A stretch of 64,000 nt of DNA from positions 9,101-73,100 of the forward strand of contig JAZDMX010000023.1 of NCBI GenBank assembly GCA_043800555.1, in the 5' to 3' direction. The translations under genes were made by a program, and so were the position numbers. The first letter of the stretch is position 1, and each line of letters begins with the position of its first letter. The notes below the pieces were generated by a model. It searched no databases and had not been told where the DNA came from. It saw nothing but the letters and a program-made list of their open reading frames with translations. Below, piece after piece: positions 1 through 64,000 of the stretch. This DNA comes from Candidatus Omnitrophota bacterium (GTDB lineage: Bacteria; Omnitrophota; Gorgyraeia; Gygaellales; Profunditerraquicolaceae).

Positions 1-63
1 GGGGGACGTTTCTACTTCTCCAGCTTTAGGCTCTAGAAAAGTAGAAACGTCCCCCTTTTTTTT
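1..63. repeat. Palindromic hairpin repeat, copy 1 (left side truncated by window edge): GGGGGACGTTTCTACTT...AAGTAGAAACGTCCCCC followed by a T-run
   Basis: 17-bp inverted arms at 1-17 and 39-55, then a T8 run. The same arm sequence recurs at five other intergenic sites in the window. Confidence 0.8.
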
Positions 64-126
64 CGTCTCCTTTTTTTCCTTGACAAAACTCAAGTTAATG
101 ATATGCTCTCTAGGTAGAGAGCGGAT

Positions 127-357
127 ATGGATACCAACCAAAACATTTACCTAATTAAGGATCTGGCAAGATTAACCGGTTATTCAATTTATACTATCAA
201 ATATTACCTCAAAATCGGCCTAATCAAAGAAACCGGGCGCTTTCCCGAAACCCATTACAGGTATTTCAACGATACCACCATAAAAACACTCAAAGACATA
301 CATAATTTAAGAAAAGAGAATAAATCGATACGGGAAATCAAAAATGAGTTATTATAA
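127..357 (+). CDS. Small MerR-like HTH transcriptional regulator (76 aa)
   Basis: The N-terminal segment LIKDLARLTGYSIYTIKYYLKIGLI resembles a MerR-type helix-turn-helix. TTGACA at 81-86 lies upstream. An 18-bp palindrome at 105-122 sits just before the ATG. Confidence 0.45.
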   Translation: MDTNQNIYLIKDLARLTGYSIYTIKYYLKIGLIKETGRFPETHYRYFNDTTIKTLKDIHNLRKENKSIREIKNELL

Positions 358-1168
358 GGCCCTAAATCTGCAAAAAGAGCCGTTCTCAACCAGCCCCGAC
401 CCCGGGCTCCTATACCGCTCTGCCAGCCATGACACTGCCTTAAAACGCCTGGAGATAGCCATCAGGCTAAGGCGCGGCTTGAGCCTGGTTTTGGGCGACG
501 TGGGAACAGGCAAGACCACCCTCTCCCGGGCGCTCTTGCAGGCATTTAAAGAAGAGGATGATTTTATTTTTCATATGATCCTTGACCCCAACTATAAATC
601 CGAATTTCAGTTTCTCCTTAGCCTAGTGAAAATGTTCGGAATTACTCCTAATTTTAAGTCTACTCTCGATTTTAAAGAAGCGCTGGAAAAATACCTGTTT
701 CAAAAGGGCGTGGAAGAAAATAAAACCATAGTCTTATTGATTGATGAAAGCCAAAAAATCACGCCTGAAAACCTGGAAGTCCTAAGGACCCTTCTCAACT
801 ACGAAACCAACGAATATAAGTTACTGCAGCTGGTAATAGTCGGCCAGACCGAACTTCTGCCCAGGATACAACGTATCCGCAATTTTATGGACCGCATTGC
901 GTTAAAATATACGATTAACCCGCTTGATCAGAACGAAACCCGGGAAATGATCGAATTCAGGCTTAAACAGGCGGGGCTGGCCGACCCGGCAAAACTCTTT
1001 ACGGAGAAAGCAGTTTGGTCTATCTATGAACACACTCAAGGTTATCCGCGCAAGATTGCCATGCTTTGCCATGATTGCCTGGAAACCATAGTCATGAAAG
1101 AGCTACCGGCCGTTGACGCTGCAACAGTAAACGCCTTGATTCTTCAAGAAAAGAAGTATGAAAAATAA
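344..1168 (+). CDS. GspA/ExeA-like AAA ATPase (secretion/pilus assembly accessory), short form without a PG-binding domain
   Basis: Walker A motif LVLGDVGTGKTTL and Walker B motif LLIDESQ. Length and order match ExeA/MshM-type ATPases. It lies directly upstream of a secretin gene. Confidence 0.7.
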   Translation: MSYYKALNLQKEPFSTSPDPGLLYRSASHDTALKRLEIAIRLRRGLSLVLGDVGTGKTTLSRALLQAFKEEDDFIFHMILDPNYKSEFQFLLSLVKMFGITPNFKSTLDFKEALEKYLFQKGVEENKTIVLLIDESQKITPENLEVLRTLLNYETNEYKLLQLVIVGQTELLPRIQRIRNFMDRIALKYTINPLDQNETREMIEFRLKQAGLADPAKLFTEKAVWSIYEHTQGYPRKIAMLCHDCLETIVMKELPAVDAATVNALILQEKKYEK

Positions 1169-1724
1169 TATAAGCCCCGAAGAAAAACTTTTGCGCCTGA
1201 TACGCGGCCAAAAATGGGCTAAAGATACCGGTAAGCCGTCCCCTAAGAAAAAGGTTCATTTTCCTTCAATAAGCCTTAAAAAATGTTTTTTAATTATTTT
1301 TACAGCCTCGTGCGCTTATCTGGCCTTTTCACTGGCTTACGCTCTATTTATGCCAAAAGATACCGGCTCCTTAAAAATACCTGAAAAAGACCATCCGGCT
1401 GATAGTATCAACCCGGCTCAAGGCGTAAAGTCTTACGAATTCTATTCCGAAACAATAAAAGGCAGGAATATATTCAATAATCCGGGACCTCAAGGCGATA
1501 CGGAAAACGCTGCGGTCGTCATGGGAGATGACCTGCTAAAGGACATTAACCTTGTCGGCATCATTGCCGGAGACACCCCGCAGGCAGTTGTTGAAGACAA
1601 AAAGTCGCAAAAAACTTACTACGTGGTTAAAAACCAATTTATCGGCAGATTCCAGGTAGAAGATATTCAAAACGGGAAAATCATCCTTAGGTCTAACGGA
1701 CAAAAATATGAACTCTTTTTATAA
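1158..1724 (+). CDS. Hypothetical bitopic membrane protein (GspB-like topology: cytoplasmic N-terminus, one TM, periplasmic C-terminus)
   Basis: The ORF has one hydrophobic segment FLIIFTASCAYLAFSLAYALF. It sits between the GspA-like gene and the secretin gene, overlapping both. Confidence 0.4.
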   Translation: MKNNISPEEKLLRLIRGQKWAKDTGKPSPKKKVHFPSISLKKCFLIIFTASCAYLAFSLAYALFMPKDTGSLKIPEKDHPADSINPAQGVKSYEFYSETIKGRNIFNNPGPQGDTENAAVVMGDDLLKDINLVGIIAGDTPQAVVEDKKSQKTYYVVKNQFIGRFQVEDIQNGKIILRSNGQKYELFL

Positions 1725-1743
1725 TATTAAGGAGGGTTGGTCA

Positions 1744-3600
1744 ATGCACAAAGCTATCCTTTTAGTTGCGCTTGCTGCGTTATTTGCCTGCGGCATCCGG
1801 ATTGAAGGTTTTGCGGAAGAGGGCCTGCCACAGGAAGAGCAGGGTATCGCGGCCTCCGGCCATTCAAACAGAATTTCCCTCGATGTCAAAGATATGGATA
1901 TTGTGGACGTATTAAAAATCCTTACAAGCCATTCGGGGATGAATATAGTCATCGGAAAAAATGTCGCCGCCCGGGTTACCCTTTTTCTTAAAGACGTCGA
2001 CATCCGGGATGCCTTTGAGATAATCCTTCTGGCCAATGACCTGGCTTACGATAAGCAGGATGGCATAATCAACATTATGTCTGGCAGAGACTACGAGATG
2101 ATTTACGGCACCCCTTTCCGGGACAAAAAGCAAGCTAGGATAATCAAGCTGGAATACGCCAAAGCAGCCGATATTGTGCGCGCGCTGAACCAGTTTAAAA
2201 CCAATTCCGGGCGCATAATCGCGGACGAAGGGACCAACACTATCGCCATAATCGATGTCCCTGAAGTGACTAAGAGCATGGAGGACTTTATCGCCAAAGC
2301 CGACGCTCCCCTGCAAACAAAAGTATTTGATTTGAATTATGCCCAAGCGGAGAAGCTTAACGCCAGCCTGCAGGAAATACTGACAAAAAATATCGGCAGA
2401 ATAAAAATTGACGAACGCACAAATAAAATGGTTGTAACCGATTACCCGCAAATAATCAATGAAATAAGCAAAATAATCAAAGCGTTTGACGAAAAGAATA
2501 TGCAAGTCTTAATCAACGCTCAAATAATCAACCTGACCCCTTCGGATCAATTCCAAATGGGGGTAAACTGGGACTACTGGATAAAGAAATATATCGATGT
2601 CAAGCTATCCCTGCCCGTAAATACCGCTAATGCCCTGTTTGTGGGAACGAACAAAACCGGCGACCCTAATCACCCGGGCCAATTCAAGGCAATTGTCGAT
2701 ATTTTACGCACTATCGGAGACGCAAAGGTTTTATCAAGCCCCAGGATCATCTCTTTAAACAACCAGGAAGCAAAAATCCACGTGGGCACCCGGGACGCTT
2801 ATATCACCTCGACAACGTCCCAAAGCGGCAGCGGCACCGCCGTAACTTCGCAAGAAGTTAACTTTGTCGACTGGGGCATACAATTATATGTTACTCCCAC
2901 TATAAATAAGGAAGGCTTCATTACAATGAAAATCAAGCCCGAATTAAGCGATGCTACCCGCACCGATATTAAATCAGAAGGGCAAATTACACAGGTGCCT
3001 ATCATAACTACTTCCGAATCCGAAAGCACCGTAACGGTCAAAGACGGTGTAACAATAATCATCGGCGGTTTAAGGAAGGACAAGAGGATAAAAACCGTAA
3101 AGCAGATCCCTGTTTTGGGAGACATACCGGGGCTGGGAATGCTCTTTAGGTCTACGGACGATAAAACCGAAATAAATGAACTGATAATACTGCTTACCCC
3201 GCATATAATTACGGGCGAAAAGTCTTATTCGGATGTCTCCGAGCTTGCCCCCAAAGACGGCGTAGTGGCAAAAATGGAAGGCGGGAACATAGTTTTTTCT
3301 AAAACTTCCCCTGCTGCCGACAATACCTCTGCTTATTACCGCTCTATAGTCGATAAAGTAAAGGCTACAGCGTTGCTTATCCGGCCGAAAGGAGAAAAAG
3401 CAAGAGGAGAGGTCAGGCTGAACTTCGTGCTCTACAAAGACGGCACCATTATTGACGGGCCGTATATAGAAAAAACGAATAACCCCGAATTAAATTTGAA
3501 AGCAATTGAAGCAGTAAGGCTGGCTGCTCCATTTCAACCATTACCTCTTAAAGAAGATAAGGATAGGAAAAATTTCAGCATATGTTTGTCTTATGAGTAA
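1744..3600 (+). CDS. Secretin (GspD/PilQ family) with a C-terminal TonB_C-like domain
   Basis: AAGGAGG is 8 nt upstream of the ATG at 1744, and the signal peptide is MHKAILLVALAALFAC. The secretin C-domain motif is VPVLGDIPGLGMLFRSTDDKTEINELIILLTPHII. The last ~130 aa (GEVRLNFVLYKDGTIIDGPYIEKTNNPELNLKAIEAVRLAAPFQPLP) match the TonB C-terminal fold pattern. Confidence 0.8.
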   Translation: MHKAILLVALAALFACGIRIEGFAEEGLPQEEQGIAASGHSNRISLDVKDMDIVDVLKILTSHSGMNIVIGKNVAARVTLFLKDVDIRDAFEIILLANDLAYDKQDGIINIMSGRDYEMIYGTPFRDKKQARIIKLEYAKAADIVRALNQFKTNSGRIIADEGTNTIAIIDVPEVTKSMEDFIAKADAPLQTKVFDLNYAQAEKLNASLQEILTKNIGRIKIDERTNKMVVTDYPQIINEISKIIKAFDEKNMQVLINAQIINLTPSDQFQMGVNWDYWIKKYIDVKLSLPVNTANALFVGTNKTGDPNHPGQFKAIVDILRTIGDAKVLSSPRIISLNNQEAKIHVGTRDAYITSTTSQSGSGTAVTSQEVNFVDWGIQLYVTPTINKEGFITMKIKPELSDATRTDIKSEGQITQVPIITTSESESTVTVKDGVTIIIGGLRKDKRIKTVKQIPVLGDIPGLGMLFRSTDDKTEINELIILLTPHIITGEKSYSDVSELAPKDGVVAKMEGGNIVFSKTSPAADNTSAYYRSIVDKVKATALLIRPKGEKARGEVRLNFVLYKDGTIIDGPYIEKTNNPELNLKAIEAVRLAAPFQPLPLKEDKDRKNFSICLSYE

Positions 3601-3602
3601 AG

Positions 3603-3689
3603 AAAAGGGGGACGTTTCTACTTTTCCGGCAATCAGTCTCGAGAAAAGTAGAAACGTCCCCTATTTTCTGGCAACGTCCCTATTTTTTG
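3603..3689. repeat. Palindromic hairpin repeat, copy 2, with an extra partial arm
   Basis: AAAGGGGGACGTTTCTACTTTTC (3604-3626), loop CGGCAATCAGTCTC, GAGAAAAGTAGAAACGTCCCC (3641-3661). A partial arm AACGTCCCTATTTTTT follows at 3673-3688. Confidence 0.85.
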
Positions 3690-3707
3690 CGATCTTAAAC
3701 TTTGACC

Positions 3708-3736
3708 TTGACACCGTAACATTTTGCTGTTATTAT
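3708..3736 (+). promoter_or_regulatory. Sigma-70-type promoter for the HU gene (TTGACA-N17-TATTAT)
   Basis: TTGACA at 3708-3713, a 17-nt spacer, then TATTAT at 3731-3736. This lies about 70 nt upstream of the HU start. Confidence 0.45.
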
Positions 3737-3807
3737 ACTTAGCAAATAAGCCTTACCCTGCGGCAAGGCGGGGATGCTTGCTTAGACAGGCAACGGAGGA
3801 TAAAAAA

Positions 3808-4080
3808 ATGACTAAAAAAGATATTATTCTAAAAGTAGCTGATGAAACCGGAATAAAACAGATAGATGTCAAACTCGTAATCCAGAAAACCTTTGACTGT
3901 ATTATCGAAGCTTTGGTCAGGGGGGAAAAAATAGAATTGCGCAATTTCGGGGTTTTTAAGATCAAGCAGCGAAAAAGCCGCACGGGCAGAAATCCGCGCA
4001 CCAATCAGATCATACCTGTCCCTCCCAGAAAAGTGGTTGTCTTTAAATCCGGCTTGGAGATGAAACAAAAAGTAAAATAA
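3808..4080 (+). CDS. hup: DNA-binding protein HU/IHF family (90 aa)
   Basis: GGAGGA precedes the ATG at 3808. The sequence MTKKDIILKVADETGIK...ELRNFGVFKIKQRKSRTGRNPRT is the canonical HU fold signature. The track ORF starting at 3724 is an upstream extension. Confidence 0.85.
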   Translation: MTKKDIILKVADETGIKQIDVKLVIQKTFDCIIEALVRGEKIELRNFGVFKIKQRKSRTGRNPRTNQIIPVPPRKVVVFKSGLEMKQKVK

Positions 4081-4119
4081 CCTGCATACTACGCACTAAA
4101 CCTACATACTGGCATATTA

Positions 4120-5355
4120 ATGTTTAAAAGAGTATCCGGGACCAAAGATATCTTACCTGATGAAGCGATCCTATGGCAGCGCCTAGAAGAGATCAGCCGC
4201 GACACCTTCTCTTTATATAATTTCAAGGAAATCCGGACCCCCTTAATCGAAGAAGCGGCTTTATTCAACCGTTCCCTGGGGGAAACCGCTGAAATCGTCC
4301 AGAAACAGATGTTCCTCATCAACAATAAAGAGGAAACTTATGCCCTGCGGCCGGAAGGCACGGCTTCAATCGTGCGCGCCTATATCGAGAACAATCTCGA
4401 TAAAACAAGCGGGTTTGTCAAATTATTCTACACCGGCCCGATGTTCAGGCTGGAGCGGCCGCAGAAGGGGCGCTTAAGGCAGTTCCATCATATCGGCTGC
4501 GAGGCAATCGGCTCTTTCGACGCAAGGCTGGACGTTGAAATCATCGCCCTAGCCGATAACTTATTACGCAATTTTTCCATAGAAGGCTATAAAATAAAAT
4601 TGAACAGCCTCGGCTGCGCGCCCGACAAACAAAAGCTGGTAGAGGCCCTCAGGAAGGGCCTTAATGCCAAATCGGAAAAACTCTGCCCCGAATGCGTAAA
4701 CAGGCTTAAAAACAACCCTTTGCGGATCCTGGATTGCAAAAATGACGCCTGCAAAGAAACTGCCGCGGAATTAAATATTTCAGAAGGCTGCCTTTGCCCG
4801 GATTGTTCGGAGCATTTTAACAAAGTCAAAACCGGGCTGGACTTCTTGAACATAAAATATGAAATTGACCCGCGCCTTGTGCGGGGCCTGGATTATTACA
4901 CGGGGACAGTCTTTGAGATATCGCAAAAAAGCTTAGGCGCCCAGGACGCTATCGGAGCCGGAGGCAGGTATAATAATTTGACTCGGGAATTAGGCGGGCC
5001 GCAGGCCGGGGCTATGGGTTTTGCCTTTGGCGTAGAAAGGCTGCTGTTGGCCCAGGCAGAAACTGTCAAAATACAAAGCAAAAACCTGGTTTACCTGATA
5101 ACCCTGGGAGAGCCCGCAAAATTAGAAGGCTTCAGGATACTGGATGAATTACGCAAAAACGGGATCCCCTGCGATACCAATTTCGAGGACAAATCCTTAA
5201 AAGGGGCCATGCGCAAAGCAGATGATTTAAACGCGCGGCTGGTCCTGATCATCGGAGACAATGAAATCGAAAAAGGGGTCATTACCTTAAGGGATATGGG
5301 TTCCGGCAGGCAGGTTGAAGTAAAAACAAAAGAAATGCTAAAGGAAGTCAGATGA
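4120..5355 (+). CDS. hisS: Histidine--tRNA ligase
   Basis: Class II aaRS motifs and a HisRS-specific N-terminus (RVSGTKDILPDEA, LRPEGTASIVRAY, GGRYNNL). Confidence 0.9.
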   Translation: MFKRVSGTKDILPDEAILWQRLEEISRDTFSLYNFKEIRTPLIEEAALFNRSLGETAEIVQKQMFLINNKEETYALRPEGTASIVRAYIENNLDKTSGFVKLFYTGPMFRLERPQKGRLRQFHHIGCEAIGSFDARLDVEIIALADNLLRNFSIEGYKIKLNSLGCAPDKQKLVEALRKGLNAKSEKLCPECVNRLKNNPLRILDCKNDACKETAAELNISEGCLCPDCSEHFNKVKTGLDFLNIKYEIDPRLVRGLDYYTGTVFEISQKSLGAQDAIGAGGRYNNLTRELGGPQAGAMGFAFGVERLLLAQAETVKIQSKNLVYLITLGEPAKLEGFRILDELRKNGIPCDTNFEDKSLKGAMRKADDLNARLVLIIGDNEIEKGVITLRDMGSGRQVEVKTKEMLKEVR

Positions 5356-6752
5356 TACGGACGCACACTTGCTCCGAATTAACAACCAATGACCTGGATA
5401 AGGAAGTTATCTTATGCGGCTGGGTGGCCCGCAGGCGCGACCATGGCAAGCTTATTTTTATAGATATCCGGGACAGAAGCGGTTTTACCCAGGTTGTTTT
5501 CATCCCTAAGGAATCCGGGGAGGCTTATAATATCGCCCAAGGGCTAAGGGTTGAATTTGTGGTAAAACTCTTTGGCAAGGTAAATAAACGGCCGCAGGGG
5601 ACGATTAACGCTAAATTAAAAACAGGAGAAATCGAAGTTTTGGCAAAAGGCCTGGAAATCCTAAGCCCAAGCGCCAATCCACCGTTTGAAATTGCCGACG
5701 AAACAGGGGTCACCGAAGAAACCCGGCTCAAATACCGCTACCTTGACCTAAGAAGAAAAAAGCCGTTCGACAACCTTTTATTAAGGAGCAACCTCTACAA
5801 GATCATCCGTTCTTACCTTGATTCGCAAAAATTTATCGAATGCGAAACGCCGATACTGACCAAATCCACTCCGGAAGGCGCCCGCGACTACCTGGTCCCC
5901 TCAAGGCTTAATCCCGGGCAATTCTACGCGCTCCCGCAATCCCCCCAATTATTCAAACAGATACTGATGGTTGCCGGGATAGAGCGGTATTATCAAATCG
6001 CCAAATGCTTCCGCGACGAAGACTTAAGGGCCGACCGCCAGCCGGAATTTACCCAGCTGGATATGGAGATGTCTTTTATCGACGAAGAAGATACCTACGC
6101 CATAATCGAAGAATTAATGTTTAAGATATTCAAAGAGCTCAAAGGGGTGGAAATAAAAATACCTTTCCCGCGCCTAACATTCAGCCAGGCGCAGGAAAAA
6201 TACAAAACGGATAAGCCGGATTTACGCAAAGAGCTTAAGGCTGAATTCGCGTTTGCCTGGGTAGTGGAATTCCCTTTATTTAAATATAACGAACAGGAAA
6301 AACGCTGGGAGAGCGAACACCATCCTTTTACCGCTCCGGCAGAAGCCGATTTGGCAAACATAGAGGCCTCTCCCGATAAGGTAAAATCCCGCTCTTACGA
6401 CCTGGTCTTAAACGGCACGGAGCTGGGTTCAGGCTCAATAAGGATCCACAACCAAAATTTGCAAGAAAGGATATTCCGGATCATCGGCATCGACAAAGAG
6501 AATGCCTTGCTGCGTTTTGGCTTCCTGCTGGAGGCTTTTCAATTCGGCGCGCCTCCTCACGGCGGGTTTGCCTTTGGCACAGACAGGCTCTTAAGCATTT
6601 TAAGCGGCGAAAGCAGCATAAGGGAAGTGATCACCTTTCCCAAGACGAGCGCGGGAATTTGCCCGTTGACTAACGCGCCTTCGAATGTAGATGAAAAACA
6701 ACTCAAAGAATTGAATATCGCATTAAGGAGTAAAGCGGCCCATAATTTGTAA
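5352..6752 (+). CDS. aspS: Aspartate--tRNA ligase, compact form (466 aa, lacks the long bacterial insertion domain)
   Basis: OB-fold N-terminus, then class II motifs FRDEDLRADRQPEFTQLDME and GTDRL. The ATGA start overlaps the hisS stop. Confidence 0.85.
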   Translation: MIRTHTCSELTTNDLDKEVILCGWVARRRDHGKLIFIDIRDRSGFTQVVFIPKESGEAYNIAQGLRVEFVVKLFGKVNKRPQGTINAKLKTGEIEVLAKGLEILSPSANPPFEIADETGVTEETRLKYRYLDLRRKKPFDNLLLRSNLYKIIRSYLDSQKFIECETPILTKSTPEGARDYLVPSRLNPGQFYALPQSPQLFKQILMVAGIERYYQIAKCFRDEDLRADRQPEFTQLDMEMSFIDEEDTYAIIEELMFKIFKELKGVEIKIPFPRLTFSQAQEKYKTDKPDLRKELKAEFAFAWVVEFPLFKYNEQEKRWESEHHPFTAPAEADLANIEASPDKVKSRSYDLVLNGTELGSGSIRIHNQNLQERIFRIIGIDKENALLRFGFLLEAFQFGAPPHGGFAFGTDRLLSILSGESSIREVITFPKTSAGICPLTNAPSNVDEKQLKELNIALRSKAAHNL

Positions 6753-6801
6753 CAAGTTAAATAGTAACCGTAAACTTTAGGCTAAGAAAGAGGAGGAAAA
6801 G

Positions 6802-7371
6802 ATGTGCAGGAAAAATTTGTTTTATTTAACAGGCTTGTCTCTGGTTTTATTGCTCTCGGGTTGCGTCAGCCGGACATATTCTTTGACAAAAGACAGGGTT
6901 GACCAGAATTTGTCCGCCGGTAACCATGGTTATATCAGCGGAAAGTCCCCGGACGAAAAAACAGCCCCGAGGAAAACAGAGCGCACCATTAGAGTTTTTG
7001 AGTTTGAATTCGGCAAGCCTTATAGGGCCAAACAGGTAAATGCGCCGCTATTATCGCAGCAGCAAGGCTCAAATAACTTCGCCGGCATCAAGGAAAGCGA
7101 AATTAGCGAAGAGCCGGCCAGGGAAGAATCAAGCGCTTCCAAAAGCTCAACCGGCCGCCAATATGCCGTAGAGAAAAATGATACCCTGCAAAAAATATCC
7201 CAGAAATTCTACGGGACAACCAAGAAATGGACGAAAATTTACAATGCCAACAAGGACGTCTTAAAAGGGCCGGATAAGGTTTACCCCGGGCAAACGCTCA
7301 ACATACCGGATGCCGAAAAAGTTGAACAGGCCGCCGAGAAATTAGAAGAGCCGAAAGAAAACCTCAAATAG
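6802..7371 (+). CDS. LysM-domain lipoprotein
   Basis: Lipobox LLLSGC. The C-terminal LysM domain is YAVEKNDTLQKISQKFYG...YPGQTLNIP. Confidence 0.6.
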   Translation: MCRKNLFYLTGLSLVLLLSGCVSRTYSLTKDRVDQNLSAGNHGYISGKSPDEKTAPRKTERTIRVFEFEFGKPYRAKQVNAPLLSQQQGSNNFAGIKESEISEEPAREESSASKSSTGRQYAVEKNDTLQKISQKFYGTTKKWTKIYNANKDVLKGPDKVYPGQTLNIPDAEKVEQAAEKLEEPKENLK

Positions 7372-7422
7372 ATAAATCCGGCTTACGGGGCAACTAGGCC
7401 TAAGCCGGCCAAATCATAAGGC

Positions 7423-8385
7423 ATGGATAAAACAATTAAGCTGCAGACCCACCGGGAAGCGCAGGATTTCTTTGGCCTGCGCGACGACAAAGCCAGGCTG
7501 ATCGAAAAGGAATTTAAGGTAAAACTGGCCCTGCGCGGAGAATACCTGAAATTAAGCGGGACCTCGACAAACATAAAGAAGGCTGCCGGGCTTATTGAAC
7601 ATCTCCTGGGCGCCTACCGCCTGGGCAAAGAGGAAACGGGGAAATTAGAAGACCTGGCCTATCTTATTTCCTCTTTTAAAAACCCCCGGAAAACAAGCTC
7701 TTTAGAGATCCCTAAAAGCAACATTACCCGCGGCGCCAGCGGAAAACAAATCGGGCCCAAGACAAGCGGCCAAAGGGAATATGTAGAGGCAATAAATAAA
7801 CACGATATTGTTTTCGGTATCGGCCCGGCGGGAACGGGAAAAACTTACCTGGCGATGAGCTGCGCGGTCGAAGCCCTGAAAAAACAGGCCGTGCGCAGGA
7901 TTATCCTTACGCGCCCGGCAATCGAAGCGGGGGAATCGCTGGGATTCTTGCCGGGGGATATGCAGGAAAAGATATCGCCATATTTAAGGCCGATGTATGA
8001 CGCCCTCTACGATATGATGGAAGCCGAACGCATTGAAAAATACCTTGAAACCGGGATCATTGAAGTCGCTCCTTTAGCTTATATGAGAGGAAGGACGCTT
8101 AATGACGCCTTCATCATCCTGGATGAAGCGCAAAACTGCACCGCCGAGCAGATGAAGATGTTCCTGACGCGCCTGGGCTTTGATTCTAAAGCGGTAATAA
8201 CCGGGGATATAACCCAAAGCGACCTGCCTAACGGCAAGCCAGTCGGGCTTTTGCAGGCGCAGGAGATCCTGGATTCCACCCAAGGGATTAAATTTATCTA
8301 CTTCAGCGGTTCTGACGTAGTAAGGCACGCGTTGGTCCAAAGGATTATCGAAGCGTATAATGACAAAGCTAACCGGAAAAATTAG
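7423..8385 (+). CDS. ybeZ: PhoH-like ATPase (YbeZ)
   Basis: Walker A motif GIGPAGTGKTYLA. PhoH family, in the conserved phoH–7TMR-HD–ybeY order. Confidence 0.85.
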   Translation: MDKTIKLQTHREAQDFFGLRDDKARLIEKEFKVKLALRGEYLKLSGTSTNIKKAAGLIEHLLGAYRLGKEETGKLEDLAYLISSFKNPRKTSSLEIPKSNITRGASGKQIGPKTSGQREYVEAINKHDIVFGIGPAGTGKTYLAMSCAVEALKKQAVRRIILTRPAIEAGESLGFLPGDMQEKISPYLRPMYDALYDMMEAERIEKYLETGIIEVAPLAYMRGRTLNDAFIILDEAQNCTAEQMKMFLTRLGFDSKAVITGDITQSDLPNGKPVGLLQAQEILDSTQGIKFIYFSGSDVVRHALVQRIIEAYNDKANRKN

Positions 8386-9694
8386 CCTTAAACCAATCGC
8401 CTTAGCGGCTCTGGCGTTAATTTTGAGCTATATCTCCCAGTTCAACCTGGCCGTAACCTTATCTATCATAGTTTTATGCGTTTACCTGGAATCGAGGAAA
8501 CTGGGCCTGAAAAGCTGCAAATTGCTGAATCTCGCCCTGCTTTATCTTGCCGCCGTTGCCAGCGGCTACATCCTTATCAAGCATAATTTCCCGGCATATT
8601 ACATCCCTTTTTCCGTAGCCCCTATGCTGGCAACGTTATTATTCGGGGACTTGGAGATTTCCTTATTGATAGCCCTGGCTTCCTCGGTTTCGTTTGCTTC
8701 ATTTACGCCGGCTTATCCTTTGCAAACAATGATGCTTTCCTTAACCGGAGGCATAGCTTCCAGTATACTTGTGCTGGGGGCGCGTAAACGCAATACCATC
8801 ATCCGCGCCGGGTTCCTGATAGCGGTATTCCAGGTATTAACCCTGGTATTTGCGGAAAATTTACGGATAACCTCTGCCGAAAGATACGTGGTCCTTTTTA
8901 TAAACGGGATAGTCTCAAGTGTAATCGTCCTGGGGATTTTGCCGGTTTTCGAATACCTATTTAATACCGCAACCAATATCAGCCTGCTGGAACTGGCTGA
9001 TTTTCATCATCCGCTCCTTCAACGCCTGCTGCAGGAAGCTCCCGGCACCTACCACCACAGCCTGGTTGTCGGCAATCTTTCCGAAAGCGCCTGCCGCGCG
9101 GTAGGGGCCAATGCCCTGCTGGCAAGAATCGGCGCTTATTACCATGATATCGGTAAGCTCCAAAAACCGGAATATTTCAGCGAAAACCAAGCCAGCGAGA
9201 AAAATAAACACATAGACCTTTCCCCCTCGATGAGCAAGCTGGTAATCATGAACCATGTCAAAGAAGGAGTGGAGCTGGCAAAAAAATACCGGCTTAGCCC
9301 TTCTTTAACCGATTTCATCCAACAGCACCACGGGAACAGCTTAGTCTATTACTTTTACCGCCGGGCGCTGGAAAATATCGAAGAGGACCAAGACGTAAAA
9401 GAGGAGGGCTTCCGTTACCCCGGGCCAAAACCCGGGACCAAAGAAACCGCCATAGTATTATTGGCTGATTCTGTGGAAGCGGCTGCGCGGGCCCTAAAAG
9501 ACCCTAACCCCGGAAAAATCGAAGAACTGGTGCACAAAATAATCAACAATAAGTTTATTGACGGGCAGCTCGACGAATGCGAGTTGACCCTTAAAGACCT
9601 CGAGAAGATTTCAGCGGTCTTTATCCGCCTGCTTTGCGGCATATACCATAACCGGGCAAGCTATCCCGAAGAAAAAAACAATTTCGCCCCCTAA
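8360..9694 (+). CDS. 7TM receptor with intracellular HD hydrolase domain (YqfF-like)
   Basis: N-terminal multi-TM region plus an HD domain (HHSLVVGNL, YYHDIGK, LLADSVEAAAR). Confidence 0.8.
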   Translation: MTKLTGKISLKPIALAALALILSYISQFNLAVTLSIIVLCVYLESRKLGLKSCKLLNLALLYLAAVASGYILIKHNFPAYYIPFSVAPMLATLLFGDLEISLLIALASSVSFASFTPAYPLQTMMLSLTGGIASSILVLGARKRNTIIRAGFLIAVFQVLTLVFAENLRITSAERYVVLFINGIVSSVIVLGILPVFEYLFNTATNISLLELADFHHPLLQRLLQEAPGTYHHSLVVGNLSESACRAVGANALLARIGAYYHDIGKLQKPEYFSENQASEKNKHIDLSPSMSKLVIMNHVKEGVELAKKYRLSPSLTDFIQQHHGNSLVYYFYRRALENIEEDQDVKEEGFRYPGPKPGTKETAIVLLADSVEAAARALKDPNPGKIEELVHKIINNKFIDGQLDECELTLKDLEKISAVFIRLLCGIYHNRASYPEEKNNFAP

Positions 9695-9746
9695 CCCCCT
9701 GGATATTCATAATTCAATAAATCAAATTGCAAGATAAACGCGTAAA

Positions 9747-10232
9747 TTGCGCTTAGACAGTGAAAGAAGGCAAAAAGTGGAGATAACCGTAAGGAACCTG
9801 CAGAAGAAAATCCCCGTCTATCCAAAGAGGACAAAAGAATTGGTCCTTAGGCTCTTAAAGGGAGAGGGGGTAAAAAAAGGCGATATAAGCGTATCGTTTG
9901 TAAGCGATAGGGAAATCTCAAAGCTTAATTTGAAATATTTAAACGAAAACAGGCCTACCGATGTCCTGGCGTTTGGCTTGGCAGGCGGCAATAAAAAGAT
10001 ATCCGGGGACATAATCATATCCGCTGAAACAGCCGCCCGCAATTCCCGGATTTACAAGACCACCCCCATTTACGAATTGGATTTATACTCTGCCCACGGC
10101 TGCCTGCATTTATTGGGATATAACGACAACTCCCCGAAAAATACGAAAATAATGCGCGAGAAAGAATCCAAATACGCTAAATTTACGCCAACCGGATCCG
10201 TCAAATGCCAATCCATAAAACCGAAGCGATAA
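9747..10232 (+). CDS. ybeY: Endoribonuclease YbeY (rRNA maturation factor)
   Basis: The H-x-G-x-LHLLGY-D motif appears as HGCLHLLGYNDNSP. The start may lie downstream of 9747. Confidence 0.8.
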   Translation: MRLDSERRQKVEITVRNLQKKIPVYPKRTKELVLRLLKGEGVKKGDISVSFVSDREISKLNLKYLNENRPTDVLAFGLAGGNKKISGDIIISAETAARNSRIYKTTPIYELDLYSAHGCLHLLGYNDNSPKNTKIMREKESKYAKFTPTGSVKCQSIKPKR

Positions 10233-11002
10233 TCTTAAGGAGGATGGAGTTCCGCGAAACTTCGCTTATCGTGGACCTGTATACCCGCGATTTCGGCAAG
10301 CTAAGCGGCCTGCTTAAGGGGATCCGGGCCGAACCGAAGAAATTCGCCAGCACCGTTGAAGTATCTTCATACAATGAAGTTATATTTTACAAGAAAACGA
10401 ACACTTCCCTGCATTTAGTAAGCGCCTGCGACTTAAAAGACAATTTCTTTAATATCCGGAAAAGCATGGTCAAAGCGGGGATGATGGGGGTCATAATGGA
10501 ACTGATCGCCTTAGTCATGCAGCCGGAAGATAAAAATGAGGACGTTTTTAACCTTGCGCTGGAGTGCCTTAAGGAGCTGGAGGTTACCAGCGTTCCGGAA
10601 AAGGTCATAACGATCTTCAAAATAAAAATGCTTGCCCTTTCCGGGTTTAAGCCGCATTTCGATTCCTGCGTATCGTGCACAAGCAAGATTTTCGGGCAAT
10701 CCAAGTTCTCCTTGAGTTTGGGGGGCTTACTTTGCGAAAAATGTTTTCATAAAGACAACGCGACGCGGCAGATATTCCGGGGGACAATCGCTTCGATATT
10801 ATACATAGAAAGAAATAATTTCAAGAGCAACCTGAACCTCGGGCTTAACCCGCAGATTAAGAAAGAGCTGGAACTGGTCTTAAACGCCTTTTTGAATTTT
10901 CACCTGGAAAAAGAACTTAAGTCGCAAAAAGTGCTAAATAAACTGGCGCAACCCGCGCCAAATTCCAATGCGTATGTGGAGGGGGTAGAGGGGGAGGTGT
11001 GA
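10205..11002 (+). CDS. recO: DNA repair protein RecO
   Basis: OB-fold N-terminus and a C-terminal zinc-binding CxxC...CxxC (CVSCTSK...CEKC). It follows ybeY, as in many bacteria. Confidence 0.8.
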   Translation: MPIHKTEAIILRRMEFRETSLIVDLYTRDFGKLSGLLKGIRAEPKKFASTVEVSSYNEVIFYKKTNTSLHLVSACDLKDNFFNIRKSMVKAGMMGVIMELIALVMQPEDKNEDVFNLALECLKELEVTSVPEKVITIFKIKMLALSGFKPHFDSCVSCTSKIFGQSKFSLSLGGLLCEKCFHKDNATRQIFRGTIASILYIERNNFKSNLNLGLNPQIKKELELVLNAFLNFHLEKELKSQKVLNKLAQPAPNSNAYVEGVEGEV

Positions 11003-11003
11003 G

Positions 11004-11930
11004 ATGAAGATAGGGATTGTTGGGCCGGGGGCAATAGGGTGTTTATTGGCTGCTTATCTATCCAAAGCCAAAGAAGAGGTATGGGTCATTGATTATAAAA
11101 AGGAGCGGGCTGAAAACATCAACAAAACCGGGATAAGCCTGACAGGATTATCCGGAGAATGGCACTGCTCTCCCAAGGCAAGATCCGATGTAAAAGGCAT
11201 AGGGATCGCCGATTTGGCCATCCTTTGCGTTAAGTCTTACGACACAAGAGCCGCCATAGCGCATTCAAAGCCGCTAATCGGGGAAAATACTTCTGTTTTG
11301 ACCTTGCAAAACGGCATAGACAATATAGAAATAATCAGCGAGGCAATCGGAGGAAAGAACATAATCGCAGGAGTGACAAACATGGGGGCAACGCTCCTGG
11401 ATACCGGCAAAACCAAACACGCCGGTAAGGGCGAAACGATAATCGGCAGGGTAGACGGAAAAATCACCGCCGAGATGCGCTCCATCCGCGAGCTTTTTAA
11501 TAAAGTCGGCCTGGAAATGCGCATTTCCAAAGACATAAAACCCCTGCTCTGGTCAAAATTAATCATTAACTCCGGCATTAACGCCCTGACAGCCATAACA
11601 GGCCTTAAAAACGGAAGGTTGACGGAATTCGAGGGCTCCCGCCGGATCTTGCGCGAAGCAGTTACCGAAGCAACCCGCATAGTCAAAAGAAAAAGAATCA
11701 AGCTTATCTATGATGACCCGCTGGCTAAGGTCGAAGCCGTATGCGAGGCTACCGCCGAAAACACCTCTTCAATGCTGCAGGACGTCTTAGGCAAGAAACG
11801 CACGGAAATCGATTTCATAAACGGGGTGATTGTGCGGCTGGGGCAAGAATTGGGAATACCTACGCCCACAAATACAATGCTGGTAGATTTAGTTAAAACC
11901 ATTGAAGCCAGTTACAATCTATCCCTCTAA
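11004..11930 (+). CDS. panE: 2-dehydropantoate 2-reductase
   Basis: N-terminal Rossmann motif MKIGIVGPGAIGCLLA. Overall ApbA/PanE length and pattern. Confidence 0.7.
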   Translation: MKIGIVGPGAIGCLLAAYLSKAKEEVWVIDYKKERAENINKTGISLTGLSGEWHCSPKARSDVKGIGIADLAILCVKSYDTRAAIAHSKPLIGENTSVLTLQNGIDNIEIISEAIGGKNIIAGVTNMGATLLDTGKTKHAGKGETIIGRVDGKITAEMRSIRELFNKVGLEMRISKDIKPLLWSKLIINSGINALTAITGLKNGRLTEFEGSRRILREAVTEATRIVKRKRIKLIYDDPLAKVEAVCEATAENTSSMLQDVLGKKRTEIDFINGVIVRLGQELGIPTPTNTMLVDLVKTIEASYNLSL

Positions 11931-11984
11931 GCCGGGGAAATTCTCAAGCTGGCTAAAGAAACGCCGGCTATCAGATGAGCTTTT

Positions 11985-12968
11985 TTGCTGCCTGGCTTTA
12001 TTATAATGAACGGCAAAAAGATAAAAAGATACCTGGCGGTAGCGATGTTGGCCGCAGGGCTTGCGTTTATTTTCTTATACACCCGCGGCCATCAAAATAA
12101 CAAGCTCTATCGCCAAGAACATTTGATAATGGGCACGTTTGTGGAGGTCATCTCGCCTGAGCCCAAAGCCGCAAAGATAGTGTTTGACGAAATGCTCCGG
12201 ATCGAAAAACTTTTAAGCAAATACGACCCGCAAAGCGAGGTAGCGAAATTAAACGCCTCCGGCTGCCTGAAGGCAAGCCCGGAAACATTTTATGCCGTAA
12301 AACGATCCCGGGAATTTTGGCAGGCTTCAGACGGGGCGTTTGACATAACCGTGGCCGCGCTTATGGACCTTTGGGGCTTTAGCAACAGGCAGTACCGGGT
12401 CCCTAAAGAAGCGGAAATCAAAAAGGCCTTAAAACTGGTCGGCTCGGATAAAATTATTTTGCAGGAATTTGATAATGTGATACAATTTAAACTTTCCGGC
12501 ATGAAGATTGACCTTGGCGCTATCGCTAAAGGTTACGCGCTTGATTGCGCGTCCAAGAAATTAAAAGAGGCAAAAATCAACAGTTGCCTGATTAATGCCG
12601 GCGGCCAAGTCTTCTGCTTGGGAGAAAGATTCAAAAAGCCCTGGGTAATAGGAGTGGCGGGGCCAAAAAATACGAAGTTAGCCGCGTATTTGGCATTAAA
12701 AGACAAGGTAGTAGCTACTTCCGGAAGCGCCGAGCAGTATTTCATAAAAGGGAAAAAACGCTACTGCCATATATTAAACCCCAAGACCGGTTATCCGGCT
12801 TATTCAGGCATAAGCTCTGTGTCGGTTGTAGCTTGCGACGGCTTGACCGCCGATGCCCTGGCTACGGCAATATTTATACTCGGCAAGGATAAAGGGGAAA
12901 AGTTAGCGCGGAAGTTTAACGGCGCGCAAGTAAAGTTTATCCAGGAAGACAATGTTCAAAATAACTAA
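11985..12968 (+). CDS. apbE: FAD:protein FMN transferase (ApbE family) lipoprotein
   Basis: ApbE-family pattern (HLIMGTFVEV, DLGAIAKGYALD, SGSAEQYF). Confidence 0.75.
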   Translation: MLPGFIIMNGKKIKRYLAVAMLAAGLAFIFLYTRGHQNNKLYRQEHLIMGTFVEVISPEPKAAKIVFDEMLRIEKLLSKYDPQSEVAKLNASGCLKASPETFYAVKRSREFWQASDGAFDITVAALMDLWGFSNRQYRVPKEAEIKKALKLVGSDKIILQEFDNVIQFKLSGMKIDLGAIAKGYALDCASKKLKEAKINSCLINAGGQVFCLGERFKKPWVIGVAGPKNTKLAAYLALKDKVVATSGSAEQYFIKGKKRYCHILNPKTGYPAYSGISSVSVVACDGLTADALATAIFILGKDKGEKLARKFNGAQVKFIQEDNVQNN

Positions 12969-13818
12969 AAAAGAGAATTTAAACAGCGAAGTCATCCGGA
13001 TAAAAGTAGAAGCTCCTTTTATCGCCCGGAAAGCCCGGGCAGGGCAATTTGCGGCAGTCGTTATCGACCAAAACGGAGAACGCATACCGCTGACTTTATC
13101 CGACTGGGACAAAGAGACTGGAGAGATAACCCTGATATTCCAGAAAACGGGTTTTAGCACCAACAGGCTGGCCGGCTTAAATCCCGGAGACAGTATAGCC
13201 CATATCCTGGGCCCGCTGGGCCAGGCCACGGAAATCCGCCCTCAGCATACGCTCCAGGCCCAAGAAGGGCGTTTGAATAATTTTGGCACGGTTTATTGCG
13301 TATCCGGAGGAGTCGGTATCGCCGAAATATACCCGGTAACCAGGGCCTTTAAGGAATCCGGCAGCCGCGTCATCGCGATAATCGGAAGCAGGAATAAAGA
13401 CTTGCTGATACTGGAAAAGGAAATCCGGGAGACCAGCGACGAATTATTCATTACCACCGATGACGGCTCTTACGGGAAAAAGGGCCTGGTCATCGACACG
13501 CTTAAAGACCTGTTCGGAGCCATAGAGAAATCTACTCATACCCAATACCCGGATTTGGTATATTGCATCGGGCCGGTCCCCATGATGCAGGCTGTCGCAA
13601 ATTTTACCAAAGAATACCTGGTGAAAACAATCGCCAGCTTAAACCCGATAATGGTCGATGCAACCGGAATGTGCGGCGCCTGCCGCTGCCACGTAGGCAA
13701 TAAGGAAGTTTTCGCCTGCGTGGATGGCCCGGATTTCGACGCGCACCTGGTGGATTTTGACGAACTGAACCGGCGCTTAAAAACTTTCGCAAAAGAAGAA
13801 AAAAGGATAAAAACGTAA
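12952..13818 (+). CDS. NfnA/SudB/PyrK-like FAD/NAD(P)-binding oxidoreductase subunit with C-terminal [2Fe-2S] cluster
   Basis: Ferredoxin-NADP reductase-like fold. C-terminal cysteine cluster CGACRCHVGNKEVFACVDGPDF. Confidence 0.7.
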   Translation: MFKITKKENLNSEVIRIKVEAPFIARKARAGQFAAVVIDQNGERIPLTLSDWDKETGEITLIFQKTGFSTNRLAGLNPGDSIAHILGPLGQATEIRPQHTLQAQEGRLNNFGTVYCVSGGVGIAEIYPVTRAFKESGSRVIAIIGSRNKDLLILEKEIRETSDELFITTDDGSYGKKGLVIDTLKDLFGAIEKSTHTQYPDLVYCIGPVPMMQAVANFTKEYLVKTIASLNPIMVDATGMCGACRCHVGNKEVFACVDGPDFDAHLVDFDELNRRLKTFAKEEKRIKT

Positions 13819-13820
13819 AA

Positions 13821-15173
13821 ATGGCCGAAGAAAACCAAACGCCGATCAATAAAATGGCAAACAATAAAATGTTCATTTATTTCTCCGAAATGATTGATAA
13901 GCCCGTCTTTGACTCCGATAAGAAGATAATCGGGGAGGCCTATGACATAATACTCAAACCCAGCGCGGTATTCCCTCAATCGGTTTACCTGGTTATCCGC
14001 AAGGGTTTCCTTAACCGTAAATACGCTACAATCGCCTGGGACGATATTAAAGAAATTGATACGCAAAACTTTGAAATTAACCTCAATATCGAAAGGGCCA
14101 AAATCCAGTTCAAAGAAAAACACGACAATAAAGACGAGCTTACCCTCCGGCGAGATATTCTCGACCAACAGGTAGTGGACACCCATAACCATAAGGTAAT
14201 CAGGATTAACGATATCCACCTGCTTTTTGTGGAACGGGCGCTTATGGTCGCCCACGTCGACATAAGCACCCGCGGGCTCATCCGCAGGCTGGGTTTTGAA
14301 AGAATCGCGGACTTTATCATAGGCGCAATTTCCAAGGATTCCGCCTACCTTAAGGAAGAGCACCTCATTTCATGGAAATACATCCAACCGCTCTCGATTA
14401 ATCCGGCAAGCATGACAATTAAGGTAAATGCCCCGGAAAAACAATTCAGCGCCATACCGGCTGCCGACCTGGGAGAGATTTTCCTGGATTTGAACATCAA
14501 GCAGCAAATAACTTTCTTCAGGTCCCTGGATATCAAAACCCGAGCAAGGGTTTTTACGAATATCGACTTTAAAACTCAAAAATCCCTGGTTGAAGACCTG
14601 GAGCCTAAACAGGTGGGGGAATTACTAAACAATATCCCTTCCGATGAAGCTACGGATTTCCTGGAAAAACTTCCCAAATACATGACCGAGCATATTTTGA
14701 CCCTTATTGAAAGCAAGTACGCCAAAAAATTATCCCAGTTATTAGGCTACTCCAGCGATTCCGCCGGAGGGCTGATGACGGCCGAATACACGGTCTTTAC
14801 CAAAAATACCCCGGTTGAATCCGCGCTCAAACAAATCAAAGAGCGCACCTATAAGGCCGAGCCTACGCAATACGTTTACATCGTCGATGAGAATAACCGC
14901 CTCCTGGGAACGACTAATTTCCGCAGGCTGATACTGGCTGACCCCCAAGAAACGATCCAGAACGTCGCCTTTCCCAAAACCTATTTCGTGCATTTAGATT
15001 CAAGCGTAAAAGAAGTGGCTTACCTTATGGAAAAATATAAATATTACACCATCCCGGTAGTCGATGAGAACCACGCGCTGCAGGGGATAATAACGGTGGA
15101 TGATATATTAAGCCAACTAATCGCTTTTGCCTGGAGAAGGCTTAAAAAAATCAAGATATTTTCCAAGGAATAA
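13821..15173 (+). CDS. Soluble MgtE-N/CBS-pair protein with N-terminal PRC-barrel-like repeats (no membrane domain)
   Basis: MgtE_N-like helical region and two CBS domains (MTAEYTVFTKNTP, TIPVVDENHALQGIITVDDIL). The protein ends without any TM segment. The next gene is an Nramp-family transporter. Confidence 0.7.
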   Translation: MAEENQTPINKMANNKMFIYFSEMIDKPVFDSDKKIIGEAYDIILKPSAVFPQSVYLVIRKGFLNRKYATIAWDDIKEIDTQNFEINLNIERAKIQFKEKHDNKDELTLRRDILDQQVVDTHNHKVIRINDIHLLFVERALMVAHVDISTRGLIRRLGFERIADFIIGAISKDSAYLKEEHLISWKYIQPLSINPASMTIKVNAPEKQFSAIPAADLGEIFLDLNIKQQITFFRSLDIKTRARVFTNIDFKTQKSLVEDLEPKQVGELLNNIPSDEATDFLEKLPKYMTEHILTLIESKYAKKLSQLLGYSSDSAGGLMTAEYTVFTKNTPVESALKQIKERTYKAEPTQYVYIVDENNRLLGTTNFRRLILADPQETIQNVAFPKTYFVHLDSSVKEVAYLMEKYKYYTIPVVDENHALQGIITVDDILSQLIAFAWRRLKKIKIFSKE

Positions 15174-15182
15174 CCTTTTATA

Positions 15183-16412
15183 ATGAAAAACGCCTGGAGA
15201 AAAATAATCATATTCCTGTCGGTTATGGGCCCGGGGATCATTACGGCTAACGTCGATAACGATGCCGGCGGCATTACCACTTACTCGGTTGCGGGCGCGC
15301 ATTTCGGCTATTCCCTGGTCTGGTCTTTTGTCCCCATCATCATCGCTTTAGTCATAATCCAGGAGATGTGCTCGCGCATGGCGGTGGTAACCGGCAAAGG
15401 GCTGGCGGATTTAATCCGCGAAGAATTCGGCGTAAGGGTAACTTTTTACGCCATGGCAGTCCTGATACTATCAAACATCTTTAATACCATTTCCGAATTT
15501 GCCGGCATAGCCGCCAGCGCGGAATTATTCGGGATAAGCAAATACATCCTTGTCCCGCTGTGCGCGCTGTTTGTCTGGTGGCTCATCGTAAAGGGCACCT
15601 ATAAATCCGTGGAGAAAGTATTCCTGCTGGCTTGTTTATTCTATGTTTCCTATATTATCTCCGGGTTTTTGTCCAAGCCGGACTGGAACGCGGTAGTAAA
15701 TAACTCCATCAAGCCGGCCATTCATTTCGACAAAGCTTACCTGCTTATGCTTATAGGGGTAATCGGCACGACAATCGCGCCCTGGATGCAATTTTACCAA
15801 CAGTCATCGGTGGTAGAAAAAGACATAAAGATGGAAAACTATAAATACAGCCGGCTGGATGTCGTCATCGGGTCTTTTATAGTCAATATAATCGCGGTTT
15901 TTATCGTGATTGTCTGCGCCAACACGCTTTTTGCGCACGGCATAAGGATTGAAACCGCCAAAGACGCGGCGCTTGCCCTTAAGCCGCTGGCCGGGCAATA
16001 CTGCTTCTACCTTTTTGCCTTCGGGCTGCTTAACGCCTCGGTATTCTCGGCGTGCATACTGCCCTTATCAACCGCCTATTCGGTATGCGAAGGCATGGGC
16101 TGGGAAGTGGGGGTAAACCGCCGGTTTAAAGAAGCGCCTCAATTCTATAGCCTCTACACAGCCATTATCATTATCGGGGCAGCCATAATACTTTTACCGA
16201 ACGTAAAGCTCATCCCGATCATGCTTATATCGCAGGCGACTAACGGGATATTGCTTCCTTTTGTCCTGATATTCATGCTGATGCTGGTAAACAATAAAAG
16301 GCTTATGGGCAAATACACAAACTCGCGTATTTATAATTTAATAAGCATAACCGTCATCCTCGCCATGGTCGGGCTTTCTACGGCCTTATTGATAACCGCT
16401 TTCATGAATTAA
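15183..16412 (+). CDS. Nramp (SLC11)-family divalent cation transporter with NRMT-like (Mg2+) site substitutions
   Basis: GPGIITANVDNDAGG aligns to the Nramp TM1 IDPGN motif as D-A-G-G. TIAPWMQF aligns to the TM6 MPH motif with Met->Ala. Confidence 0.75.
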   Translation: MKNAWRKIIIFLSVMGPGIITANVDNDAGGITTYSVAGAHFGYSLVWSFVPIIIALVIIQEMCSRMAVVTGKGLADLIREEFGVRVTFYAMAVLILSNIFNTISEFAGIAASAELFGISKYILVPLCALFVWWLIVKGTYKSVEKVFLLACLFYVSYIISGFLSKPDWNAVVNNSIKPAIHFDKAYLLMLIGVIGTTIAPWMQFYQQSSVVEKDIKMENYKYSRLDVVIGSFIVNIIAVFIVIVCANTLFAHGIRIETAKDAALALKPLAGQYCFYLFAFGLLNASVFSACILPLSTAYSVCEGMGWEVGVNRRFKEAPQFYSLYTAIIIIGAAIILLPNVKLIPIMLISQATNGILLPFVLIFMLMLVNNKRLMGKYTNSRIYNLISITVILAMVGLSTALLITAFMN

Positions 16413-16413
16413 T

Positions 16414-17784
16414 ATGCGCAATAAAATACCTCAACAGAACCCTAAAGAACGCGTTAATAATTTCCTGGAAGTAGCTTTGGGTTTTTCCAGGATTGAGGCT
16501 GAAAAAGAAGCTTCTCGCTGCCTCCAGTGCCAGGAGCCTGCCTGCCTGAAAGGCTGCCCTGTCGGGATAGACATCCCGGGGTTCATAAAGTTGATCAAAG
16601 AAGGCAAACAAAAAAACGCTTTGGATAAAATCAAGGAAAGAAACAACCTCCCGGCGGTCTGCGGCCGCGTCTGCCCGCAAGAGAACCAATGCGAAGCAGC
16701 CTGCATCCTGAATAAGAAAAACGCGCCTATAAACATAGGGGCGCTGGAAAGATACGCCTCGGATTGCCAAACCGATTGCACCGGCCGGTTGCCCATAACG
16801 CCGGCGCTGGAAAAAATAGCGGTGGTCGGTTCCGGGCCTGCCGGCTTGACCTGCGCAGCCGATTTAGCCAAGCTCGGTTTTAAAGTTGCCTTATTCGAGT
16901 CTTTACATATTCCGGGAGGCGTTTTGGTTTACGGTATCCCGGAATTCAGGCTCCCCAAAAAAATAGTGCAAAATGAAGTGGATTACATAAAGGGGCTGGG
17001 GGTGGATATCCGAATTGACACGCTTATCGGCAATACTTTCAGCCTCGAGGACTTACGCCAAGAAGGCTTCAAGGCAATTTTTCTGGCGACAGGGGCCGGA
17101 TTACCGCAGTTCTTAGGCATTGAAGGGGAAAACCTCCCGGGGGTATATTCCGCTAATGAATTCCTGACCCGGCTAAACTTAATGAAAGCTTATAAATTTC
17201 CCGAATACGCCACCCCTTTAAATATCGGCGAGAAGACAGCGGTCATTGGCGGCGGTAACGTCGCCCTGGACTGCTCAAGAGCCGCCTTAAGGTTAGCCAG
17301 CCGGGTAAAAATTGTTTACCGCAGGGGCCAAAATGAAATGCCCGGCCGCCGGGAAGAAGTGGAAAACGCCAAAGAAGAAGGCGTAGAATTTCACCTGCTG
17401 ACGCAACCGGTTAAAGTTCTCGCTAATGGAGACGGGTCTGTTAAAGGCCTGGAATGCATTAAAATGGAATTGGGAGAGCCTGAGGCGACCGGAAGAAGAA
17501 GGCCGGTTCCGCTGAAAGATTCGGCCTTTTTCCTGGAGGCCGATACGGTTATCATAGCTATAGGCCAAAACCCAAACCCCCTTTTGCCTAAAGCAACCCA
17601 GGGGCTAGTAACAAATAACGATGGGACAATCAAGGTGGATGACAATTTCATGACATCCCTACCGGGCGTATTTGCCGGCGGAGACATCATAAGCGGCGCC
17701 GACACGGTAATCTCGGCAATGGGCGCCGGAAAGAAAGCGGCCCTGGCGATAGAAAAATACATAAAGGATAAAAATGGAAAATAA
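16414..17784 (+). CDS. Glutamate synthase small-chain-like NAD(P)H oxidoreductase (GltD/NfnB/SudA family)
   Basis: Two N-terminal Fe-S cysteine clusters (CLQCQEPACLKGCP; CGRVCPQENQCEAAC). FAD and NAD(P) Rossmann motifs (VVGSGPAGL; VIGGGNVALD). Confidence 0.8.
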   Translation: MRNKIPQQNPKERVNNFLEVALGFSRIEAEKEASRCLQCQEPACLKGCPVGIDIPGFIKLIKEGKQKNALDKIKERNNLPAVCGRVCPQENQCEAACILNKKNAPINIGALERYASDCQTDCTGRLPITPALEKIAVVGSGPAGLTCAADLAKLGFKVALFESLHIPGGVLVYGIPEFRLPKKIVQNEVDYIKGLGVDIRIDTLIGNTFSLEDLRQEGFKAIFLATGAGLPQFLGIEGENLPGVYSANEFLTRLNLMKAYKFPEYATPLNIGEKTAVIGGGNVALDCSRAALRLASRVKIVYRRGQNEMPGRREEVENAKEEGVEFHLLTQPVKVLANGDGSVKGLECIKMELGEPEATGRRRPVPLKDSAFFLEADTVIIAIGQNPNPLLPKATQGLVTNNDGTIKVDDNFMTSLPGVFAGGDIISGADTVISAMGAGKKAALAIEKYIKDKNGK

Positions 17785-18601
17785 AACCGGAGTTAAAGAT
17801 ATCCTTTCCCTGAAAAACAAACGCAAAATAACAATGCTTACCGCTTACGACTACCCGATAGCCGAACTAGTGGATAAAGCGGGCATCGATATGATTTTAG
17901 TAGGCGACTCTTTGGCAAATGTGGTATTGGGGCTTGACTCAACCACTAAAATAGGGATGGCGGAAATGCTCCACCACGCAAAAGCCGTGAAGCGCGCGGT
18001 AAAACAGGCGCTGGTTATCGCAGATATGCCTTATGAATCCTACCAGGTCAATACGCAAGAATCCGTAAAAAACGCAAAGAGGTTTATCGACGAAGCCGGT
18101 TGCGACGCGATAAAGCTGGAATGGTTTGATAAATGCCCCGCGGTCACCGAAGAAATTGTAAAATCCGGGATACCGGTAATGGGGCATATCGGGCTTACCC
18201 CTCAAACCGCGGATAAGTTAGGCGGTTTTAAGGTCCAGGGCAAGGACGCCAACGCTGCCCGCAAACTGATAGAAGAGGCGCAAATACTGGAGGGCTTGGG
18301 CTGCTTTTCGATCGTCCTGGAATGCGTCCCGGATAAATTAGCCGAAATTATTACTAAAAAAGTAAAAATACCGACCATAGGGATAGGGGCCGGCATAAAT
18401 TGCGACGGGCAAGTGCTGGTCATCAATGACATGCTCGGGCTCTTTGAACGCTACACTCCGAAATTCGTTAAAAAATATTTAAACCTTTCTACGTTGGTCC
18501 TTAAGGCCGTCCAAGATTATAAAAACGAGGTGCTCGAAGGAAAATTTCCCGCCAGAGAGCATTCTTTCAGCATCAAAGAAGAGGAATTGAAAAAAATATG
18601 A
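17774..18601 (+). CDS. panB: 3-methyl-2-oxobutanoate hydroxymethyltransferase
   Basis: PanB signature ITMLTAYDYP...ILVGDSLANVVLG...IADMPY. Confidence 0.9.
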   Translation: MENKTGVKDILSLKNKRKITMLTAYDYPIAELVDKAGIDMILVGDSLANVVLGLDSTTKIGMAEMLHHAKAVKRAVKQALVIADMPYESYQVNTQESVKNAKRFIDEAGCDAIKLEWFDKCPAVTEEIVKSGIPVMGHIGLTPQTADKLGGFKVQGKDANAARKLIEEAQILEGLGCFSIVLECVPDKLAEIITKKVKIPTIGIGAGINCDGQVLVINDMLGLFERYTPKFVKKYLNLSTLVLKAVQDYKNEVLEGKFPAREHSFSIKEEELKKI

Positions 18602-19311
18602 AGAAAAAAACCGTAAAGTTGTTTACGCCCATACTTTTGTTTTGCATAGCAATAGCTTTTGTGGTAAAATTCGGCCTCCCGCAGCTCTTACGCGCCTATA
18701 TAACAACCGGTATCGGCAGCTGCTCGGCCATCCCGATTTTATGCCTGCAGCCACAGGGTGCGACGGAAGCTTTTACGGTAGATAAGGCTTATATTCAAGA
18801 ACTCATTCCTTACGAATTCCCCAAAACAAAGCTGCTGGCGCCCAAGGGATTTAAAGTCGTCCAAGAGCTGATAGCCAAGCCCTATTACAAAAGGAAAAAA
18901 CCAAACAGCGCAGAACCCGTAATTTACGTGCTGCACGAACCGCCGGAATTCTTCATCAAGCTTTTCCCCCAGGTAAAAAACGCGGGGGTCAGGAATAACT
19001 ACGACTTTATGCGCCGCCTGATGCACGCGAATGAATCCGGCATAAATAGCGTAGATGAAGCTTTTTTTGTAATCCTGAAAAGCATTTTCACCCCGGATTT
19101 AGGGAACCAGCAAACGGTAAAAATGATCCAGTTTAAACTGGATGGCCGTAATTATTTCATAAACTACAATCTGGCCGGGCCCGCATACTTCTTTGACTGC
19201 ACAATACTGACAGAAGAAGGGGATTTCTTTAAGGTCTATATAAAAGACAGGTTGAAACAATTGGATTTAAACAAAGTAGTTTCGATTATATCTACAATTT
19301 GCCCTGCTTAG
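18598..19311 (+). CDS. Hypothetical membrane-anchored/secreted protein
   Basis: An N-terminal hydrophobic segment is present. I recognise no family. Confidence 0.35.
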   Translation: MKKKTVKLFTPILLFCIAIAFVVKFGLPQLLRAYITTGIGSCSAIPILCLQPQGATEAFTVDKAYIQELIPYEFPKTKLLAPKGFKVVQELIAKPYYKRKKPNSAEPVIYVLHEPPEFFIKLFPQVKNAGVRNNYDFMRRLMHANESGINSVDEAFFVILKSIFTPDLGNQQTVKMIQFKLDGRNYFINYNLAGPAYFFDCTILTEEGDFFKVYIKDRLKQLDLNKVVSIISTICPA

Positions 19312-19474
19312 GGAAAGCGGCCATTTTTTCATACGCTACCGGCTAAAAGAACGAATAACCCGGCGCCCCTAAAGTAATTTGCTTGATTTTTGCATCAAAC
19401 TGTGCTAAAAATAAAAGTCTTGTGGGCCCGTTAGGAAATAAATCCTGGCGGGGTAGGCAGGAGTTTCTGGCGAA

Positions 19475-20776
19475 ATGAGCGAAAACCTGATGGAAAAGAT
19501 AGTTTCCCTTTGCAAGCGCAGAGGTTTTATATTCCAGTCTTCGGATATCTACGGAGGCTTGAGCAATACCTGGGATTACGGCCCGTTCGGCGTGGAGCTT
19601 AAGAATAACCTTAAACGCGCCTGGTGGAAAGCCAATGTTTACGAGCGTAACGATATCTTCGGGATGGACGCGGCTATCCTTATGCATCCTAAAACATGGG
19701 AGGCTTCGGGGCACGTTCATAACTTTTTCGATTTAAAAAGCGATTGCAAGGGCTGCAAGAAGCGTTTTAAAAGCGAGGACCTTAAAGATAAAACCAAATG
19801 CCCCGAGTGCGGGGGAACGCTTACCGAGGCCAGGCCCTTTAACCTGATGTTCAAAACCTACCAGGGCCCGGTGGAAGAAAGCGGCAATGAAATATATATG
19901 CGGCCTGAAACAGCCCAGGGGATGTTCGTAAATTTCCCCAATATCCTGGACTCCAAACACCCTAAGCTGCCTTTTGGCCTGGCGCAGATCGGAAAATCTT
20001 TCCGCAATGAAATCACTCCGGGAAATTTTACTTTTCGCACCCGCGAATTCGAACAGATGGAAATTGAGTACTTCGTCCGGCCTCCTGAGGCAGACAGGGC
20101 GCTTGAGGAATGGATTAAATACCGCTTTGACTGGTACTTAAACCTTGGGTTAAAAAAGGATAACCTAAGGCAGCGGCAGCACGGCAAAGATGAACTGGCG
20201 CATTACGCGCACGCCTGCACCGATGTTGAGTATAATTTTCCCTTTGGATGGAGCGAACTGGAGGGCATTGCCAACCGGGCTGATTTTGATTTGAAGCAAC
20301 ATGCTCAATACAGTGGCAAAGACCTGCGGTATTTTGATGACGCGGCAAAAGAAAGATTTTACCCCTATATAATCGAGCCTTCAGGCGGAGTTGACCGGGC
20401 GGTATTGGCGTTTTTGGTGGATGCCTATCACGAAGAAAAAGTCAGAGAAGACATCCGCGTTGTTTTAAAAATCCACAAAGACCTTGCCCCCACAAAAGTG
20501 GCAGTGTTGCCGCTTTTAAGGAACAGGCCGGAGATAGTGGAGTTGGCCAGGAAAATAGCCCAGGAGCTGAAGAAAACTATTGTTACGGTTTATGATGACA
20601 CCGGGGCAATCGGTAAGCTTTACAGAAGGCAGGATGAAGTAGGGACGCTTTTTTGCGTTACGGTTGACGTGCAGAGCCTGGAGGATAAACTCGTTACTGT
20701 GCGCGAGCGCGACACTATGCAACAGGAGAGGATCCCGGCAGAGAAATTAAAAGAATATCTAACCAATAAAACCTGA
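19475..20776 (+). CDS. glyQS: Glycine--tRNA ligase (single-chain alpha2 type)
   Basis: GlyRS class II pattern (FQSSDIYGGL, MRPETAQG, PFGLAQIGKSFRNEITP) with a C-terminal anticodon-binding domain. Confidence 0.9.
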   Translation: MSENLMEKIVSLCKRRGFIFQSSDIYGGLSNTWDYGPFGVELKNNLKRAWWKANVYERNDIFGMDAAILMHPKTWEASGHVHNFFDLKSDCKGCKKRFKSEDLKDKTKCPECGGTLTEARPFNLMFKTYQGPVEESGNEIYMRPETAQGMFVNFPNILDSKHPKLPFGLAQIGKSFRNEITPGNFTFRTREFEQMEIEYFVRPPEADRALEEWIKYRFDWYLNLGLKKDNLRQRQHGKDELAHYAHACTDVEYNFPFGWSELEGIANRADFDLKQHAQYSGKDLRYFDDAAKERFYPYIIEPSGGVDRAVLAFLVDAYHEEKVREDIRVVLKIHKDLAPTKVAVLPLLRNRPEIVELARKIAQELKKTIVTVYDDTGAIGKLYRRQDEVGTLFCVTVDVQSLEDKLVTVRERDTMQQERIPAEKLKEYLTNKT

Positions 20777-20830
20777 TTCCAAACCCGCATTGGAATCAGG
20801 TTCGGTTAAATTCCAATGCGGGTTTGGAAT
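20776..20830 (+). promoter_or_regulatory. 21-bp perfect inverted repeat (each arm itself hairpin-capable) between glyQS and ppdK
   Basis: ATTCCAAACCCGCATTGGAAT (20776-20796) and its exact reverse complement ATTCCAATGCGGGTTTGGAAT (20810-20830). The repeat starts at the glyQS stop codon. Confidence 0.6.
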
Positions 20831-20857
20831 GATAAGAAAGGAAGGGTTTCAAAGACA

Positions 20858-23596
20858 ATGAAAGGCAAAAAATACGTTTACAGCTTCGGTGGCGGCAAGG
20901 CGGACGGCAATGAAAGCATGAAAAATCTTTTAGGCGGCAAAGGCGCTAATCTGGCGGAAATGGCCGGCCATAAAAATTTAAAGCTTCCTGTCCCACCGGG
21001 TTTCAGCATCACCACGGAAGTATGCACTTATTATTACGGACATAAAAAGTCTTATCCTAAAGAATTAAAAACGCAGGTTGAAAAAGCGTTGTCTTGCGTC
21101 GAGAAACTTATGGGCAGAAAGTTCGGCGACCCGGTAAATCCTCTTTTGGTTTCGGTGCGCTCCGGAGCCCGCAAATCCATGCCCGGAATGATGGAAACAG
21201 TTTTAAACGTCGGATTGACCGAAAAGACTATTCCCGGCCTGGCAAAACAGGCAGGGGGGAACGAGCGCTTTGTTTACGACGCCTACCGCAGGCTGATTAT
21301 GATGTACTCCGACGTAGTTATGGAAAAGGCGGCAGGCATCGAGCCAAAGGACGATATGGGGATCCGTAAGCAGTTAGAAAGGATTATGGATGAAGTAAAA
21401 CGCAAAAGAGGCTCTAAAGCGGATACGGATTTGACTACCGCGGATTTAAAAGAAATCTGCGCGAAGTTTAAAATAAGGATCAAAGAGGTTTTGGGCAAAG
21501 AGTTCCCGGATGAGCCAACCGCCCAGCTATGGGGAGGCATTAGCGCGGTATTTTCTTCCTGGAACGGCAAACGCGCCATAAGCTACCGCCGCATCGAAGG
21601 CATACCGGATGAATGGGGAACAGCGGTAAACGTGCAAACCATGGTCTTCGGGAACATGGGCGATGATTCGGCCACCGGAGTAGCTTTTACCCGCAACCCC
21701 GGAAACGGAGACGCGCATTTCTACGGCGAATACTTAATCAACGCGCAAGGCGAAGACGTAGTTGCCGGCATCCGGACCCCGGCGCCAATCAATACATTTT
21801 CCCAGTCAGCGCACAATAAAGACCTGGTGACCCTTGAAAAAGCAATGCCAAAAATTTACAAAGAGCTTTTCGCCATCCAGGAACGCCTGGAAAACCATTA
21901 CCGCGATATGCAGGATATTGAGTTTACTATCGAAAAGGGCAGGCTTTTTATGCTGCAATGCCGCGTTGGAAAACGCAACGGCCCGGCAGCAGTGCGTATG
22001 GCAATGGATATGATCAAAGAAAAACTGATTAAGAAAGAAGAAGCGGTTATGCGCGTAACGCCGGCCCAATTGGACGAATTACTGCACCCGATTATTGACC
22101 CTAAGGTAGAAGCGGTAAATAAACCATTGGTCAAAGGCTTGCCTGCCGGACCGGGAGGCGCCTGCGGGCAGATTGTTGTTAACGCCAAGGACGCGGTGGC
22201 CGGGAAATCAGAAGGGAAGAACGGAATACTTTTACGCGAAGAAACAAACCCGGAAGACGTTGAAGGCATGCGCGCGGCGGAAGCAATTCTTACTGCCCGC
22301 GGCGGCATGACCAGCCACGCGGCATTGGTTGCCCGCGGATGGGGCAAATGCTGCATCGTAGGCTGCAGCGCGCTGCATGTTGACTCGGAAAACAAGACAA
22401 TCACCGCAAGCGGAAAAACCTTAAAAGAAGGCGACTGGATCACCCTTAACGGGACCAAAGGCACGGTATATGAAGGAAAGCTGGCGATGATGGATGCCTC
22501 CGAAGAAAATACGATGCTGATGGATTTCTTGAAAATCTGCGGCACCATTAAAAAACTCGGTATCCGCACCAACGCCGAAACTCCGGAAGACGCCGCCAAA
22601 GCCCGCCAATTCGGGGCCGAAGGTATAGGCCTCTTCAGGACAGAGCATATGTTCTACGGAAAAGGCGCGGATGCGCCGTTATTTATCCTGCGCAAAATGA
22701 TTATTTCGAAAACTACGGAAGAAAGGAAGAAAGCGACAGAAGAACTCTTCCCCTACGTAAAGAAAGACATTAAAGGGACGCTTGAGGCAATGGACGGCTT
22801 TCCCGTAGTCATCCGCCTGCTTGATCCGCCCCTGCATGAGTTTGTGCCCCGCGAACAGGAGAAACTGGAAGAGCTCGCCCGGGAATTGAATATAAGCATG
22901 GAAGAGCTTTCCAAGCGCGCCGAAAACCTGCATGAATCTAACCCGATGATGGGCCACCGCGGCGTGCGTTTAGGCGTAACCTATCCGGAGATTAGCGAAA
23001 TGCAGATACGCGCCATATTCGAAGCTTCTGCCGAATTAATCAAGGAAGGCAAAAAGCCTTACCCGGAAATCATGATCCCGGTTGTCTGCGACGTTAAAGA
23101 GCTTGCCGATCAAATTGTAATAGCCAAGGCGGTTTACGCGCAAACTCTAAAAAAATACAATATCAAGGCCATCAAGCACATGTTTGGGACAATGATCGAG
23201 ATCCCGCGCGCGGCATTAGTGGCTGATAAGATCGCCACAGTGGCGCAATTCTTCTCATTCGGGACCAATGATTTGACCCAGATGGGCTTTGGATTTTCAC
23301 GCGACGATATCGGAGGGTTCTTGCCGGAGTACATTAAAAAAGGCATCCTGGCGGTAGACCCGTTTCAAAGCATAGACCAGGAAGGTATCGGCCAACTAAT
23401 CCAAATTGGCATCGAAAGAGGCAGGAAAACCAATAAAAAACTTGAGGTGGGAATTTGCGGCGAGCATGGAGGCGAGCCAAAATCAGTCGAATTCTGCCAT
23501 AAAGTAGGGATGAATTACGTGAGCTGTTCGCCGTTTCGCGTTCCAATCGCCAAGCTTGCGGCAGCCCAGGCAGTCTTGAAAGAAAAGAAAAAATAA
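20858..23596 (+). CDS. ppdK: Pyruvate, phosphate dikinase
   Basis: ATP-grasp N-terminus (GGKGANLAEM), phosphohistidine domain (GGMTSHAALVARGWGKCCIVG) and PEP-utilising C-terminus. The ATG at 20858 has an RBS; the track start at 20816 is an extension. Confidence 0.9.
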   Translation: MKGKKYVYSFGGGKADGNESMKNLLGGKGANLAEMAGHKNLKLPVPPGFSITTEVCTYYYGHKKSYPKELKTQVEKALSCVEKLMGRKFGDPVNPLLVSVRSGARKSMPGMMETVLNVGLTEKTIPGLAKQAGGNERFVYDAYRRLIMMYSDVVMEKAAGIEPKDDMGIRKQLERIMDEVKRKRGSKADTDLTTADLKEICAKFKIRIKEVLGKEFPDEPTAQLWGGISAVFSSWNGKRAISYRRIEGIPDEWGTAVNVQTMVFGNMGDDSATGVAFTRNPGNGDAHFYGEYLINAQGEDVVAGIRTPAPINTFSQSAHNKDLVTLEKAMPKIYKELFAIQERLENHYRDMQDIEFTIEKGRLFMLQCRVGKRNGPAAVRMAMDMIKEKLIKKEEAVMRVTPAQLDELLHPIIDPKVEAVNKPLVKGLPAGPGGACGQIVVNAKDAVAGKSEGKNGILLREETNPEDVEGMRAAEAILTARGGMTSHAALVARGWGKCCIVGCSALHVDSENKTITASGKTLKEGDWITLNGTKGTVYEGKLAMMDASEENTMLMDFLKICGTIKKLGIRTNAETPEDAAKARQFGAEGIGLFRTEHMFYGKGADAPLFILRKMIISKTTEERKKATEELFPYVKKDIKGTLEAMDGFPVVIRLLDPPLHEFVPREQEKLEELARELNISMEELSKRAENLHESNPMMGHRGVRLGVTYPEISEMQIRAIFEASAELIKEGKKPYPEIMIPVVCDVKELADQIVIAKAVYAQTLKKYNIKAIKHMFGTMIEIPRAALVADKIATVAQFFSFGTNDLTQMGFGFSRDDIGGFLPEYIKKGILAVDPFQSIDQEGIGQLIQIGIERGRKTNKKLEVGICGEHGGEPKSVEFCHKVGMNYVSCSPFRVPIAKLAAAQAVLKEKKK

Positions 23597-23603
23597 TCGG
23601 GCA

Positions 23604-23624
23604 GGGGCGGCGCAGAACCGCCCC
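23604..23624 (+). other. GC-rich hairpin between ppdK and the sigma factor gene (no T-tract)
   Basis: GGGGCGG cgcagaa CCGCCCC. There is no U-run after it, so it is not a canonical terminator. Confidence 0.35.
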
Positions 23625-23635
23625 TGAGTAAAATT

Positions 23636-24451
23636 ATGGAAGCGTTAAAAACATACCTTAAGGAAATCCGCGATATACCTTTGTTAACCGCTGAAGAAGA
23701 AATTTTCTTAAGCCGCAAGGTCCGAAAAGGGGATGAACAGGCGCGCAAGAAAATGATCCAAGCTAACCTGCGCCTGGTAATCAACATCGCCAAAAGATAC
23801 ATGCGCTTAGGCACGCCTTTTCTGGATTTGATCGAAGAGGGCAACCTGGGGTTAATGAAGGCGGTAGAAAGGTTTAACCCTAAAAAGGGTTTTCGTTTTT
23901 CGACATACGCTGCCTGGTGGATCAAGCAGGCGATTACGCGCTCTATTTCCGAACAAGGCAAGATGATCCGCATCCCGGTGTATATGAACGATATAATCAC
24001 CAAATGGCGCAAAACCAAAGAACGCCTGAGCCAAAAGCTAAAATACATCCCCACTGACGAAGAGATAGCCAAGAAATTGAAAATCCCCCGAGACAAGATA
24101 AGCCAGATAAATTTCTGGATGTCCACATCGACTTCTTCGCTGGAAGCCCCTATCGGCGAAGATAGCGAAGGCAAAGTTTCGGATTTAATCGAAGATACCG
24201 CCTCTTTGCAGCCGGATAACGAAATCGACCATATCCTGGACAAAGAAAGAGTGGAAAACCTGCTGGAGATAATGAATGAGCGGGAGCGCGAAATCCTGGA
24301 CATGCGCTTTGGCCTGGAAGACAAAGAGCCGCGGACTTTAGCGGAAGTTGCCAAAAAACTAGGAGTTTCCAGGGAAAGGATCCGCCAGATCGAAGAAACT
24401 GCTTTATTGAAAATAAGAAAATTCGTGGAGGGGACCAAAGGGGAACTCTAA
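23636..24451 (+). CDS. RNA polymerase sigma factor, sigma-70 family (compact RpoD/RpoS-like, 271 aa)
   Basis: Region 2 (DLIEEGNLGLMKAVERFNPKKGFRFSTYAAWWIKQAI), region 3 (IRIPVYM) and a region 4 HTH (LAEVAKKLGVSRERIRQIE). Confidence 0.8.
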   Translation: MEALKTYLKEIRDIPLLTAEEEIFLSRKVRKGDEQARKKMIQANLRLVINIAKRYMRLGTPFLDLIEEGNLGLMKAVERFNPKKGFRFSTYAAWWIKQAITRSISEQGKMIRIPVYMNDIITKWRKTKERLSQKLKYIPTDEEIAKKLKIPRDKISQINFWMSTSTSSLEAPIGEDSEGKVSDLIEDTASLQPDNEIDHILDKERVENLLEIMNEREREILDMRFGLEDKEPRTLAEVAKKLGVSRERIRQIEETALLKIRKFVEGTKGEL

Positions 24452-24485
24452 AAACATCCCCAGCTTAAACCGCAGGAGCCAAACA

Positions 24486-25019
24486 ATGAAAAACGATGCC
24501 ATGCTGGAGAAAGCAATAGTCAATATACTCGATTTTCCCAAACCGGGGATAATTTTCCGGGATATAACTTCTTTGATCCAGGACAAAAAGGCTTTCAAAA
24601 AATCCGTGGATTTGCTGGCCGCCAAATATAAAAATGAGAGAATAGATAAAGTAGTTGGGGTGGAGGCGCGCGGATTCATCTTTGGCGCGGCTATTGCCCG
24701 TAAAATAGGGGCCGGTTTTGTCCCTGTCCGCAAAAAAGGAAAGCTCCCCCGCAAAACAATTTCCGCAACTTATGAATTGGAATATGGGACAGATACCCTG
24801 GAGATCCACGAAGACGCGATAAGGCCGGGCGAAAGGATCCTGGTTATCGATGATCTTTTAGCTACCGGCGGCACGGTAAAGGCCGTAACCGGACTCATAA
24901 ATCAGCTGAAGGGCAAAATCCGGGGAATCGGTTTTGTAATAGAACTGGTTGACCTGAACGGCAGGGATAAACTAAAAGGTTACCCTGTTTTCTCCCTGGT
25001 AACCTTTAAAGGGCATTAA
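24486..25019 (+). CDS. apt: Adenine phosphoribosyltransferase
   Basis: PRTase motif ILVIDDLLATGGT. Size and N-terminal pattern are APRT-like. Confidence 0.85.
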   Translation: MKNDAMLEKAIVNILDFPKPGIIFRDITSLIQDKKAFKKSVDLLAAKYKNERIDKVVGVEARGFIFGAAIARKIGAGFVPVRKKGKLPRKTISATYELEYGTDTLEIHEDAIRPGERILVIDDLLATGGTVKAVTGLINQLKGKIRGIGFVIELVDLNGRDKLKGYPVFSLVTFKGH

Positions 25020-25024
25020 ATTTT

Positions 25025-25085
25025 GCCCCTGTAGCTCATAAGGATACCTGCCTGCCGGCAGGCAGGGAGCAACAGTTTCCTAAAC
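25025..25085 (+). pseudogene. 5' portion of a disrupted tRNA-Arg(CCU)-like gene (acceptor 5' strand, D-arm with a 20-bp palindrome inserted, anticodon arm 5' strand and loop)
   Basis: GCCCCTG TA GCTC ATAAGGATA [CCTGCCTGCCGGCAGGCAGG] GAGC A ACAGT TTCCTAA AC. About 85% identical to the 5' half of the intact tRNA at 25340-25413. It breaks right after the anticodon loop, where the GIY-YIG ORF starts. Confidence 0.6.
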
Positions 25086-25087
25086 AC

Positions 25088-25378
25088 ATGTATTACGTTT
25101 ATGCCCTAAAATCAGTTAAGTACGATAGAATATATATTGGCATAACTAAAGATTTAAAAAATAGAGTTAAAGAGCATAATTCGGGGAAAACGAAATCTAC
25201 AAAATTTTATAAACCTTGGATATTGTTTTATTCAGAAATAGTTGATTCTCGTATAAACGCGAGAAAACGGGAAAAACAACTTAAATCGGGTTACGGTAAA
25301 GAGTTTTTAAAGAACAGGCGTAATATTAAACTCTTTAATGCGCCTGTAGCTCACACGGATAGAGCAAGAGTTTCCTAA
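25088..25378 (+). CDS. Stand-alone GIY-YIG (URI-domain) nuclease, COG2827-like
   Basis: YVYALKSVKYDRIYIGITKDLKNRVKEHNSGK...KPWILFYSE...ARKREKQLK. The 3' end of the ORF reads into the following tRNA gene. Confidence 0.8.
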   Translation: MYYVYALKSVKYDRIYIGITKDLKNRVKEHNSGKTKSTKFYKPWILFYSEIVDSRINARKREKQLKSGYGKEFLKNRRNIKLFNAPVAHTDRARVS

Positions 25379-25413
25379 ACTCTGGGTAGCAGGTTCGACT
25401 CCTGCCAGGCGCA
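25340..25413 (+). tRNA. tRNA-Arg (anticodon CCT)
   Basis: Manual cloverleaf: GCGCCTG / TA / GCTC-ACACGGATA-GAGC / A / AGAGT-TTCCTAA-ACTCT / GGGTA / GCAGG-TTCGACT-CCTGC / CAGGCGC / A. Anticodon CCT at 25374-25376. No encoded CCA. Confidence 0.75.
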
Positions 25414-25436
25414 TATGATTCTTAGTTATCGGTGTG

Positions 25437-25481
25437 GCAGGTTCCTGCCTGCCGGCAGGCAGGCGATTCCTGCCAGGGGCA
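25437..25481 (+). pseudogene. 3' portion of the disrupted tRNA-Arg-like gene (T-arm with the same 20-bp palindrome inserted, acceptor 3' strand)
   Basis: GCAGG TTC[CTGCCTGCCGGCAGGCAGG]CGATT CCTGC CAGGGGC A. CAGGGGC pairs with GCCCCTG at 25025-25031. No 3' anticodon-stem strand is present. Confidence 0.55.
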
Positions 25482-25509
25482 TATAATTCTTAATCCATGA
25501 GCGTTTTTC

Positions 25510-26169
25510 ATGTATAACTGCAATCTCCACGCGCATACCTTATTAAGCGACGGCCAGCTGCTTCCTTCGGAAGTGGCTGTGCGCTATCTTGATAAAGGAT
25601 ATAAAGTAATCGCGCTTACCGACCACGCCGATTACAGCAATATAAAATCAATCTGCCAGGCGGTAATTAAATTCTGCCGTATGTGGCCTGCGGATTCAAA
25701 AATCAAGGTCCTGCCGGGGATAGAATTAACGCACCTGCCTCCGGGGCAATTCAAGCCTTTGGCAGCTTACGCCAGAAAACAAGGCATAAAGATAATCCTA
25801 GCCCACGGGGAAACTCCGATTGAGCCCGTAGTCAAAGACACCAACAGGCTGGCGCTTTTGGCGGATATCGATATCCTCGCCCATCCGGGGCTGATTACGG
25901 ATGAGGATACCCTGCTGGCTAAAGAAAGAGGGGTATTCCTGGAGATTACCAGCCGCCAGGGGCACTCCGATACGAATGCACACGTAATCAACCAGGCAAG
26001 AAAACTGGGGGCCAAGTTAATCCTTGATCATGATGCCCACGCGCCGGAAGATATTATTTCTCCCGGGCAACTGGTTGAGATAGGGATAACGGCAGGCTTA
26101 TCTAAGGATGAAATAGATAAAATTGACGCAGATGTAAATGATTTTCTAAAGAAGAGGGGGGCCATATGA
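25510..26169 (+). CDS. PHP-domain (polymerase/histidinol phosphatase-like) metal-dependent phosphoesterase
   Basis: N-terminal CNLHAHTLLSDG and DHADYSN motifs, typical of the PHP domain. Confidence 0.7.
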   Translation: MYNCNLHAHTLLSDGQLLPSEVAVRYLDKGYKVIALTDHADYSNIKSICQAVIKFCRMWPADSKIKVLPGIELTHLPPGQFKPLAAYARKQGIKIILAHGETPIEPVVKDTNRLALLADIDILAHPGLITDEDTLLAKERGVFLEITSRQGHSDTNAHVINQARKLGAKLILDHDAHAPEDIISPGQLVEIGITAGLSKDEIDKIDADVNDFLKKRGAI

Positions 26170-26621
26170 ACAAAGGCGTATTAATCATAGCAACCGTATG
26201 TTTTTCATTAACGGGAATGCTTGGCTGCGCTTCGCTTTCCGATAAAAACGCATCCTCCCAAACCCTGCAAGCCCAGCAATCATCATTAAAATTCTCGGAT
26301 TTACCTATCCCGGCGGGATTTAGGATTTTAGAAAAAGATTCTTATTCCTTTGAAAGTTCCGGCATGCGCGTCGGGTTATTAAGATATAGAGGAAAGGCGA
26401 CGATTGACCAGGTAGTAAGTTTCTACAAAGAACAGATGCCGATGTATAACTGGGCCCTGTTGAACATCACGGAATACGGCGAATGCATAATGAACTTCGA
26501 GAGAGAACAAGAAAGCTGCATTATAAATATTATTCCTAACGGAAGCTCTTCTGTAATAAGCATAGCTATGGGCCCGAAATCCCAGGCTATATCTAAAAAG
26601 GCCAAGAAGCCGGTAAAATAA
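26166..26621 (+). CDS. Hypothetical lipoprotein
   Basis: Signal peptide and lipobox (LTGMLGCAS). I recognise no family. Confidence 0.4.
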   Translation: MNKGVLIIATVCFSLTGMLGCASLSDKNASSQTLQAQQSSLKFSDLPIPAGFRILEKDSYSFESSGMRVGLLRYRGKATIDQVVSFYKEQMPMYNWALLNITEYGECIMNFEREQESCIINIIPNGSSSVISIAMGPKSQAISKKAKKPVK

Positions 26622-26650
26622 ATACGGCTTTTAACAAGAATAAAGCGGCT

Positions 26651-27016
26651 ATGAATAGAACTATATTCCTAATGATACTCCTTGCGTTTATTCTTTATTT
26701 TCCATTTATTCCCCGGGCCCAAGCCGACTCAATGGATAAACTCAGGATTCAACAACAGCTTGACCAGTTTAAAAACCAGCTCCAAACCAATGCCCAAAAT
26801 ACCAACGCCCGGGCCCAAAACCTTATCCAAGAAAAAGAAATAGAAGCAACGCAATATCAGGAAAGACAAGAAGTAACTTCCGATGTCTTTGATAAATTCG
26901 CCAAAAAAAGCCAGCAATCGAGTTTCCAGCATATGGCCCGCATATACGGGATGCCTCTTTTGATAATGGCGGCTGTCGGCGTTATCCTATTGGTAATTTG
27001 GCACCAAAACGTATAG
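26651..27016 (+). CDS. Hypothetical Gln-rich secreted/membrane protein
   Basis: N-terminal signal, a Gln-rich coiled region and a C-terminal hydrophobic segment. Confidence 0.35.
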   Translation: MNRTIFLMILLAFILYFPFIPRAQADSMDKLRIQQQLDQFKNQLQTNAQNTNARAQNLIQEKEIEATQYQERQEVTSDVFDKFAKKSQQSSFQHMARIYGMPLLIMAAVGVILLVIWHQNV

Positions 27017-27084
27017 TAAAAAGGGGGACGTTTCTACTTTTATCGAGTCTGATTGCCGGAAAAATAGAAACGTCCCCCTTTTAC
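27017..27084. repeat. Palindromic hairpin repeat, copy 3 (copy 2 in inverse orientation, loop included)
   Basis: AAAAAGGGGGACGTTTCTACTTTT ... AAAATAGAAACGTCCCCCTTTT. The loop ATCGAGTCTGATTGCCGG is the reverse complement of the copy 2 loop. Confidence 0.85.
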
Positions 27085-27245
27085 TCTTATACGGTGATTT
27101 TTCAAAAAACACTTGACAAATAACAGGTTATATGTTAAAAAAGTACAAATGGTATTAACTCAAAAATATCGCCTAGGCATATAAATCATTCGCGCCTAGT
27201 TTATATAACGCAAACAGGGTATCATAAAAAAGGAGGAGAAAGAAA

Positions 27246-28580
27246 ATGAGTAAACGCTTAAGTTTGGTGCTTGCGCTTCTATTTACGATAGGCACAACAT
27301 TCGCCTACGCTGAAGTGCAAAATATCAAGGTATCGGGCGATATCTTGGCAAGCGGAGTAACAAGAAGCCATTTTGGCCTCATTGCCGCAACATCAGGGGA
27401 TAAGAGCGCGTTGAAGCAAAGTTTTATTATGTCTCAAATCAGGCTTCGTGTTGACGCCGACCTTACCGACAATGTCATGGCAACCGTAAGGCTTATCAAC
27501 GAAAGAATCTGGAACGGCCAAAACGATACTACCTCTAGCGGAAATTCGAATATTGACCTTGACTTAGCCTACGTTACCTTAAAGGAATTCTTATACTCTC
27601 CTTTAAGCTTCACAGTCGGCCGTCAGGAAATCCGTTTTGGTAATGGATTGGTCATGGGCAACGCAAAGGCGGACATCAGCGGGACATCAACCATTCCTAC
27701 CGATTTAAGCGAAAGAAAGGCCTTTGACGCCATACGCGCTACTCTTAATTATGATCCTTTAGTGATTGATTTGGTCTATGCTAAGGTAAAGCAAGCTACT
27801 TCCGTGGATAGGAATACCATTGGCTTAGCCGGCGTTAATGCTACTTACGCGGTAAACAAAGATACCAATGTGTCTGCTTACTATTTCTTAAAAAGGGACA
27901 ACTATAAAGGCACTTCCCTGGGACGCGGCGAGCCCGATCAATTAAACACTATCGGCGGCTTGGTAACCAGCACCCCGATCGAGAACTTAACCGTATCCGG
28001 AGAGGCTGCTTATCAGTTCGGAAGAAACGATTCTTCCAACACAACCCAGAAAAAACATGATGCCTGGGCGTTTCAGGCTATGGCGGATTATATCTTTGCC
28101 AAGGTCAAAACAACTCCTAAAATCGGAGCTTCGTGGACCTATTTATCCGGGGGCAAGGCCAGCGGCACTGACGCTACCAGGAATCAAGGCTGGGACGCAA
28201 TGTTCTACGATCAGAAATTGAACAATATCGTCTACGCAATCCTGCCTTTTACGAATATGAATGCTTTCAACTTAAAGGCCAGTTGCAAACCGTTAGATGA
28301 CGTTACGGTGTCTGCTGTATATGGTTATTATAATGTAGCCAAGCAGAGCACCGCGGCTGTCATCAGCCCATTCTACTATGACGGGTCTGCTCAATATTTA
28401 AACACCAACTATACAGGCAAAACACATCTCGGCGACGCAATTGATTTAACCGCAACCTATGACTATACCGAAGATGTGCAGTTAGGTTTAACCTATGGAT
28501 GGTTTAAACCGGGCAATGCCCTGGCAACAAACGAGAAAGACGCCAATCAGTTAATTGGTTCTTTAAAGGTAATATTCTAA
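27246..28580 (+). CDS. Outer-membrane beta-barrel protein (porin-like)
   Basis: Signal peptide (LFTIGTTFAYA), alternating amphipathic beta-strand pattern and a C-terminal Phe (SLKVIF). Confidence 0.55.
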   Translation: MSKRLSLVLALLFTIGTTFAYAEVQNIKVSGDILASGVTRSHFGLIAATSGDKSALKQSFIMSQIRLRVDADLTDNVMATVRLINERIWNGQNDTTSSGNSNIDLDLAYVTLKEFLYSPLSFTVGRQEIRFGNGLVMGNAKADISGTSTIPTDLSERKAFDAIRATLNYDPLVIDLVYAKVKQATSVDRNTIGLAGVNATYAVNKDTNVSAYYFLKRDNYKGTSLGRGEPDQLNTIGGLVTSTPIENLTVSGEAAYQFGRNDSSNTTQKKHDAWAFQAMADYIFAKVKTTPKIGASWTYLSGGKASGTDATRNQGWDAMFYDQKLNNIVYAILPFTNMNAFNLKASCKPLDDVTVSAVYGYYNVAKQSTAAVISPFYYDGSAQYLNTNYTGKTHLGDAIDLTATYDYTEDVQLGLTYGWFKPGNALATNEKDANQLIGSLKVIF

Positions 28581-28601
28581 GGCTGTTTATGTAAATAAAG
28601 G

Positions 28602-28637
28602 AGCCCTTGGGGGCCAACACCTCCGAGGGCTTTTTTA
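28602..28637 (+). terminator. Rho-independent terminator after the OMP gene
   Basis: Imperfect stem GAGCCCTTGG...CCGAGGGCT (8/9) followed by TTTTTTA. Confidence 0.6.
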
Positions 28638-28835
28638 TTACTCTGATAGCTTTAGGCCAATAGCCTGTAAGTCAATGCCAAGCTTAGAACAAAAATATAT
28701 CAAACAATCTGAATTTGATGTATATTATAAAAGGTGCGAAGAACTTTCAGAATGCTCCATAGTTTTCGTAATTATTTAAAACTTTAAACCATAGGCTATA
28801 GGCTATCGACTATAGACCTGTATATTTTTTATCCT

Positions 28836-30395
28836 ATGTTACACTTGGCCTTCATCTTCCATATGCACCAACCCTATTACAAAGACCTGCTTACCGGCCA
28901 GGCGGACCTTCCCTGGGTCAGGCTTCACGGGGTAAAAGACTACCTCGATATGGTGCAGATACTGGAGAAATTCCCGAAAATCCATCAAACTTTCAATATT
29001 GTCCCGTCCTTATTTGAACAAATCGAGAATTACGCCGACGGCTCCATAAAAGAAAGGTTCCTTGAGCTTTCATATAAAGAAGCTGACCACCTCTCCGGAA
29101 ACGATAAAAATTTCATCCTGAACAATTTCTTCTCCATCAATAAAGACAGGGTCATCTCCAACTTTCCCCGCTACTATGAATTGTATTTCAAGAAACAGAG
29201 GAAAGAAGAATTCAGCACCCAGGATTACCTTGACCTTCAGCTATGGTTTAATTTAGCCTGGATCGACCCGTCATTGCGGGCCAAATCCCCGGAACTAAAA
29301 GCAGTTATAGCCAAGGGAAGGTTTTACAGCCAAGAGGATAAGCGGCTTGTCCTGGACAAACAGCTAAGCATCCTGAAAGAAATACTCCCGGCATACAAAA
29401 GGTTTTGCGGCTCCGTTCAGGGCGAGCTAAGCGTAACGCCTTATTATCACCCTATACTGCCGCTATTGTGCAGTTCAAATAGCGCCAAGGAGGCAAACAG
29501 GCAAAGCCTTTTGCCCAACAAGGAATTCCGGTACCCTCAAGACGCCAAGGCCCAAATTGACGGCGCTGTAAATTTCTACCGGGAGAGATTCGGGTCTATC
29601 CCCAACGGCATGTGGCCGTCGGAAGAATCGGTAAGCGAGAGCATCCTTCCCTTTATAATCGATTCGGGCATAAAATGGATAGTCGCGGATGAAGCCATAC
29701 TCTTTAAATCCCTGAAATCAAAGGAGAGGGCCACTAAATTGCTCTACCAGCCGCATTCATTGAAAAGAAAGCAGGGGAGCCTCAATATTGTCTTCCGCGA
29801 CCGCAATCTTTCGGATTTAATCGGATTTGTTTATCATTCCTGGAAGGCCCGGAATGCGGTGGAAGATTTTATGCGGCATTTGGGCAATATAAATAAAACC
29901 TTTGAGAACCAGGACATCCTGGTAACCATAGCCATGGACGGAGAAAACGCCTGGGAATATTACGCCAATGACGGCCATGACTTCCTGGAGCTGCTTTATC
30001 AAAGCCTTAGCGAATCCGATTTCATAAAAGTTACAACGGTATCGCAATACCTGGAGAAACATGCGGTTAGATCCGAAATAAGGCATTTGAGCGCCGGTTC
30101 CTGGATATACGGTAATTTTAACAAATGGATGGGTAATTTCTATAAGGCCAAGGCCTGGGATTGGCTGCTTTGCGCCCGGGCCCAGCTGGATAAAGCAATG
30201 CCCGGCTTATCAGAGCAGGACAAACAGCTTGCCTTAAAACAAATTTATGTTTTGGAGGGCAGCGATTGGTTCTGGTGGTACGGCGAAGATCCCGATGGCT
30301 CCTTTGACAGGTTATTCCGCCTGCATCTACGCAACTTCTACTCAATAATAAAAGTTCCGGCCCCGGATTATTTGTTAAACCCTCTAAGTGCTTGA
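28836..30395 (+). CDS. Glycoside hydrolase family 57 enzyme (glycogen branching/alpha-glucan processing type)
   Basis: GH57 N-terminal signature LAFIFHMHQPYY...LPWVRLHGVKDY. Confidence 0.85.
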   Translation: MLHLAFIFHMHQPYYKDLLTGQADLPWVRLHGVKDYLDMVQILEKFPKIHQTFNIVPSLFEQIENYADGSIKERFLELSYKEADHLSGNDKNFILNNFFSINKDRVISNFPRYYELYFKKQRKEEFSTQDYLDLQLWFNLAWIDPSLRAKSPELKAVIAKGRFYSQEDKRLVLDKQLSILKEILPAYKRFCGSVQGELSVTPYYHPILPLLCSSNSAKEANRQSLLPNKEFRYPQDAKAQIDGAVNFYRERFGSIPNGMWPSEESVSESILPFIIDSGIKWIVADEAILFKSLKSKERATKLLYQPHSLKRKQGSLNIVFRDRNLSDLIGFVYHSWKARNAVEDFMRHLGNINKTFENQDILVTIAMDGENAWEYYANDGHDFLELLYQSLSESDFIKVTTVSQYLEKHAVRSEIRHLSAGSWIYGNFNKWMGNFYKAKAWDWLLCARAQLDKAMPGLSEQDKQLALKQIYVLEGSDWFWWYGEDPDGSFDRLFRLHLRNFYSIIKVPAPDYLLNPLSA

Positions 30396-30433
30396 CATCT
30401 AATGAGTTTTATGTTATAAATGTTCAAGTTGAA

Positions 30434-31000
30434 ATGGATAAAAAAGACATATACGAACACTTAGCAAAGATCTACCTTGATGCTTCTTCGAAGAAGAAAA
30501 AAAGAAATAAGGCTTATCCAAAACTTTTCAAGAATCTTTTTATCGTAAGCATATTCCTAATGGCCGGCCTATCTACAACTTTATTATCTTCGGCGTTTAA
30601 GAAGCAAAATTTGAATTCCGAGACCGCTTTAGTCCTTCAAAACGGGCACGCGAAGATTAATTTTAATTTCAACCCCGCGAAAAAAGAATCCTATACCCTT
30701 GAGCTTAACCGCCTGAACCTGGCCCGCTTTAAAATGCTGGCTTTCTCCGTAAGAAGTATGGGCCCTAAGGACAAAATAACCCTGCGGGTTGAATTTACAA
30801 ACTCCTTCAAAGAAAAATCCGAGATTTATTTAAGGGGCCTGCCTTCCAACTGGCAGGATTTTAGGATCAATCTATCCGAATTCAAGAATATAAGCGACTG
30901 GTCGGAAATAGACAGCCTTTCTTTTTGCGTGGAAGAATGGAACGTATCCGGGAGTAAGGGGCTGATTTTCATCGATAATGTCCGGCTCCTTAAGACCTGA
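30434..31000 (+). CDS. Hypothetical bitopic membrane protein with beta-rich C-terminal domain (possible carbohydrate-binding)
   Basis: ATG at 30434 (the track start at 30392 is a TTG). One TM (LFIVSIFLMAGL). It sits between GH57 and the ParA-CBM48 gene. Confidence 0.4.
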   Translation: MDKKDIYEHLAKIYLDASSKKKKRNKAYPKLFKNLFIVSIFLMAGLSTTLLSSAFKKQNLNSETALVLQNGHAKINFNFNPAKKESYTLELNRLNLARFKMLAFSVRSMGPKDKITLRVEFTNSFKEKSEIYLRGLPSNWQDFRINLSEFKNISDWSEIDSLSFCVEEWNVSGSKGLIFIDNVRLLKT

Positions 31001-31061
31001 AACGCCTGGGCCAGGCATGCATAAGCTATCCTGAGTTGACGAAACAAAAGGAGGAAATATA

Positions 31062-32195
31062 ATGCGCATAATAGCCATCACTAACCAAAAGGGGGGTTGC
31101 GGCAAAACGACAACCTCGGTTAATTTAGCCGCTTCTTTGGCTACTAACGGTAAAAAAGTGCTGCTAATAGATATTGACCCGCAAGCGCACGCGACACTTG
31201 GATTAAATATCAAATCCTCGCTTAGTATTTATAATGTTTTGTCAAAGACCGCGCATCAAAAGGCGAAAATCGAAGATATCATCCAAAACATAAGCCCGGA
31301 TTTCGACATAGCGCCGTCCAGCATCATTTTGAGCACCCTTGAACAGGAGTTGGCCGGCGAAATAGGCAGGGAATCCCGGCTCTGGGACACCTTAAACAAT
31401 TTTAAAGGCCTTTACGATTATATACTGATAGATTGCCCTCCAAATTTAGGCATTCTGACCATAAACGCTATCCGGGCAGCCAATGAAATAATTATCCCGG
31501 TAGAAGCCAGCAGGTTCTCCCTGGAAGGCATGGGCCAGCTCATAAGCATAGTAAGTTTGGTCCGTGACCGCTTAAACCACGCTGTAAGCGTCAAAATACT
31601 GGTTACTAATTTCGATTCCCGCCTGGCGCATTCTTTCAAAATGCTTTTGAAGATCAAATCCGATTTTAATAATAAACTATTCTCCACCATTATCCACGTG
31701 AACGTAAGGTTAAAAGAAGCCCAGAACCAGGGAACCCACATATTCAATTTCGACAAGTATTCCCGCGGGGCAAAAGACTATTACAGCCTCTCAAGGGAAA
31801 TCATCACTCAAGAAGAACCCGGGGCTAATGCTGCCATCAAGGCGGAGAGCGCGCCCAAAGCGGCGGTTAAGCCGATCGTAAGCCTGGAAAAGAAAATGAA
31901 CGAGATACTTAAAGCAGAACTTCCGAAACTTACCGAAGTAATGTTCTCGGTTGTTGCGCCCGAAGCTAAAGAGGTTTACGTTACCGGAGAATTCAATAAC
32001 TGGAAACTGGAAGCGTCCGGCCGCATGCTCAAGAATAACGGGACCTGGAGCAAAAAACTAAACCTGACCAGCGGGAAATACCGCTACCGCTTTGTTATTG
32101 ACGGAAATTGGACGGAAGACTCATCCAACCCCTTAAAAGAAAAGAACCCCTACGGCTCGATTGATTCCCTGATCGAAATCGGAAAGAAACAATAA
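31062..32195 (+). CDS. ParA/MinD-family P-loop ATPase fused to a C-terminal CBM48/AMPK-beta-type glycogen-binding domain
   Basis: Deviant Walker A NQKGGCGKTTTSVNLA followed by a ParA fold. C-terminus EVYVTGEFNNWKLE...GTWSKKLNLTSGKYRYRFVIDGNWTEDSSNP matches the AMPK-beta GBD/CBM48 pattern. Confidence 0.8.
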   Translation: MRIIAITNQKGGCGKTTTSVNLAASLATNGKKVLLIDIDPQAHATLGLNIKSSLSIYNVLSKTAHQKAKIEDIIQNISPDFDIAPSSIILSTLEQELAGEIGRESRLWDTLNNFKGLYDYILIDCPPNLGILTINAIRAANEIIIPVEASRFSLEGMGQLISIVSLVRDRLNHAVSVKILVTNFDSRLAHSFKMLLKIKSDFNNKLFSTIIHVNVRLKEAQNQGTHIFNFDKYSRGAKDYYSLSREIITQEEPGANAAIKAESAPKAAVKPIVSLEKKMNEILKAELPKLTEVMFSVVAPEAKEVYVTGEFNNWKLEASGRMLKNNGTWSKKLNLTSGKYRYRFVIDGNWTEDSSNPLKEKNPYGSIDSLIEIGKKQ

Positions 32196-32206
32196 GGGAG
32201 GTGCGT

Positions 32207-32614
32207 ATGATTAAGAAAAAACCGGCAAAAAAGAAAATAATAAAGAAGGCAACAAAAAAGGCGGGCGTCAAGAAGCCTGCCAGGAAAATCGCCCCCAAGA
32301 AGAAAAAAACAGTTGGCAAGGTTAAAAAGGCGGGCGTCAAGATTAAAAAAACCAAAGAAAATTTAATTGGCGCCATAACGCATTATTTCCCGCACGTGCA
32401 GGCAGCAGTAATAAAATTAGAGTCCCCCTTATCAGCCGGGGAAACGATTAAGGTCAAGGGCCACACAACGGATTTTACGCAAAATATTACCTCTATGCAA
32501 ATTGACCATGTCAGCGTAAATTCAGCTAAAACCGGGCAAGAAATCGGCCTGCTGGTCACTTCCCGGGTAAGGCAAGGAGACCTAGTTTATAAAGTTAAAC
32601 AAAAAGGAGGCTAA
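32207..32614 (+). CDS. Lysine-rich (histone H1-like tail) protein with C-terminal small beta-barrel domain; candidate ParA partner
   Basis: GGGAGG is 5 nt upstream of the ATG at 32207. N-terminal KKKPAKKKIIKKATKKAGVKKPARKIAPKKKK... The ~90-aa C-terminus weakly resembles translation-factor domain 2. Confidence 0.6.
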   Translation: MIKKKPAKKKIIKKATKKAGVKKPARKIAPKKKKTVGKVKKAGVKIKKTKENLIGAITHYFPHVQAAVIKLESPLSAGETIKVKGHTTDFTQNITSMQIDHVSVNSAKTGQEIGLLVTSRVRQGDLVYKVKQKGG

Positions 32615-32615
32615 A

Positions 32616-32795
32616 GTGAGGCTTTCGGAAGTAGAAAAAAGAGCAAAGGCTTTAGGGATCAAAGATACCTGGAGGCTTTCTAAGAAAGAACTGATCAAGA
32701 CGATCCAGCAGGTTGAAGGGAATAACCAATGTTTCGGGACCATTCGCGCCTGCAGCCAATTAATCTGCTGCTGGAGGGGAGACTGCATAAGATGA
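32616..32795 (+). CDS. Small Rho_N/SAP-like domain protein with Cys-rich tail (GTG start, 59 aa)
   Basis: VRLSEVEKRAKALGIKDTWRLSKKELIKTIQQ resembles a Rho-N-terminal-like helix pair. The stop overlaps the next ATG as ATGA. It is absent from the ORF track (<60 aa). Confidence 0.35.
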   Translation: MRLSEVEKRAKALGIKDTWRLSKKELIKTIQQVEGNNQCFGTIRACSQLICCWRGDCIR

Positions 32796-32977
32796 AATAC
32801 CGCTGCCAAGTCTGTAACCGCGATATCGATGAATTTGCCAGCCTTGCCCATATTAAAGCAGAGGAATATTTATTAGAACTAATCAGGCGCGACCATCCTG
32901 AATGGCACGAGAACAAGAAAACCTGCCACAAATGCGTCGAATATTACCGCAAATTAGTAAAAGAAAACGAGGTCTGA
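32792..32977 (+). CDS. Small zinc-ribbon protein (CxxC...CxxC, 61 aa)
   Basis: MKYRCQVCNRD...KKTCHKCVEYY. The track ORF from 32729 is an upstream extension. Confidence 0.35.
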   Translation: MKYRCQVCNRDIDEFASLAHIKAEEYLLELIRRDHPEWHENKKTCHKCVEYYRKLVKENEV

Positions 32978-33074
32978 TTTAAGGGGGGCGCATAGGAGCG
33001 CCCCCTAAAAATATAACATTTTTGAGTACATACCCATAATAAATACGGCGTTAAAACCCGGTAAGTTCAAGTAA

Positions 33075-33413
33075 ATGCAACCTCGAGGAAGGCCTAAAAA
33101 ATACAGGATAGTGCACCTTGACCCTAAGATAAGCCAATTCAGCCCCCGGGGCAAACCCGGCAGGCCGAATGAAATAGACCTTAGCCTAGACCAGTTTGAA
33201 GCCATAAGGCTGGCTGATTATATGGGATTACCTCAAAAAGAAGCAGCCAAGTCAATGCGCATATCCCAACAGACCTTTAGCCGGATACTAAAAAAGGCGC
33301 GGAGAGGCTTAGCTAACGCTTTAGTCAAAGGCAACGCCATAAAGATACAAGGCGGAAACTACATAATCACTTCCCGCGAAGATCATGCTCCGACAAAGGG
33401 CCAAAACAGCTAA
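33075..33413 (+). CDS. DUF134/UPF0251-family predicted DNA-binding protein
   Basis: The conserved ...LDQFEAIRLADYMGLPQKEAAKSMRISQQTFSRILKKARRGLANAL... pattern of this family (sigma-70 region-4-like HTH). Confidence 0.6.
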   Translation: MQPRGRPKKYRIVHLDPKISQFSPRGKPGRPNEIDLSLDQFEAIRLADYMGLPQKEAAKSMRISQQTFSRILKKARRGLANALVKGNAIKIQGGNYIITSREDHAPTKGQNS

Positions 33414-33687
33414 AAGGCCCGCAATAAAACCCGCCAAAAAACCTTCATTTTACCGCTTTTTACCTACTTTTACCTTTGTGCTCAACTTCCTATAATATAT
33501 CTTATGTTAACTTGAGCATATTGCCTAAGTCAACTTAACCTCTTGTTAAATAAGGAGTTACGTTACCCTGGTATTTACCTGTGGAAAAGCAATTTTTTAG
33601 TTACTTAAACTTACCGCTTTCTTTTAAGGTTGACATTTACGGATGGATTCCTGAAGGAATTTACCGGGATTTTTTGCCTCTAATCGC

Positions 33688-34811
33688 CTATTTCATTCTC
33701 CGGGTTAAAATTACCTGGGCGGGAAAAATCGAATTATCTCCCAAGCGGCCATTGATCTTATCCAGCGCCTTAACCAAAGCCTCTCTGCGCCTTTGTTCGG
33801 GTAATAAAGGCAGGTAACTTTGCCACTCTAAACTGCTGGCAGTTACTCCCAGGGCCCTGATTTTTGGCCTTTTCCGGGCCTCCTGGGCCATTAATTTAAG
33901 GGCTCTCAAGTATATTTCATAGCTATCATTGGTAGCCATTGAAAAGGTTTTTTGGGCCAGAAAATCGCCTTTATCCGGCATATTCAGCCAGATATGGGTT
34001 GTCCGGGAGGCAAGCTCGTTCTGCCTTAAACGCTCGCCAACCATTTCAGATAATACCCTGATCCAGGCGTTGATAAACCGGGGGTTTTCCAAAGCTTTCG
34101 GCAAGGTGTAGGAATGGCTTATTGACTTAGGCCGTTCGCCGCTTTCCCGGTTTCCTTAAACTTACCGGAATTTTCATTAACCCCTGCTGCGCCAAAGAAT
34201 CCCGGTAAGTTCAGGTATAAATCCCAGCAGCTTCTTAACCCCTGGCGCATTAAAATCTGCCCGGTTTTGCCTGCCATGCCACAAGCCTTGGTAAGCGGAG
34301 TTAAAGCCAGGACATCCTTAAGGTTGGAATCGTCTATCCGGGTAACTCCGTCAGGCTTATTGACCTTAGAAGCCAGCTTGGCAAGAAGTTGGTTTTCGGC
34401 TATGCCAACTGAAGCGGTAATGTTAAAGTTTGCATATATCTGCTCCCGGATCTGTTTAGCTAATTTAAGCGGTTGGGGGTAATCCCGGATATCCAGCTGG
34501 AATTCATCAATTGAAACGTAATTCAGCGGGAACCCGAAACCTTTAAGCAGCTCAAGGATTTGCCCGGAAGTCCAGATATACTTGGCCTGGCTTGCCGGCA
34601 CAAACTCTAAATTTGGGCAGATGTTAAAGGCGTCTTTTGAGAGCATCCCGGAATGTATTCCCAGGCGCTTAGCTTCATAGCTGGCGGCGCAAACCACGGT
34701 GCGCGTTTTATTGGCGCGCGAGCCCACAATCAAAGGCTTGCCTTTAAGGCGCGGGTTTATGGCCTGCTCAATTGAAGCAAAAAACGCGTCCATATCGATG
34801 TGCAGGATCAT
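33688..34811 (-). pseudogene. dinB: DNA polymerase IV (dinB), interrupted by frame lesions
   Basis: N-terminal 2/3 (MILHIDMDAFFASIE...SIDE...) in one frame and little-finger domain (ERPKSISHSYTL...) in another. In-frame stops and frame switches cluster at 34156-34215. Confidence 0.6.
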
Positions 34812-34846
34812 ACGGGGATAAAAGCCATAAGCCAGGGGTTAAAGCA

Positions 34847-35155
34847 TCAGGTAATTATCTTGTCTATCTGCCAACGGAAGGTGGAATTATTGAATGATAT
34901 CTGGTAAAGCTGGCCGGCGCTAATCACGGAGAAATAATTAATCCGGGCCTGGCCCAGCCGCTCCTGCCAATTGTAGGTTATGGTCTCTATGCCATATTCT
35001 TTATTATTCCAAAGAAAAGTTTTAGGGTAAATCCTGGTATTCTTAAAATAAGCCAGGACTTCGATGCGCTCGCCTAAATCATCCGGGTCAAACCCGGATT
35101 TATCCGGCTCAAATTTGTCCCATCGCGCATTAGGATTAAAGCTATTTTGCCCCAT
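34847..35155 (-). CDS. Hypothetical protein (102 aa) between lexA and dinB; likely SOS-regulon member
   Basis: Same strand and tight spacing within the lexA–dinB unit. I recognise no family. Confidence 0.45.
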   Translation of the reverse strand: MGQNSFNPNARWDKFEPDKSGFDPDDLGERIEVLAYFKNTRIYPKTFLWNNKEYGIETITYNWQERLGQARINYFSVISAGQLYQISFNNSTFRWQIDKIIT

Positions 35156-35217
35156 ATCTTTCTGCCTTTGCTTTTTCCCGCATACTATATAATAAATATA
35201 CTAATACACTATAAGCC

Positions 35218-35829
35218 TTAATATTTCCTGATTACCGTCATCAGCTTCCCGATTACCTTGAATTCTTCAAAAATTGGCGGATAATCCGGGTTAGCCGCTT
35301 CCAAATGGTATTTATTGTTCTTACGCGCCAGCCTTTTTAAAGTAACTTCGTTATCATCCAAAAGCGCGGCCACAATCTCGTTATTTTCGGCATAGGGTTG
35401 TTTCTTAATAACCGCTACATCCCCATCAAGAATGCCGGCATCAACCATGCTATTGCCTTTGACCTTTAAGGCAAAAACGTCGTCAAAGCCTAAACGGCCC
35501 AGGAATAAATTATCCACATCCACATAACCTTGGATTTCTTCATAAGCCAGATTGGGCTTTCCGGCTAAAATTGACCCAAGAATAGGTATTTTATTGAAAC
35601 TGGCGCGTTCGGTTAATTCAATTGCCCGGGATTTGTTATTCATACGCCTGACCAATCCTTTCTGCTGTAAAGCCTTTAAATAGTCTCTTACTGTGCCGGT
35701 GGACTTGACCCCCAACTCCCCTGCTATCTCCCTGATCGTAGGAGGCAGCCCCTCCCCTATCCGTTTACGGATAAAATTGAGCGCCTTTTCCTGTTTGTGC
35801 GTTAAATACGGCTTCTTTTCCATAGCCAT
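35218..35829 (-). CDS. lexA: LexA repressor
   Basis: N-terminal wHTH (LTHKQEKALNFIRKRIGEGLPPTIREIAGELG) and a C-terminal S24 peptidase with the Ala-Gly cleavage site, Ser (GNSM) and Lys. Start taken at MAMEKK (35829). Confidence 0.85.
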   Translation of the reverse strand: MAMEKKPYLTHKQEKALNFIRKRIGEGLPPTIREIAGELGVKSTGTVRDYLKALQQKGLVRRMNNKSRAIELTERASFNKIPILGSILAGKPNLAYEEIQGYVDVDNLFLGRLGFDDVFALKVKGNSMVDAGILDGDVAVIKKQPYAENNEIVAALLDDNEVTLKRLARKNNKYHLEAANPDYPPIFEEFKVIGKLMTVIRKY

Positions 35830-35860
35830 AGATATACCACACAAATGTGTGGTTTGTCAA
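35830..35860 (-). promoter_or_regulatory. lexA promoter with 16-bp perfect palindromic operator CCACACAAATGTGTGG (candidate SOS box)
   Basis: On the minus strand: TTGACA - AACCACACATTTGTGTGG - TATATC, then ATG. The palindrome fills the -35/-10 spacer. Confidence 0.55.
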
Positions 35861-35871
35861 GAAAGAAAATG

Positions 35872-35980
35872 GAGGGGCGGGGAAATGGGGACGTTTCTAC
35901 TTTTCCGGCGTTAAGGGGAAATGGGGACGTTTCTACTTTTCCGGCGTTAGTCTCGAGAAAAGTAGAAACGTCCCCATTTC
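35872..35980. repeat. Palindromic hairpin repeat, copy 4, left arm tandemly duplicated
   Basis: GGGGAAATGGGGACGTTTCTACTTTTCCGGCGTTA(A)G x2, then TCTCGAGAAAAGTAGAAACGTCCCCATTTC. It ends 4 nt before the hflX stop. Track ORF 35845..36105 is just its translation. Confidence 0.85.
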
Positions 35981-35984
35981 ATAA

Positions 35985-37247
35985 TCAAATTTGCGTTATT
36001 TCGCGGTTATTTAACAACCTCAAGGAAAGGATTTTCGGCAGGTTAACTTTGACCCTTATGCCTCTTTGCAAGTATTCGATTTGTTCGACTTTGCCCTGCC
36101 GGTAAAATAAATCCACAATGTCCATCCGGCCAAAAGGGACCAAAACCTCGGCACGGACCATCCGGGAATTAAAACATTCTTCTATCTTCTCAAATAAACC
36201 GCTGATATTTGTTTTGAGCTTAGCCGAAATTGCCACAGGGTTAGAAAAATCCCTTTTTAATTTCTCAAGCCACATTTTATCATCTAACAGGTCCACCTTG
36301 TTTAAAACAGTTATCGCCGGCTTATCCCTTATCCCCAGTTCTTCTAAAAGCTCAAACACGGCTTTGCCGTGTTCATATACCTGGGGGTGGCTTGCGTCTA
36401 AAACATGGATTAAAAGATCAGCCTGCACTACTTCTTCAAGGGTCGCCTTGAAGGCTTCGATAAGATGATGCGGAAGCTGGCGCAGGAAACCTACCGTGTC
36501 GGAAATAACCACATTCTCGCCATTAGGCAATTGCAGGTTTTTGGATAAAGGATCAAGGGTAGTGAATAAGGCCCCTGATACGGTTTGGCCGGCATTAGTC
36601 AAAGAATTCAAAAGCGTGGATTTACCGGCGCTGGTATAACCGACTAAAGCAACCAGGGGAATGGCATTATCTTTACGCCTCTTACGCATGACTACGCGCC
36701 GCAGCATTAAGCCTTTTAAATCCTCCTTCAGGCGGTCGATCCTTTTACGTATGGCCCTTCTATCCACCTCCAGCTTTTGTTCTCCCGGGCCGCGCGTTCC
36801 AATCCCGCCGCCTAAGCGCGAAAGGATAATCCCCTTGCCGATTAACCGGGGCAGGATATACTGCAGCTGGGCAAGCTCAACCTGTATTTTGCCTTCCGGG
36901 CTCTTTGCCCGGCGGGCGAATATATCCAGGATAAGCTGGGAGCGGTCAATAGTCTTTCTCCCTATTATCTCTTCCAGGTTCCGCTGCTGGGTCCCGGAAA
37001 GGTCGCGGCCAAAGATTACCGTATCGATATTTTCTTCTTCGGCAACCAAGCTTATCTCTTCAGCCTTGCCCTTGCCGATAAGAAGATTGGGCGTAGGCTG
37101 CTGGCAAACACAACTAATGCTATCTACGGCCTCTACCCCGCAAGCTGCAACCAGCTCTTCCAGTTCCTGCGCAAAATCATCAACCCTTAATTTCTCTATC
37201 CCGCGCTTAAACTGAATGGTAACCAACAAAGCTCTTTCCATATTCAC
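35985..37247 (-). CDS. hflX: GTPase HflX
   Basis: HflX N-domain, then G motifs (GYTSAGKSTLLN, DTVGF, NKVD). GTG at 37247 or ATG at 37241, preceded by AAGGTG. Confidence 0.85.
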   Translation of the reverse strand: MNMERALLVTIQFKRGIEKLRVDDFAQELEELVAACGVEAVDSISCVCQQPTPNLLIGKGKAEEISLVAEEENIDTVIFGRDLSGTQQRNLEEIIGRKTIDRSQLILDIFARRAKSPEGKIQVELAQLQYILPRLIGKGIILSRLGGGIGTRGPGEQKLEVDRRAIRKRIDRLKEDLKGLMLRRVVMRKRRKDNAIPLVALVGYTSAGKSTLLNSLTNAGQTVSGALFTTLDPLSKNLQLPNGENVVISDTVGFLRQLPHHLIEAFKATLEEVVQADLLIHVLDASHPQVYEHGKAVFELLEELGIRDKPAITVLNKVDLLDDKMWLEKLKRDFSNPVAISAKLKTNISGLFEKIEECFNSRMVRAEVLVPFGRMDIVDLFYRQGKVEQIEYLQRGIRVKVNLPKILSLRLLNNREITQI

Positions 37248-37251
37248 CTTT

Positions 37252-37332
37252 CAGGAAATGGGGACGTTTCTACTTTTCTAGAGTTATCTTAAAGAAAAGT
37301 AGAAACGTCCCCGTTTCCTGCGTCCCCTTTTC
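37252..37332. repeat. Palindromic hairpin repeat, copy 5, abutting the hflX RBS
   Basis: GGAAATGGGGACGTTTCTACTTTTC ... GAAAAGTAGAAACGTCCCCGTTTCC, plus partial CGTCCCCTTTT. It begins 5–11 nt upstream of the hflX start. Confidence 0.85.
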
Positions 37333-37345
37333 TCCCCCATTTTCT

Positions 37346-38350
37346 CTAGCCTTGCAATAATTTAAGTATCCGTTGCGCGATTTTTTGGGGCTTGTCTTTG
37401 TCTTTGATATTAACCCACTTTACGCGCTTATCTTTCCTAAACCAGGAGAGTTGCCTCTTGGCGTAATGCCGGGTATTACGCTTAATCAAACGCAAGGCTT
37501 CTTCCAGGCCATGCCTACCTTCAAAATACCCAGCCGTTTCTTTTATGCCAATTGCTGCCGAGGCAGTCCGGCTTAACTGCTTAGCGAGCAATTTCTTGGC
37601 CTCTTTTAATAATCCGGCCTTAAGCATATTGTCAACCCGGGTATCAATTCTCCTGTAGAGAGCGGCTCTATCCATATTTAAACAAAATATCTTTACGGAA
37701 TAATCATTGCTTAAGCCTTTTCGCTCTTTTTGTAATGCCGATATGGGTTTCCCGCTGGCCTCAAAAACCTCTAAAGCCCGGATAACCCGCTTGAGGTCAT
37801 TAGGATGGATCCTGCCGGCTGCGCTTTTATCAACTTTTTTTAACCGGTTATATAGATAACCTTTTCCGTATTTACGCGCCTGACCGTAAAGCTTCTTGCG
37901 CAAGGCCGGGTCGCTTTTACCTTCCTTAAAAATACCGTCAATAAGCACGGAAACATACAAACCCGTGCCGCCGCAAAAAACCGGTATTTTCCCTTTTGCG
38001 GTTAACCTATCCACAATCTCCCCGGCTTCTTTCCGGTACCTGAAAACATCATATTCCTGTTGGCAGGAGACAGAGCTGATAAAATGGTGCTTTATCTTTT
38101 TTCTTAAGGCGCTGGCGGGTTTTGAAGCGATGATATCCATGCCTTTATAAACCTGCATGGAGTCGCAAGAGAGGACATGGCTCTTAAGCCTCTTGGCCAA
38201 TGCAGCCGCTACCGCGGATTTGCCTGCGGCGGTCGGGCCTACTATAAAGATTATCTTGCCTTGGGGTTTTAGATTATTGCAACCGGAAGATGTGCCGCCA
38301 AGCGGCCTGGATTGTAAAGCCCCGGGATTAAAACGCTTCTTTAAGGGCAT
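37346..38350 (-). CDS. miaA: tRNA dimethylallyltransferase
   Basis: P-loop IIFIVGPTAAGKS and the MiaA pattern. The start is uncertain; the N-terminal ~25 aa of the track ORF are probably an extension. Confidence 0.8.
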   Translation of the reverse strand: MPLKKRFNPGALQSRPLGGTSSGCNNLKPQGKIIFIVGPTAAGKSAVAAALAKRLKSHVLSCDSMQVYKGMDIIASKPASALRKKIKHHFISSVSCQQEYDVFRYRKEAGEIVDRLTAKGKIPVFCGGTGLYVSVLIDGIFKEGKSDPALRKKLYGQARKYGKGYLYNRLKKVDKSAAGRIHPNDLKRVIRALEVFEASGKPISALQKERKGLSNDYSVKIFCLNMDRAALYRRIDTRVDNMLKAGLLKEAKKLLAKQLSRTASAAIGIKETAGYFEGRHGLEEALRLIKRNTRHYAKRQLSWFRKDKRVKWVNIKDKDKPQKIAQRILKLLQG

Positions 38351-39192
38351 ATTTTGGTGGGATAGCCTTCTTCCCGAAGCCGCTTATTCAAGGCTTCGGA
38401 TTCCTGCCGGCTTTTTAATTTCCCGACTTTCACCCTATAGGCCTTGGCCCCTGAAGCGTTAACGCCTTCTTCAACGTAAGCAGGATAACCGCTATTTGAC
38501 AGTTTTCGCGTAAGATTACTGGCGTTATCGGGGTTGGAAAACGAACCTACCTGGACAGAATAATAAAAACCGGAGTTATCGCCCTCAACCGGGCAACTTT
38601 GCCGGATCTGGCCGGCTTCCGGAGCCAAAGGGTATTTTTCTCTTAGCCGGGATAAATAATCCCTCCCTGAATTTAAATCCCCTTTATTAAAGCCGACTTC
38701 GCTCAAACGGTAAAATATTTGCGTTTTTAGCTTCGTCCCGGGATTATTGTTAATTATGCCTTGATAGATTTCTCCGGCCTTTGTGAAATCATTCCGCAAG
38801 AAATACGTATCCCCCAAGCCCATCATCGCCTCTTCCTTGAACCTTGAGCCGCGGAATTCATGGATGATTATCTCAAAGATGTCCGAAGCGCGCAGGTAAT
38901 TACCGTCTTTTAAATAGCACAACCCCAGGATATAATAAAGTTCGTCGGAATGCGGGTCTTGGGCAATAAGCTTCTCTCCTTCGGTTATAGCAGCCCGGTA
39001 ATCTCCTTCTAAGAGGCTTACTTTCATATTATCCAAATTCAAGGCATAAGCGTAAGAGATAAAAACAAACGATAAACAACAGGCAGCTAAGAACCAACCG
39101 ATAACCGGTTGCCCTGGCTCCTTACATCCGGAGGCCGGGTTTTTGGCCTTTGGAATCATTTGGTAATCGGGATTTGGCGGCTGTTTATTCAT
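38341..39192 (-). CDS. TPR-repeat protein with C-terminal SPOR (septal peptidoglycan-binding) domain
   Basis: TPR-like repeats (YYILGLCYLKDGNY, GDTYFLRNDF). C-terminal SPOR pattern YYSVQVGSFSNPDNASNLTRKL...YRVKVGKLKSRQESEAL. Confidence 0.6.
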   Translation of the reverse strand: MNKQPPNPDYQMIPKAKNPASGCKEPGQPVIGWFLAACCLSFVFISYAYALNLDNMKVSLLEGDYRAAITEGEKLIAQDPHSDELYYILGLCYLKDGNYLRASDIFEIIIHEFRGSRFKEEAMMGLGDTYFLRNDFTKAGEIYQGIINNNPGTKLKTQIFYRLSEVGFNKGDLNSGRDYLSRLREKYPLAPEAGQIRQSCPVEGDNSGFYYSVQVGSFSNPDNASNLTRKLSNSGYPAYVEEGVNASGAKAYRVKVGKLKSRQESEALNKRLREEGYPTKICP

Positions 39193-40331
39193 TTCTTGGA
39201 TTTCGATATTCCTTTTTGCAAATCCAGCACTAGCTTATGCCTTCTCTCCTTCTCCTGCCTGGATACCGTATCCGCCATCTTAAAGGCTGCGGTATGAGGG
39301 CGGGGAGAATATTTGAATATAAAGGCGGCGTTAAACCGGACAGATTTTACCAGGCTAAGGGTATCTTTGAAATCAGCTTCATCCTCGGCCGGGAAACCAA
39401 CGATTATATCGGTTGTCAGCGCGCCCCCCTTTACAATTTTACGATAATTATCCGCTAAATCCAAATAGTATTTTCTGGAATACCCGCGGTTCATAAGCTT
39501 CAGGATCCGGTCCGAGCCGGATTGAGCCGGCAGATGCAGGTATTTCTTCAGTTTCCCGGCGCCTGCCATAGCCTGAAACAATTCTTTCCCGGCATCTTTC
39601 GGGTGAGAAGTGATAAACCCGAATTCCTTCAAGCCCTTAATAGCGTTAACCATTTCGATAAGCTTAACGAAATCAACTCCCTGGCTCCGGAAGGAATTCA
39701 CGTTCTGGCCCAATAAAGTAAATGCGGTAATGCCCTTATCTACGGCGCTCTCTATCTCCCTGATTATATCTTCGGGCTTGCGGTGGCGTAAATTCCCGCG
39801 GCTATAAGGAACAACACAGTAAGAGCAAAAGTTAGAGCAACCTTCGGAGATGACCACAAAAGAATGGTTTTTATCCCGGTAGAAACCGGTATGGTAAATT
39901 TCTTCCGGCCTGGCATCCCCGTCAGTCTCCCATATTTTACGCTCAAAGGCCTTTTGATCCCGGGAAAGTTTTTGGATAATATGGGGTATTTTAGCGATAT
40001 CCGCCGGGCCAACCACAAAATCAATGTTCGGCGAGCGTTCAAATGCCGTGTTCTGGTAATTCTGGGCCATGCAGCCTATAAGCCCGATAAGCGGCTTATT
40101 CTTACCGGCCTTGGCGGCAACCCTGCCGATCTCTGACCAGGCCTTATCTTCCGCGTGCTGGCGCACAGAACAGGTATTAATGATTATTATGCCAGCCTTA
40201 TCCGGATCATCGCAGATCTCATACCCTGATCCCTGTAATAACCCAGCCACTACCTCGGAATCCCGGATGTTCATCTGGCACCCGAAGGTGCGGACAAAAA
40301 CTTTCTTTTTTTGTATCTCTTTATTAATCAT
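39189..40331 (-). CDS. miaB: tRNA methylthiotransferase (MiaB/RimO-like radical SAM MTTase), short form without a clear TRAM domain
   Basis: MTTase N-domain (VFVRTFGCQMN...IIINTCSV). Radical SAM CxxxCxxC (CSNFCSYC). It lies next to miaA. Confidence 0.7.
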   Translation of the reverse strand: MINKEIQKKKVFVRTFGCQMNIRDSEVVAGLLQGSGYEICDDPDKAGIIIINTCSVRQHAEDKAWSEIGRVAAKAGKNKPLIGLIGCMAQNYQNTAFERSPNIDFVVGPADIAKIPHIIQKLSRDQKAFERKIWETDGDARPEEIYHTGFYRDKNHSFVVISEGCSNFCSYCVVPYSRGNLRHRKPEDIIREIESAVDKGITAFTLLGQNVNSFRSQGVDFVKLIEMVNAIKGLKEFGFITSHPKDAGKELFQAMAGAGKLKKYLHLPAQSGSDRILKLMNRGYSRKYYLDLADNYRKIVKGGALTTDIIVGFPAEDEADFKDTLSLVKSVRFNAAFIFKYSPRPHTAAFKMADTVSRQEKERRHKLVLDLQKGISKSKK

Positions 40332-40408
40332 GTTGTTGTAAAGATGCTAGCGTCTCGGGGCTTTGTCACGTACGTTCATTGGTTCCATTCAAAAATAAAA
40401 CAATATCT

Positions 40409-41692
40409 TTATTCTGCATTATTGCCAATTTTAATTTCTCTAAGCACTGCTTTTACTAATTCTTTTCCTTGTAATCCACCAATTTGATGTTTTTTGATAA
40501 TTTTTTCAAGATCATATTCGTCTTTATCAATTACTATAATATTTCTCGGTAGAATTACATAATCTGGATGGTTATCTATAGCATTTGAAATTATTAAACT
40601 ATCATTAGAATATCTTCCGATAAGATTATGAATTTTTGCAGCAATAACATATCCCTTATAAGGAAACAAAAAGTCAATTTCGCCAGCTAAAATATTCCCG
40701 CCACCTTTCGAGCAATCAAAGAATGCATCTGCCTTTTCCACAGTCCAAGTTCCAGAGCCCATTAGAAGCTTATTTGGCATTAATTCAGAGAAAACTTTTA
40801 ATGCTTTTATATAATCTTTTTCTATCATTAAAATTTTGAGCATGCTGTTTGATTTCTCATAATATCGTAGATCTAGATAAAGCTTATAACAAGCCGGCTG
40901 TTCTACGGCCATTTCAGCCAAAACCCTTCGTTCCTCTGGAGACAATACTCTATGAGCAAATAAATTAGCTAGGCCTTCAGCAAAGTTTATATCATTTATA
41001 TATTTTGAATCGCTTGTTATTGGCCAATTATCGGGCAAGAGATTTGATAATGAATAATGGTGCCCTAATTCGTGTATTAATGTTACACGAAATAAAGCTT
41101 TCTCTAAATCTGTAATTTTTTCATCTGCAAGCCTAGTTTTTAGCTTATTCGAAAGTTTTTCAATTAATTCAGGACGAATTACTACATAACAACCTCCTTT
41201 GACAAGTTTAATACCCATAAACTCCAAGTCTTGCGGTAGCATACTCCAATAAGCAAGAGGCGTTTCTAAAGTAACTCGCTTTTGTTTTAATAATAGCTGT
41301 CTTATGCCTTTGTCATCTAGCCCCTGAATTTTTTTAAAGTCATTAATTCCTAATTCTATATCTTCCTTTGAATTAGTCTTTTCGTCAGTGAACAAACTAT
41401 AATCTTTTTCGTCTAAGACTAAAATAGCATATAGTGGTTGCTTAACAATGCCTAGAACCTCATTAGCATCTTCAATCTTAGGACTCAAAGGTTTAATAAT
41501 TCCCTCAACTAAATCGGCGTACTCTTTAACATTTTCTGAGTAAAGAATTTGCTGGGTACATAGGCCGGGAGTTTCTTTCTTCTGCAATTTATTATCCGCC
41601 CTCATTTGATTCCTCTCCTTCCTATGATAACCACTAGCAAGACAGCCATTTAACATCAATAAACCAACTAAAAGGCAAATTAAACTTTTCAT
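40409..41692 (-). CDS. Predicted zinc-metallopeptidase-like lipoprotein (HExxH) in a low-GC island
   Basis: Lipobox LMLNGC. HELGHH, then a glutamate about 25 residues downstream (EGLANLFA), the zincin arrangement. Local GC is clearly lower than the flanks. Confidence 0.45.
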   Translation of the reverse strand: MKSLICLLVGLLMLNGCLASGYHRKERNQMRADNKLQKKETPGLCTQQILYSENVKEYADLVEGIIKPLSPKIEDANEVLGIVKQPLYAILVLDEKDYSLFTDEKTNSKEDIELGINDFKKIQGLDDKGIRQLLLKQKRVTLETPLAYWSMLPQDLEFMGIKLVKGGCYVVIRPELIEKLSNKLKTRLADEKITDLEKALFRVTLIHELGHHYSLSNLLPDNWPITSDSKYINDINFAEGLANLFAHRVLSPEERRVLAEMAVEQPACYKLYLDLRYYEKSNSMLKILMIEKDYIKALKVFSELMPNKLLMGSGTWTVEKADAFFDCSKGGGNILAGEIDFLFPYKGYVIAAKIHNLIGRYSNDSLIISNAIDNHPDYVILPRNIIVIDKDEYDLEKIIKKHQIGGLQGKELVKAVLREIKIGNNAE

Positions 41693-41769
41693 ATTCTTAA
41701 GTTTCTAATTCTTTAACTAACTCATTTATTCGTAGTTATTTAGCTTCTTCAATATCCCCAAAATCATCA

Positions 41770-41945
41770 CGCGGTACTTACACCAACGGTCAGCCGAAAG
41801 TCCGGATGAAAACTTTTTTCTTATCTTCTTTCATATTTATGCCTTATGGTATCGTGCAAAAGTGTCTAAAACTGTATAGTAGAAGCTGTTCTATACATCT
41901 TTTGTCTGCTTCAAATATTATCTCTAGGAATCTTTCAAATTGCGT
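41770..41945. repeat. Internally deleted partial copy of the element at 43120-43640 (segments R1, TGTCTAAAACTGT box, R2)
   Basis: 41800-41835 ~ 43170-43205 (35/36 nt). 41864-41900 ~ 43240-43278. 41902-41945 ~ 43577-43620. Confidence 0.7.
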
Positions 41946-42023
41946 TATTTCTTTACAAAATCTTGCCTCGAAACAAAAACCCAGGCACTTTAAAACGCCT
42001 GGGTTAATCGATCCTGATGCCTT

Positions 42024-42353
42024 TTAAATTCCAGCTTTCTTAAAAGTGCCTTTGACGAATTCGAGATACTCAAGGCCATCCTTCTCTCCTACAAAAAATC
42101 CGCCGTCATAAAGATTAACATTTCGCTCCTGCCTCATCTTATTGCCAAGCACGAGAATATCTTCATCCTTAAGTAATTGACTCAGCTTCTCCAAAATCTT
42201 CACATGATGGCCGGCTGTGCTTCTTACTTTATAGCCTTTCTTGGCAATCAGCATAATGCCCAGCTTAATAAGGGCGTCGTAGCAGAATTTGAAAACAACG
42301 CCGGGGATATCCGACTCTTTAGCGATTTTAAGATCGTGCAAAACAGAACGCAA
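42024..42353 (-). CDS. HEPN-domain protein (toxin-like partner of the adjacent nucleotidyltransferase)
   Basis: Small all-helical protein with an R-x4-HH motif (RSTAGHH), immediately downstream of an MNT gene. Confidence 0.5.
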   Translation of the reverse strand: MRSVLHDLKIAKESDIPGVVFKFCYDALIKLGIMLIAKKGYKVRSTAGHHVKILEKLSQLLKDEDILVLGNKMRQERNVNLYDGGFFVGEKDGLEYLEFVKGTFKKAGI

Positions 42354-42415
42354 AAACTGATCAATCTGCTTTTATTGAAATGTTAGCTTTTGAAAATATT
42401 GGCTCTCGAAATGAA

Positions 42416-43000
42416 TCATACAAGCCTTACAGTTTTAGTTTTGAAGACGCTGTTTATAAAATGGCTCTTATCTTTTTTCTTTGCCTCAAATTCCTTCGGG
42501 TTTAGATTCGTCACATTAAATTCCCGGCCTGCATCTTTTTGCAGCTTAGCAATAATCCTCTGCAATTCTAAAATGGAATGTGTGCCGATAGCCAGCAGGT
42601 CGATATCGCTTGACGATCCCATTTTGTTGCTTGCGTACGAACCGAACAAATAAGCTTCTTTAATCCCTTTGATACCGCTTAACGCATCTTTGAGTTTCTT
42701 TTCTATGCCATGAGTTTTTAAGAATATCTGACGGTAATGCTCCAAAACCGGGTTATCTTTTGCAAGAAAGAAATACCTTTGTTTCCCGCGAAATTCGCTC
42801 TTGAAAAGCCCCTCTTTTTCCAATTCCTTAAGCTTGGTTTCGGTATTCTTAGGATCAATTTCTAAAATCCTGGCCAGCTCATTAATATAGACTTGAGCCT
42901 CCGGATTAAGGAAATAGTAATCCAGTAATTTTATTGCCACTTTTGAACGTAAGGATATCATCTTTTCACCATGGTTATGGTAATAAATTACCATAACCAA
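42416..43000 (-). CDS. Minimal nucleotidyltransferase (MNT) with N-terminal winged-helix domain
   Basis: GSYASNKMGSSSDIDLLAI is the Pol-beta-type NTase GS...D.D motif. An N-terminal wHTH is present. Confidence 0.65.
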   Translation of the reverse strand: MVMVIYYHNHGEKMISLRSKVAIKLLDYYFLNPEAQVYINELARILEIDPKNTETKLKELEKEGLFKSEFRGKQRYFFLAKDNPVLEHYRQIFLKTHGIEKKLKDALSGIKGIKEAYLFGSYASNKMGSSSDIDLLAIGTHSILELQRIIAKLQKDAGREFNVTNLNPKEFEAKKKDKSHFINSVFKTKTVRLV

Positions 43001-43119
43001 TTATTTTGTCAAGTAAATTACGGTTCAAGGCATAATCCATCAAATCCTGCTTTGTCCTTATCAATCCCTATCGCCTTTCCTAACCTTCAACAATATCAAC
43101 GGGTTCTGTTTACCAGATG

Positions 43120-43205
43120 TTGCTCAAATACGTCAGAATAGTCGTATAATACTGCTTCCATCGGCCAGCCCAGAGTCCGAATGAAAACTTTTTTCTTATC
43201 TTCTT
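43120..43205. repeat. Repeat segment R3/R1 (TCCATCGGCCAGCC core, then ...GAATGAAAACTTTTTTCTTATCTTCTTTCATAT)
   Basis: Shares its core with 41775-41835, 44080-44140 and 47491-47548. Confidence 0.6.
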
Positions 43206-43285
43206 TCATATCAGTAGATTATAAATTCTTGCCTATGTGTCTAAAACTGTCAAAGTAGATGAATGTATACGACTATCACGCGTTT

Positions 43286-43639
43286 TTATTCAACTTTTAT
43301 CGAATTTCTCCATTCCATCAGGTTCTCGATGTCTAAAACTGTAAAAACAGGATAATTCCTGTAATCACGTCGTGGCTTACACCAGCCCTTTGCAATCCAA
43401 TAATAGATTGTCTGACGATGAACCCGTAAGATTCTCGCTGTTTGAGTTAGATTGTATCTTTTGCCCGACCGCCGTGTGAATTCTTGAAAAACTTTTGCAT
43501 CAGCTTGTTCTATCCGGTTATCAATCGCTTGTTCTTTGAGTCTTCGTTCCTCAATAAACTGGTCTAAACATTTTTTATCTGCTTCAAATATTATCTCCAG
43601 AAATCTTTCATATCGCCATTGCTCTTTGTTCCCGCTCAA
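43286..43639 (-). CDS. Excisionase/AlpA-like HTH protein (mobile-element associated)
   Basis: LTQTARILRVHRQTIYYWIAKGW resembles a MerR-superfamily excisionase HTH. Its 5' end is duplicated at 41902-41945. Confidence 0.4.
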   Translation of the reverse strand: MSGNKEQWRYERFLEIIFEADKKCLDQFIEERRLKEQAIDNRIEQADAKVFQEFTRRSGKRYNLTQTARILRVHRQTIYYWIAKGWCKPRRDYRNYPVFTVLDIENLMEWRNSIKVE

Positions 43640-43826
43640 ACCATTTTTTAAAACTGTTCATTAAGCACCCCCATTTATTTTGAACGTTTCGCTCTCTTAG
43701 GATTCTTACCTTTTGTTATTAACTTTCGCGAAGGCCCTTCCATCTTATTGATGCGCTCAGAAAGTATTTTTACCTCTTGTTTTAACGCTTTTATTTCGTT
43801 CTCAAGGTTTTGCGTCGCTGATATTA

Positions 43827-44042
43827 CTAAAATACTGGCCGATCCTGTATTAGTATAGGAAAAAACATAGAGAAAACACCCCGAAGTAGCCGCATAAATT
43901 CTTCCAATTCCTTATCATCTGCCTTATTAGCGGCATCTTGCCTCTGCCTGAACGAAGACAAAAAATCGATAAACTTCTTGCCCTGAACATCGGCAATAGC
44001 CTCCTTACAGGCACTTATCAATTTTTCGCTTAATTTTGACAT
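43827..44042 (-). CDS. Hypothetical small protein; a coiled-coil reading frame continues downstream in another frame (possible disrupted mobile-element gene)
   Basis: The minus strand at 43640-43826 translates in another frame to ...LENEIKALKQEVKILSERINKMEGPSRK. Confidence 0.25.
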   Translation of the reverse strand: MSKLSEKLISACKEAIADVQGKKFIDFLSSFRQRQDAANKADDKELEEFMRLLRGVFSMFFPILIQDRPVF

Positions 44043-44079
44043 CTTCTTTGTCTATCTACCAAATCTCGCTTAAATACTT

Positions 44080-44140
44080 TACGATAGCCGTATAATACTG
44101 CTTCCATTGGTCAACCAAAATTTTTTATGTATACTTTTTT
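44080..44140. repeat. ~60-bp direct repeat, copy A, downstream of the DUF502/Ca-ATPase pair
   Basis: CCGTATAATACTGCTTCCATTGGTCAACCAAAATTTTTTATGTATACTTTTTTGACAT is about 80% identical to 47491-47548. Confidence 0.7.
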
Positions 44141-44162
44141 GACATAATAAGGCCACAAATCT

Positions 44163-44756
44163 CTATGATGGTTTAAGTATCCCTCCCGATACTATTAGTT
44201 TTATGCCTTCCTCCGCTGACATTTGTAAAAACTTTACCGCATTTTTGGGCACTAAGATGAAAAAGCCGCTCCACGGACTAGGGGTTGAGCCAATAAGCAC
44301 ATGCACGAGTTCCTGCCCTGTTAATTCCTGCGCCTCCCTAAACCCATCATTAGTCATAAAACCTACTGACCAAATTCCTTTTGAAGGATATTCTACCAAA
44401 ACTACCTTTTTAAACACCTTTTTATCCTTGGAAAAAATAAAAACGACTATTTGTTTAATAGGCGGATATACCTGCCGGACGCCGGGAAGCTTAAGGAACC
44501 ATCTTTCTATTAAAGGAAGCGCCTTTTTTCCCAATAGGTGAGAAACAACAAATCCTGTTAATAGAATTATTAGGATTGCTATAATGAAACCTAACCCGGG
44601 AATTGAAAAACCAAACTCTGCCTTTAAATGGCTATTGATAATTCTGCCGATGATATTATCAATCAGTCTGAAAATAATAACAAGAAGATATAGGGTGAGA
44701 AAAATCGGCAGAATAGTAAGCAATCCGGCGATAAAATATCGTTTTAATTTACTCAT
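44163..44756 (-). CDS. DUF502-family membrane protein
   Basis: Two N-terminal TM helices (LLTILPIFLTLYLLVIIF; FIIAILIILLTGFVV) and a family-typical pattern (GFSIPGLGF...LGKK...VRQVYPPIKQI). ATGA-coupled to the ATPase stop. Confidence 0.65.
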   Translation of the reverse strand: MSKLKRYFIAGLLTILPIFLTLYLLVIIFRLIDNIIGRIINSHLKAEFGFSIPGLGFIIAILIILLTGFVVSHLLGKKALPLIERWFLKLPGVRQVYPPIKQIVVFIFSKDKKVFKKVVLVEYPSKGIWSVGFMTNDGFREAQELTGQELVHVLIGSTPSPWSGFFILVPKNAVKFLQMSAEEGIKLIVSGGILKPS

Positions 44757-47443
44757 GAAAAATCCTCCTTTTGTTTCCATTTCCAAGCCTCCATTGCCCA
44801 CAAAGGAAGCGAAGAGATCCCAAGCACAAGCCCCCAATCAAATAACCCCAGCGGCTCGGTCTTAAATACCTTCTGCAAAAAAGGCGTATACACTACCATC
44901 ATCTGCAAAAGAAACGACACGAAAGTCGCCAGAACTAGTTTTTTATTCGTAAACGCTCCTAATTTAAACAAGGATTCGGTCATGCTTCTGCAGTTAAAAG
45001 AATGGAATAACTGTGAGCATGCAAGCACAATAAAAGCCGCAGTCCTTGCCCGGGCAATGCCTTCTTTTTCGATGTAAAGGACAAATACAAATGCCAGTAA
45101 ACTGCAAAAGGCGATAAAAGAACCCTGCATCAACATTAACATCGCCCGTTCTTTTGTGACCACCGCTTCCGTGGATTTACGCGGAGGCCGCTTCATGATA
45201 TTGGGGTCAACAGGATCAACTCCCAAAGCGAGCGCAGGCAGCCCGTCGGTTACAAGATTAACCCATAAGATATGTATCGGCAATAACGGCGCGGGAAGCC
45301 CAATCAAAGATGATACAAACATAACCAGTATCTCACCGACGTTGCATGAAAGAAGATAGTGGATAAATTTTTTTATATTATCGTAAATACCCCTTCCCTC
45401 TTCTACTGCCGCGACAATCGAAGCAAAATTATCGTCAGTTACAACCATGTCTGATACTTCTTTAGTAACATCTGTCCCGGTAATGCCCATGGCAACACCG
45501 ATATCGGCCTCTTTGACCGCCGGAGCATCGTTAACACCGTCTCCGGTCATAGCTACGACTTCGCCATGCCTGCGCCAAGCACGCACAACCTTTAATTTAT
45601 GCTCTGGAGAAACCCTGGCATACACCGAGATATTCCTAACTTCTTTATAAAGCTCATCGTCGCTTAATTTATCCAGTTCTTCACCGCTTAATGCTAAAGA
45701 ATCATCATTAAAGAATCCAAGTGCTCGCGCAATAGCGACTGCCGTATTCTTATGATCACCGGTAATCATTACCGTTTTTATGCCAGCGGCCTTACATTCC
45801 TGTATAGCTTTTTTTACTTCCTCGCGGGGCGGGTCTATCATCGCAACTAAACCCACAAATGTAAGCTCCCTTTCGATAATCTTTGCGTCGTGCTTTTCAT
45901 GACTTTTATCCAACTCTCTATAAGCAACTGCCAGCACCCGCATCGCCTCGCCTGCCAATTCGTTATTAATCTTTCGGATACTTGCTCTATCCTGCTCGGT
46001 TAGCTTTCTAACAGCACCATTTTCTTCAATGTTGATACAATCATCTAAGAGTATATCAGGCGCACCTTTGACAAAAGCGAATGCCTGCTCGCCATGTTCC
46101 CGAATAACCGACATCTTCTTTCGGTCTGAATCAAACGGTATTTCGTCAATCAATAAAAATTCTTTCTCTAATTTCTCTTTGGTTATGCCGGTCTTACCGG
46201 CAACGGTCAAAAGAGACCCTTCGGTCGGATCCCCAATAATTTTATAGACGCCAGAATTATTAACCAACTGCGCCCCATTACACAGCACGCCATAACGTAA
46301 CGTATTCTGCAAATCAGGATAATCAGCGATCAAAATTTGGTTTTTGCTAAACAAAAACGCACCTATAGGTGCGTACCCAATGCCGGTTACTTCAAAGAGC
46401 TTGCCTCCTGTAAATATCTTTTGCACAGTCATTTCATTTTTAGTCAGGGTGCCTGTTTTATCTGAACAGATAACCGTAGCACAACCTAAGGTTTCAACAG
46501 AAGGGAGTTTACGGATAAGCGCTTGACGCCTGACCATCCGGTGGACGCCCAAGGCAAGCGCAATAGTGACTACCGCAGGCATACCTTCCGGGATAGCAGC
46601 GACCGCTAAACTTACCGACGTTAAAAACACATCCACAATCTTACCGCCCCGCAGCCATCCTAGCAGGAATACCATTCCCACCATGACAAAACATAAATAC
46701 ACAATCCACTTACCGAACTCTTCTAATTTCTTCTGTAAAGGTGTAGCCTCATGTACGATTGCCTGTACTAACCCTGCGATTTTCCCCAGCTCTGTCTGCA
46801 TTCCGGTATAAACAACGAGCGCTTTCGCTTTGCCGGATGCAACCGAAGTCCCCATATAAACCATATTTGCCCGATCAGCAAGCGGGATATCTTTTTCTTC
46901 TAAAGCGCGGGCAGTCTTTGCAACAGGCGTCGATTCCCCGGTGAGACTGGCTTCCTGCACGCCAAAATTTGCGCTAATCCAAACAAGGCGACTATCCGCA
47001 GGGACGCTGTCACCGGCTTCAATCTCAATCACATCTCCGGGAACTAACCCTGACGAAGGAACGGCTTTATGCTGACCGTCGCGGATAACTTTTGAAGAGG
47101 GGCTTGATAAACTTTTTAGAGCCGCAAGGGACTTTTCTGCGCGGTATTCCTGGATAAATCCTAAAATCGCGTTTACTATAACAATCGCAATTATGGCGAG
47201 CGAGTCTATCCATTCCTGCAGGAACCCGGAAACAAATGCCGCACCGATAAGAACCCAGACAATAAAATTATGAAATTGTTCTAAGAAAATACTTGCGGGT
47301 GAACGCCCCTTCGCTTCCCTTAATTGATTTGGACCGTACTTATCCAATCTGGTCTTTACTTCCTGGACAGAAAGACCCTGGCTTAGGTTCGCCCCTAGCA
47401 TCTCAATCGCTTCCTGAATATCCAAATGCCACCAATCGTTCAT
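44753..47443 (-). CDS. Calcium-translocating P-type ATPase (P2A/P2B type)
   Basis: Phosphorylation site DKTGTLT, TGES, and the hinge motif [10 protein letters not shown]. Ten predicted TMs. Cation-transporter N-terminal domain. Confidence 0.9.
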
Positions 47444-47490
47444 TTCTCTTCACCTTCCAAACTCACCAATGCCCCTGCTATCTTCTCCAT

Positions 47491-47548
47491 AGTCCGTCTA
47501 TAGTACATCCATCGGCCAGCCAAAATTTTTAATATATACTTTTTTGAC
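47491..47548. repeat. ~60-bp direct repeat, copy B, upstream of the Ca-ATPase gene
   Basis: CCGTCTATAGTACATCCATCGGCCAGCCAAAATTTTTAATATATACTTTTTTGACAT. The TTGACA it carries could serve as the ATPase -35 element. Confidence 0.7.
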
Positions 47549-47647
47549 ATGACTTATTGCTTTATAAAATGTTACAAATGTTTTTGGCTATATATAAGGG
47601 GTGGTGTCAAAAACTGTAAGGCTAAAAAATACTTTTCTCATATCTTC

Positions 47648-47758
47648 TTAAACAGGGATAACAATCCAAACCGCAGACGCTGTAATCAAATACAGCGACG
47701 CTATCGCGATGGCAGATACCATAACCGCTTTCGGCACATCGCGCGCGGGGTTCTTCAT
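47648..47758 (-). pseudogene. 36-codon remnant resembling the N-terminal region of an APC-family amino-acid permease
   Basis: MKNPARDVPKAVMVSAIAIASLYLITASAVWIVIPV* matches the pattern of amino-acid/polyamine transporter helices. No downstream continuation. Confidence 0.35.
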
Positions 47759-47785
47759 TTCTCCGGAGGCGGCAAATAACAATAT

Positions 47786-48574
47786 CTATTGCCGGCTAAC
47801 CCTGCCGTTTTCGTTTAGAAAACGGATAAACCTTCCGGCGGATTTATCGAATACCGCAAAATTCTTTCCCTTGGCATCCAAACGAAAGTAATTCTTTATC
47901 TCCGGAGAGAAATTATTCCCGATTTTCTTTTGCCATAATATAGCGCCTCTTGCGTCTAAAAGGACAAAGAGCATGCCGGCCGTATCGTAATCAAAGGTAG
48001 CGGCTAATATTACTCCGGGCCCAGAGGAAACCTTTATCTGCGCCGATTCAGCAAAACCGCATTCTTTTACCCATAATAAATTTGCGGATGCAAAATCATA
48101 TAAATACAACCTTGCCTTATCTCTTCCGTTTTCGGTAAAAATATAGCGCGCTCCATCGGGCGAAATTGCCGCTTGGCTGATCCAAATCATACTACTTTTA
48201 CCCGAGTTGCCAAAACTGATTTCTTTGGCTACTTTGCCTTTATTATCATAAAAAGACAGCCCCTTAAACCCTCCTTCGTCATACATACCCCAGTTTGCCA
48301 ACGCGATACACTTGCCGTTATCGGAAATACTGGCTTTACCCGGGGTAAAGGGAATTTCTTTACTCCAGATCAGCCTGTTTCCTTCTTTAAAGGCGCACCG
48401 GGACGGGCTATTATCCGGATAGCCTAAGTTTTCTATTTCCACGCTGTAACGGCCGTTTTCAGACGAGAAAAACTCAACCGAGCCTGGTTTAGGGGGCATT
48501 CTCTTTGCCAGCGAGTAATCAGGCAAAGTTACGACGCAGCTAACCGCCATGAGAGATAAAATAATCCTGTTCAT
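47786..48574 (-). CDS. Hypothetical secreted beta-rich protein
   Basis: Signal peptide (LSLMAVSCVVTLPDYSLA). I recognise no family. Confidence 0.4.
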   Translation of the reverse strand: MNRIILSLMAVSCVVTLPDYSLAKRMPPKPGSVEFFSSENGRYSVEIENLGYPDNSPSRCAFKEGNRLIWSKEIPFTPGKASISDNGKCIALANWGMYDEGGFKGLSFYDNKGKVAKEISFGNSGKSSMIWISQAAISPDGARYIFTENGRDKARLYLYDFASANLLWVKECGFAESAQIKVSSGPGVILAATFDYDTAGMLFVLLDARGAILWQKKIGNNFSPEIKNYFRLDAKGKNFAVFDKSAGRFIRFLNENGRVSRQ

Positions 48575-48654
48575 TTATTGGCCCTCCGGTTATTCCCGGT
48601 TTTTGCGTTTATGCCGCCAAGACGTGCCACCGCAAGAAAAAAACGGCCGCCAGC

Positions 48655-50388
48655 CTATTTAACTTTCAAATAAACGTCCAAACGCTCATCATCATTTTCA
48701 GCAAGCCGGGTTTTATACAAATGCGGCGGAAGCGCAACGTTAAGTTCCGGGATATTATTGACGGGGTAATCAAAACACGGAAAGGAAATCTTCTTGTATT
48801 TATCTTTTTGCAGAAACCCGTTAAAGATATACGCGTTATCCGGATAGGCCTTCCTGAATACTATTATATCGGGGCGCATCTCTAAATCATTATAAATGTC
48901 GCTATTCCCATAGCCGATAATCGTCTTGCTGCCCAAATAATACATATAGGAATACTCTTCATAATTAGTGGCGATGACCAGTTTTTCCGGTTTTTCATAA
49001 TTAGATTTGATATAGGGGATAACAAAATCTAAAGGCCCCCGGTATCGGTGGGAAATCTCATAAATATGGCTTTTGAGAGCCCCTAGCTTGCCTGATCCGT
49101 CCAATATGAACGTAACGCTTATTAAAGACAGAAGAACTGCCTTAAGCCGCGCTTTCATGGCGGCAGGGTAATTGGCCCCGGATATATAATCGAATGCCAA
49201 AGAAGCATCTAACAAGAGAATGATCACTAAAACCGGCTGCAATATTATGTAATACCGCTCATAAATAATGAACACCGGCAACCTGGCAATAGCAAGAACA
49301 TAAACGGCAAAAAACAGGCTCAAGAAATTGGAGGCCTGCGCCTTCACATTCATCCGGAGCATATTCTCCTGGCCGGGCCCCTCCAGTGCGCCGGAACGCC
49401 GCAGGTAAAGCTTTACGAAGGCCAGGACTATCTTAACGATTAAAACCAGGGCTAAAAACTCGTATTTCAGGAAGAAATTCAGGACGCTGGCTATTTTCAT
49501 CCAGTAGACCGCCGGGCTTATATGAAAGGTTTTCGTAAAGTCCCCCCTGCCGGATGAGAAAATCTTAAAAAACGCAAGTATGGGGATTGACGCGACAAAA
49601 GAAACAAGCAAAGGAGAAATATTGGCTATGAAATTCTTTACGCCCCGGGCTCTAAATAAGCCCGGGAACTCGGATAATCCGATAACGGCTAAAAATATGA
49701 AGTAGGTGGGAGGGAAAACGTTAAAAAGAAGGAACAAGAACGCGGCCATAAGGAAAAAATAGGAAGCGAGGCTTATTTTCCTGGCAAAACGGTAGTTAAT
49801 ATAAAGATAAAGAATAGCCGCTGATAAGAAAACTGCCAGCGAATAATGCCTGACTTCCCTTAAATGCAAAACCAGCGATACCGACAATAACTCAAAAAAG
49901 GCAAAAATGACAGAAAATAGCAGTTTATCGGACAATCTCTTACCGAAGAGATTAATGACCGACAAAGCCATAAGGACCACCCCCATAAAACCAATGGCGG
50001 CAAAAGGGATCCTTACGGCGGCGGTCTTTACGTAGATATCGCTTATTTTCCGGGCGAAGAATTCTCCCGCGGCGCAGAAATAATATTGCCCCCAAACATG
50101 CCCCAGGTAGGCGTCAGTTTTCTCATCCACCCCGATTCCAGCAGGCAGGTTAGATATGTTGACCGTATTCTTACCGTCATGCACCTTGGGGTAACCGTAA
50201 TCTAAAACCCTTCCGGCATGCATGGCGGCTTCGGCTTCATCGTTCCACAAAAGCGGGTATTGAATATTCTTGAATAAACTAAACGCAAACAGGATAACCA
50301 GCGCAAAAAGCGCTCCGGAAAGTATTTTATTCTTGAAGCCTAACGAAGCATTCTCCATAGTGAATTCTTTAATTCCGCCTTGCGGCAA
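48655..50388 (-). CDS. Polytopic membrane protein, putative GT-C-fold glycosyltransferase (ArnT/PMT/YfhO-like)
   Basis: More than 10 predicted TMs. An acidic loop motif (WNDEAEAA) after TM1 resembles the GT-C DE motif. C-terminal soluble domain. Confidence 0.4.
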   Translation of the reverse strand: MPQGGIKEFTMENASLGFKNKILSGALFALVILFAFSLFKNIQYPLLWNDEAEAAMHAGRVLDYGYPKVHDGKNTVNISNLPAGIGVDEKTDAYLGHVWGQYYFCAAGEFFARKISDIYVKTAAVRIPFAAIGFMGVVLMALSVINLFGKRLSDKLLFSVIFAFFELLSVSLVLHLREVRHYSLAVFLSAAILYLYINYRFARKISLASYFFLMAAFLFLLFNVFPPTYFIFLAVIGLSEFPGLFRARGVKNFIANISPLLVSFVASIPILAFFKIFSSGRGDFTKTFHISPAVYWMKIASVLNFFLKYEFLALVLIVKIVLAFVKLYLRRSGALEGPGQENMLRMNVKAQASNFLSLFFAVYVLAIARLPVFIIYERYYIILQPVLVIILLLDASLAFDYISGANYPAAMKARLKAVLLSLISVTFILDGSGKLGALKSHIYEISHRYRGPLDFVIPYIKSNYEKPEKLVIATNYEEYSYMYYLGSKTIIGYGNSDIYNDLEMRPDIIVFRKAYPDNAYIFNGFLQKDKYKKISFPCFDYPVNNIPELNVALPPHLYKTRLAENDDERLDVYLKVK

Positions 50389-50399
50389 CTAACAAAATA

Positions 50400-50777
50400 T
50401 TATGCTTTGCCGTATTTTTTTATGCAATCGATAAGTTTTTTCGTGCTAACCGGTTTTGCCAATATCGGATGCCCGCCGATGACATTGCCGCTTTCGCCTG
50501 TTTCCTCATCAGTAGCCATGGCGGTCAGGAAAACAACCGGGATGTTTTTAGTCTCCTTGTTTTCGGCGAGGCAATTATAAACGCTTCCCCCGTCAATATC
50601 CGGCATAACGAAATCCAGGAAAATAAGGTCCGGCTTAAATTCTGCCGCTTCCGTTACCGCGCGTAATCCCGAAGTCAAAACCCGGACAGTATATTCGCCC
50701 GTCTCCTCAAGGTTAAGCTTCACCAGCTTGCCGATAGCCTCATCATCATCAACTACCAGTATCTTCGTCTTTTCCAT
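50400..50777 (-). CDS. Single-domain response regulator (CheY-like receiver)
   Basis: Receiver motifs: DD (VVDDDE), phospho-Asp (IFLDFVMPDIDG), T (VVFLTA), K (LAKP). Confidence 0.8.
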   Translation of the reverse strand: MEKTKILVVDDDEAIGKLVKLNLEETGEYTVRVLTSGLRAVTEAAEFKPDLIFLDFVMPDIDGGSVYNCLAENKETKNIPVVFLTAMATDEETGESGNVIGGHPILAKPVSTKKLIDCIKKYGKA

Positions 50778-50789
50778 GGCTCCTCCTTT

Positions 50790-52376
50790 TTATTTCTTAA
50801 AGGTTAAAACCGCGATTGCCCCGCTGCCGGAGTTATTCTTTATCTCAATTTTCCCTTTATGCATTTCCACGATGTTCTTGACCACAGACAGGCCTAAACC
50901 GGTCCCGCCGCTGGAGCGCTTCGTTGTAAAGAAAGGGTCAAATATCCTGCCTAAGGCCTCCTGCGGGATCCCCGGCCCGTTATCTTCAACCTCAAGAGAC
51001 ACCTCCCCTCCGGCGCCCCGGCAATAGGTCCTTAGCCTAATCTTTCCGCCTTTAGGAACCGCCTGTACCGCGTTCATAAGCAAGTTTATTACTACCTGCT
51101 CGATTTTATTCTTATCCAGCATGATCGCCGGAATCCCCGGCTGCATTTCCTTGATAACCTGGATGCCGTTTCTCTCAAATTGATGGCTTAATAAAGAAAG
51201 CGCCCTTTCACAGACTGAATTTATATCCTCCAAGCGGGTATCCAGCTTGGAAACCCGGGAAAAATCCAACAACCCCCGGATGATGTTATCCGCTTTTTCT
51301 ACCGCAATCTTTACGTTATTAAGCACCGGATAAATATCCTGGTTTTCGGAAGACACCTTCTTTTCCAGGTATTCAACCCCTTGCAATATTACGGTAAGAG
51401 GGTTCTTTACTTCATGGGCCACGCCGCTGGCCAACCCGCCGATAACCTGCATCTTGGCCGCCTGGATTAACTGCTCCTGGGTTTCCTTTAACTTAGCATA
51501 AGCTGCCGTCAAATCTTTAGTGCGCCTGGCCACCTGGGCTTTTAATATCGCGCTTAGCAGCATAAACAGCAACAACAGCCCCAGGGCCGATACCGAAAAC
51601 CAGGTCAAAAACTGCGAAATCCGGCGCGCCTTGGCATTGCCAAGCCATTTCTCAAGAGTTTTATAATAAAAAGAATTGCTCTCTTTCTTTAAGCCCGCTA
51701 TATTCCTATCGATAGCCTCAAGCAACGCCCGGTTCTTGCCTTTGGGGCTTGCCAGGCGCGCATCCTCGGGAGAAAATACAATCGCGGTTTTATTAATGTT
51801 ACCGGGGCTGGCGCGTTGGGCCCCGTATAAACGGCTCACGATGCCGGCATCAGCCCTTTTTTCCTCTAAAAGCCTGAATACCCCGGAATAGTCTCCGGCT
51901 TCAATAAAGTTGCAGTTAATCTTAAAGGCCTTGGCGAGTTTCTTGAATTCCAGGTAATATATATCGTTATTGACTCCCGCGATTACCTTGTTTCTTACGT
52001 CAAGAATCGATTGTATACCCGAGCCTTTCCTGGCGTAAGCCTCCCCCCAGTCGGATATGATAGATTCAAAGGTAAAATCGTAAATTTCACTTCGCGCTTG
52101 CGTATAAACGATATCCGCCAGAAGGTCTATCTCTCCTGCCTTAAGGCGCTCCAGGCACTGGGGCCATGAGCCGGGGACGTATTCAATTGTCCATCCTTCT
52201 TTGGAAGCGATTTTTCCCAGGATATCGACGCAGATGCCCTTGGGCTTACCGCCGTCGCCGATAAATAGAAGCGGCGCATCTTCATAGATCCCGACCTTGA
52301 CAGGGGCCCTGGCATCTGCCGCGTAAAGGTCAAACGCAAGCAACGCCGCAACCAAGAAAAGAACTGCCTTTTTCAT
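50790..52376 (-). CDS. Sensor histidine kinase with periplasmic solute-binding (SBP_bac_3-like) sensor domain
   Basis: Signal peptide, a family-3 SBP-like domain, a TM, HisKA (GVAHEVKNPL) and HATPase_c (DNGPGIP, GGTGLGLS). Confidence 0.8.
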   Translation of the reverse strand: MKKAVLFLVAALLAFDLYAADARAPVKVGIYEDAPLLFIGDGGKPKGICVDILGKIASKEGWTIEYVPGSWPQCLERLKAGEIDLLADIVYTQARSEIYDFTFESIISDWGEAYARKGSGIQSILDVRNKVIAGVNNDIYYLEFKKLAKAFKINCNFIEAGDYSGVFRLLEEKRADAGIVSRLYGAQRASPGNINKTAIVFSPEDARLASPKGKNRALLEAIDRNIAGLKKESNSFYYKTLEKWLGNAKARRISQFLTWFSVSALGLLLLFMLLSAILKAQVARRTKDLTAAYAKLKETQEQLIQAAKMQVIGGLASGVAHEVKNPLTVILQGVEYLEKKVSSENQDIYPVLNNVKIAVEKADNIIRGLLDFSRVSKLDTRLEDINSVCERALSLLSHQFERNGIQVIKEMQPGIPAIMLDKNKIEQVVINLLMNAVQAVPKGGKIRLRTYCRGAGGEVSLEVEDNGPGIPQEALGRIFDPFFTTKRSSGGTGLGLSVVKNIVEMHKGKIEIKNNSGSGAIAVLTFKK

Positions 52377-52393
52377 AATATTATTCCCCCGGG

Positions 52394-52783
52394 CTATTGC
52401 GGCCCGTGTTTAAGCTCAAGGGCTTTTTGTATCCTGCCGATAAGCTCATTCTTTTCTACCGGCTTTACTATATAATCCACTATCCCTTCTTTATAAGCGT
52501 TATATTTATCGGCGTTTTTATCCAAAGCCGATACGACAATAATAGGCACGGTTTGCCCAATCGGGTCTTCGTTCAATATCTTGCACACCTCCACCCCTCC
52601 TATGCCGGGCATAAGCAAATCAAGCAAAATTAAATCCGGCTTGAAATTGTAAAGGTGCGCTATCAGGTCTTTTGCGCTTTCTAATGTCGCAACCTCGAAC
52701 ATCCCGGTGTCTTCCAGATTCGCCTTCGTAAGCTTAAGAAATTCCTCCTCGTCGTCAATAATCATTATCCTTGTTCTAGCCAT
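52394..52783 (-). CDS. Single-domain response regulator (CheY-like receiver)
   Basis: Receiver motifs: IIDDEE, LDLLMPGIGG, IIVVSA, VKP. Confidence 0.8.
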   Translation of the reverse strand: MARTRIMIIDDEEEFLKLTKANLEDTGMFEVATLESAKDLIAHLYNFKPDLILLDLLMPGIGGVEVCKILNEDPIGQTVPIIVVSALDKNADKYNAYKEGIVDYIVKPVEKNELIGRIQKALELKHGPQ

Positions 52784-54350
52784 TATTATCCCCTCCTCCC
52801 GTCCTTAAAGTAACTCTGACCCTGGTCCCCTCTTTCTGCCTGCTCCTTAGCTCTATGCGCCCTCCATGCATGGTTATTATATTTTTAGTTACCGATAAGC
52901 CCAACCCTGCTCCTTCGCGCGGGCCCTTAGTAGTAAAAAACGGATCGAAAACCTTTTCCAGGTTCTCCGCGGGTATCCCTATGCCCGTATCTTCAATCTC
53001 GACTATAACGGCATTTTCTCCGGCAAAAGAACGCCTTCCCTTTTCTTTAGCTTGCGCCCCGGCCTCTGGCTCAAGCGCCTTCTCGCCATAGCTGCGTATG
53101 ATAATCCTTCCTCCGTCAGGCATAGCTTGTATCGCGTTTAAGAGTAAGTTGATAAATACCTGCTCCAGTTTATTTTTGTCCGCCATTACCGAGGGCAGCC
53201 CTTTTTTCATTTGCCTATCCAGCTCTATGCCGCCAAATTTCAGTTCATTTTTCAACAGGCTTAGCGAAACCTCAAGAATAGAATTTATGTCCTGTGGCTT
53301 AAGCTCGATACTTGAGGCCCGGGAAAAATCATACAAGGAATCAATGATTTTATCCGCTCTTTTGATGTTATCTTTAACCATCTTCACGGCCTCAAGGACC
53401 CCGGAGTCATCAGGGGGCATGCGGGTTTCCAGGTAGTTAATCCCCTGCAGTATTATTCCCAAAGGATTTCTTACCTCGTGCGCTACTCCGCTGGCTAATT
53501 GCCCTATGGCATGCAATTTCTCCGCGTGGATAAGCTGGTCCTGCGTTTCCTTTAATTTTGCATAGGCGTTTTTCAGCTCGTTTTCCGATTCCTTAAGCTC
53601 TGCTATATAATTCAACGTGCTTTCCGCCATCCTGTTAAACGAACTGGCAAGCTCCCCGATTTCATCATCCCTGCCAAGCTCCACCCGGGTGTTAAGGTCC
53701 CCTTTGCCGAATCCGGCTATCCCCTGCATCAGTTTGCTTAGCGGCTTTAACACGACATAGCGGGATAGCAAGAAAATCATTCCGATAGCCAGCAATATGA
53801 AGAAAAACCCCGTGATTACAGCGCGCCTGGCCAAACGGAAGATTTCTACATCAACGATTTCCGATAAGACTCCAAGCTTGATCAAACCGGCCTGTTCGCC
53901 TGAAGGCTTGTAAATAGGCAGCGTAAAATCATAGATTCTTTCCCTGGAGGCCGTAGTATAAAAGCGCAGTTGCCTCCATTCCAATTTCATTCCGGCTTGA
54001 GCTATCGAGTCTTTATAAACTAAACCCGGAATGCCGGAGTAGCTGTGGTAGATGAGTTTCCCGCGGTTATCCATGACAAAGCAGTATTTGGCAAAAGGGG
54101 TATTATAAACCATGTTCTGGCACTCTCTATCTATGCCTTCCAGCTCATCGAGCCCAAGGCCCAATTCCATAAGATCACCGATGACCCTCTGTAAAGTTTG
54201 AAAGCGGGAAAATACTTTTTCAACGACAGCTTCTTTGTAAGTGCGTGAGAAATCCCTGATATTCAGATAAGAATCCAGGGTTACCGTCAATAAGATGGTA
54301 ACTGCCGTAATTAATATCAGCTTTTCTTTTAATCTAAAACTTTTTTTCAC
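52776..54350 (-). CDS. Sensor histidine kinase with Cache-like periplasmic domain and HAMP
   Basis: N-terminal TM, a periplasmic domain of about 150 aa, a second TM, HAMP, HisKA (GVAHEVRNPL) and HATPase_c (DTGIGIP, GAGLGLS). Confidence 0.8.
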   Translation of the reverse strand: MKKSFRLKEKLILITAVTILLTVTLDSYLNIRDFSRTYKEAVVEKVFSRFQTLQRVIGDLMELGLGLDELEGIDRECQNMVYNTPFAKYCFVMDNRGKLIYHSYSGIPGLVYKDSIAQAGMKLEWRQLRFYTTASRERIYDFTLPIYKPSGEQAGLIKLGVLSEIVDVEIFRLARRAVITGFFFILLAIGMIFLLSRYVVLKPLSKLMQGIAGFGKGDLNTRVELGRDDEIGELASSFNRMAESTLNYIAELKESENELKNAYAKLKETQDQLIHAEKLHAIGQLASGVAHEVRNPLGIILQGINYLETRMPPDDSGVLEAVKMVKDNIKRADKIIDSLYDFSRASSIELKPQDINSILEVSLSLLKNELKFGGIELDRQMKKGLPSVMADKNKLEQVFINLLLNAIQAMPDGGRIIIRSYGEKALEPEAGAQAKEKGRRSFAGENAVIVEIEDTGIGIPAENLEKVFDPFFTTKGPREGAGLGLSVTKNIITMHGGRIELRSRQKEGTRVRVTLRTGGGDNNG

Positions 54351-54370
54351 CGCTTATTTCCCGCCTTAAA

Positions 54371-55717
54371 TTAGTTTTCACCAAACACCGCTACCGAAGC
54401 GCTAAAGCTCATCATCCTGTTTCCTCCCTGGGGCGAATGGCCGATTTCTCCTCCGGCAAAAAAACCGCTAAAGGGAGCGCCTTTTAAGCTTTTACTTAAG
54501 AGCGAAAATGCCGGATTGATATCGTAATTATACTCCTTAACAACGTAAAGCTGCGCGTAACAATAGAGGAAAAGGGCGCCAGCGATATTCCCTTTGGGGA
54601 TATTGCCTCTGTTGCGGGCAATAGTCGCTATAATAGCGGGCTTATTCAGCAGGTCTCTTTTATCGGAAAATTCGCTTAAGCTAAGCTCGGTCCCTTCCTC
54701 CACGCCTTCATGGGTAACAAAAACAGATTTATCGGGGTAAACTACCGGAAACCCTACCAATACGTAATCCGATGAGCCTTTCTTTACCGGCTTTTTCAAC
54801 CCATACCTTCCATTTACCGACAAGGGGACATTGCCTCCGCCGGCTTTTATAATTCCGGTAATTTTACCTCCGGTCCATTCGTTATAAACGTCAGCGGCAG
54901 GCCGGTGGTCTATCTCGTAGATAATCCGTTTCTTGGGGTCAGCCTTATTAACCAAGCCCTTGAACTCCGTCTTGCCGGAATAACCATAGCCATAGGCCAC
55001 GCCAACCTTACTATCTATCCAAATCGCAGCCACGCTGATAAAACCTGTGCTCACCCGGCTATTGGAGTAGCACCAACCATCCCCGGCCGGAGCATCTTTT
55101 ACTTCTTGTCCGGCATTACCTCCCCAAATAGGGACCACACCGGTTATTTCTTCAATCCCGCGGCAAATTTCAGTATCCGTTACAAGGTTAAGCCCGGCAA
55201 ACAGGATAATGTTCGGGGGCCCTTTAGCCGTTTTTCCGGCATTTTTTATCGCTTCCAGTATCGCTTCCCTCCCTACCCTGCGGTAGCTATTTAAATCCTG
55301 CCATTTAAGCTTAGCGCCTCCTACTCCCACCGTCATAGACGGAGAATAAAATCCCGCCACGGTTAAACCGGAATGTATGCCTTCCGGAACGGCTATCCCC
55401 GCAAGGTCGCTGTTAAGGCCCCATATCCGGGTCTGCGAAGCCAATTTGGCCCTTAAAAGGGCCAAGACCTTCCTTTCGTTATACTTGCCTCCCGTCGTAA
55501 ACACGGCAACAAATTTTGGAGGCTCCGGGACAAGCCCCTGCTTCATCATCTTCACCGCTTCATCTACCGCCGCCGCTTCATTCGGATTAACGCTCCAGCC
55601 ATAAGATATTTTCATCGGCCCTGCGGCTAAAGCGGCCTTAGGAAGGAATAAAAACGGGATTAGCAAGATAAAAACCGGAAACGGAGCGGCCCTGGATTTA
55701 TTCTTTCGCGTATTCAT
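54371..55717 (-). CDS. Secreted FIST-domain sensory protein
   Basis: Signal peptide and FIST N/C-like architecture. It is the first gene of the HK/RR operon. Confidence 0.55.
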   Translation of the reverse strand: MNTRKNKSRAAPFPVFILLIPFLFLPKAALAAGPMKISYGWSVNPNEAAAVDEAVKMMKQGLVPEPPKFVAVFTTGGKYNERKVLALLRAKLASQTRIWGLNSDLAGIAVPEGIHSGLTVAGFYSPSMTVGVGGAKLKWQDLNSYRRVGREAILEAIKNAGKTAKGPPNIILFAGLNLVTDTEICRGIEEITGVVPIWGGNAGQEVKDAPAGDGWCYSNSRVSTGFISVAAIWIDSKVGVAYGYGYSGKTEFKGLVNKADPKKRIIYEIDHRPAADVYNEWTGGKITGIIKAGGGNVPLSVNGRYGLKKPVKKGSSDYVLVGFPVVYPDKSVFVTHEGVEEGTELSLSEFSDKRDLLNKPAIIATIARNRGNIPKGNIAGALFLYCYAQLYVVKEYNYDINPAFSLLSKSLKGAPFSGFFAGGEIGHSPQGGNRMMSFSASVAVFGEN

Positions 55718-55772
55718 TATTCAAGCTTTCGCATACTCGCCCTGCAATGTCCTTAAACCATATAAAATGTTC

Positions 55773-56273
55773 CTAGAAAAACGGGTTATCCTTATCGATG
55801 CGCTTGAGCTTGAGCCCTTCAGGGCACCTTTTGAATTGTAATTGCGATTTCCCTTGCGATTTAATAACTACGCCCGAACCGGTTACGCCCCTTCTTTGCC
55901 AGTGGACCCTTACGCTTACCTCGTTTTTATCGGCAACGATCATATCAATGGAAAAATGTATAAACGGCTTGCTTATAAGACGAAGATAGGCCTCTAATAC
56001 AGGTTTAAATCTTTGCCCGCCTTCAAACCCTTTATCCAATAAAGCGAAAAAATCATTCAGGTCCTTGGATGCGTAGGCGTATTCAATATCCTCAAGGGTA
56101 TCTTCTACTACAACCTGAAGGAATATCCGCTGGGTTTGCCGGTTCATCTTCTTTTTAGGGGCAAGAGACATCCCGAAGAGAAAAATAAGCACAGAAAACA
56201 GCATCAATACGGGTAAGTATTTTTTGATTGCCATCGGAGATTTCTCATAAAAAACCCCGCACCTTGATATCAA
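55773..56273 (-). CDS. Hypothetical membrane-anchored protein
   Basis: One N-terminal TM (LPVLMLFSVLIFLFGMSLA). I recognise no family. Confidence 0.35.
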   Translation of the reverse strand: MISRCGVFYEKSPMAIKKYLPVLMLFSVLIFLFGMSLAPKKKMNRQTQRIFLQVVVEDTLEDIEYAYASKDLNDFFALLDKGFEGGQRFKPVLEAYLRLISKPFIHFSIDMIVADKNEVSVRVHWQRRGVTGSGVVIKSQGKSQLQFKRCPEGLKLKRIDKDNPFF

Positions 56274-56289
56274 AGTGCGGGGTTTTTAT
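56251..56289. terminator. Bidirectional-type intrinsic terminator (A-run, 13-bp stem, T-run)
   Basis: AAAAACCCCGCACCTTGA TA TCAAAGTGCGGGGTTTTTA. 12 of 13 stem pairs. Confidence 0.65.
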
Positions 56290-56306
56290 AGTTAACTACT
56301 TCACAG

Positions 56307-56984
56307 CTACTTTTTCTTCAGTTTTTCAATAAAATCAGCTACAAATTTGCCTGCGATGTCCTTGCAGCCCAAGCCAAATGCCAGAGCCAGGCCCAGACCT
56401 AAACTGCCCAAAATAACCGATAAGGTCATCTGGGTCACAAGTATACCTATATTTAACTGCTCTAAAGCCACAAAGATGGAAAAAATAATTATGATCACCT
56501 CGACAACCTTAGCCAGAAGTTTCCCCTGGTTAAGCCCGGCGTTATTAGCGGCAGTCAACACTATATTCCTTAATATAGTTGCCGTAAACATACCCAAGAT
56601 AAGGATAAACACGGCCGCGATAACATGAGGTATGTAAAGGACTACCTTGTTTAATAAATCCGCCGCAACGGTCAGGCCTACGGAATTAATCGCTACCATA
56701 AAAGTAACCAGTAAAGCAAGCCAATAGCAGATAACCCCGGCTAACTCGGAGAAAGAATAGCTTATGCCGCCTTTTTCCAACAAGGCTTCCAACTCGATCC
56801 GGTCAGAAAGCTCATCCATCTTAATCGCCCTTAAGCCCTTTGTGACAACTGTCCTGATCAGCTTAGAAATCAACCAGCCAATAATGAGTATAATGAGCAC
56901 CAACAAAATATTCACTACGAACTGCCCGATCTGGGATAGAACGGTCCTGGCTGGCTCTAATAAAACTATCTGCCAACTACTCAT
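56307..56984 (-). CDS. Conserved-TM-helix repeat protein (MscS-like N-terminal module)
   Basis: Two internally repeated TM-helix units with GL-rich helices (LGSLGLGLALAFGLG). Confidence 0.45.
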   Translation of the reverse strand: MSSWQIVLLEPARTVLSQIGQFVVNILLVLIILIIGWLISKLIRTVVTKGLRAIKMDELSDRIELEALLEKGGISYSFSELAGVICYWLALLVTFMVAINSVGLTVAADLLNKVVLYIPHVIAAVFILILGMFTATILRNIVLTAANNAGLNQGKLLAKVVEVIIIIFSIFVALEQLNIGILVTQMTLSVILGSLGLGLALAFGLGCKDIAGKFVADFIEKLKKK

Positions 56985-57120
56985 CCTCCACCTCCTTAGG
57001 TTAGCCCCGTCAAAAGCCCTGGCTTTAAACTACAGCATCTTTAAGGCCTTACTCTTTCCGGGGTTAGCGTTACATAATTCGCTTAACTTTATCATGAGTA
57101 TGGGTTTATGTCAAGAAATA

Positions 57121-57201
57121 ATTCTCTGAAAAAGGGGGACGTTTCTACTTTTCTAAGAGTAAACCCGGAAAAGTAGAAACGTCCCCCTTTTTCAGAGAAT
57201 T
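57121..57201. repeat. Palindromic hairpin repeat, copy 6 (33-bp perfect arms)
   Basis: ATTCTCTGAAAAAGGGGGACGTTTCTACTTTTC taagagtaaaccc GGAAAAGTAGAAACGTCCCCCTTTTTCAGAGAAT. Confidence 0.9.
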
Positions 57202-57204
57202 CAG

Positions 57205-57960
57205 TTATAAGCCTAACGTCATTCCGTCATAAGCCGCTTCTACTTCCACGCCTAAACGCCCGGCCAATGCCTTTGCCTGGATATGCGGCTTAGCCATAAG
57301 CATAGTCCTGCCGAAATGGGTAAGTATGGCCTTTTTAGGCTTGCAGGCCTTAATTATTCTTTCGGCGTCCGCCAAACAAAGATGCTCTATGCCGGGATGG
57401 GGCTCAAAGAAAACCACCGGGATTATCAATATGTCTGTTTTATAAAAATTGCCCAATTCTTTGAAGAATTTCGTATCGGCAAGTAAACCAACGCTTGTGC
57501 CTCCCAGATTAAATTTTAAACCATAGGTCTCAACCGGATGGATATGCCGCATCGAAACTTTAAATTTGAAATCACCGGCTTGGTAATTTGCGTTTGGCTT
57601 TAAAATACTGATCTTTTCAGGAAGCTTAGCGGCATATTTCAAGATTACGGAATCCTCTCCTATGGCGTCCCGGGGGCAAAAGACAACCCCTCTTTTCTTA
57701 AAACCTCCCTCGGTCATCGCTTCAATCATTACATTTATATCATTGGAATGGTCCAGATGCTTATGGGTGAGGATAATGGCGCTTAATTCCGAAGGATGCA
57801 ACCTTGGGCGGCTGGCAGAACATCTCACTATGCTCCCGGGCCCGGGGTCTATTAAAACATCGGCATCTTTATATGAAACCCAAATCCCTCCCGAAGACCT
57901 AAGCTGCTCGATCATCACAAACCGCGCGCCTGCGGTACCTAAGAACTTTAGGAAAGCCAT
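57205..57960 (-). CDS. MBL-fold metallo-hydrolase
   Basis: HxHxDH motif (ILTHKHLDHSND) and overall beta-lactamase-fold pattern. Confidence 0.7.
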   Translation of the reverse strand: MAFLKFLGTAGARFVMIEQLRSSGGIWVSYKDADVLIDPGPGSIVRCSASRPRLHPSELSAIILTHKHLDHSNDINVMIEAMTEGGFKKRGVVFCPRDAIGEDSVILKYAAKLPEKISILKPNANYQAGDFKFKVSMRHIHPVETYGLKFNLGGTSVGLLADTKFFKELGNFYKTDILIIPVVFFEPHPGIEHLCLADAERIIKACKPKKAILTHFGRTMLMAKPHIQAKALAGRLGVEVEAAYDGMTLGL

Positions 57961-58433
57961 AATTTCCTCAATTCCTCGTTTATCTTATGCATCTGGGCGT
58001 AGGTAATCTCCGGCTCCGGAGGCTCATTTCTTGGGCGCATCAGCTTATCCGGGGACAAAAGGAAATCTTCCACGCTCTCCTGCCTGGCCCTGGAAAATCT
58101 GGCGAATAGCCCTATTTCTTTATCATCCGAAACAACAACTACATTCCCGGGGTTAGGGATCAATTCCACCAGCTTCTTTATTCTTTCGTCAGCGCTCTCT
58201 GCCCTCGAGAATATAACCATGATATTGCCTTTATCGGAGTTATCTAAACCCGGCGCAGGGTATCCGTCAAATACAACCCAAAACTTATTATTCGGGCTAG
58301 AGGCCGATTTTTTAGCCCTAATCAGCCGGATTAATTCCTCGCGGGGGCCTAAATTATTTTTCCGGGGGATTTGCTTTGCGAACTTGGGATGGTTGGTTAC
58401 ATTGTAACCGTCGATTATGTACTGTAAGGACAT
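57948..58433 (-). CDS. NYN-domain protein (YacP-like)
   Basis: MSLQYIIDGYNV...KFWVVFDG resembles the YacP/NYN N-terminal pattern. The 80-nt overlap with the next gene means one start is probably mis-set. Confidence 0.5.
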   Translation of the reverse strand: MSLQYIIDGYNVTNHPKFAKQIPRKNNLGPREELIRLIRAKKSASSPNNKFWVVFDGYPAPGLDNSDKGNIMVIFSRAESADERIKKLVELIPNPGNVVVVSDDKEIGLFARFSRARQESVEDFLLSPDKLMRPRNEPPEPEITYAQMHKINEELRKLWLS

Positions 58434-59358
58434 AAATTAAGCCTCCTATCGCGCCATAGAACAAGATAAAAGAAAAACTCAAGAGCGACATGGCAAAAGC
58501 CAGGTTTTTCTCGACTCCGGCTTTGGCGAAAAAGAAAATCGTGGAAGCATCCCTTAAGCCTAACCCTCCGATAGATATAGGCAAAAGAGTTATCGCCCCG
58601 ATTATGGGAAGGAAGATAAAGAAATAGGCCAGGCTTATCTTTAAGCCTAAAGAGAGCGCGACAATATAAAAGGTAAACGACGGGACTGCCTGCACCGCGA
58701 TGGAAATAAGTATATTTTTCACTACGACCTTTGGCTTATCCCTGAACAGGTATATCTCCTCATGCAAATCGGTGATTAAGTCCCGGATTTTTCCGGCGTT
58801 AGGGCTTTTGAGAAGGCGGCTGATTTTGGAATATAAAAAACTGTTGAACAACAATAATAAAACGACAGCCAGCATACCGATGATTATCCCTAAAGCTATT
58901 ACAACGCTCCTGTCTTCAAGGATTTTCCAGCCCAAAAACATCGCAATCAAAGCTAAAATAACCAAGCCGATATAGCCGCTTAAGCGGTCCAGGAATATCG
59001 TGGCAATAACCTCTTTGGGTTTCTTGGTATATACAGCCAAATCAACGCTGCGCAGGAAATCCCCTCCTATTGTCGAAGGAAGAAATAAACTGAAAAATAC
59101 TCCCCCGGAAAAAGAAGTTACCACCCGCTTAAGAGGTATATTGATTTTTACCGCCTTAAGCAGCATTACCCAGCGGCAAAGGCCCAGGATATAGGTCAAG
59201 AAGAAAAACAAAAAGGCCAAAAGCAAAAGCGGTTTATTTATGCCCTTTATGACCTCTAAGATGCTTCTGCCATCCACCTGCCTGAATAAAAATACCAGGA
59301 GAATAACGCTTATAGCAACTCTTAGCAATATTGAAAATATCTTTTTGATGACTGCCAT
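58354..59358 (-). CDS. Flippase-like (lysylphosphatidylglycerol synthase TM-region/UPF0104) membrane protein
   Basis: 8 predicted TMs. The N-terminal pattern ILLRVAISVILLVFLFRQVD is family-typical. Confidence 0.55.
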   Translation of the reverse strand: MAVIKKIFSILLRVAISVILLVFLFRQVDGRSILEVIKGINKPLLLLAFLFFFLTYILGLCRWVMLLKAVKINIPLKRVVTSFSGGVFFSLFLPSTIGGDFLRSVDLAVYTKKPKEVIATIFLDRLSGYIGLVILALIAMFLGWKILEDRSVVIALGIIIGMLAVVLLLLFNSFLYSKISRLLKSPNAGKIRDLITDLHEEIYLFRDKPKVVVKNILISIAVQAVPSFTFYIVALSLGLKISLAYFFIFLPIIGAITLLPISIGGLGLRDASTIFFFAKAGVEKNLAFAMSLLSFSFILFYGAIGGLIYVLTVHNRRLQCNQPSQVRKANPPEK

Positions 59359-59360
59359 GA

Positions 59361-60251
59361 TTATATCCCTTTACCGGTTATCGCCTGGTAAGCCTCCAGG
59401 TATTTCCGGCTTGTCCTGGCAATAATATCCTCCGGCAAAGAAGGCGCCGGAGGCGTTTTATCCCAGCCTAACGCCTCCAGGTAATCGCGCACGAATTGCT
59501 TATCGAAACTGGCCTGGGCCCTGCCCGGCCCATACGCATCCCGGGGCCAAAACCGGCTGGAATCAGGCGTCAATACCTCATCTATCAAAATAACCTCGTT
59601 ATTAAATATGCCGAATTCGAATTTTGTATCGGCTATAATTATGCCCTTATTTAAAGCGAACTTGGCCGCCTTCTCATAGATAGCGATGCTTGCCCGTAGG
59701 ATTTTGTCGAAAGCGTCCTTGCCGATTAATTTCTCGACATCTTCCGCAGTGACATTGCGGTCATGGCCGGAATCCTCCTTGGTAGAAGGCGTGAAAACAG
59801 GCTCCGCAAGCACAGCCGATTCTTTTAAACCCGGGGGCAATTTTATCCCGCATACCGACTGCCCTTTTTGATACTCTTTCCAGCCTGAACCCGATAAATA
59901 GCCCCTCACGATGCATTCTACGGGAAGCGGCCTGCATTTTAGAGCCAGCATCGAACGGCCGGCCAATTGTTTTTCAAATTGCCTTAACTCCTTGGGGTAT
60001 TTATTTACATCGGCGGTGATAAAATGGCTGGGTATAATATCTTTCAGGAAATCAAACCAAAAACAGGACAAAGCGGTTAATACCTCCCCTTTATAAGGTA
60101 TGCCGCAAGGCAAAACCGCGTCAAAGCAGGAAATCCTGTCAGTAGAGACTATCAAGAGCTTATCTCCCAAATCGTAAACATCCCTGACCTTGCCCTTGCG
60201 GAATAATTTCAGGCCCTTAAAATCGGTACCCAGCAATACTTCTTTATTCAT
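59361..60251 (-). CDS. purC: Phosphoribosylaminoimidazole-succinocarboxamide synthase
   Basis: SAICAR synthetase pattern (LFRKGKVRDVYDLGDKLLIVSTDRISCFD, IIADTKFEFG). Start taken at MNKEV; the track extends to 60326. Confidence 0.8.
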   Translation of the reverse strand: MNKEVLLGTDFKGLKLFRKGKVRDVYDLGDKLLIVSTDRISCFDAVLPCGIPYKGEVLTALSCFWFDFLKDIIPSHFITADVNKYPKELRQFEKQLAGRSMLALKCRPLPVECIVRGYLSGSGWKEYQKGQSVCGIKLPPGLKESAVLAEPVFTPSTKEDSGHDRNVTAEDVEKLIGKDAFDKILRASIAIYEKAAKFALNKGIIIADTKFEFGIFNNEVILIDEVLTPDSSRFWPRDAYGPGRAQASFDKQFVRDYLEALGWDKTPPAPSLPEDIIARTSRKYLEAYQAITGKGI

Positions 60252-62037
60252 AATATTTGAGGCGCTCACAAAGGCAGTTATACTCCTGCCATAATTCAGG
60301 AGGCAAATCCCTCTTGAATTGGGCAAAGAATTTCTTAATGCCTTTTAATTCTTCCTGCCAGTCTTTTTTACGCACTTCCAGCAACTTCTCCAAAGCTCCT
60401 TCGGAATGATTTAGCCCGGTCATATCAATATCCGTTTGATACGGCACATATCCTATCGGGGTCTTGAACGCCTCTACTTTATTGTTGCAACGGTCAAGCA
60501 CCCACTCTAAAACCCTTAAGTTTTCGGTAAAACCCGGCCATAAGAATTTACCGTTTTTATCCGTCTTGAACCAATTGACATGGAAAATCTTCGGGGCCTT
60601 GGCCATACGCTTGCCCATATCCAGCCAATGCCTGAAATAATACGCCATATTATAACCGCAGAACGGCAACATAGCCATGGGGTCCCGGCGCACTTGCCCC
60701 ACTTCCCCCACCTGGGCTGCGGTGCGTTCGGAAGCCATAGCCGCGCCGACAAACACGCCATGCTGCCAGTCAAACGACTCATAAACCAATGGGGCCAAAT
60801 GCTGCCTGCGGCCGCCAAAGACTATCGCCGATATCGGGACCCCGTGATGCTGCTCCAGCCTAAAGGACACCGAAGGGCAATTGGCAATCGGCGCGGTAAA
60901 CCTGCTGTTTGGATGAGCGCCCAAAACAAGCTTGCCAGTGGCATCTTTTAAACCGGGTTTCCAGGGACGGCCCTGCCAATCGATCCCGGATGCAGGCACC
61001 GGGCCATCGGCGCCCTCCCACCAGACTGTCTTATCCGGCTTTAGCAAAACATTGGTAAAAATAGTGTCCTTATTTATTGCCTCTACCATATTGGGGTTAG
61101 TCTTGGAATTGGTGCCCGGGGCAACGCCGAAAAACCCGGTTTCCGGATTAATCGCCCAAAGAGAACCGTCAGAATCCACGCGCATCCAGGCAAGATCATC
61201 GCCAACCGTCCAAATACGGTAACCCTTTACTTTTAACCCTTCCGGAGGGACAAGCATGGCAAGATTAGTCTTGCCGCAAGCGCTTGGAAAAGCCGCGGCA
61301 ATATATTCGATGTGGCCGTTAGGCTCTTCAATCCCCATAATCAGCATATGCTCGGCCAACCAGCATTCCTTGCGCGCCAGGAAACTTGCGATACGCAAAG
61401 ATAAGCATTTTTTACCGAGCAACACGTTCCCGCCGTAACCGGAACCAACGCTCCAGATAGTATTATCTTCCGGAAAATGCAAAATCAGCCTCTTTTTAAT
61501 ATCCAACTTGGCCTTAGAATGCAGGCATTTGGTAAAATTATTTTCTTTTTCAAGCTGCCTTAACACCGGTTCTCCCGAACGCGTCATAATCAGCATATTC
61601 AACACGACATAACGCGAATCCGTCAACTCAACCCCGATCTTGCTGAACCTTGAGCCAACCGGGCCCATAGAAAAAGGGATGACATACATAACCCTCCCCT
61701 TCATCGCTCCTTTAAATATGGACCTTGCCTTTTTATAGGCGGCAAACGGCGGCATCCAATTATTATTCGGCCCGGCGTCATGTTTTTTCCTGGTGCAGAT
61801 ATAAGTAAGGTGCTCGGTGCGGGCGACATCATCTATAGCAGTCCGGTGCAGGAAAGAACCGGGGTGTTTTTCCTGGCTTAACCGGATTAATTCACCGGTT
61901 TCAACTGCTTCTTTTTCCAGGATATTTTTCTGGGCCTCTGTGCCATCTATCCAAACAATATCCAGGGGTTGGCAAAGATTGGCCATTTCCGTTACCCAGT
62001 CTTTCAATTTTTTGTTGTTTGTAGGAAACCTCGTCAT
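60244..62037 (-). CDS. pckG: Phosphoenolpyruvate carboxykinase (GTP)
   Basis: GTP-PEPCK signatures (kinase-1a GSGYGGN, FPSACGKTNLAM, WVGDDLAW). Confidence 0.9.
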   Translation of the reverse strand: MTRFPTNNKKLKDWVTEMANLCQPLDIVWIDGTEAQKNILEKEAVETGELIRLSQEKHPGSFLHRTAIDDVARTEHLTYICTRKKHDAGPNNNWMPPFAAYKKARSIFKGAMKGRVMYVIPFSMGPVGSRFSKIGVELTDSRYVVLNMLIMTRSGEPVLRQLEKENNFTKCLHSKAKLDIKKRLILHFPEDNTIWSVGSGYGGNVLLGKKCLSLRIASFLARKECWLAEHMLIMGIEEPNGHIEYIAAAFPSACGKTNLAMLVPPEGLKVKGYRIWTVGDDLAWMRVDSDGSLWAINPETGFFGVAPGTNSKTNPNMVEAINKDTIFTNVLLKPDKTVWWEGADGPVPASGIDWQGRPWKPGLKDATGKLVLGAHPNSRFTAPIANCPSVSFRLEQHHGVPISAIVFGGRRQHLAPLVYESFDWQHGVFVGAAMASERTAAQVGEVGQVRRDPMAMLPFCGYNMAYYFRHWLDMGKRMAKAPKIFHVNWFKTDKNGKFLWPGFTENLRVLEWVLDRCNNKVEAFKTPIGYVPYQTDIDMTGLNHSEGALEKLLEVRKKDWQEELKGIKKFFAQFKRDLPPELWQEYNCLCERLKYYE

Positions 62038-62094
62038 TAGTTAACTCCCTCCCCGGGCTTTAGCCCCCCCCTCTAAAACAAGCCCGGCCGCTTG

Positions 62095-63006
62095 TCAAAT
62101 CCTGGCTAAGTATTTATAGGCTGAATCGGCGGCAAGAGCTCCTTCTCCGCAGGCATTCACCACCTGATACAGGCTTTTGCTCACGCAATCCCCGCAGGCA
62201 AATACCCCATCCCTGGAAGCGCGCATTGTTTTATCGGTAATTATAAACCCGGATTCATCGGTTTCCAATATATTCTTTACGAAAGCCGTATCCGGAAGTA
62301 TGCCTACAAATATAAACACCCCGTCACATTTAATTTCCGAGCGTCCCAGCGTCTTTACATTCTTAAGCTTGGCTGACTCTACCTTATTTTCACCGCAAAG
62401 CTCTTCTACAACGCTATCCATAACAAATTTTACCCGGGAGTTCTTTCTTAGCTTATCTACCAATATCTCCGCGGCGCGGAATTCGTCGCGCCGGTGCACC
62501 AGGTGGACGGATTTAGCATAGCCGGCCAAAAATATAGCATCTTCGATTGCGCGGTCCCCTCCTCCGACTATTACTATGCCCTTATCCCTAAAAAGCGGCC
62601 CATCGCAAGTCCCGCAATAAGAAACCCCTCTGCCGGTAAACTTATCTTCGCCCTTAACCCCGAGCCTTTTCGGTTTGGCCCCCGCAGCTATAATTACCGC
62701 CTTTGTTTCAAAATTTTCCCCCGGTGTTTTAACCTGGTAGAATTTTCCTTGCGGCAGGACCTCTAATGCCTCTTTGTCCTCTATGCGCAAACCCAAAGAC
62801 TCCACCTGCTTCTTGAATTTATCCATCAATTCAAAAGTAGGTATGCCTTCCGGGAACCCGGGGTAATTTTCAATTGAAGGCGATAGGAGTATCTGTCCGC
62901 CGGGGGCCATCTTCTCAAGAACCAAAGCGTTTAACCTGAACCTTCCGGCATAGATAGCGGCGGTAAGGCCTGACGGCCCTGCGCCGATTATAATCAAATC
63001 ATGCAT
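62095..63006 (-). CDS. trxB: Thioredoxin-disulfide reductase
   Basis: FAD motif IIGAGPSGLTAAIYA. Redox-active CGTC in YCGTCDG. NADPH motif VIVGGGDRAIEDA. Confidence 0.85.
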   Translation of the reverse strand: MHDLIIIGAGPSGLTAAIYAGRFRLNALVLEKMAPGGQILLSPSIENYPGFPEGIPTFELMDKFKKQVESLGLRIEDKEALEVLPQGKFYQVKTPGENFETKAVIIAAGAKPKRLGVKGEDKFTGRGVSYCGTCDGPLFRDKGIVIVGGGDRAIEDAIFLAGYAKSVHLVHRRDEFRAAEILVDKLRKNSRVKFVMDSVVEELCGENKVESAKLKNVKTLGRSEIKCDGVFIFVGILPDTAFVKNILETDESGFIITDKTMRASRDGVFACGDCVSKSLYQVVNACGEGALAADSAYKYLARI

Positions 63007-63324
63007 AGACCTATCTCCAAATACCCTCTCCTAAAAAAAGGGGGCGGGCGATCTCATTGCTTTGTCCTTAAAAGAACCTGGCGTAACGCGGCTTATTCTG
63101 CTCTTGGCGGCAAAAAACAACCGGGGAGCTCCTTCTTCCTGCGGTGATAGGCAACGCATTCGCAACATACGCCTTTTCTCGGGCAAAGGTCATGCTGGCA
63201 ACTGCAATTTAGAATATTATCTTTTTTATTCCGGCAGGCTTGCATACCCGGCTTTGCCCCTTATCCAGCATTATGCTTAATATTTACCCGTAAGCCCGTA
63301 TACCTTAAGCAAGCCTTGGGTTAT

Positions 63325-63843
63325 TTATAAAGTAAGCGACTCGTTTTTACCCTTCTTCTGCAATTCCCTAAGCTCCTTGGCTATTTTTATCTTCTCCAGG
63401 ATAGCCGCATAATCCACTATCAGCTTGCCGTTTAAGTGGTCGATTTCATGCTGAAAAACGCAGGCAAGCAGGCCTTCGGCTTCGATATGCAAAGCCTTTC
63501 CGTTTTCATCCAGCGCTTCCAATTTGACCTTTTTAGCGCGCTTTACTTTTACAGAAATGCCCGGGACGCTAAGGCAGCCTTCCCTGTTGGTTTGCCAACC
63601 AAGGCATTTTATAATCCTGGGGTTAATTAATTTATAAAGCCCGCATCCGGTATCTGCGACAATCAAAGCCTGGCTTAATCCCACCTGGGGAGCGGCCAGG
63701 CCTATGCCCTGGCCATCATACATAACCCGGGCCATCCGGCTTAAAAGCTCTTTATGCCCGGCAGTGATCTTCTTGACCGCGGCCGACTTCTTTCTTAAAA
63801 CCGGGTCGCCAATTTTTCTAATTCTTAATCCGGTTTTTTCCAT
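63325..63843 (-). CDS. def: Peptide deformylase
   Basis: Motifs GIGLAAPQVG, EGCLSVPG and HEIDHLNG. ATG at 63843; the track start at 63846 is a TTG. Confidence 0.85.
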   Translation of the reverse strand: MEKTGLRIRKIGDPVLRKKSAAVKKITAGHKELLSRMARVMYDGQGIGLAAPQVGLSQALIVADTGCGLYKLINPRIIKCLGWQTNREGCLSVPGISVKVKRAKKVKLEALDENGKALHIEAEGLLACVFQHEIDHLNGKLIVDYAAILEKIKIAKELRELQKKGKNESLTL

Positions 63844-64000
63844 CAACCTTGACTATTTTTGGGTTAATTTTTCCTGCTTCTTCATCCGTAGCGTTAACAT
63901 AAGCGAGTATAACCACCGCATCCCCGCTGCAGGCACCGCGAGCGGCCGGGCCATTCAAGCAGATTATGCCGCTATTTGCCTTTCCGCAGATAGCGTAAGT
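63809..64000 (-). CDS. panD: Aspartate 1-decarboxylase, C-terminal part (gene continues beyond the window)
   Basis: The minus-strand translation ...TYAICGKANSGIICLNGPAARGACSGDAVVILAYVNATDEEAGKINPKIVKVD matches the PanD C-terminal pattern. It overlaps the def start. Confidence 0.55.

Follow-up and report, generated by a model that had tools for sequence, protein, structure and literature searches.

The 377-aa protein encoded on the forward strand at positions 31062-32195 of the window, the 64,000-nt stretch of Candidatus Omnitrophota DNA that we analysed, is an orphan, Soj-derived ParA/MinD-type ATPase with a C-terminal CBM48. The open reading frame was present as described in the initial annotation, which had read it as a ParA joined to an AMPK-beta-type CBM48. 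Pfam searches bore this out: AAA_31 matched the ATPase part (4.5e-56), and both AMPK1_CBM and CBM_48 exceeded their gathering thresholds on the C-terminal domain. The annotation had also called a glycogen-binding ParA uncharacterised, and our literature search agreed, returning no publication that describes such a protein and no paper that characterises a ParA-CBM48 fusion. We class ParA-CBM48 as a new variant of the ParA/MinD positioning systems. Our best explanation of the whole, to which we give somewhat less than an even chance, is that this glycogen-binding ParA would tether or position glycogen, with release driven by a partner.

The ATPase domain

The Soj/ParA-type deviant Walker A ATPase domain comprises residues 1-255 (31062..31826, forward strand). 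The AAA_31 match covers residues 1-176, and CbiA also matched (1.5e-19). The ATPase is intact, with the deviant Walker A motif K10-G-G-C-G-K15-T, and its key residues are K10, K15, D39, H43 (in DPQAH), the Walker B D125 equivalent, R187 and R216. In phmmer searches against the PDB, the best solved match was the chromosomal ParA of Myxococcus xanthus (8RAY, 2e-49). Soj of T. thermophilus matched at 3e-41 (PDB), and identity to B. subtilis Soj was 44%. Matches to BcsQ models (Pfam CBP_BcsQ, 2.3e-11; TIGR03371, 1e-20) scored far below the family cut-offs and reflect shared superfamily membership.

In an alignment of 74 family members, the ParA/MinD catalytic residues (equivalents of K11, K16, D40 and D125) were invariant (74/74), and the histidine of DPQAH was a family-specific signature absent from Soj. 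The DNA-binding residues of B. subtilis Soj are R189, K201, R215 and R218 (PMC6393308), of which R189 and R218 correspond to R187 and R216 of the window protein. Across the 74 members, R189 is invariant and K201 and R218 are mostly basic. The R215 equivalent has been lost in the whole family, with hydrophobic residues in its place, and the loss of this one of four residues weakens the DNA-binding part of the proposed glycogen tether.

Distribution of the family and absence of ParB

Full-length ParA-CBM48 fusions occur, by record titles, in at least eight phyla, with hosts in Omnitrophota, Planctomycetota, Myxococcota, Desulfobacterota, Gemmatimonadota, Rokubacteria and other phyla. To a first set of 80 loci we added a second, independent set of 80 further metagenome loci with the fusion. 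When B. subtilis Spo0J was used as a tblastn query, neither the window nor the first 80 loci gave a Spo0J/ParB hit, and none of the 160 loci in both sets had a ParB-like neighbour cluster. Judged by their sequences, the fusions are a distinct orphan ParA clade that is conserved over many phyla.

We consider it very unlikely that these proteins are plain chromosome-partitioning ParAs (Soj) in which the accessory domain is of minor importance. Their closest solved structures are chromosomal ParAs, JGI labels many members 'chromosome partitioning protein', and mnmG (GidA), which usually lies near the replication origin, was found near the fusion gene in two non-core loci. However, a ParB gene was adjacent in 0/160 loci, and the family has derived signatures that are absent from Soj (H43 in DPQAH, the lost R215 equivalent). 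Furthermore, the CBM48 binding residues are strictly conserved, and the fusion is present in Myxococcota and Planctomycetota, phyla that have canonical ParABS.

The CBM48 module

An Ala/Lys/Glu-rich, low-complexity linker of roughly 45 residues (about residues 251-300; 31812..31961, forward strand), which has no domain match in Pfam, joins the ATPase to the CBM48. Linker length differs between lineages and is greater in planctomycete members. The AMPK-beta-type glycogen-binding module itself (residues 301-376; 31962..32195, forward strand) was matched by AMPK1_CBM (PF16561) at 2.2e-14 (53.9 bits, gathering cut-off 26.8), and CBM_48 (PF02922) matched at 1.6e-6 (28.8 bits, cut-off 22.4). Structures of the AMPK beta1 and beta2 CBMs matched the domain at about 5e-10 (phmmer against the PDB).

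W314 and W350 are equivalent to W100 and W133 of AMPK beta1, R343 to K126, and Y364-G365-S366-x-D368 to L146-G147-T148-x-N150. The tryptophan pair is invariant in the family (74/74). At the K126 position, 63 of the 74 members have K or R, and at the N150 position 72 have N or D; the G147 equivalent is kept in 73, the remaining one being an alignment gap. This tryptophan pair is needed for glycogen binding by AMPK (PMC7393401). The C-terminal domain is a genuine CBM48, complete with the two sugar-binding tryptophans, and is predicted to bind glycogen. In NCBIfam, the domain also weakly matches a T9SS plug protein. An exhaustive search returned, in addition, many uncharacterised multi-repeat CBM48-like proteins.

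Upstream genes

The initial annotation placed a GH57 alpha-glucan enzyme and a bitopic membrane protein immediately upstream of the fusion gene, and both ORFs are there. The GH57 gene (28836..30395, forward strand) encodes an amylopullulanase-like, alpha-glucan-active enzyme (Pfam Glyco_hydro_57, PF03065, 5.2e-64), whose best PDB matches, at about 1e-91, are the GH57 amylopullulanase entries 9JLQ and 8ZYI. It contains the motifs WPSEE (E263) and DGEN (D368), which correspond to the catalytic motifs in the conserved regions of GH57. The protein has no signal peptide; it is probably cytoplasmic and is predicted to act on the same polymer as ParA-CBM48, glycogen. Omnitrophota MAGs carry glycogen synthesis genes (PMC8542988).

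A survey of linkage to glycogen genes gave a divided picture. GH57 stood directly upstream of the membrane-protein gene in 22 of the 32 evaluable core Omnitrophota loci. Outside core Omnitrophota it was sporadic, being found in only three lineages among about 75 loci, each with an architecture of its own (L043, L051/L084 and L089). No enrichment of glgA/B/C/P was found near the fusion gene in these about 75 loci, which counts against a role on glycogen. GH57 was the only CAZy family that recurred beside the fusion gene, in four different architectures. This recurrence, together with the invariance of the two AMPK-beta sugar-platform tryptophans and the conservative variation at the other contact positions, argues against a CBM48-like beta-sandwich that serves protein-protein contacts or another ligand, with glycogen irrelevant. 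We think that such a role has little chance of being right, although E-set/CBM48-like folds are widely reused, as the weak T9SS plug match and the many multi-repeat proteins illustrate, and although glycogen genes are missing from most non-Omnitrophota loci.

An outer-membrane porin of the Alginate_exp family (27246..28580, forward strand; Pfam Alginate_exp, 8.4e-34) lies upstream of the cluster in most Omnitrophota loci. It is directly upstream of the membrane-protein gene where GH57 is missing (7/32 Omnitrophota loci), and otherwise upstream of GH57. The porin is a conserved upstream neighbour that may have a part in the module.

The membrane protein, TM202 (188 aa; 30434..31000, forward strand), starts at ATG 30434 (MDKKDIYEHL...), as also in the NCBI call, and not at TTG 30392. 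It consists of a cytoplasmic N-terminal helix (residues 3-19), a Lys-rich stretch, a TM helix (29-56) and a putative CBM11-like beta jelly roll (65-186). This last domain is predicted to face the periplasm, where it would be out of reach of cytoplasmic glycogen, a point against the glycogen tether. The N-terminal helix is near-invariant (YEHLAxIYLDAS) and is the most conserved part of the protein. TM202 is an invariant neighbour of ParA-CBM48 in Omnitrophota (40/40 loci).

The gene order porin-(GH57)-TM202-ParA, which is kept across Omnitrophota, would suit an ATPase that, like BcsQ, localises or assembles a complex of TM202 and porin for handling alpha-glucan or imported oligosaccharides, with the CBM48 on the nascent or incoming glucan. 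The matches to CBP_BcsQ and TIGR03371, as members of the same superfamily, point in the same direction, as does L081, where genes for EPS export follow within a short distance downstream. We nevertheless find this organiser role unlikely: the conserved core contains no synthase or translocase, the GH57 enzyme is predicted to be cytoplasmic, the BcsQ scores are far under the family cut-offs, and both TM202 and the porin are absent from the fusion loci of all other phyla.

Candidate partners of the ATPase

Outside core Omnitrophota, the gene after ParA-CBM48 often begins with a ParB-like ParA-binding peptide (LGRGLEDVSHLFLS). The N-terminal peptide of ParB is a known ParA-binding and -activating element (PMC12462528). 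A strict LGRGL-type motif was found 11 times among 922 ORFs. Ten of these hits were in the gene immediately downstream of ParA-CBM48, and the eleventh was in a DUF4912 protein beside a GH57 gene. In the independent locus set, the LGRGL-type motif occurred in 21 of 134 adjacent ORFs versus 2 of 548 other ORFs. Among the partners, a degenerate ParA-like protein and a DUF4912 protein carry this peptide, and a PD-(D/E)XK-like protein is a further partner. Because the adjacent gene carries a ParB-like peptide in other phyla, the two-component logic of ParA and partner is real for the family. In other phyla the partner peptide was found on the +1 gene; in the window the K-rich protein was not marked out as the partner.

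TM-type and LGRGL-type partners were mutually exclusive (0/78 versus 35/74 loci), a statistic that is confounded by phylogeny. The N-terminus of TM202 showed no statistical similarity to the LGRGL peptide (median PSSM rank 200 of 492), which counts against our favoured explanation. TM202 may be the partner that anchors the ATPase at the membrane, and its near-invariant cytoplasmic N-terminal helix is the most likely ATPase contact in this Omnitrophota window.

The partners also bear on whether the CBM48 might report the load of glycogen or maltodextrin, with the ParA adjusting segregation, division or a membrane complex to carbon reserves. Such a sensor would fit an AMPK-beta-type CBM, an ATPase very close to chromosomal Soj (44% to B. 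subtilis Soj; 8RAY, 2e-49), and partners elsewhere that are not obviously glycogen proteins (degenerate ParA-like and PD-(D/E)XK-like domains). We judge it improbable, however, as ParB or division genes were linked in 0/160 loci, the GH57 and DUF4912/GH57 neighbours indicate the polymer itself, and the long flexible linker fits tethering better than allostery.

The K-rich protein (135 aa; 32207..32614, forward strand) has a Lys-rich tail (residues 1-50) followed by a small beta-barrel (52-130). Its ATG at 32207 is preceded by the SD GGGAGG and lies 11 nt past the ParA stop. The initial annotation had described the two genes as tightly operonic, which holds for the short gap in the window but less so for the phylum: the K-rich gene was at most three ORFs downstream of ParA-CBM48 in 30/33 Omnitrophota loci, and a small membrane-protein gene separated the two in 17 of the 33 evaluable loci. 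The barrel that it had proposed was supported by an AF2 model, in which residues 1-50 are disordered and residues 52-130 form a beta-barrel. This barrel is highly conserved and resembles the U32-peptidase-C-terminal / EF-Tu-domain-2 type in its fold. Foldseek ranked 4he6, a C-terminal domain of a U32 peptidase, first (E 1.7e-4, TM 0.80) and EF-Tu domain 2 next (E about 1e-2). A profile search against the PDB gave a weak match (E-value 0.09), and Pfam gave none, GTP_EFTU_D2 included; the modelled likeness to EF-Tu domain 2 is at fold level only. None of the 1405 homologs had a Pfam match; source labels such as 'translation elongation factor-like protein' and 'putative protease' occur among them.

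Nothing singled out the K-rich protein as the activator suggested earlier. Its tail has rather the look of one that binds polyanions in general, and the gene often lies apart from parA. In this window, TM202 and the K-rich protein both have a conserved basic N-terminal region, and neither has the LGRGL motif. The K-rich protein is a second candidate partner, either as an activator or as a DNA/polyanion- (nucleic-acid-) binding accessory. McdB has a disordered N-terminal region, a coiled coil and a C-terminal region with an invariant tryptophan. As an McdB-like adaptor, the K-rich protein was rejected: its tail matches, but the rest is a beta-barrel, with no coiled coil and no tryptophan.

Proposed mechanism and comparison with known systems

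DNA, carboxysomes, chemoreceptor arrays and division sites are put in place by ParA/MinD ATPases, the general solution to this kind of task. To our knowledge, no such ATPase has so far been linked with a polysaccharide store, and no polysaccharide granule is known as ParA cargo; the organisation and inheritance of bacterial glycogen are largely unexplained. Glycogen is a plausible cargo or matrix for ParA-CBM48, and we infer from the sequences that the protein may position cargo.

In the tethering that we favour, the ATPase would grip the cell's own cytoplasmic alpha-glucan (glycogen) directly via its C-terminal CBM48. ATP-driven dimerisation would pair two CBM48s and give higher glycogen avidity, by analogy with the C-terminal membrane anchor of MinD. 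It would also form a non-specific DNA-binding surface, for which three of the four Soj residues are kept, and glycogen particles would thus be tethered to, and spread over, the nucleoid. The partner peptide would set off ATP hydrolysis and release, resulting in a dynamic tether. In Omnitrophota, contact of the ATPase with the N-terminal helix of TM202 would connect the ATPase, while on glycogen, with the envelope.

More broadly, and tentatively, there may be a multi-phylum ParA class that sits on glycogen by its CBM48, is reset by ParB-like peptides on diverse adaptors, and actively tethers, spaces and partitions granules; in Omnitrophota a membrane protein, with a glycan-binding-like domain in the periplasm, would serve as adaptor. 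If true, a polysaccharide store would for the first time have a ParA system of its own, and the TM202 adaptor of Omnitrophota would link the position of this store to the cell envelope.

ParA-CBM48 shares the ATPase fold and catalytic residues with ParABS (ParA/Soj; 44% identity to B. subtilis Soj), and many of its lineages have a ParB-type LGRGL peptide on the partner gene. In contrast to ParABS, its loci lack a ParB, CTPase and parS context, and the protein has an extra C-terminal CBM48, the DPQAH histidine and one DNA-binding arginine fewer. Its partners are unrelated to ParB (degenerate ParA-like, PD-(D/E)XK-like and DUF4912 proteins; in Omnitrophota a membrane protein). McdA/McdB, PomXYZ, ParC/PpfA and MipZ likewise combine an orphan ParA-type ATPase with a small partner that has a disordered basic N-terminal region, and a non-DNA cargo is proposed here. 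However, McdA/McdB-type systems carry the cargo module on the partner, whereas ParA-CBM48 carries it on the ATPase itself. This departure from the classic arrangement, with the cargo bound by the partner, counts against glycogen positioning.

MinD is also a deviant Walker A ATPase with a C-terminal appendage for dimerisation-dependent surface binding and with release by a partner peptide. Its appendage is an amphipathic helix that binds the membrane, whereas ParA-CBM48 has a Soj-like ATPase and a folded CBM48 on a long linker, with glycogen as the proposed surface. The CBM48/CBM20 adaptors AMPK beta CBM, PTST and STBD1 have the same tryptophan pair in CBM48, by which a protein with a regulatory or non-catalytic role is recruited to glycogen or starch. 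They are eukaryotic, however, and the parts joined to them are kinase-scaffold, coiled-coil or autophagy motifs; a fusion with a ParA ATPase is not known among them. For PhaM/PhaF on PHB the proposed outcome is the same, with granules on the nucleoid and shared between daughters, and these proteins have Lys-rich histone-like tails. They lack an ATPase, however, show no sequence relationship and work on another polymer.

With recognisable ParB-like partner peptides and an occurrence in at least eight phyla, ParA-CBM48 offers a testable handle on the placement and inheritance of glycogen. It is also a naturally occurring case of a ParA system whose ATPase, in place of the partner, would hold the cargo, and may inform models of ParA-driven transport. 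The analysis also flags uncharacterised partner families: the TM202 family, degenerate ParA-like proteins with LGRGL, PD-(D/E)XK-like proteins, and DUF4912 proteins with LGRGL beside GH57.

Small ORFs downstream of the K-rich gene

Two small coupled ORFs had been described downstream, a Rho_N-like one and a zinc ribbon. The coupling was confirmed, but the Rho_N match of the first is weak (Pfam 1.9e-3, under the cut-off). This 59-aa ORF (32616..32795, forward strand), with a weakly Rho_N/SAP-like N-terminus and a Cys-rich C-terminus, starts at GTG 32616, behind an SD and 1 nt past the K-rich stop, and is translationally coupled to the K-rich gene. The 61-aa zinc-ribbon-like protein (32792..32977, forward strand) has two CxxC pairs, and its real start at 32792 forms an ATGA overlap with the preceding stop. 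Zinc-ribbon models match it weakly, and it is conserved only in the closest Omnitrophota loci. By tblastn, conservation of the 59-aa ORF is likewise limited to about 16 loci, the closest ones, and a 60-aa gene was called at its position in L081 and L082.

Domain structure and spread of ParA-CBM48

All open reading frames (ORFs) named in the initial annotation are present in the window, which is part of a Candidatus Omnitrophota MAG. The 377-aa protein ParA-CBM48 (31062-32195, + strand) has an NCBI counterpart of 100% identity, labelled just 'AAA family ATPase', and both of its proposed halves were recovered by Pfam: an N-terminal ParA domain (AAA_31, 4.5e-56; CbiA, 1.5e-19) and, joined to it by a flexible linker, a C-terminal CBM48 (AMPK1_CBM, 2.2e-14; CBM_48, 1.6e-6; both exceed the gathering thresholds). 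Among solved structures, the ATPase part is nearest to the chromosomal ParA of M. xanthus (8RAY, 2e-49) and to T. thermophilus Soj, and the C-terminal part matches the glycogen-binding domains of AMPK beta1 and beta2 (~5e-10). No NCBIfam model attained its cut-off, which leaves the family without a curated name.

All family members keep the signature lysine, the Walker A lysine and both catalytic aspartates. The ATPase part is intact and Soj-like, and the protein is a ParA/MinD superfamily member that works like one. The non-specific DNA-binding patch of Soj consists of four residues, R189, K201, R215 and R218 (PMC6393308). The R189 equivalent is invariant across the family and the K201 and R218 equivalents are basic in most members, while R215 is replaced by a hydrophobic residue in all of them. 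Furthermore, every member has a His in the DPQAH motif, where Soj has Asn. The His, the R215 change and the CBM48 are shared derived characters, which indicate a separate orthologous group rather than Soj with a lineage-specific decoration.

A tblastn search with Spo0J returned no ParB from the window or from 80 related loci, and clustering of ORFs across 160 loci yielded no ParB-like neighbour. ParA-CBM48 is an orphan ParA at the loci examined and, because it has no ParB, falls outside ParABS. We consider it very unlikely that the protein is just a chromosomal ParA with an added accessory domain, a reading to which the M. xanthus match would lend itself and the missing ParB would not.

Scanning one genome per species gave more than 575 relatives. 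All of the 80 best matched over their full length, CBM48 included; by record titles, they include Omnitrophota, Planctomycetota (Phycisphaerae, Pirellulales, Sedimentisphaerales), Myxococcota and 'delta proteobacteria', as well as Desulfobacteraceae, Gemmatimonadales, Rokubacteria, Eisenbacteria, Auribacter and Spirochaetaceae. A further 80 full-length loci came from metagenomes, scanned with the non-Omnitrophota members as seeds.

Glucan-binding residues of the CBM48

Human AMPK beta1 served as reference for an alignment of 74 family members over their C-terminal 105 residues. The beta1 tryptophan pair W100/W133 (here W314/W350) is invariant (74/74), and exactly this pair is required for AMPK-glycogen binding (PMC7393401). 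The G147 equivalent is retained in 73 of the 74 members, the last sequence having an alignment gap at that column. The N150 equivalent is N or D in 72 members, the K126 equivalent is K or R in 63, and the L146 equivalent is Y or F in most. The CBM48 of ParA-CBM48 carries these conserved sugar-binding residues and is predicted to bind glucan. With the tryptophan pair fixed and the other contact positions varying conservatively, we consider it hardly probable that this CBM-like domain does not bind glycan. ParA-CBM48 has no signal peptide, and any ligand must therefore be cytoplasmic. Glycogen synthesis has been reported as encoded by Omnitrophota MAGs (PMC8542988).

An exhaustive search with the CBM48 region was dropped as a count of ParA fusions; tandem CBM48-repeat proteins dominated the matches. 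These form a large set (P0368-P0500) of ~480 aa proteins with four tandem CBM48-like repeats, close kin of the ParA-fused module. The tandem-repeat family is uncharacterised and carries no annotation in the collection searched.

Gene neighbourhood in Omnitrophota

Wherever the gene of the bitopic membrane protein TM202 (188 aa; 30434-31000, + strand) occurs (40/40 loci), it stands directly upstream of the ATPase gene, at a median distance of 22 nt. Directly upstream of TM202 is a GH57 gene (28836-30395, + strand, in the window) in 22 of the 32 evaluable Omnitrophota loci and an Alginate_exp porin in 7. The window GH57 has a characterised GH57 amylopullulanase as its nearest structure (1e-91) and retains the WPSEE and DGEN motifs. 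Downstream, the gene of the K-rich protein (135 aa; 32207-32614, + strand) lies at most three ORFs from ParA-CBM48 in 30 of the 33 evaluable loci. It directly adjoins ParA-CBM48 in 7 loci, which is also the layout of the window, and is separated from it in 17 by a gene for a ~108-aa DUF4870-like membrane protein. This intervening gene occurs at L004:6565-6891 and in 24 other Omnitrophota loci, and not in the window. Repeat analyses reproduced the overall layout. The 59-aa ORF, the 61-aa ORF and the DUF134 gene are kept in the closest relatives only.

Scans of 27000-33600 gave no excess of promoters (15 vs 10.6±3.2 in shuffled sequence) or terminators (6 vs 9.7±4.3). An 11/12 sigma-70-like match (TTGACG, 16 nt, TATAAT) occurs at 31036-31063 (+ strand). 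Its -10 element overlaps the start codon and RBS of parA; the site is probably the RBS region, matched fortuitously.

TM202, the K-rich protein and the neighbour protein types c13, c84 and c102 gave no Pfam or NCBIfam match. TM202 truly starts at the ATG at 30434, and its AF2 model (mean pLDDT 80) has four parts: a helix at the N-terminus (residues 3-19), a Lys-rich stretch that is disordered, a single TM helix (29-56) and a jelly roll. From the positive-inside rule we infer a cytoplasmic N-terminus and a periplasmic jelly roll. The most conserved region is the N-terminal 'YEHLAxIYLDAS', which argues for a cytoplasmic binding partner, with the adjacent ATPase as the obvious candidate. A membrane partner would also suit a BcsQ-like envelope organiser, a role that we regard as unlikely for ParA-CBM48.

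By eye, the TM202 N-terminus DIYEHLAKIYLD seemed to align with the LGRGLEDVSHLFLS peptide; neither HMM nor PSSM ranking supported this similarity. When 492 Omnitrophota ORFs were scanned with an HMM and a BLOSUM-based PSSM for the LGRGL-type peptide, a ParB-like ParA-binding peptide of partner genes, the median rank of the TM202 N-terminus was 200, and 80 for the C-terminal half. As the scan did not single out this N-terminus, we do not claim motif homology.

The AF2 model of the K-rich protein has a disordered tail and a barrel (pLDDT ~90). The Lys-rich tail is conserved in composition and variable in sequence, and the ~80-residue barrel is very conserved. The description in the initial annotation as a small beta-barrel, GTP_EFTU_D2-like, stands by fold (U32 peptidase C-terminal domain, EF-Tu domain 2), with marginal sequence similarity. 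Nothing here marks the tail as an ATPase activator, and the protein does not qualify as an McdB. The ITHYFP segment of the barrel, which scored like the C-terminal half of the motif, was rejected as a motif match; we treat it as coincidence because the segment forms strand 1 and is typical for that barrel family.

ParB-like peptides and GH57 genes in other phyla

In other phyla the case for a partner is far clearer: the +1 gene downstream of the fusion very often begins LG[RK]GL-[ED]-[DE]-[IV]-[SA]-x-[ILVF]-F-[LI]-S. In chromosomal ParB, LGRGL followed by hydrophobic residues is the motif that binds ParA and activates its ATPase (PMC12462528). A strict regular expression matched 11 of 922 ORFs, 10 of them the +1 gene. 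A PSSM derived from the first locus set was applied to the independent metagenome set. It scored >=25 in 21 of the 134 adjacent ORFs, each of them +1 and on the same strand, and in 2 of 548 other ORFs, both downstream within the same clusters. Judged by these peptides, partner genes of this ParB-like kind exist in many lineages.

The motif carriers are diverse, and include a degenerate ParA/CbiA-like protein (CbiA 7e-8), a PD-(D/E)XK-like protein without Pfam match and short proteins of ~180 aa. At two loci (L051, L084) the carrier combines a Lys-rich tail, the motif, a DUF4912 (7.9e-38) and a Glucodextran_B-like domain, with a GH57 gene directly next. This DUF4912 protein with ParB-like LGKGLEDISTLFLS lies directly upstream of GH57, four genes past ParA-CBM48 (L051:9725-13101, L084:4587-8209); the literature searched, with incomplete coverage, gave no description of DUF4912 function. 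An uncharacterised family of ~290 aa carries an LGRGL-type peptide at the N-terminus and, after it, a degenerate ParA/CbiA-like domain whose Walker A is corrupted (e.g. SGKGVRGKT). It is the +1 gene in L049, L051, L067, L073, L071, L077, L093, L096, L134 and L163, and a PD-(D/E)XK-like protein without Pfam match often comes next.

LGRGL-type partners were found at 0 of 78 loci whose upstream membrane protein is of the TM202 or c11 type vs 35 of 74 others (Fisher 5e-14, confounded by phylogeny), which suggests that the two kinds of partner are alternatives.

GH57 is the sole carbohydrate-active family recurring near the ParA-CBM48 gene, and its linkage is present in several architectures. Outside core Omnitrophota, a GH57-DUF3536 gene lies three ORFs upstream of ParA-CBM48 in L089 and a GH57 gene two genes upstream in L043. 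GH57 is only sporadic around non-Omnitrophota members, and other glycogen genes showed no enrichment around ParA-CBM48. A glycogen-status sensor, which would accord with the AMPK-like CBM48, seems rather improbable to us.

Proposed role of ParA-CBM48

We tentatively read ParA-CBM48 as a dynamic glycogen tether and distributor that is reset by a partner peptide, and give this inferred mechanism somewhat less than an even chance. The ATP-dimer would bridge glycogen and nucleoid, with two CBM48s supplying avidity for glycogen, and in Omnitrophota perhaps also reach the membrane via TM202. The partner peptide would reset the ATPase, so that glycogen granules would be dynamically tethered and distributed. 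Such a system would resemble McdAB in being an orphan ParA with a proposed non-DNA cargo, MinD in its C-terminal surface anchor (here the CBM48), AMPK-beta and PTST as CBM48 adaptors, and PhaM in tethering a storage granule to the nucleoid. Unlike the fusion, none of these joins ParA to CBM48, and no description of a ParA with glycogen or CBM48 was found in the literature searched, coverage of which was incomplete.

Other features of the window

A Y-family DNA polymerase is encoded in two ORFs (33691-34811, - strand), IMS (230 aa, 34122-34811) and IMS_C (138 aa, 33691-34104), with a stop or frameshift between them. An unknown protein of 102 aa and a LexA-like repressor are encoded upstream of the polymerase (34850-35155, 35221-35844, - strand). 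The split may reflect a pseudogene, a misassembly or a truly divided gene within an SOS cassette. A 96-aa GIY-YIG ORF (25088-25414, + strand; 1.3e-16) overlaps at its 3' end the tRNA-Arg(CCT) gene (25339-25414). Finally, GC content is low at ~40000-44000 (0.36-0.39 vs 0.44-0.49 elsewhere). Besides a nucleotidyltransferase-domain protein (42419-43000, - strand) and a MerR/HTH protein, this stretch encodes an unknown protein of 109 aa and one of 427 aa without Pfam match; it may represent an island or an insert of toxin-antitoxin type.
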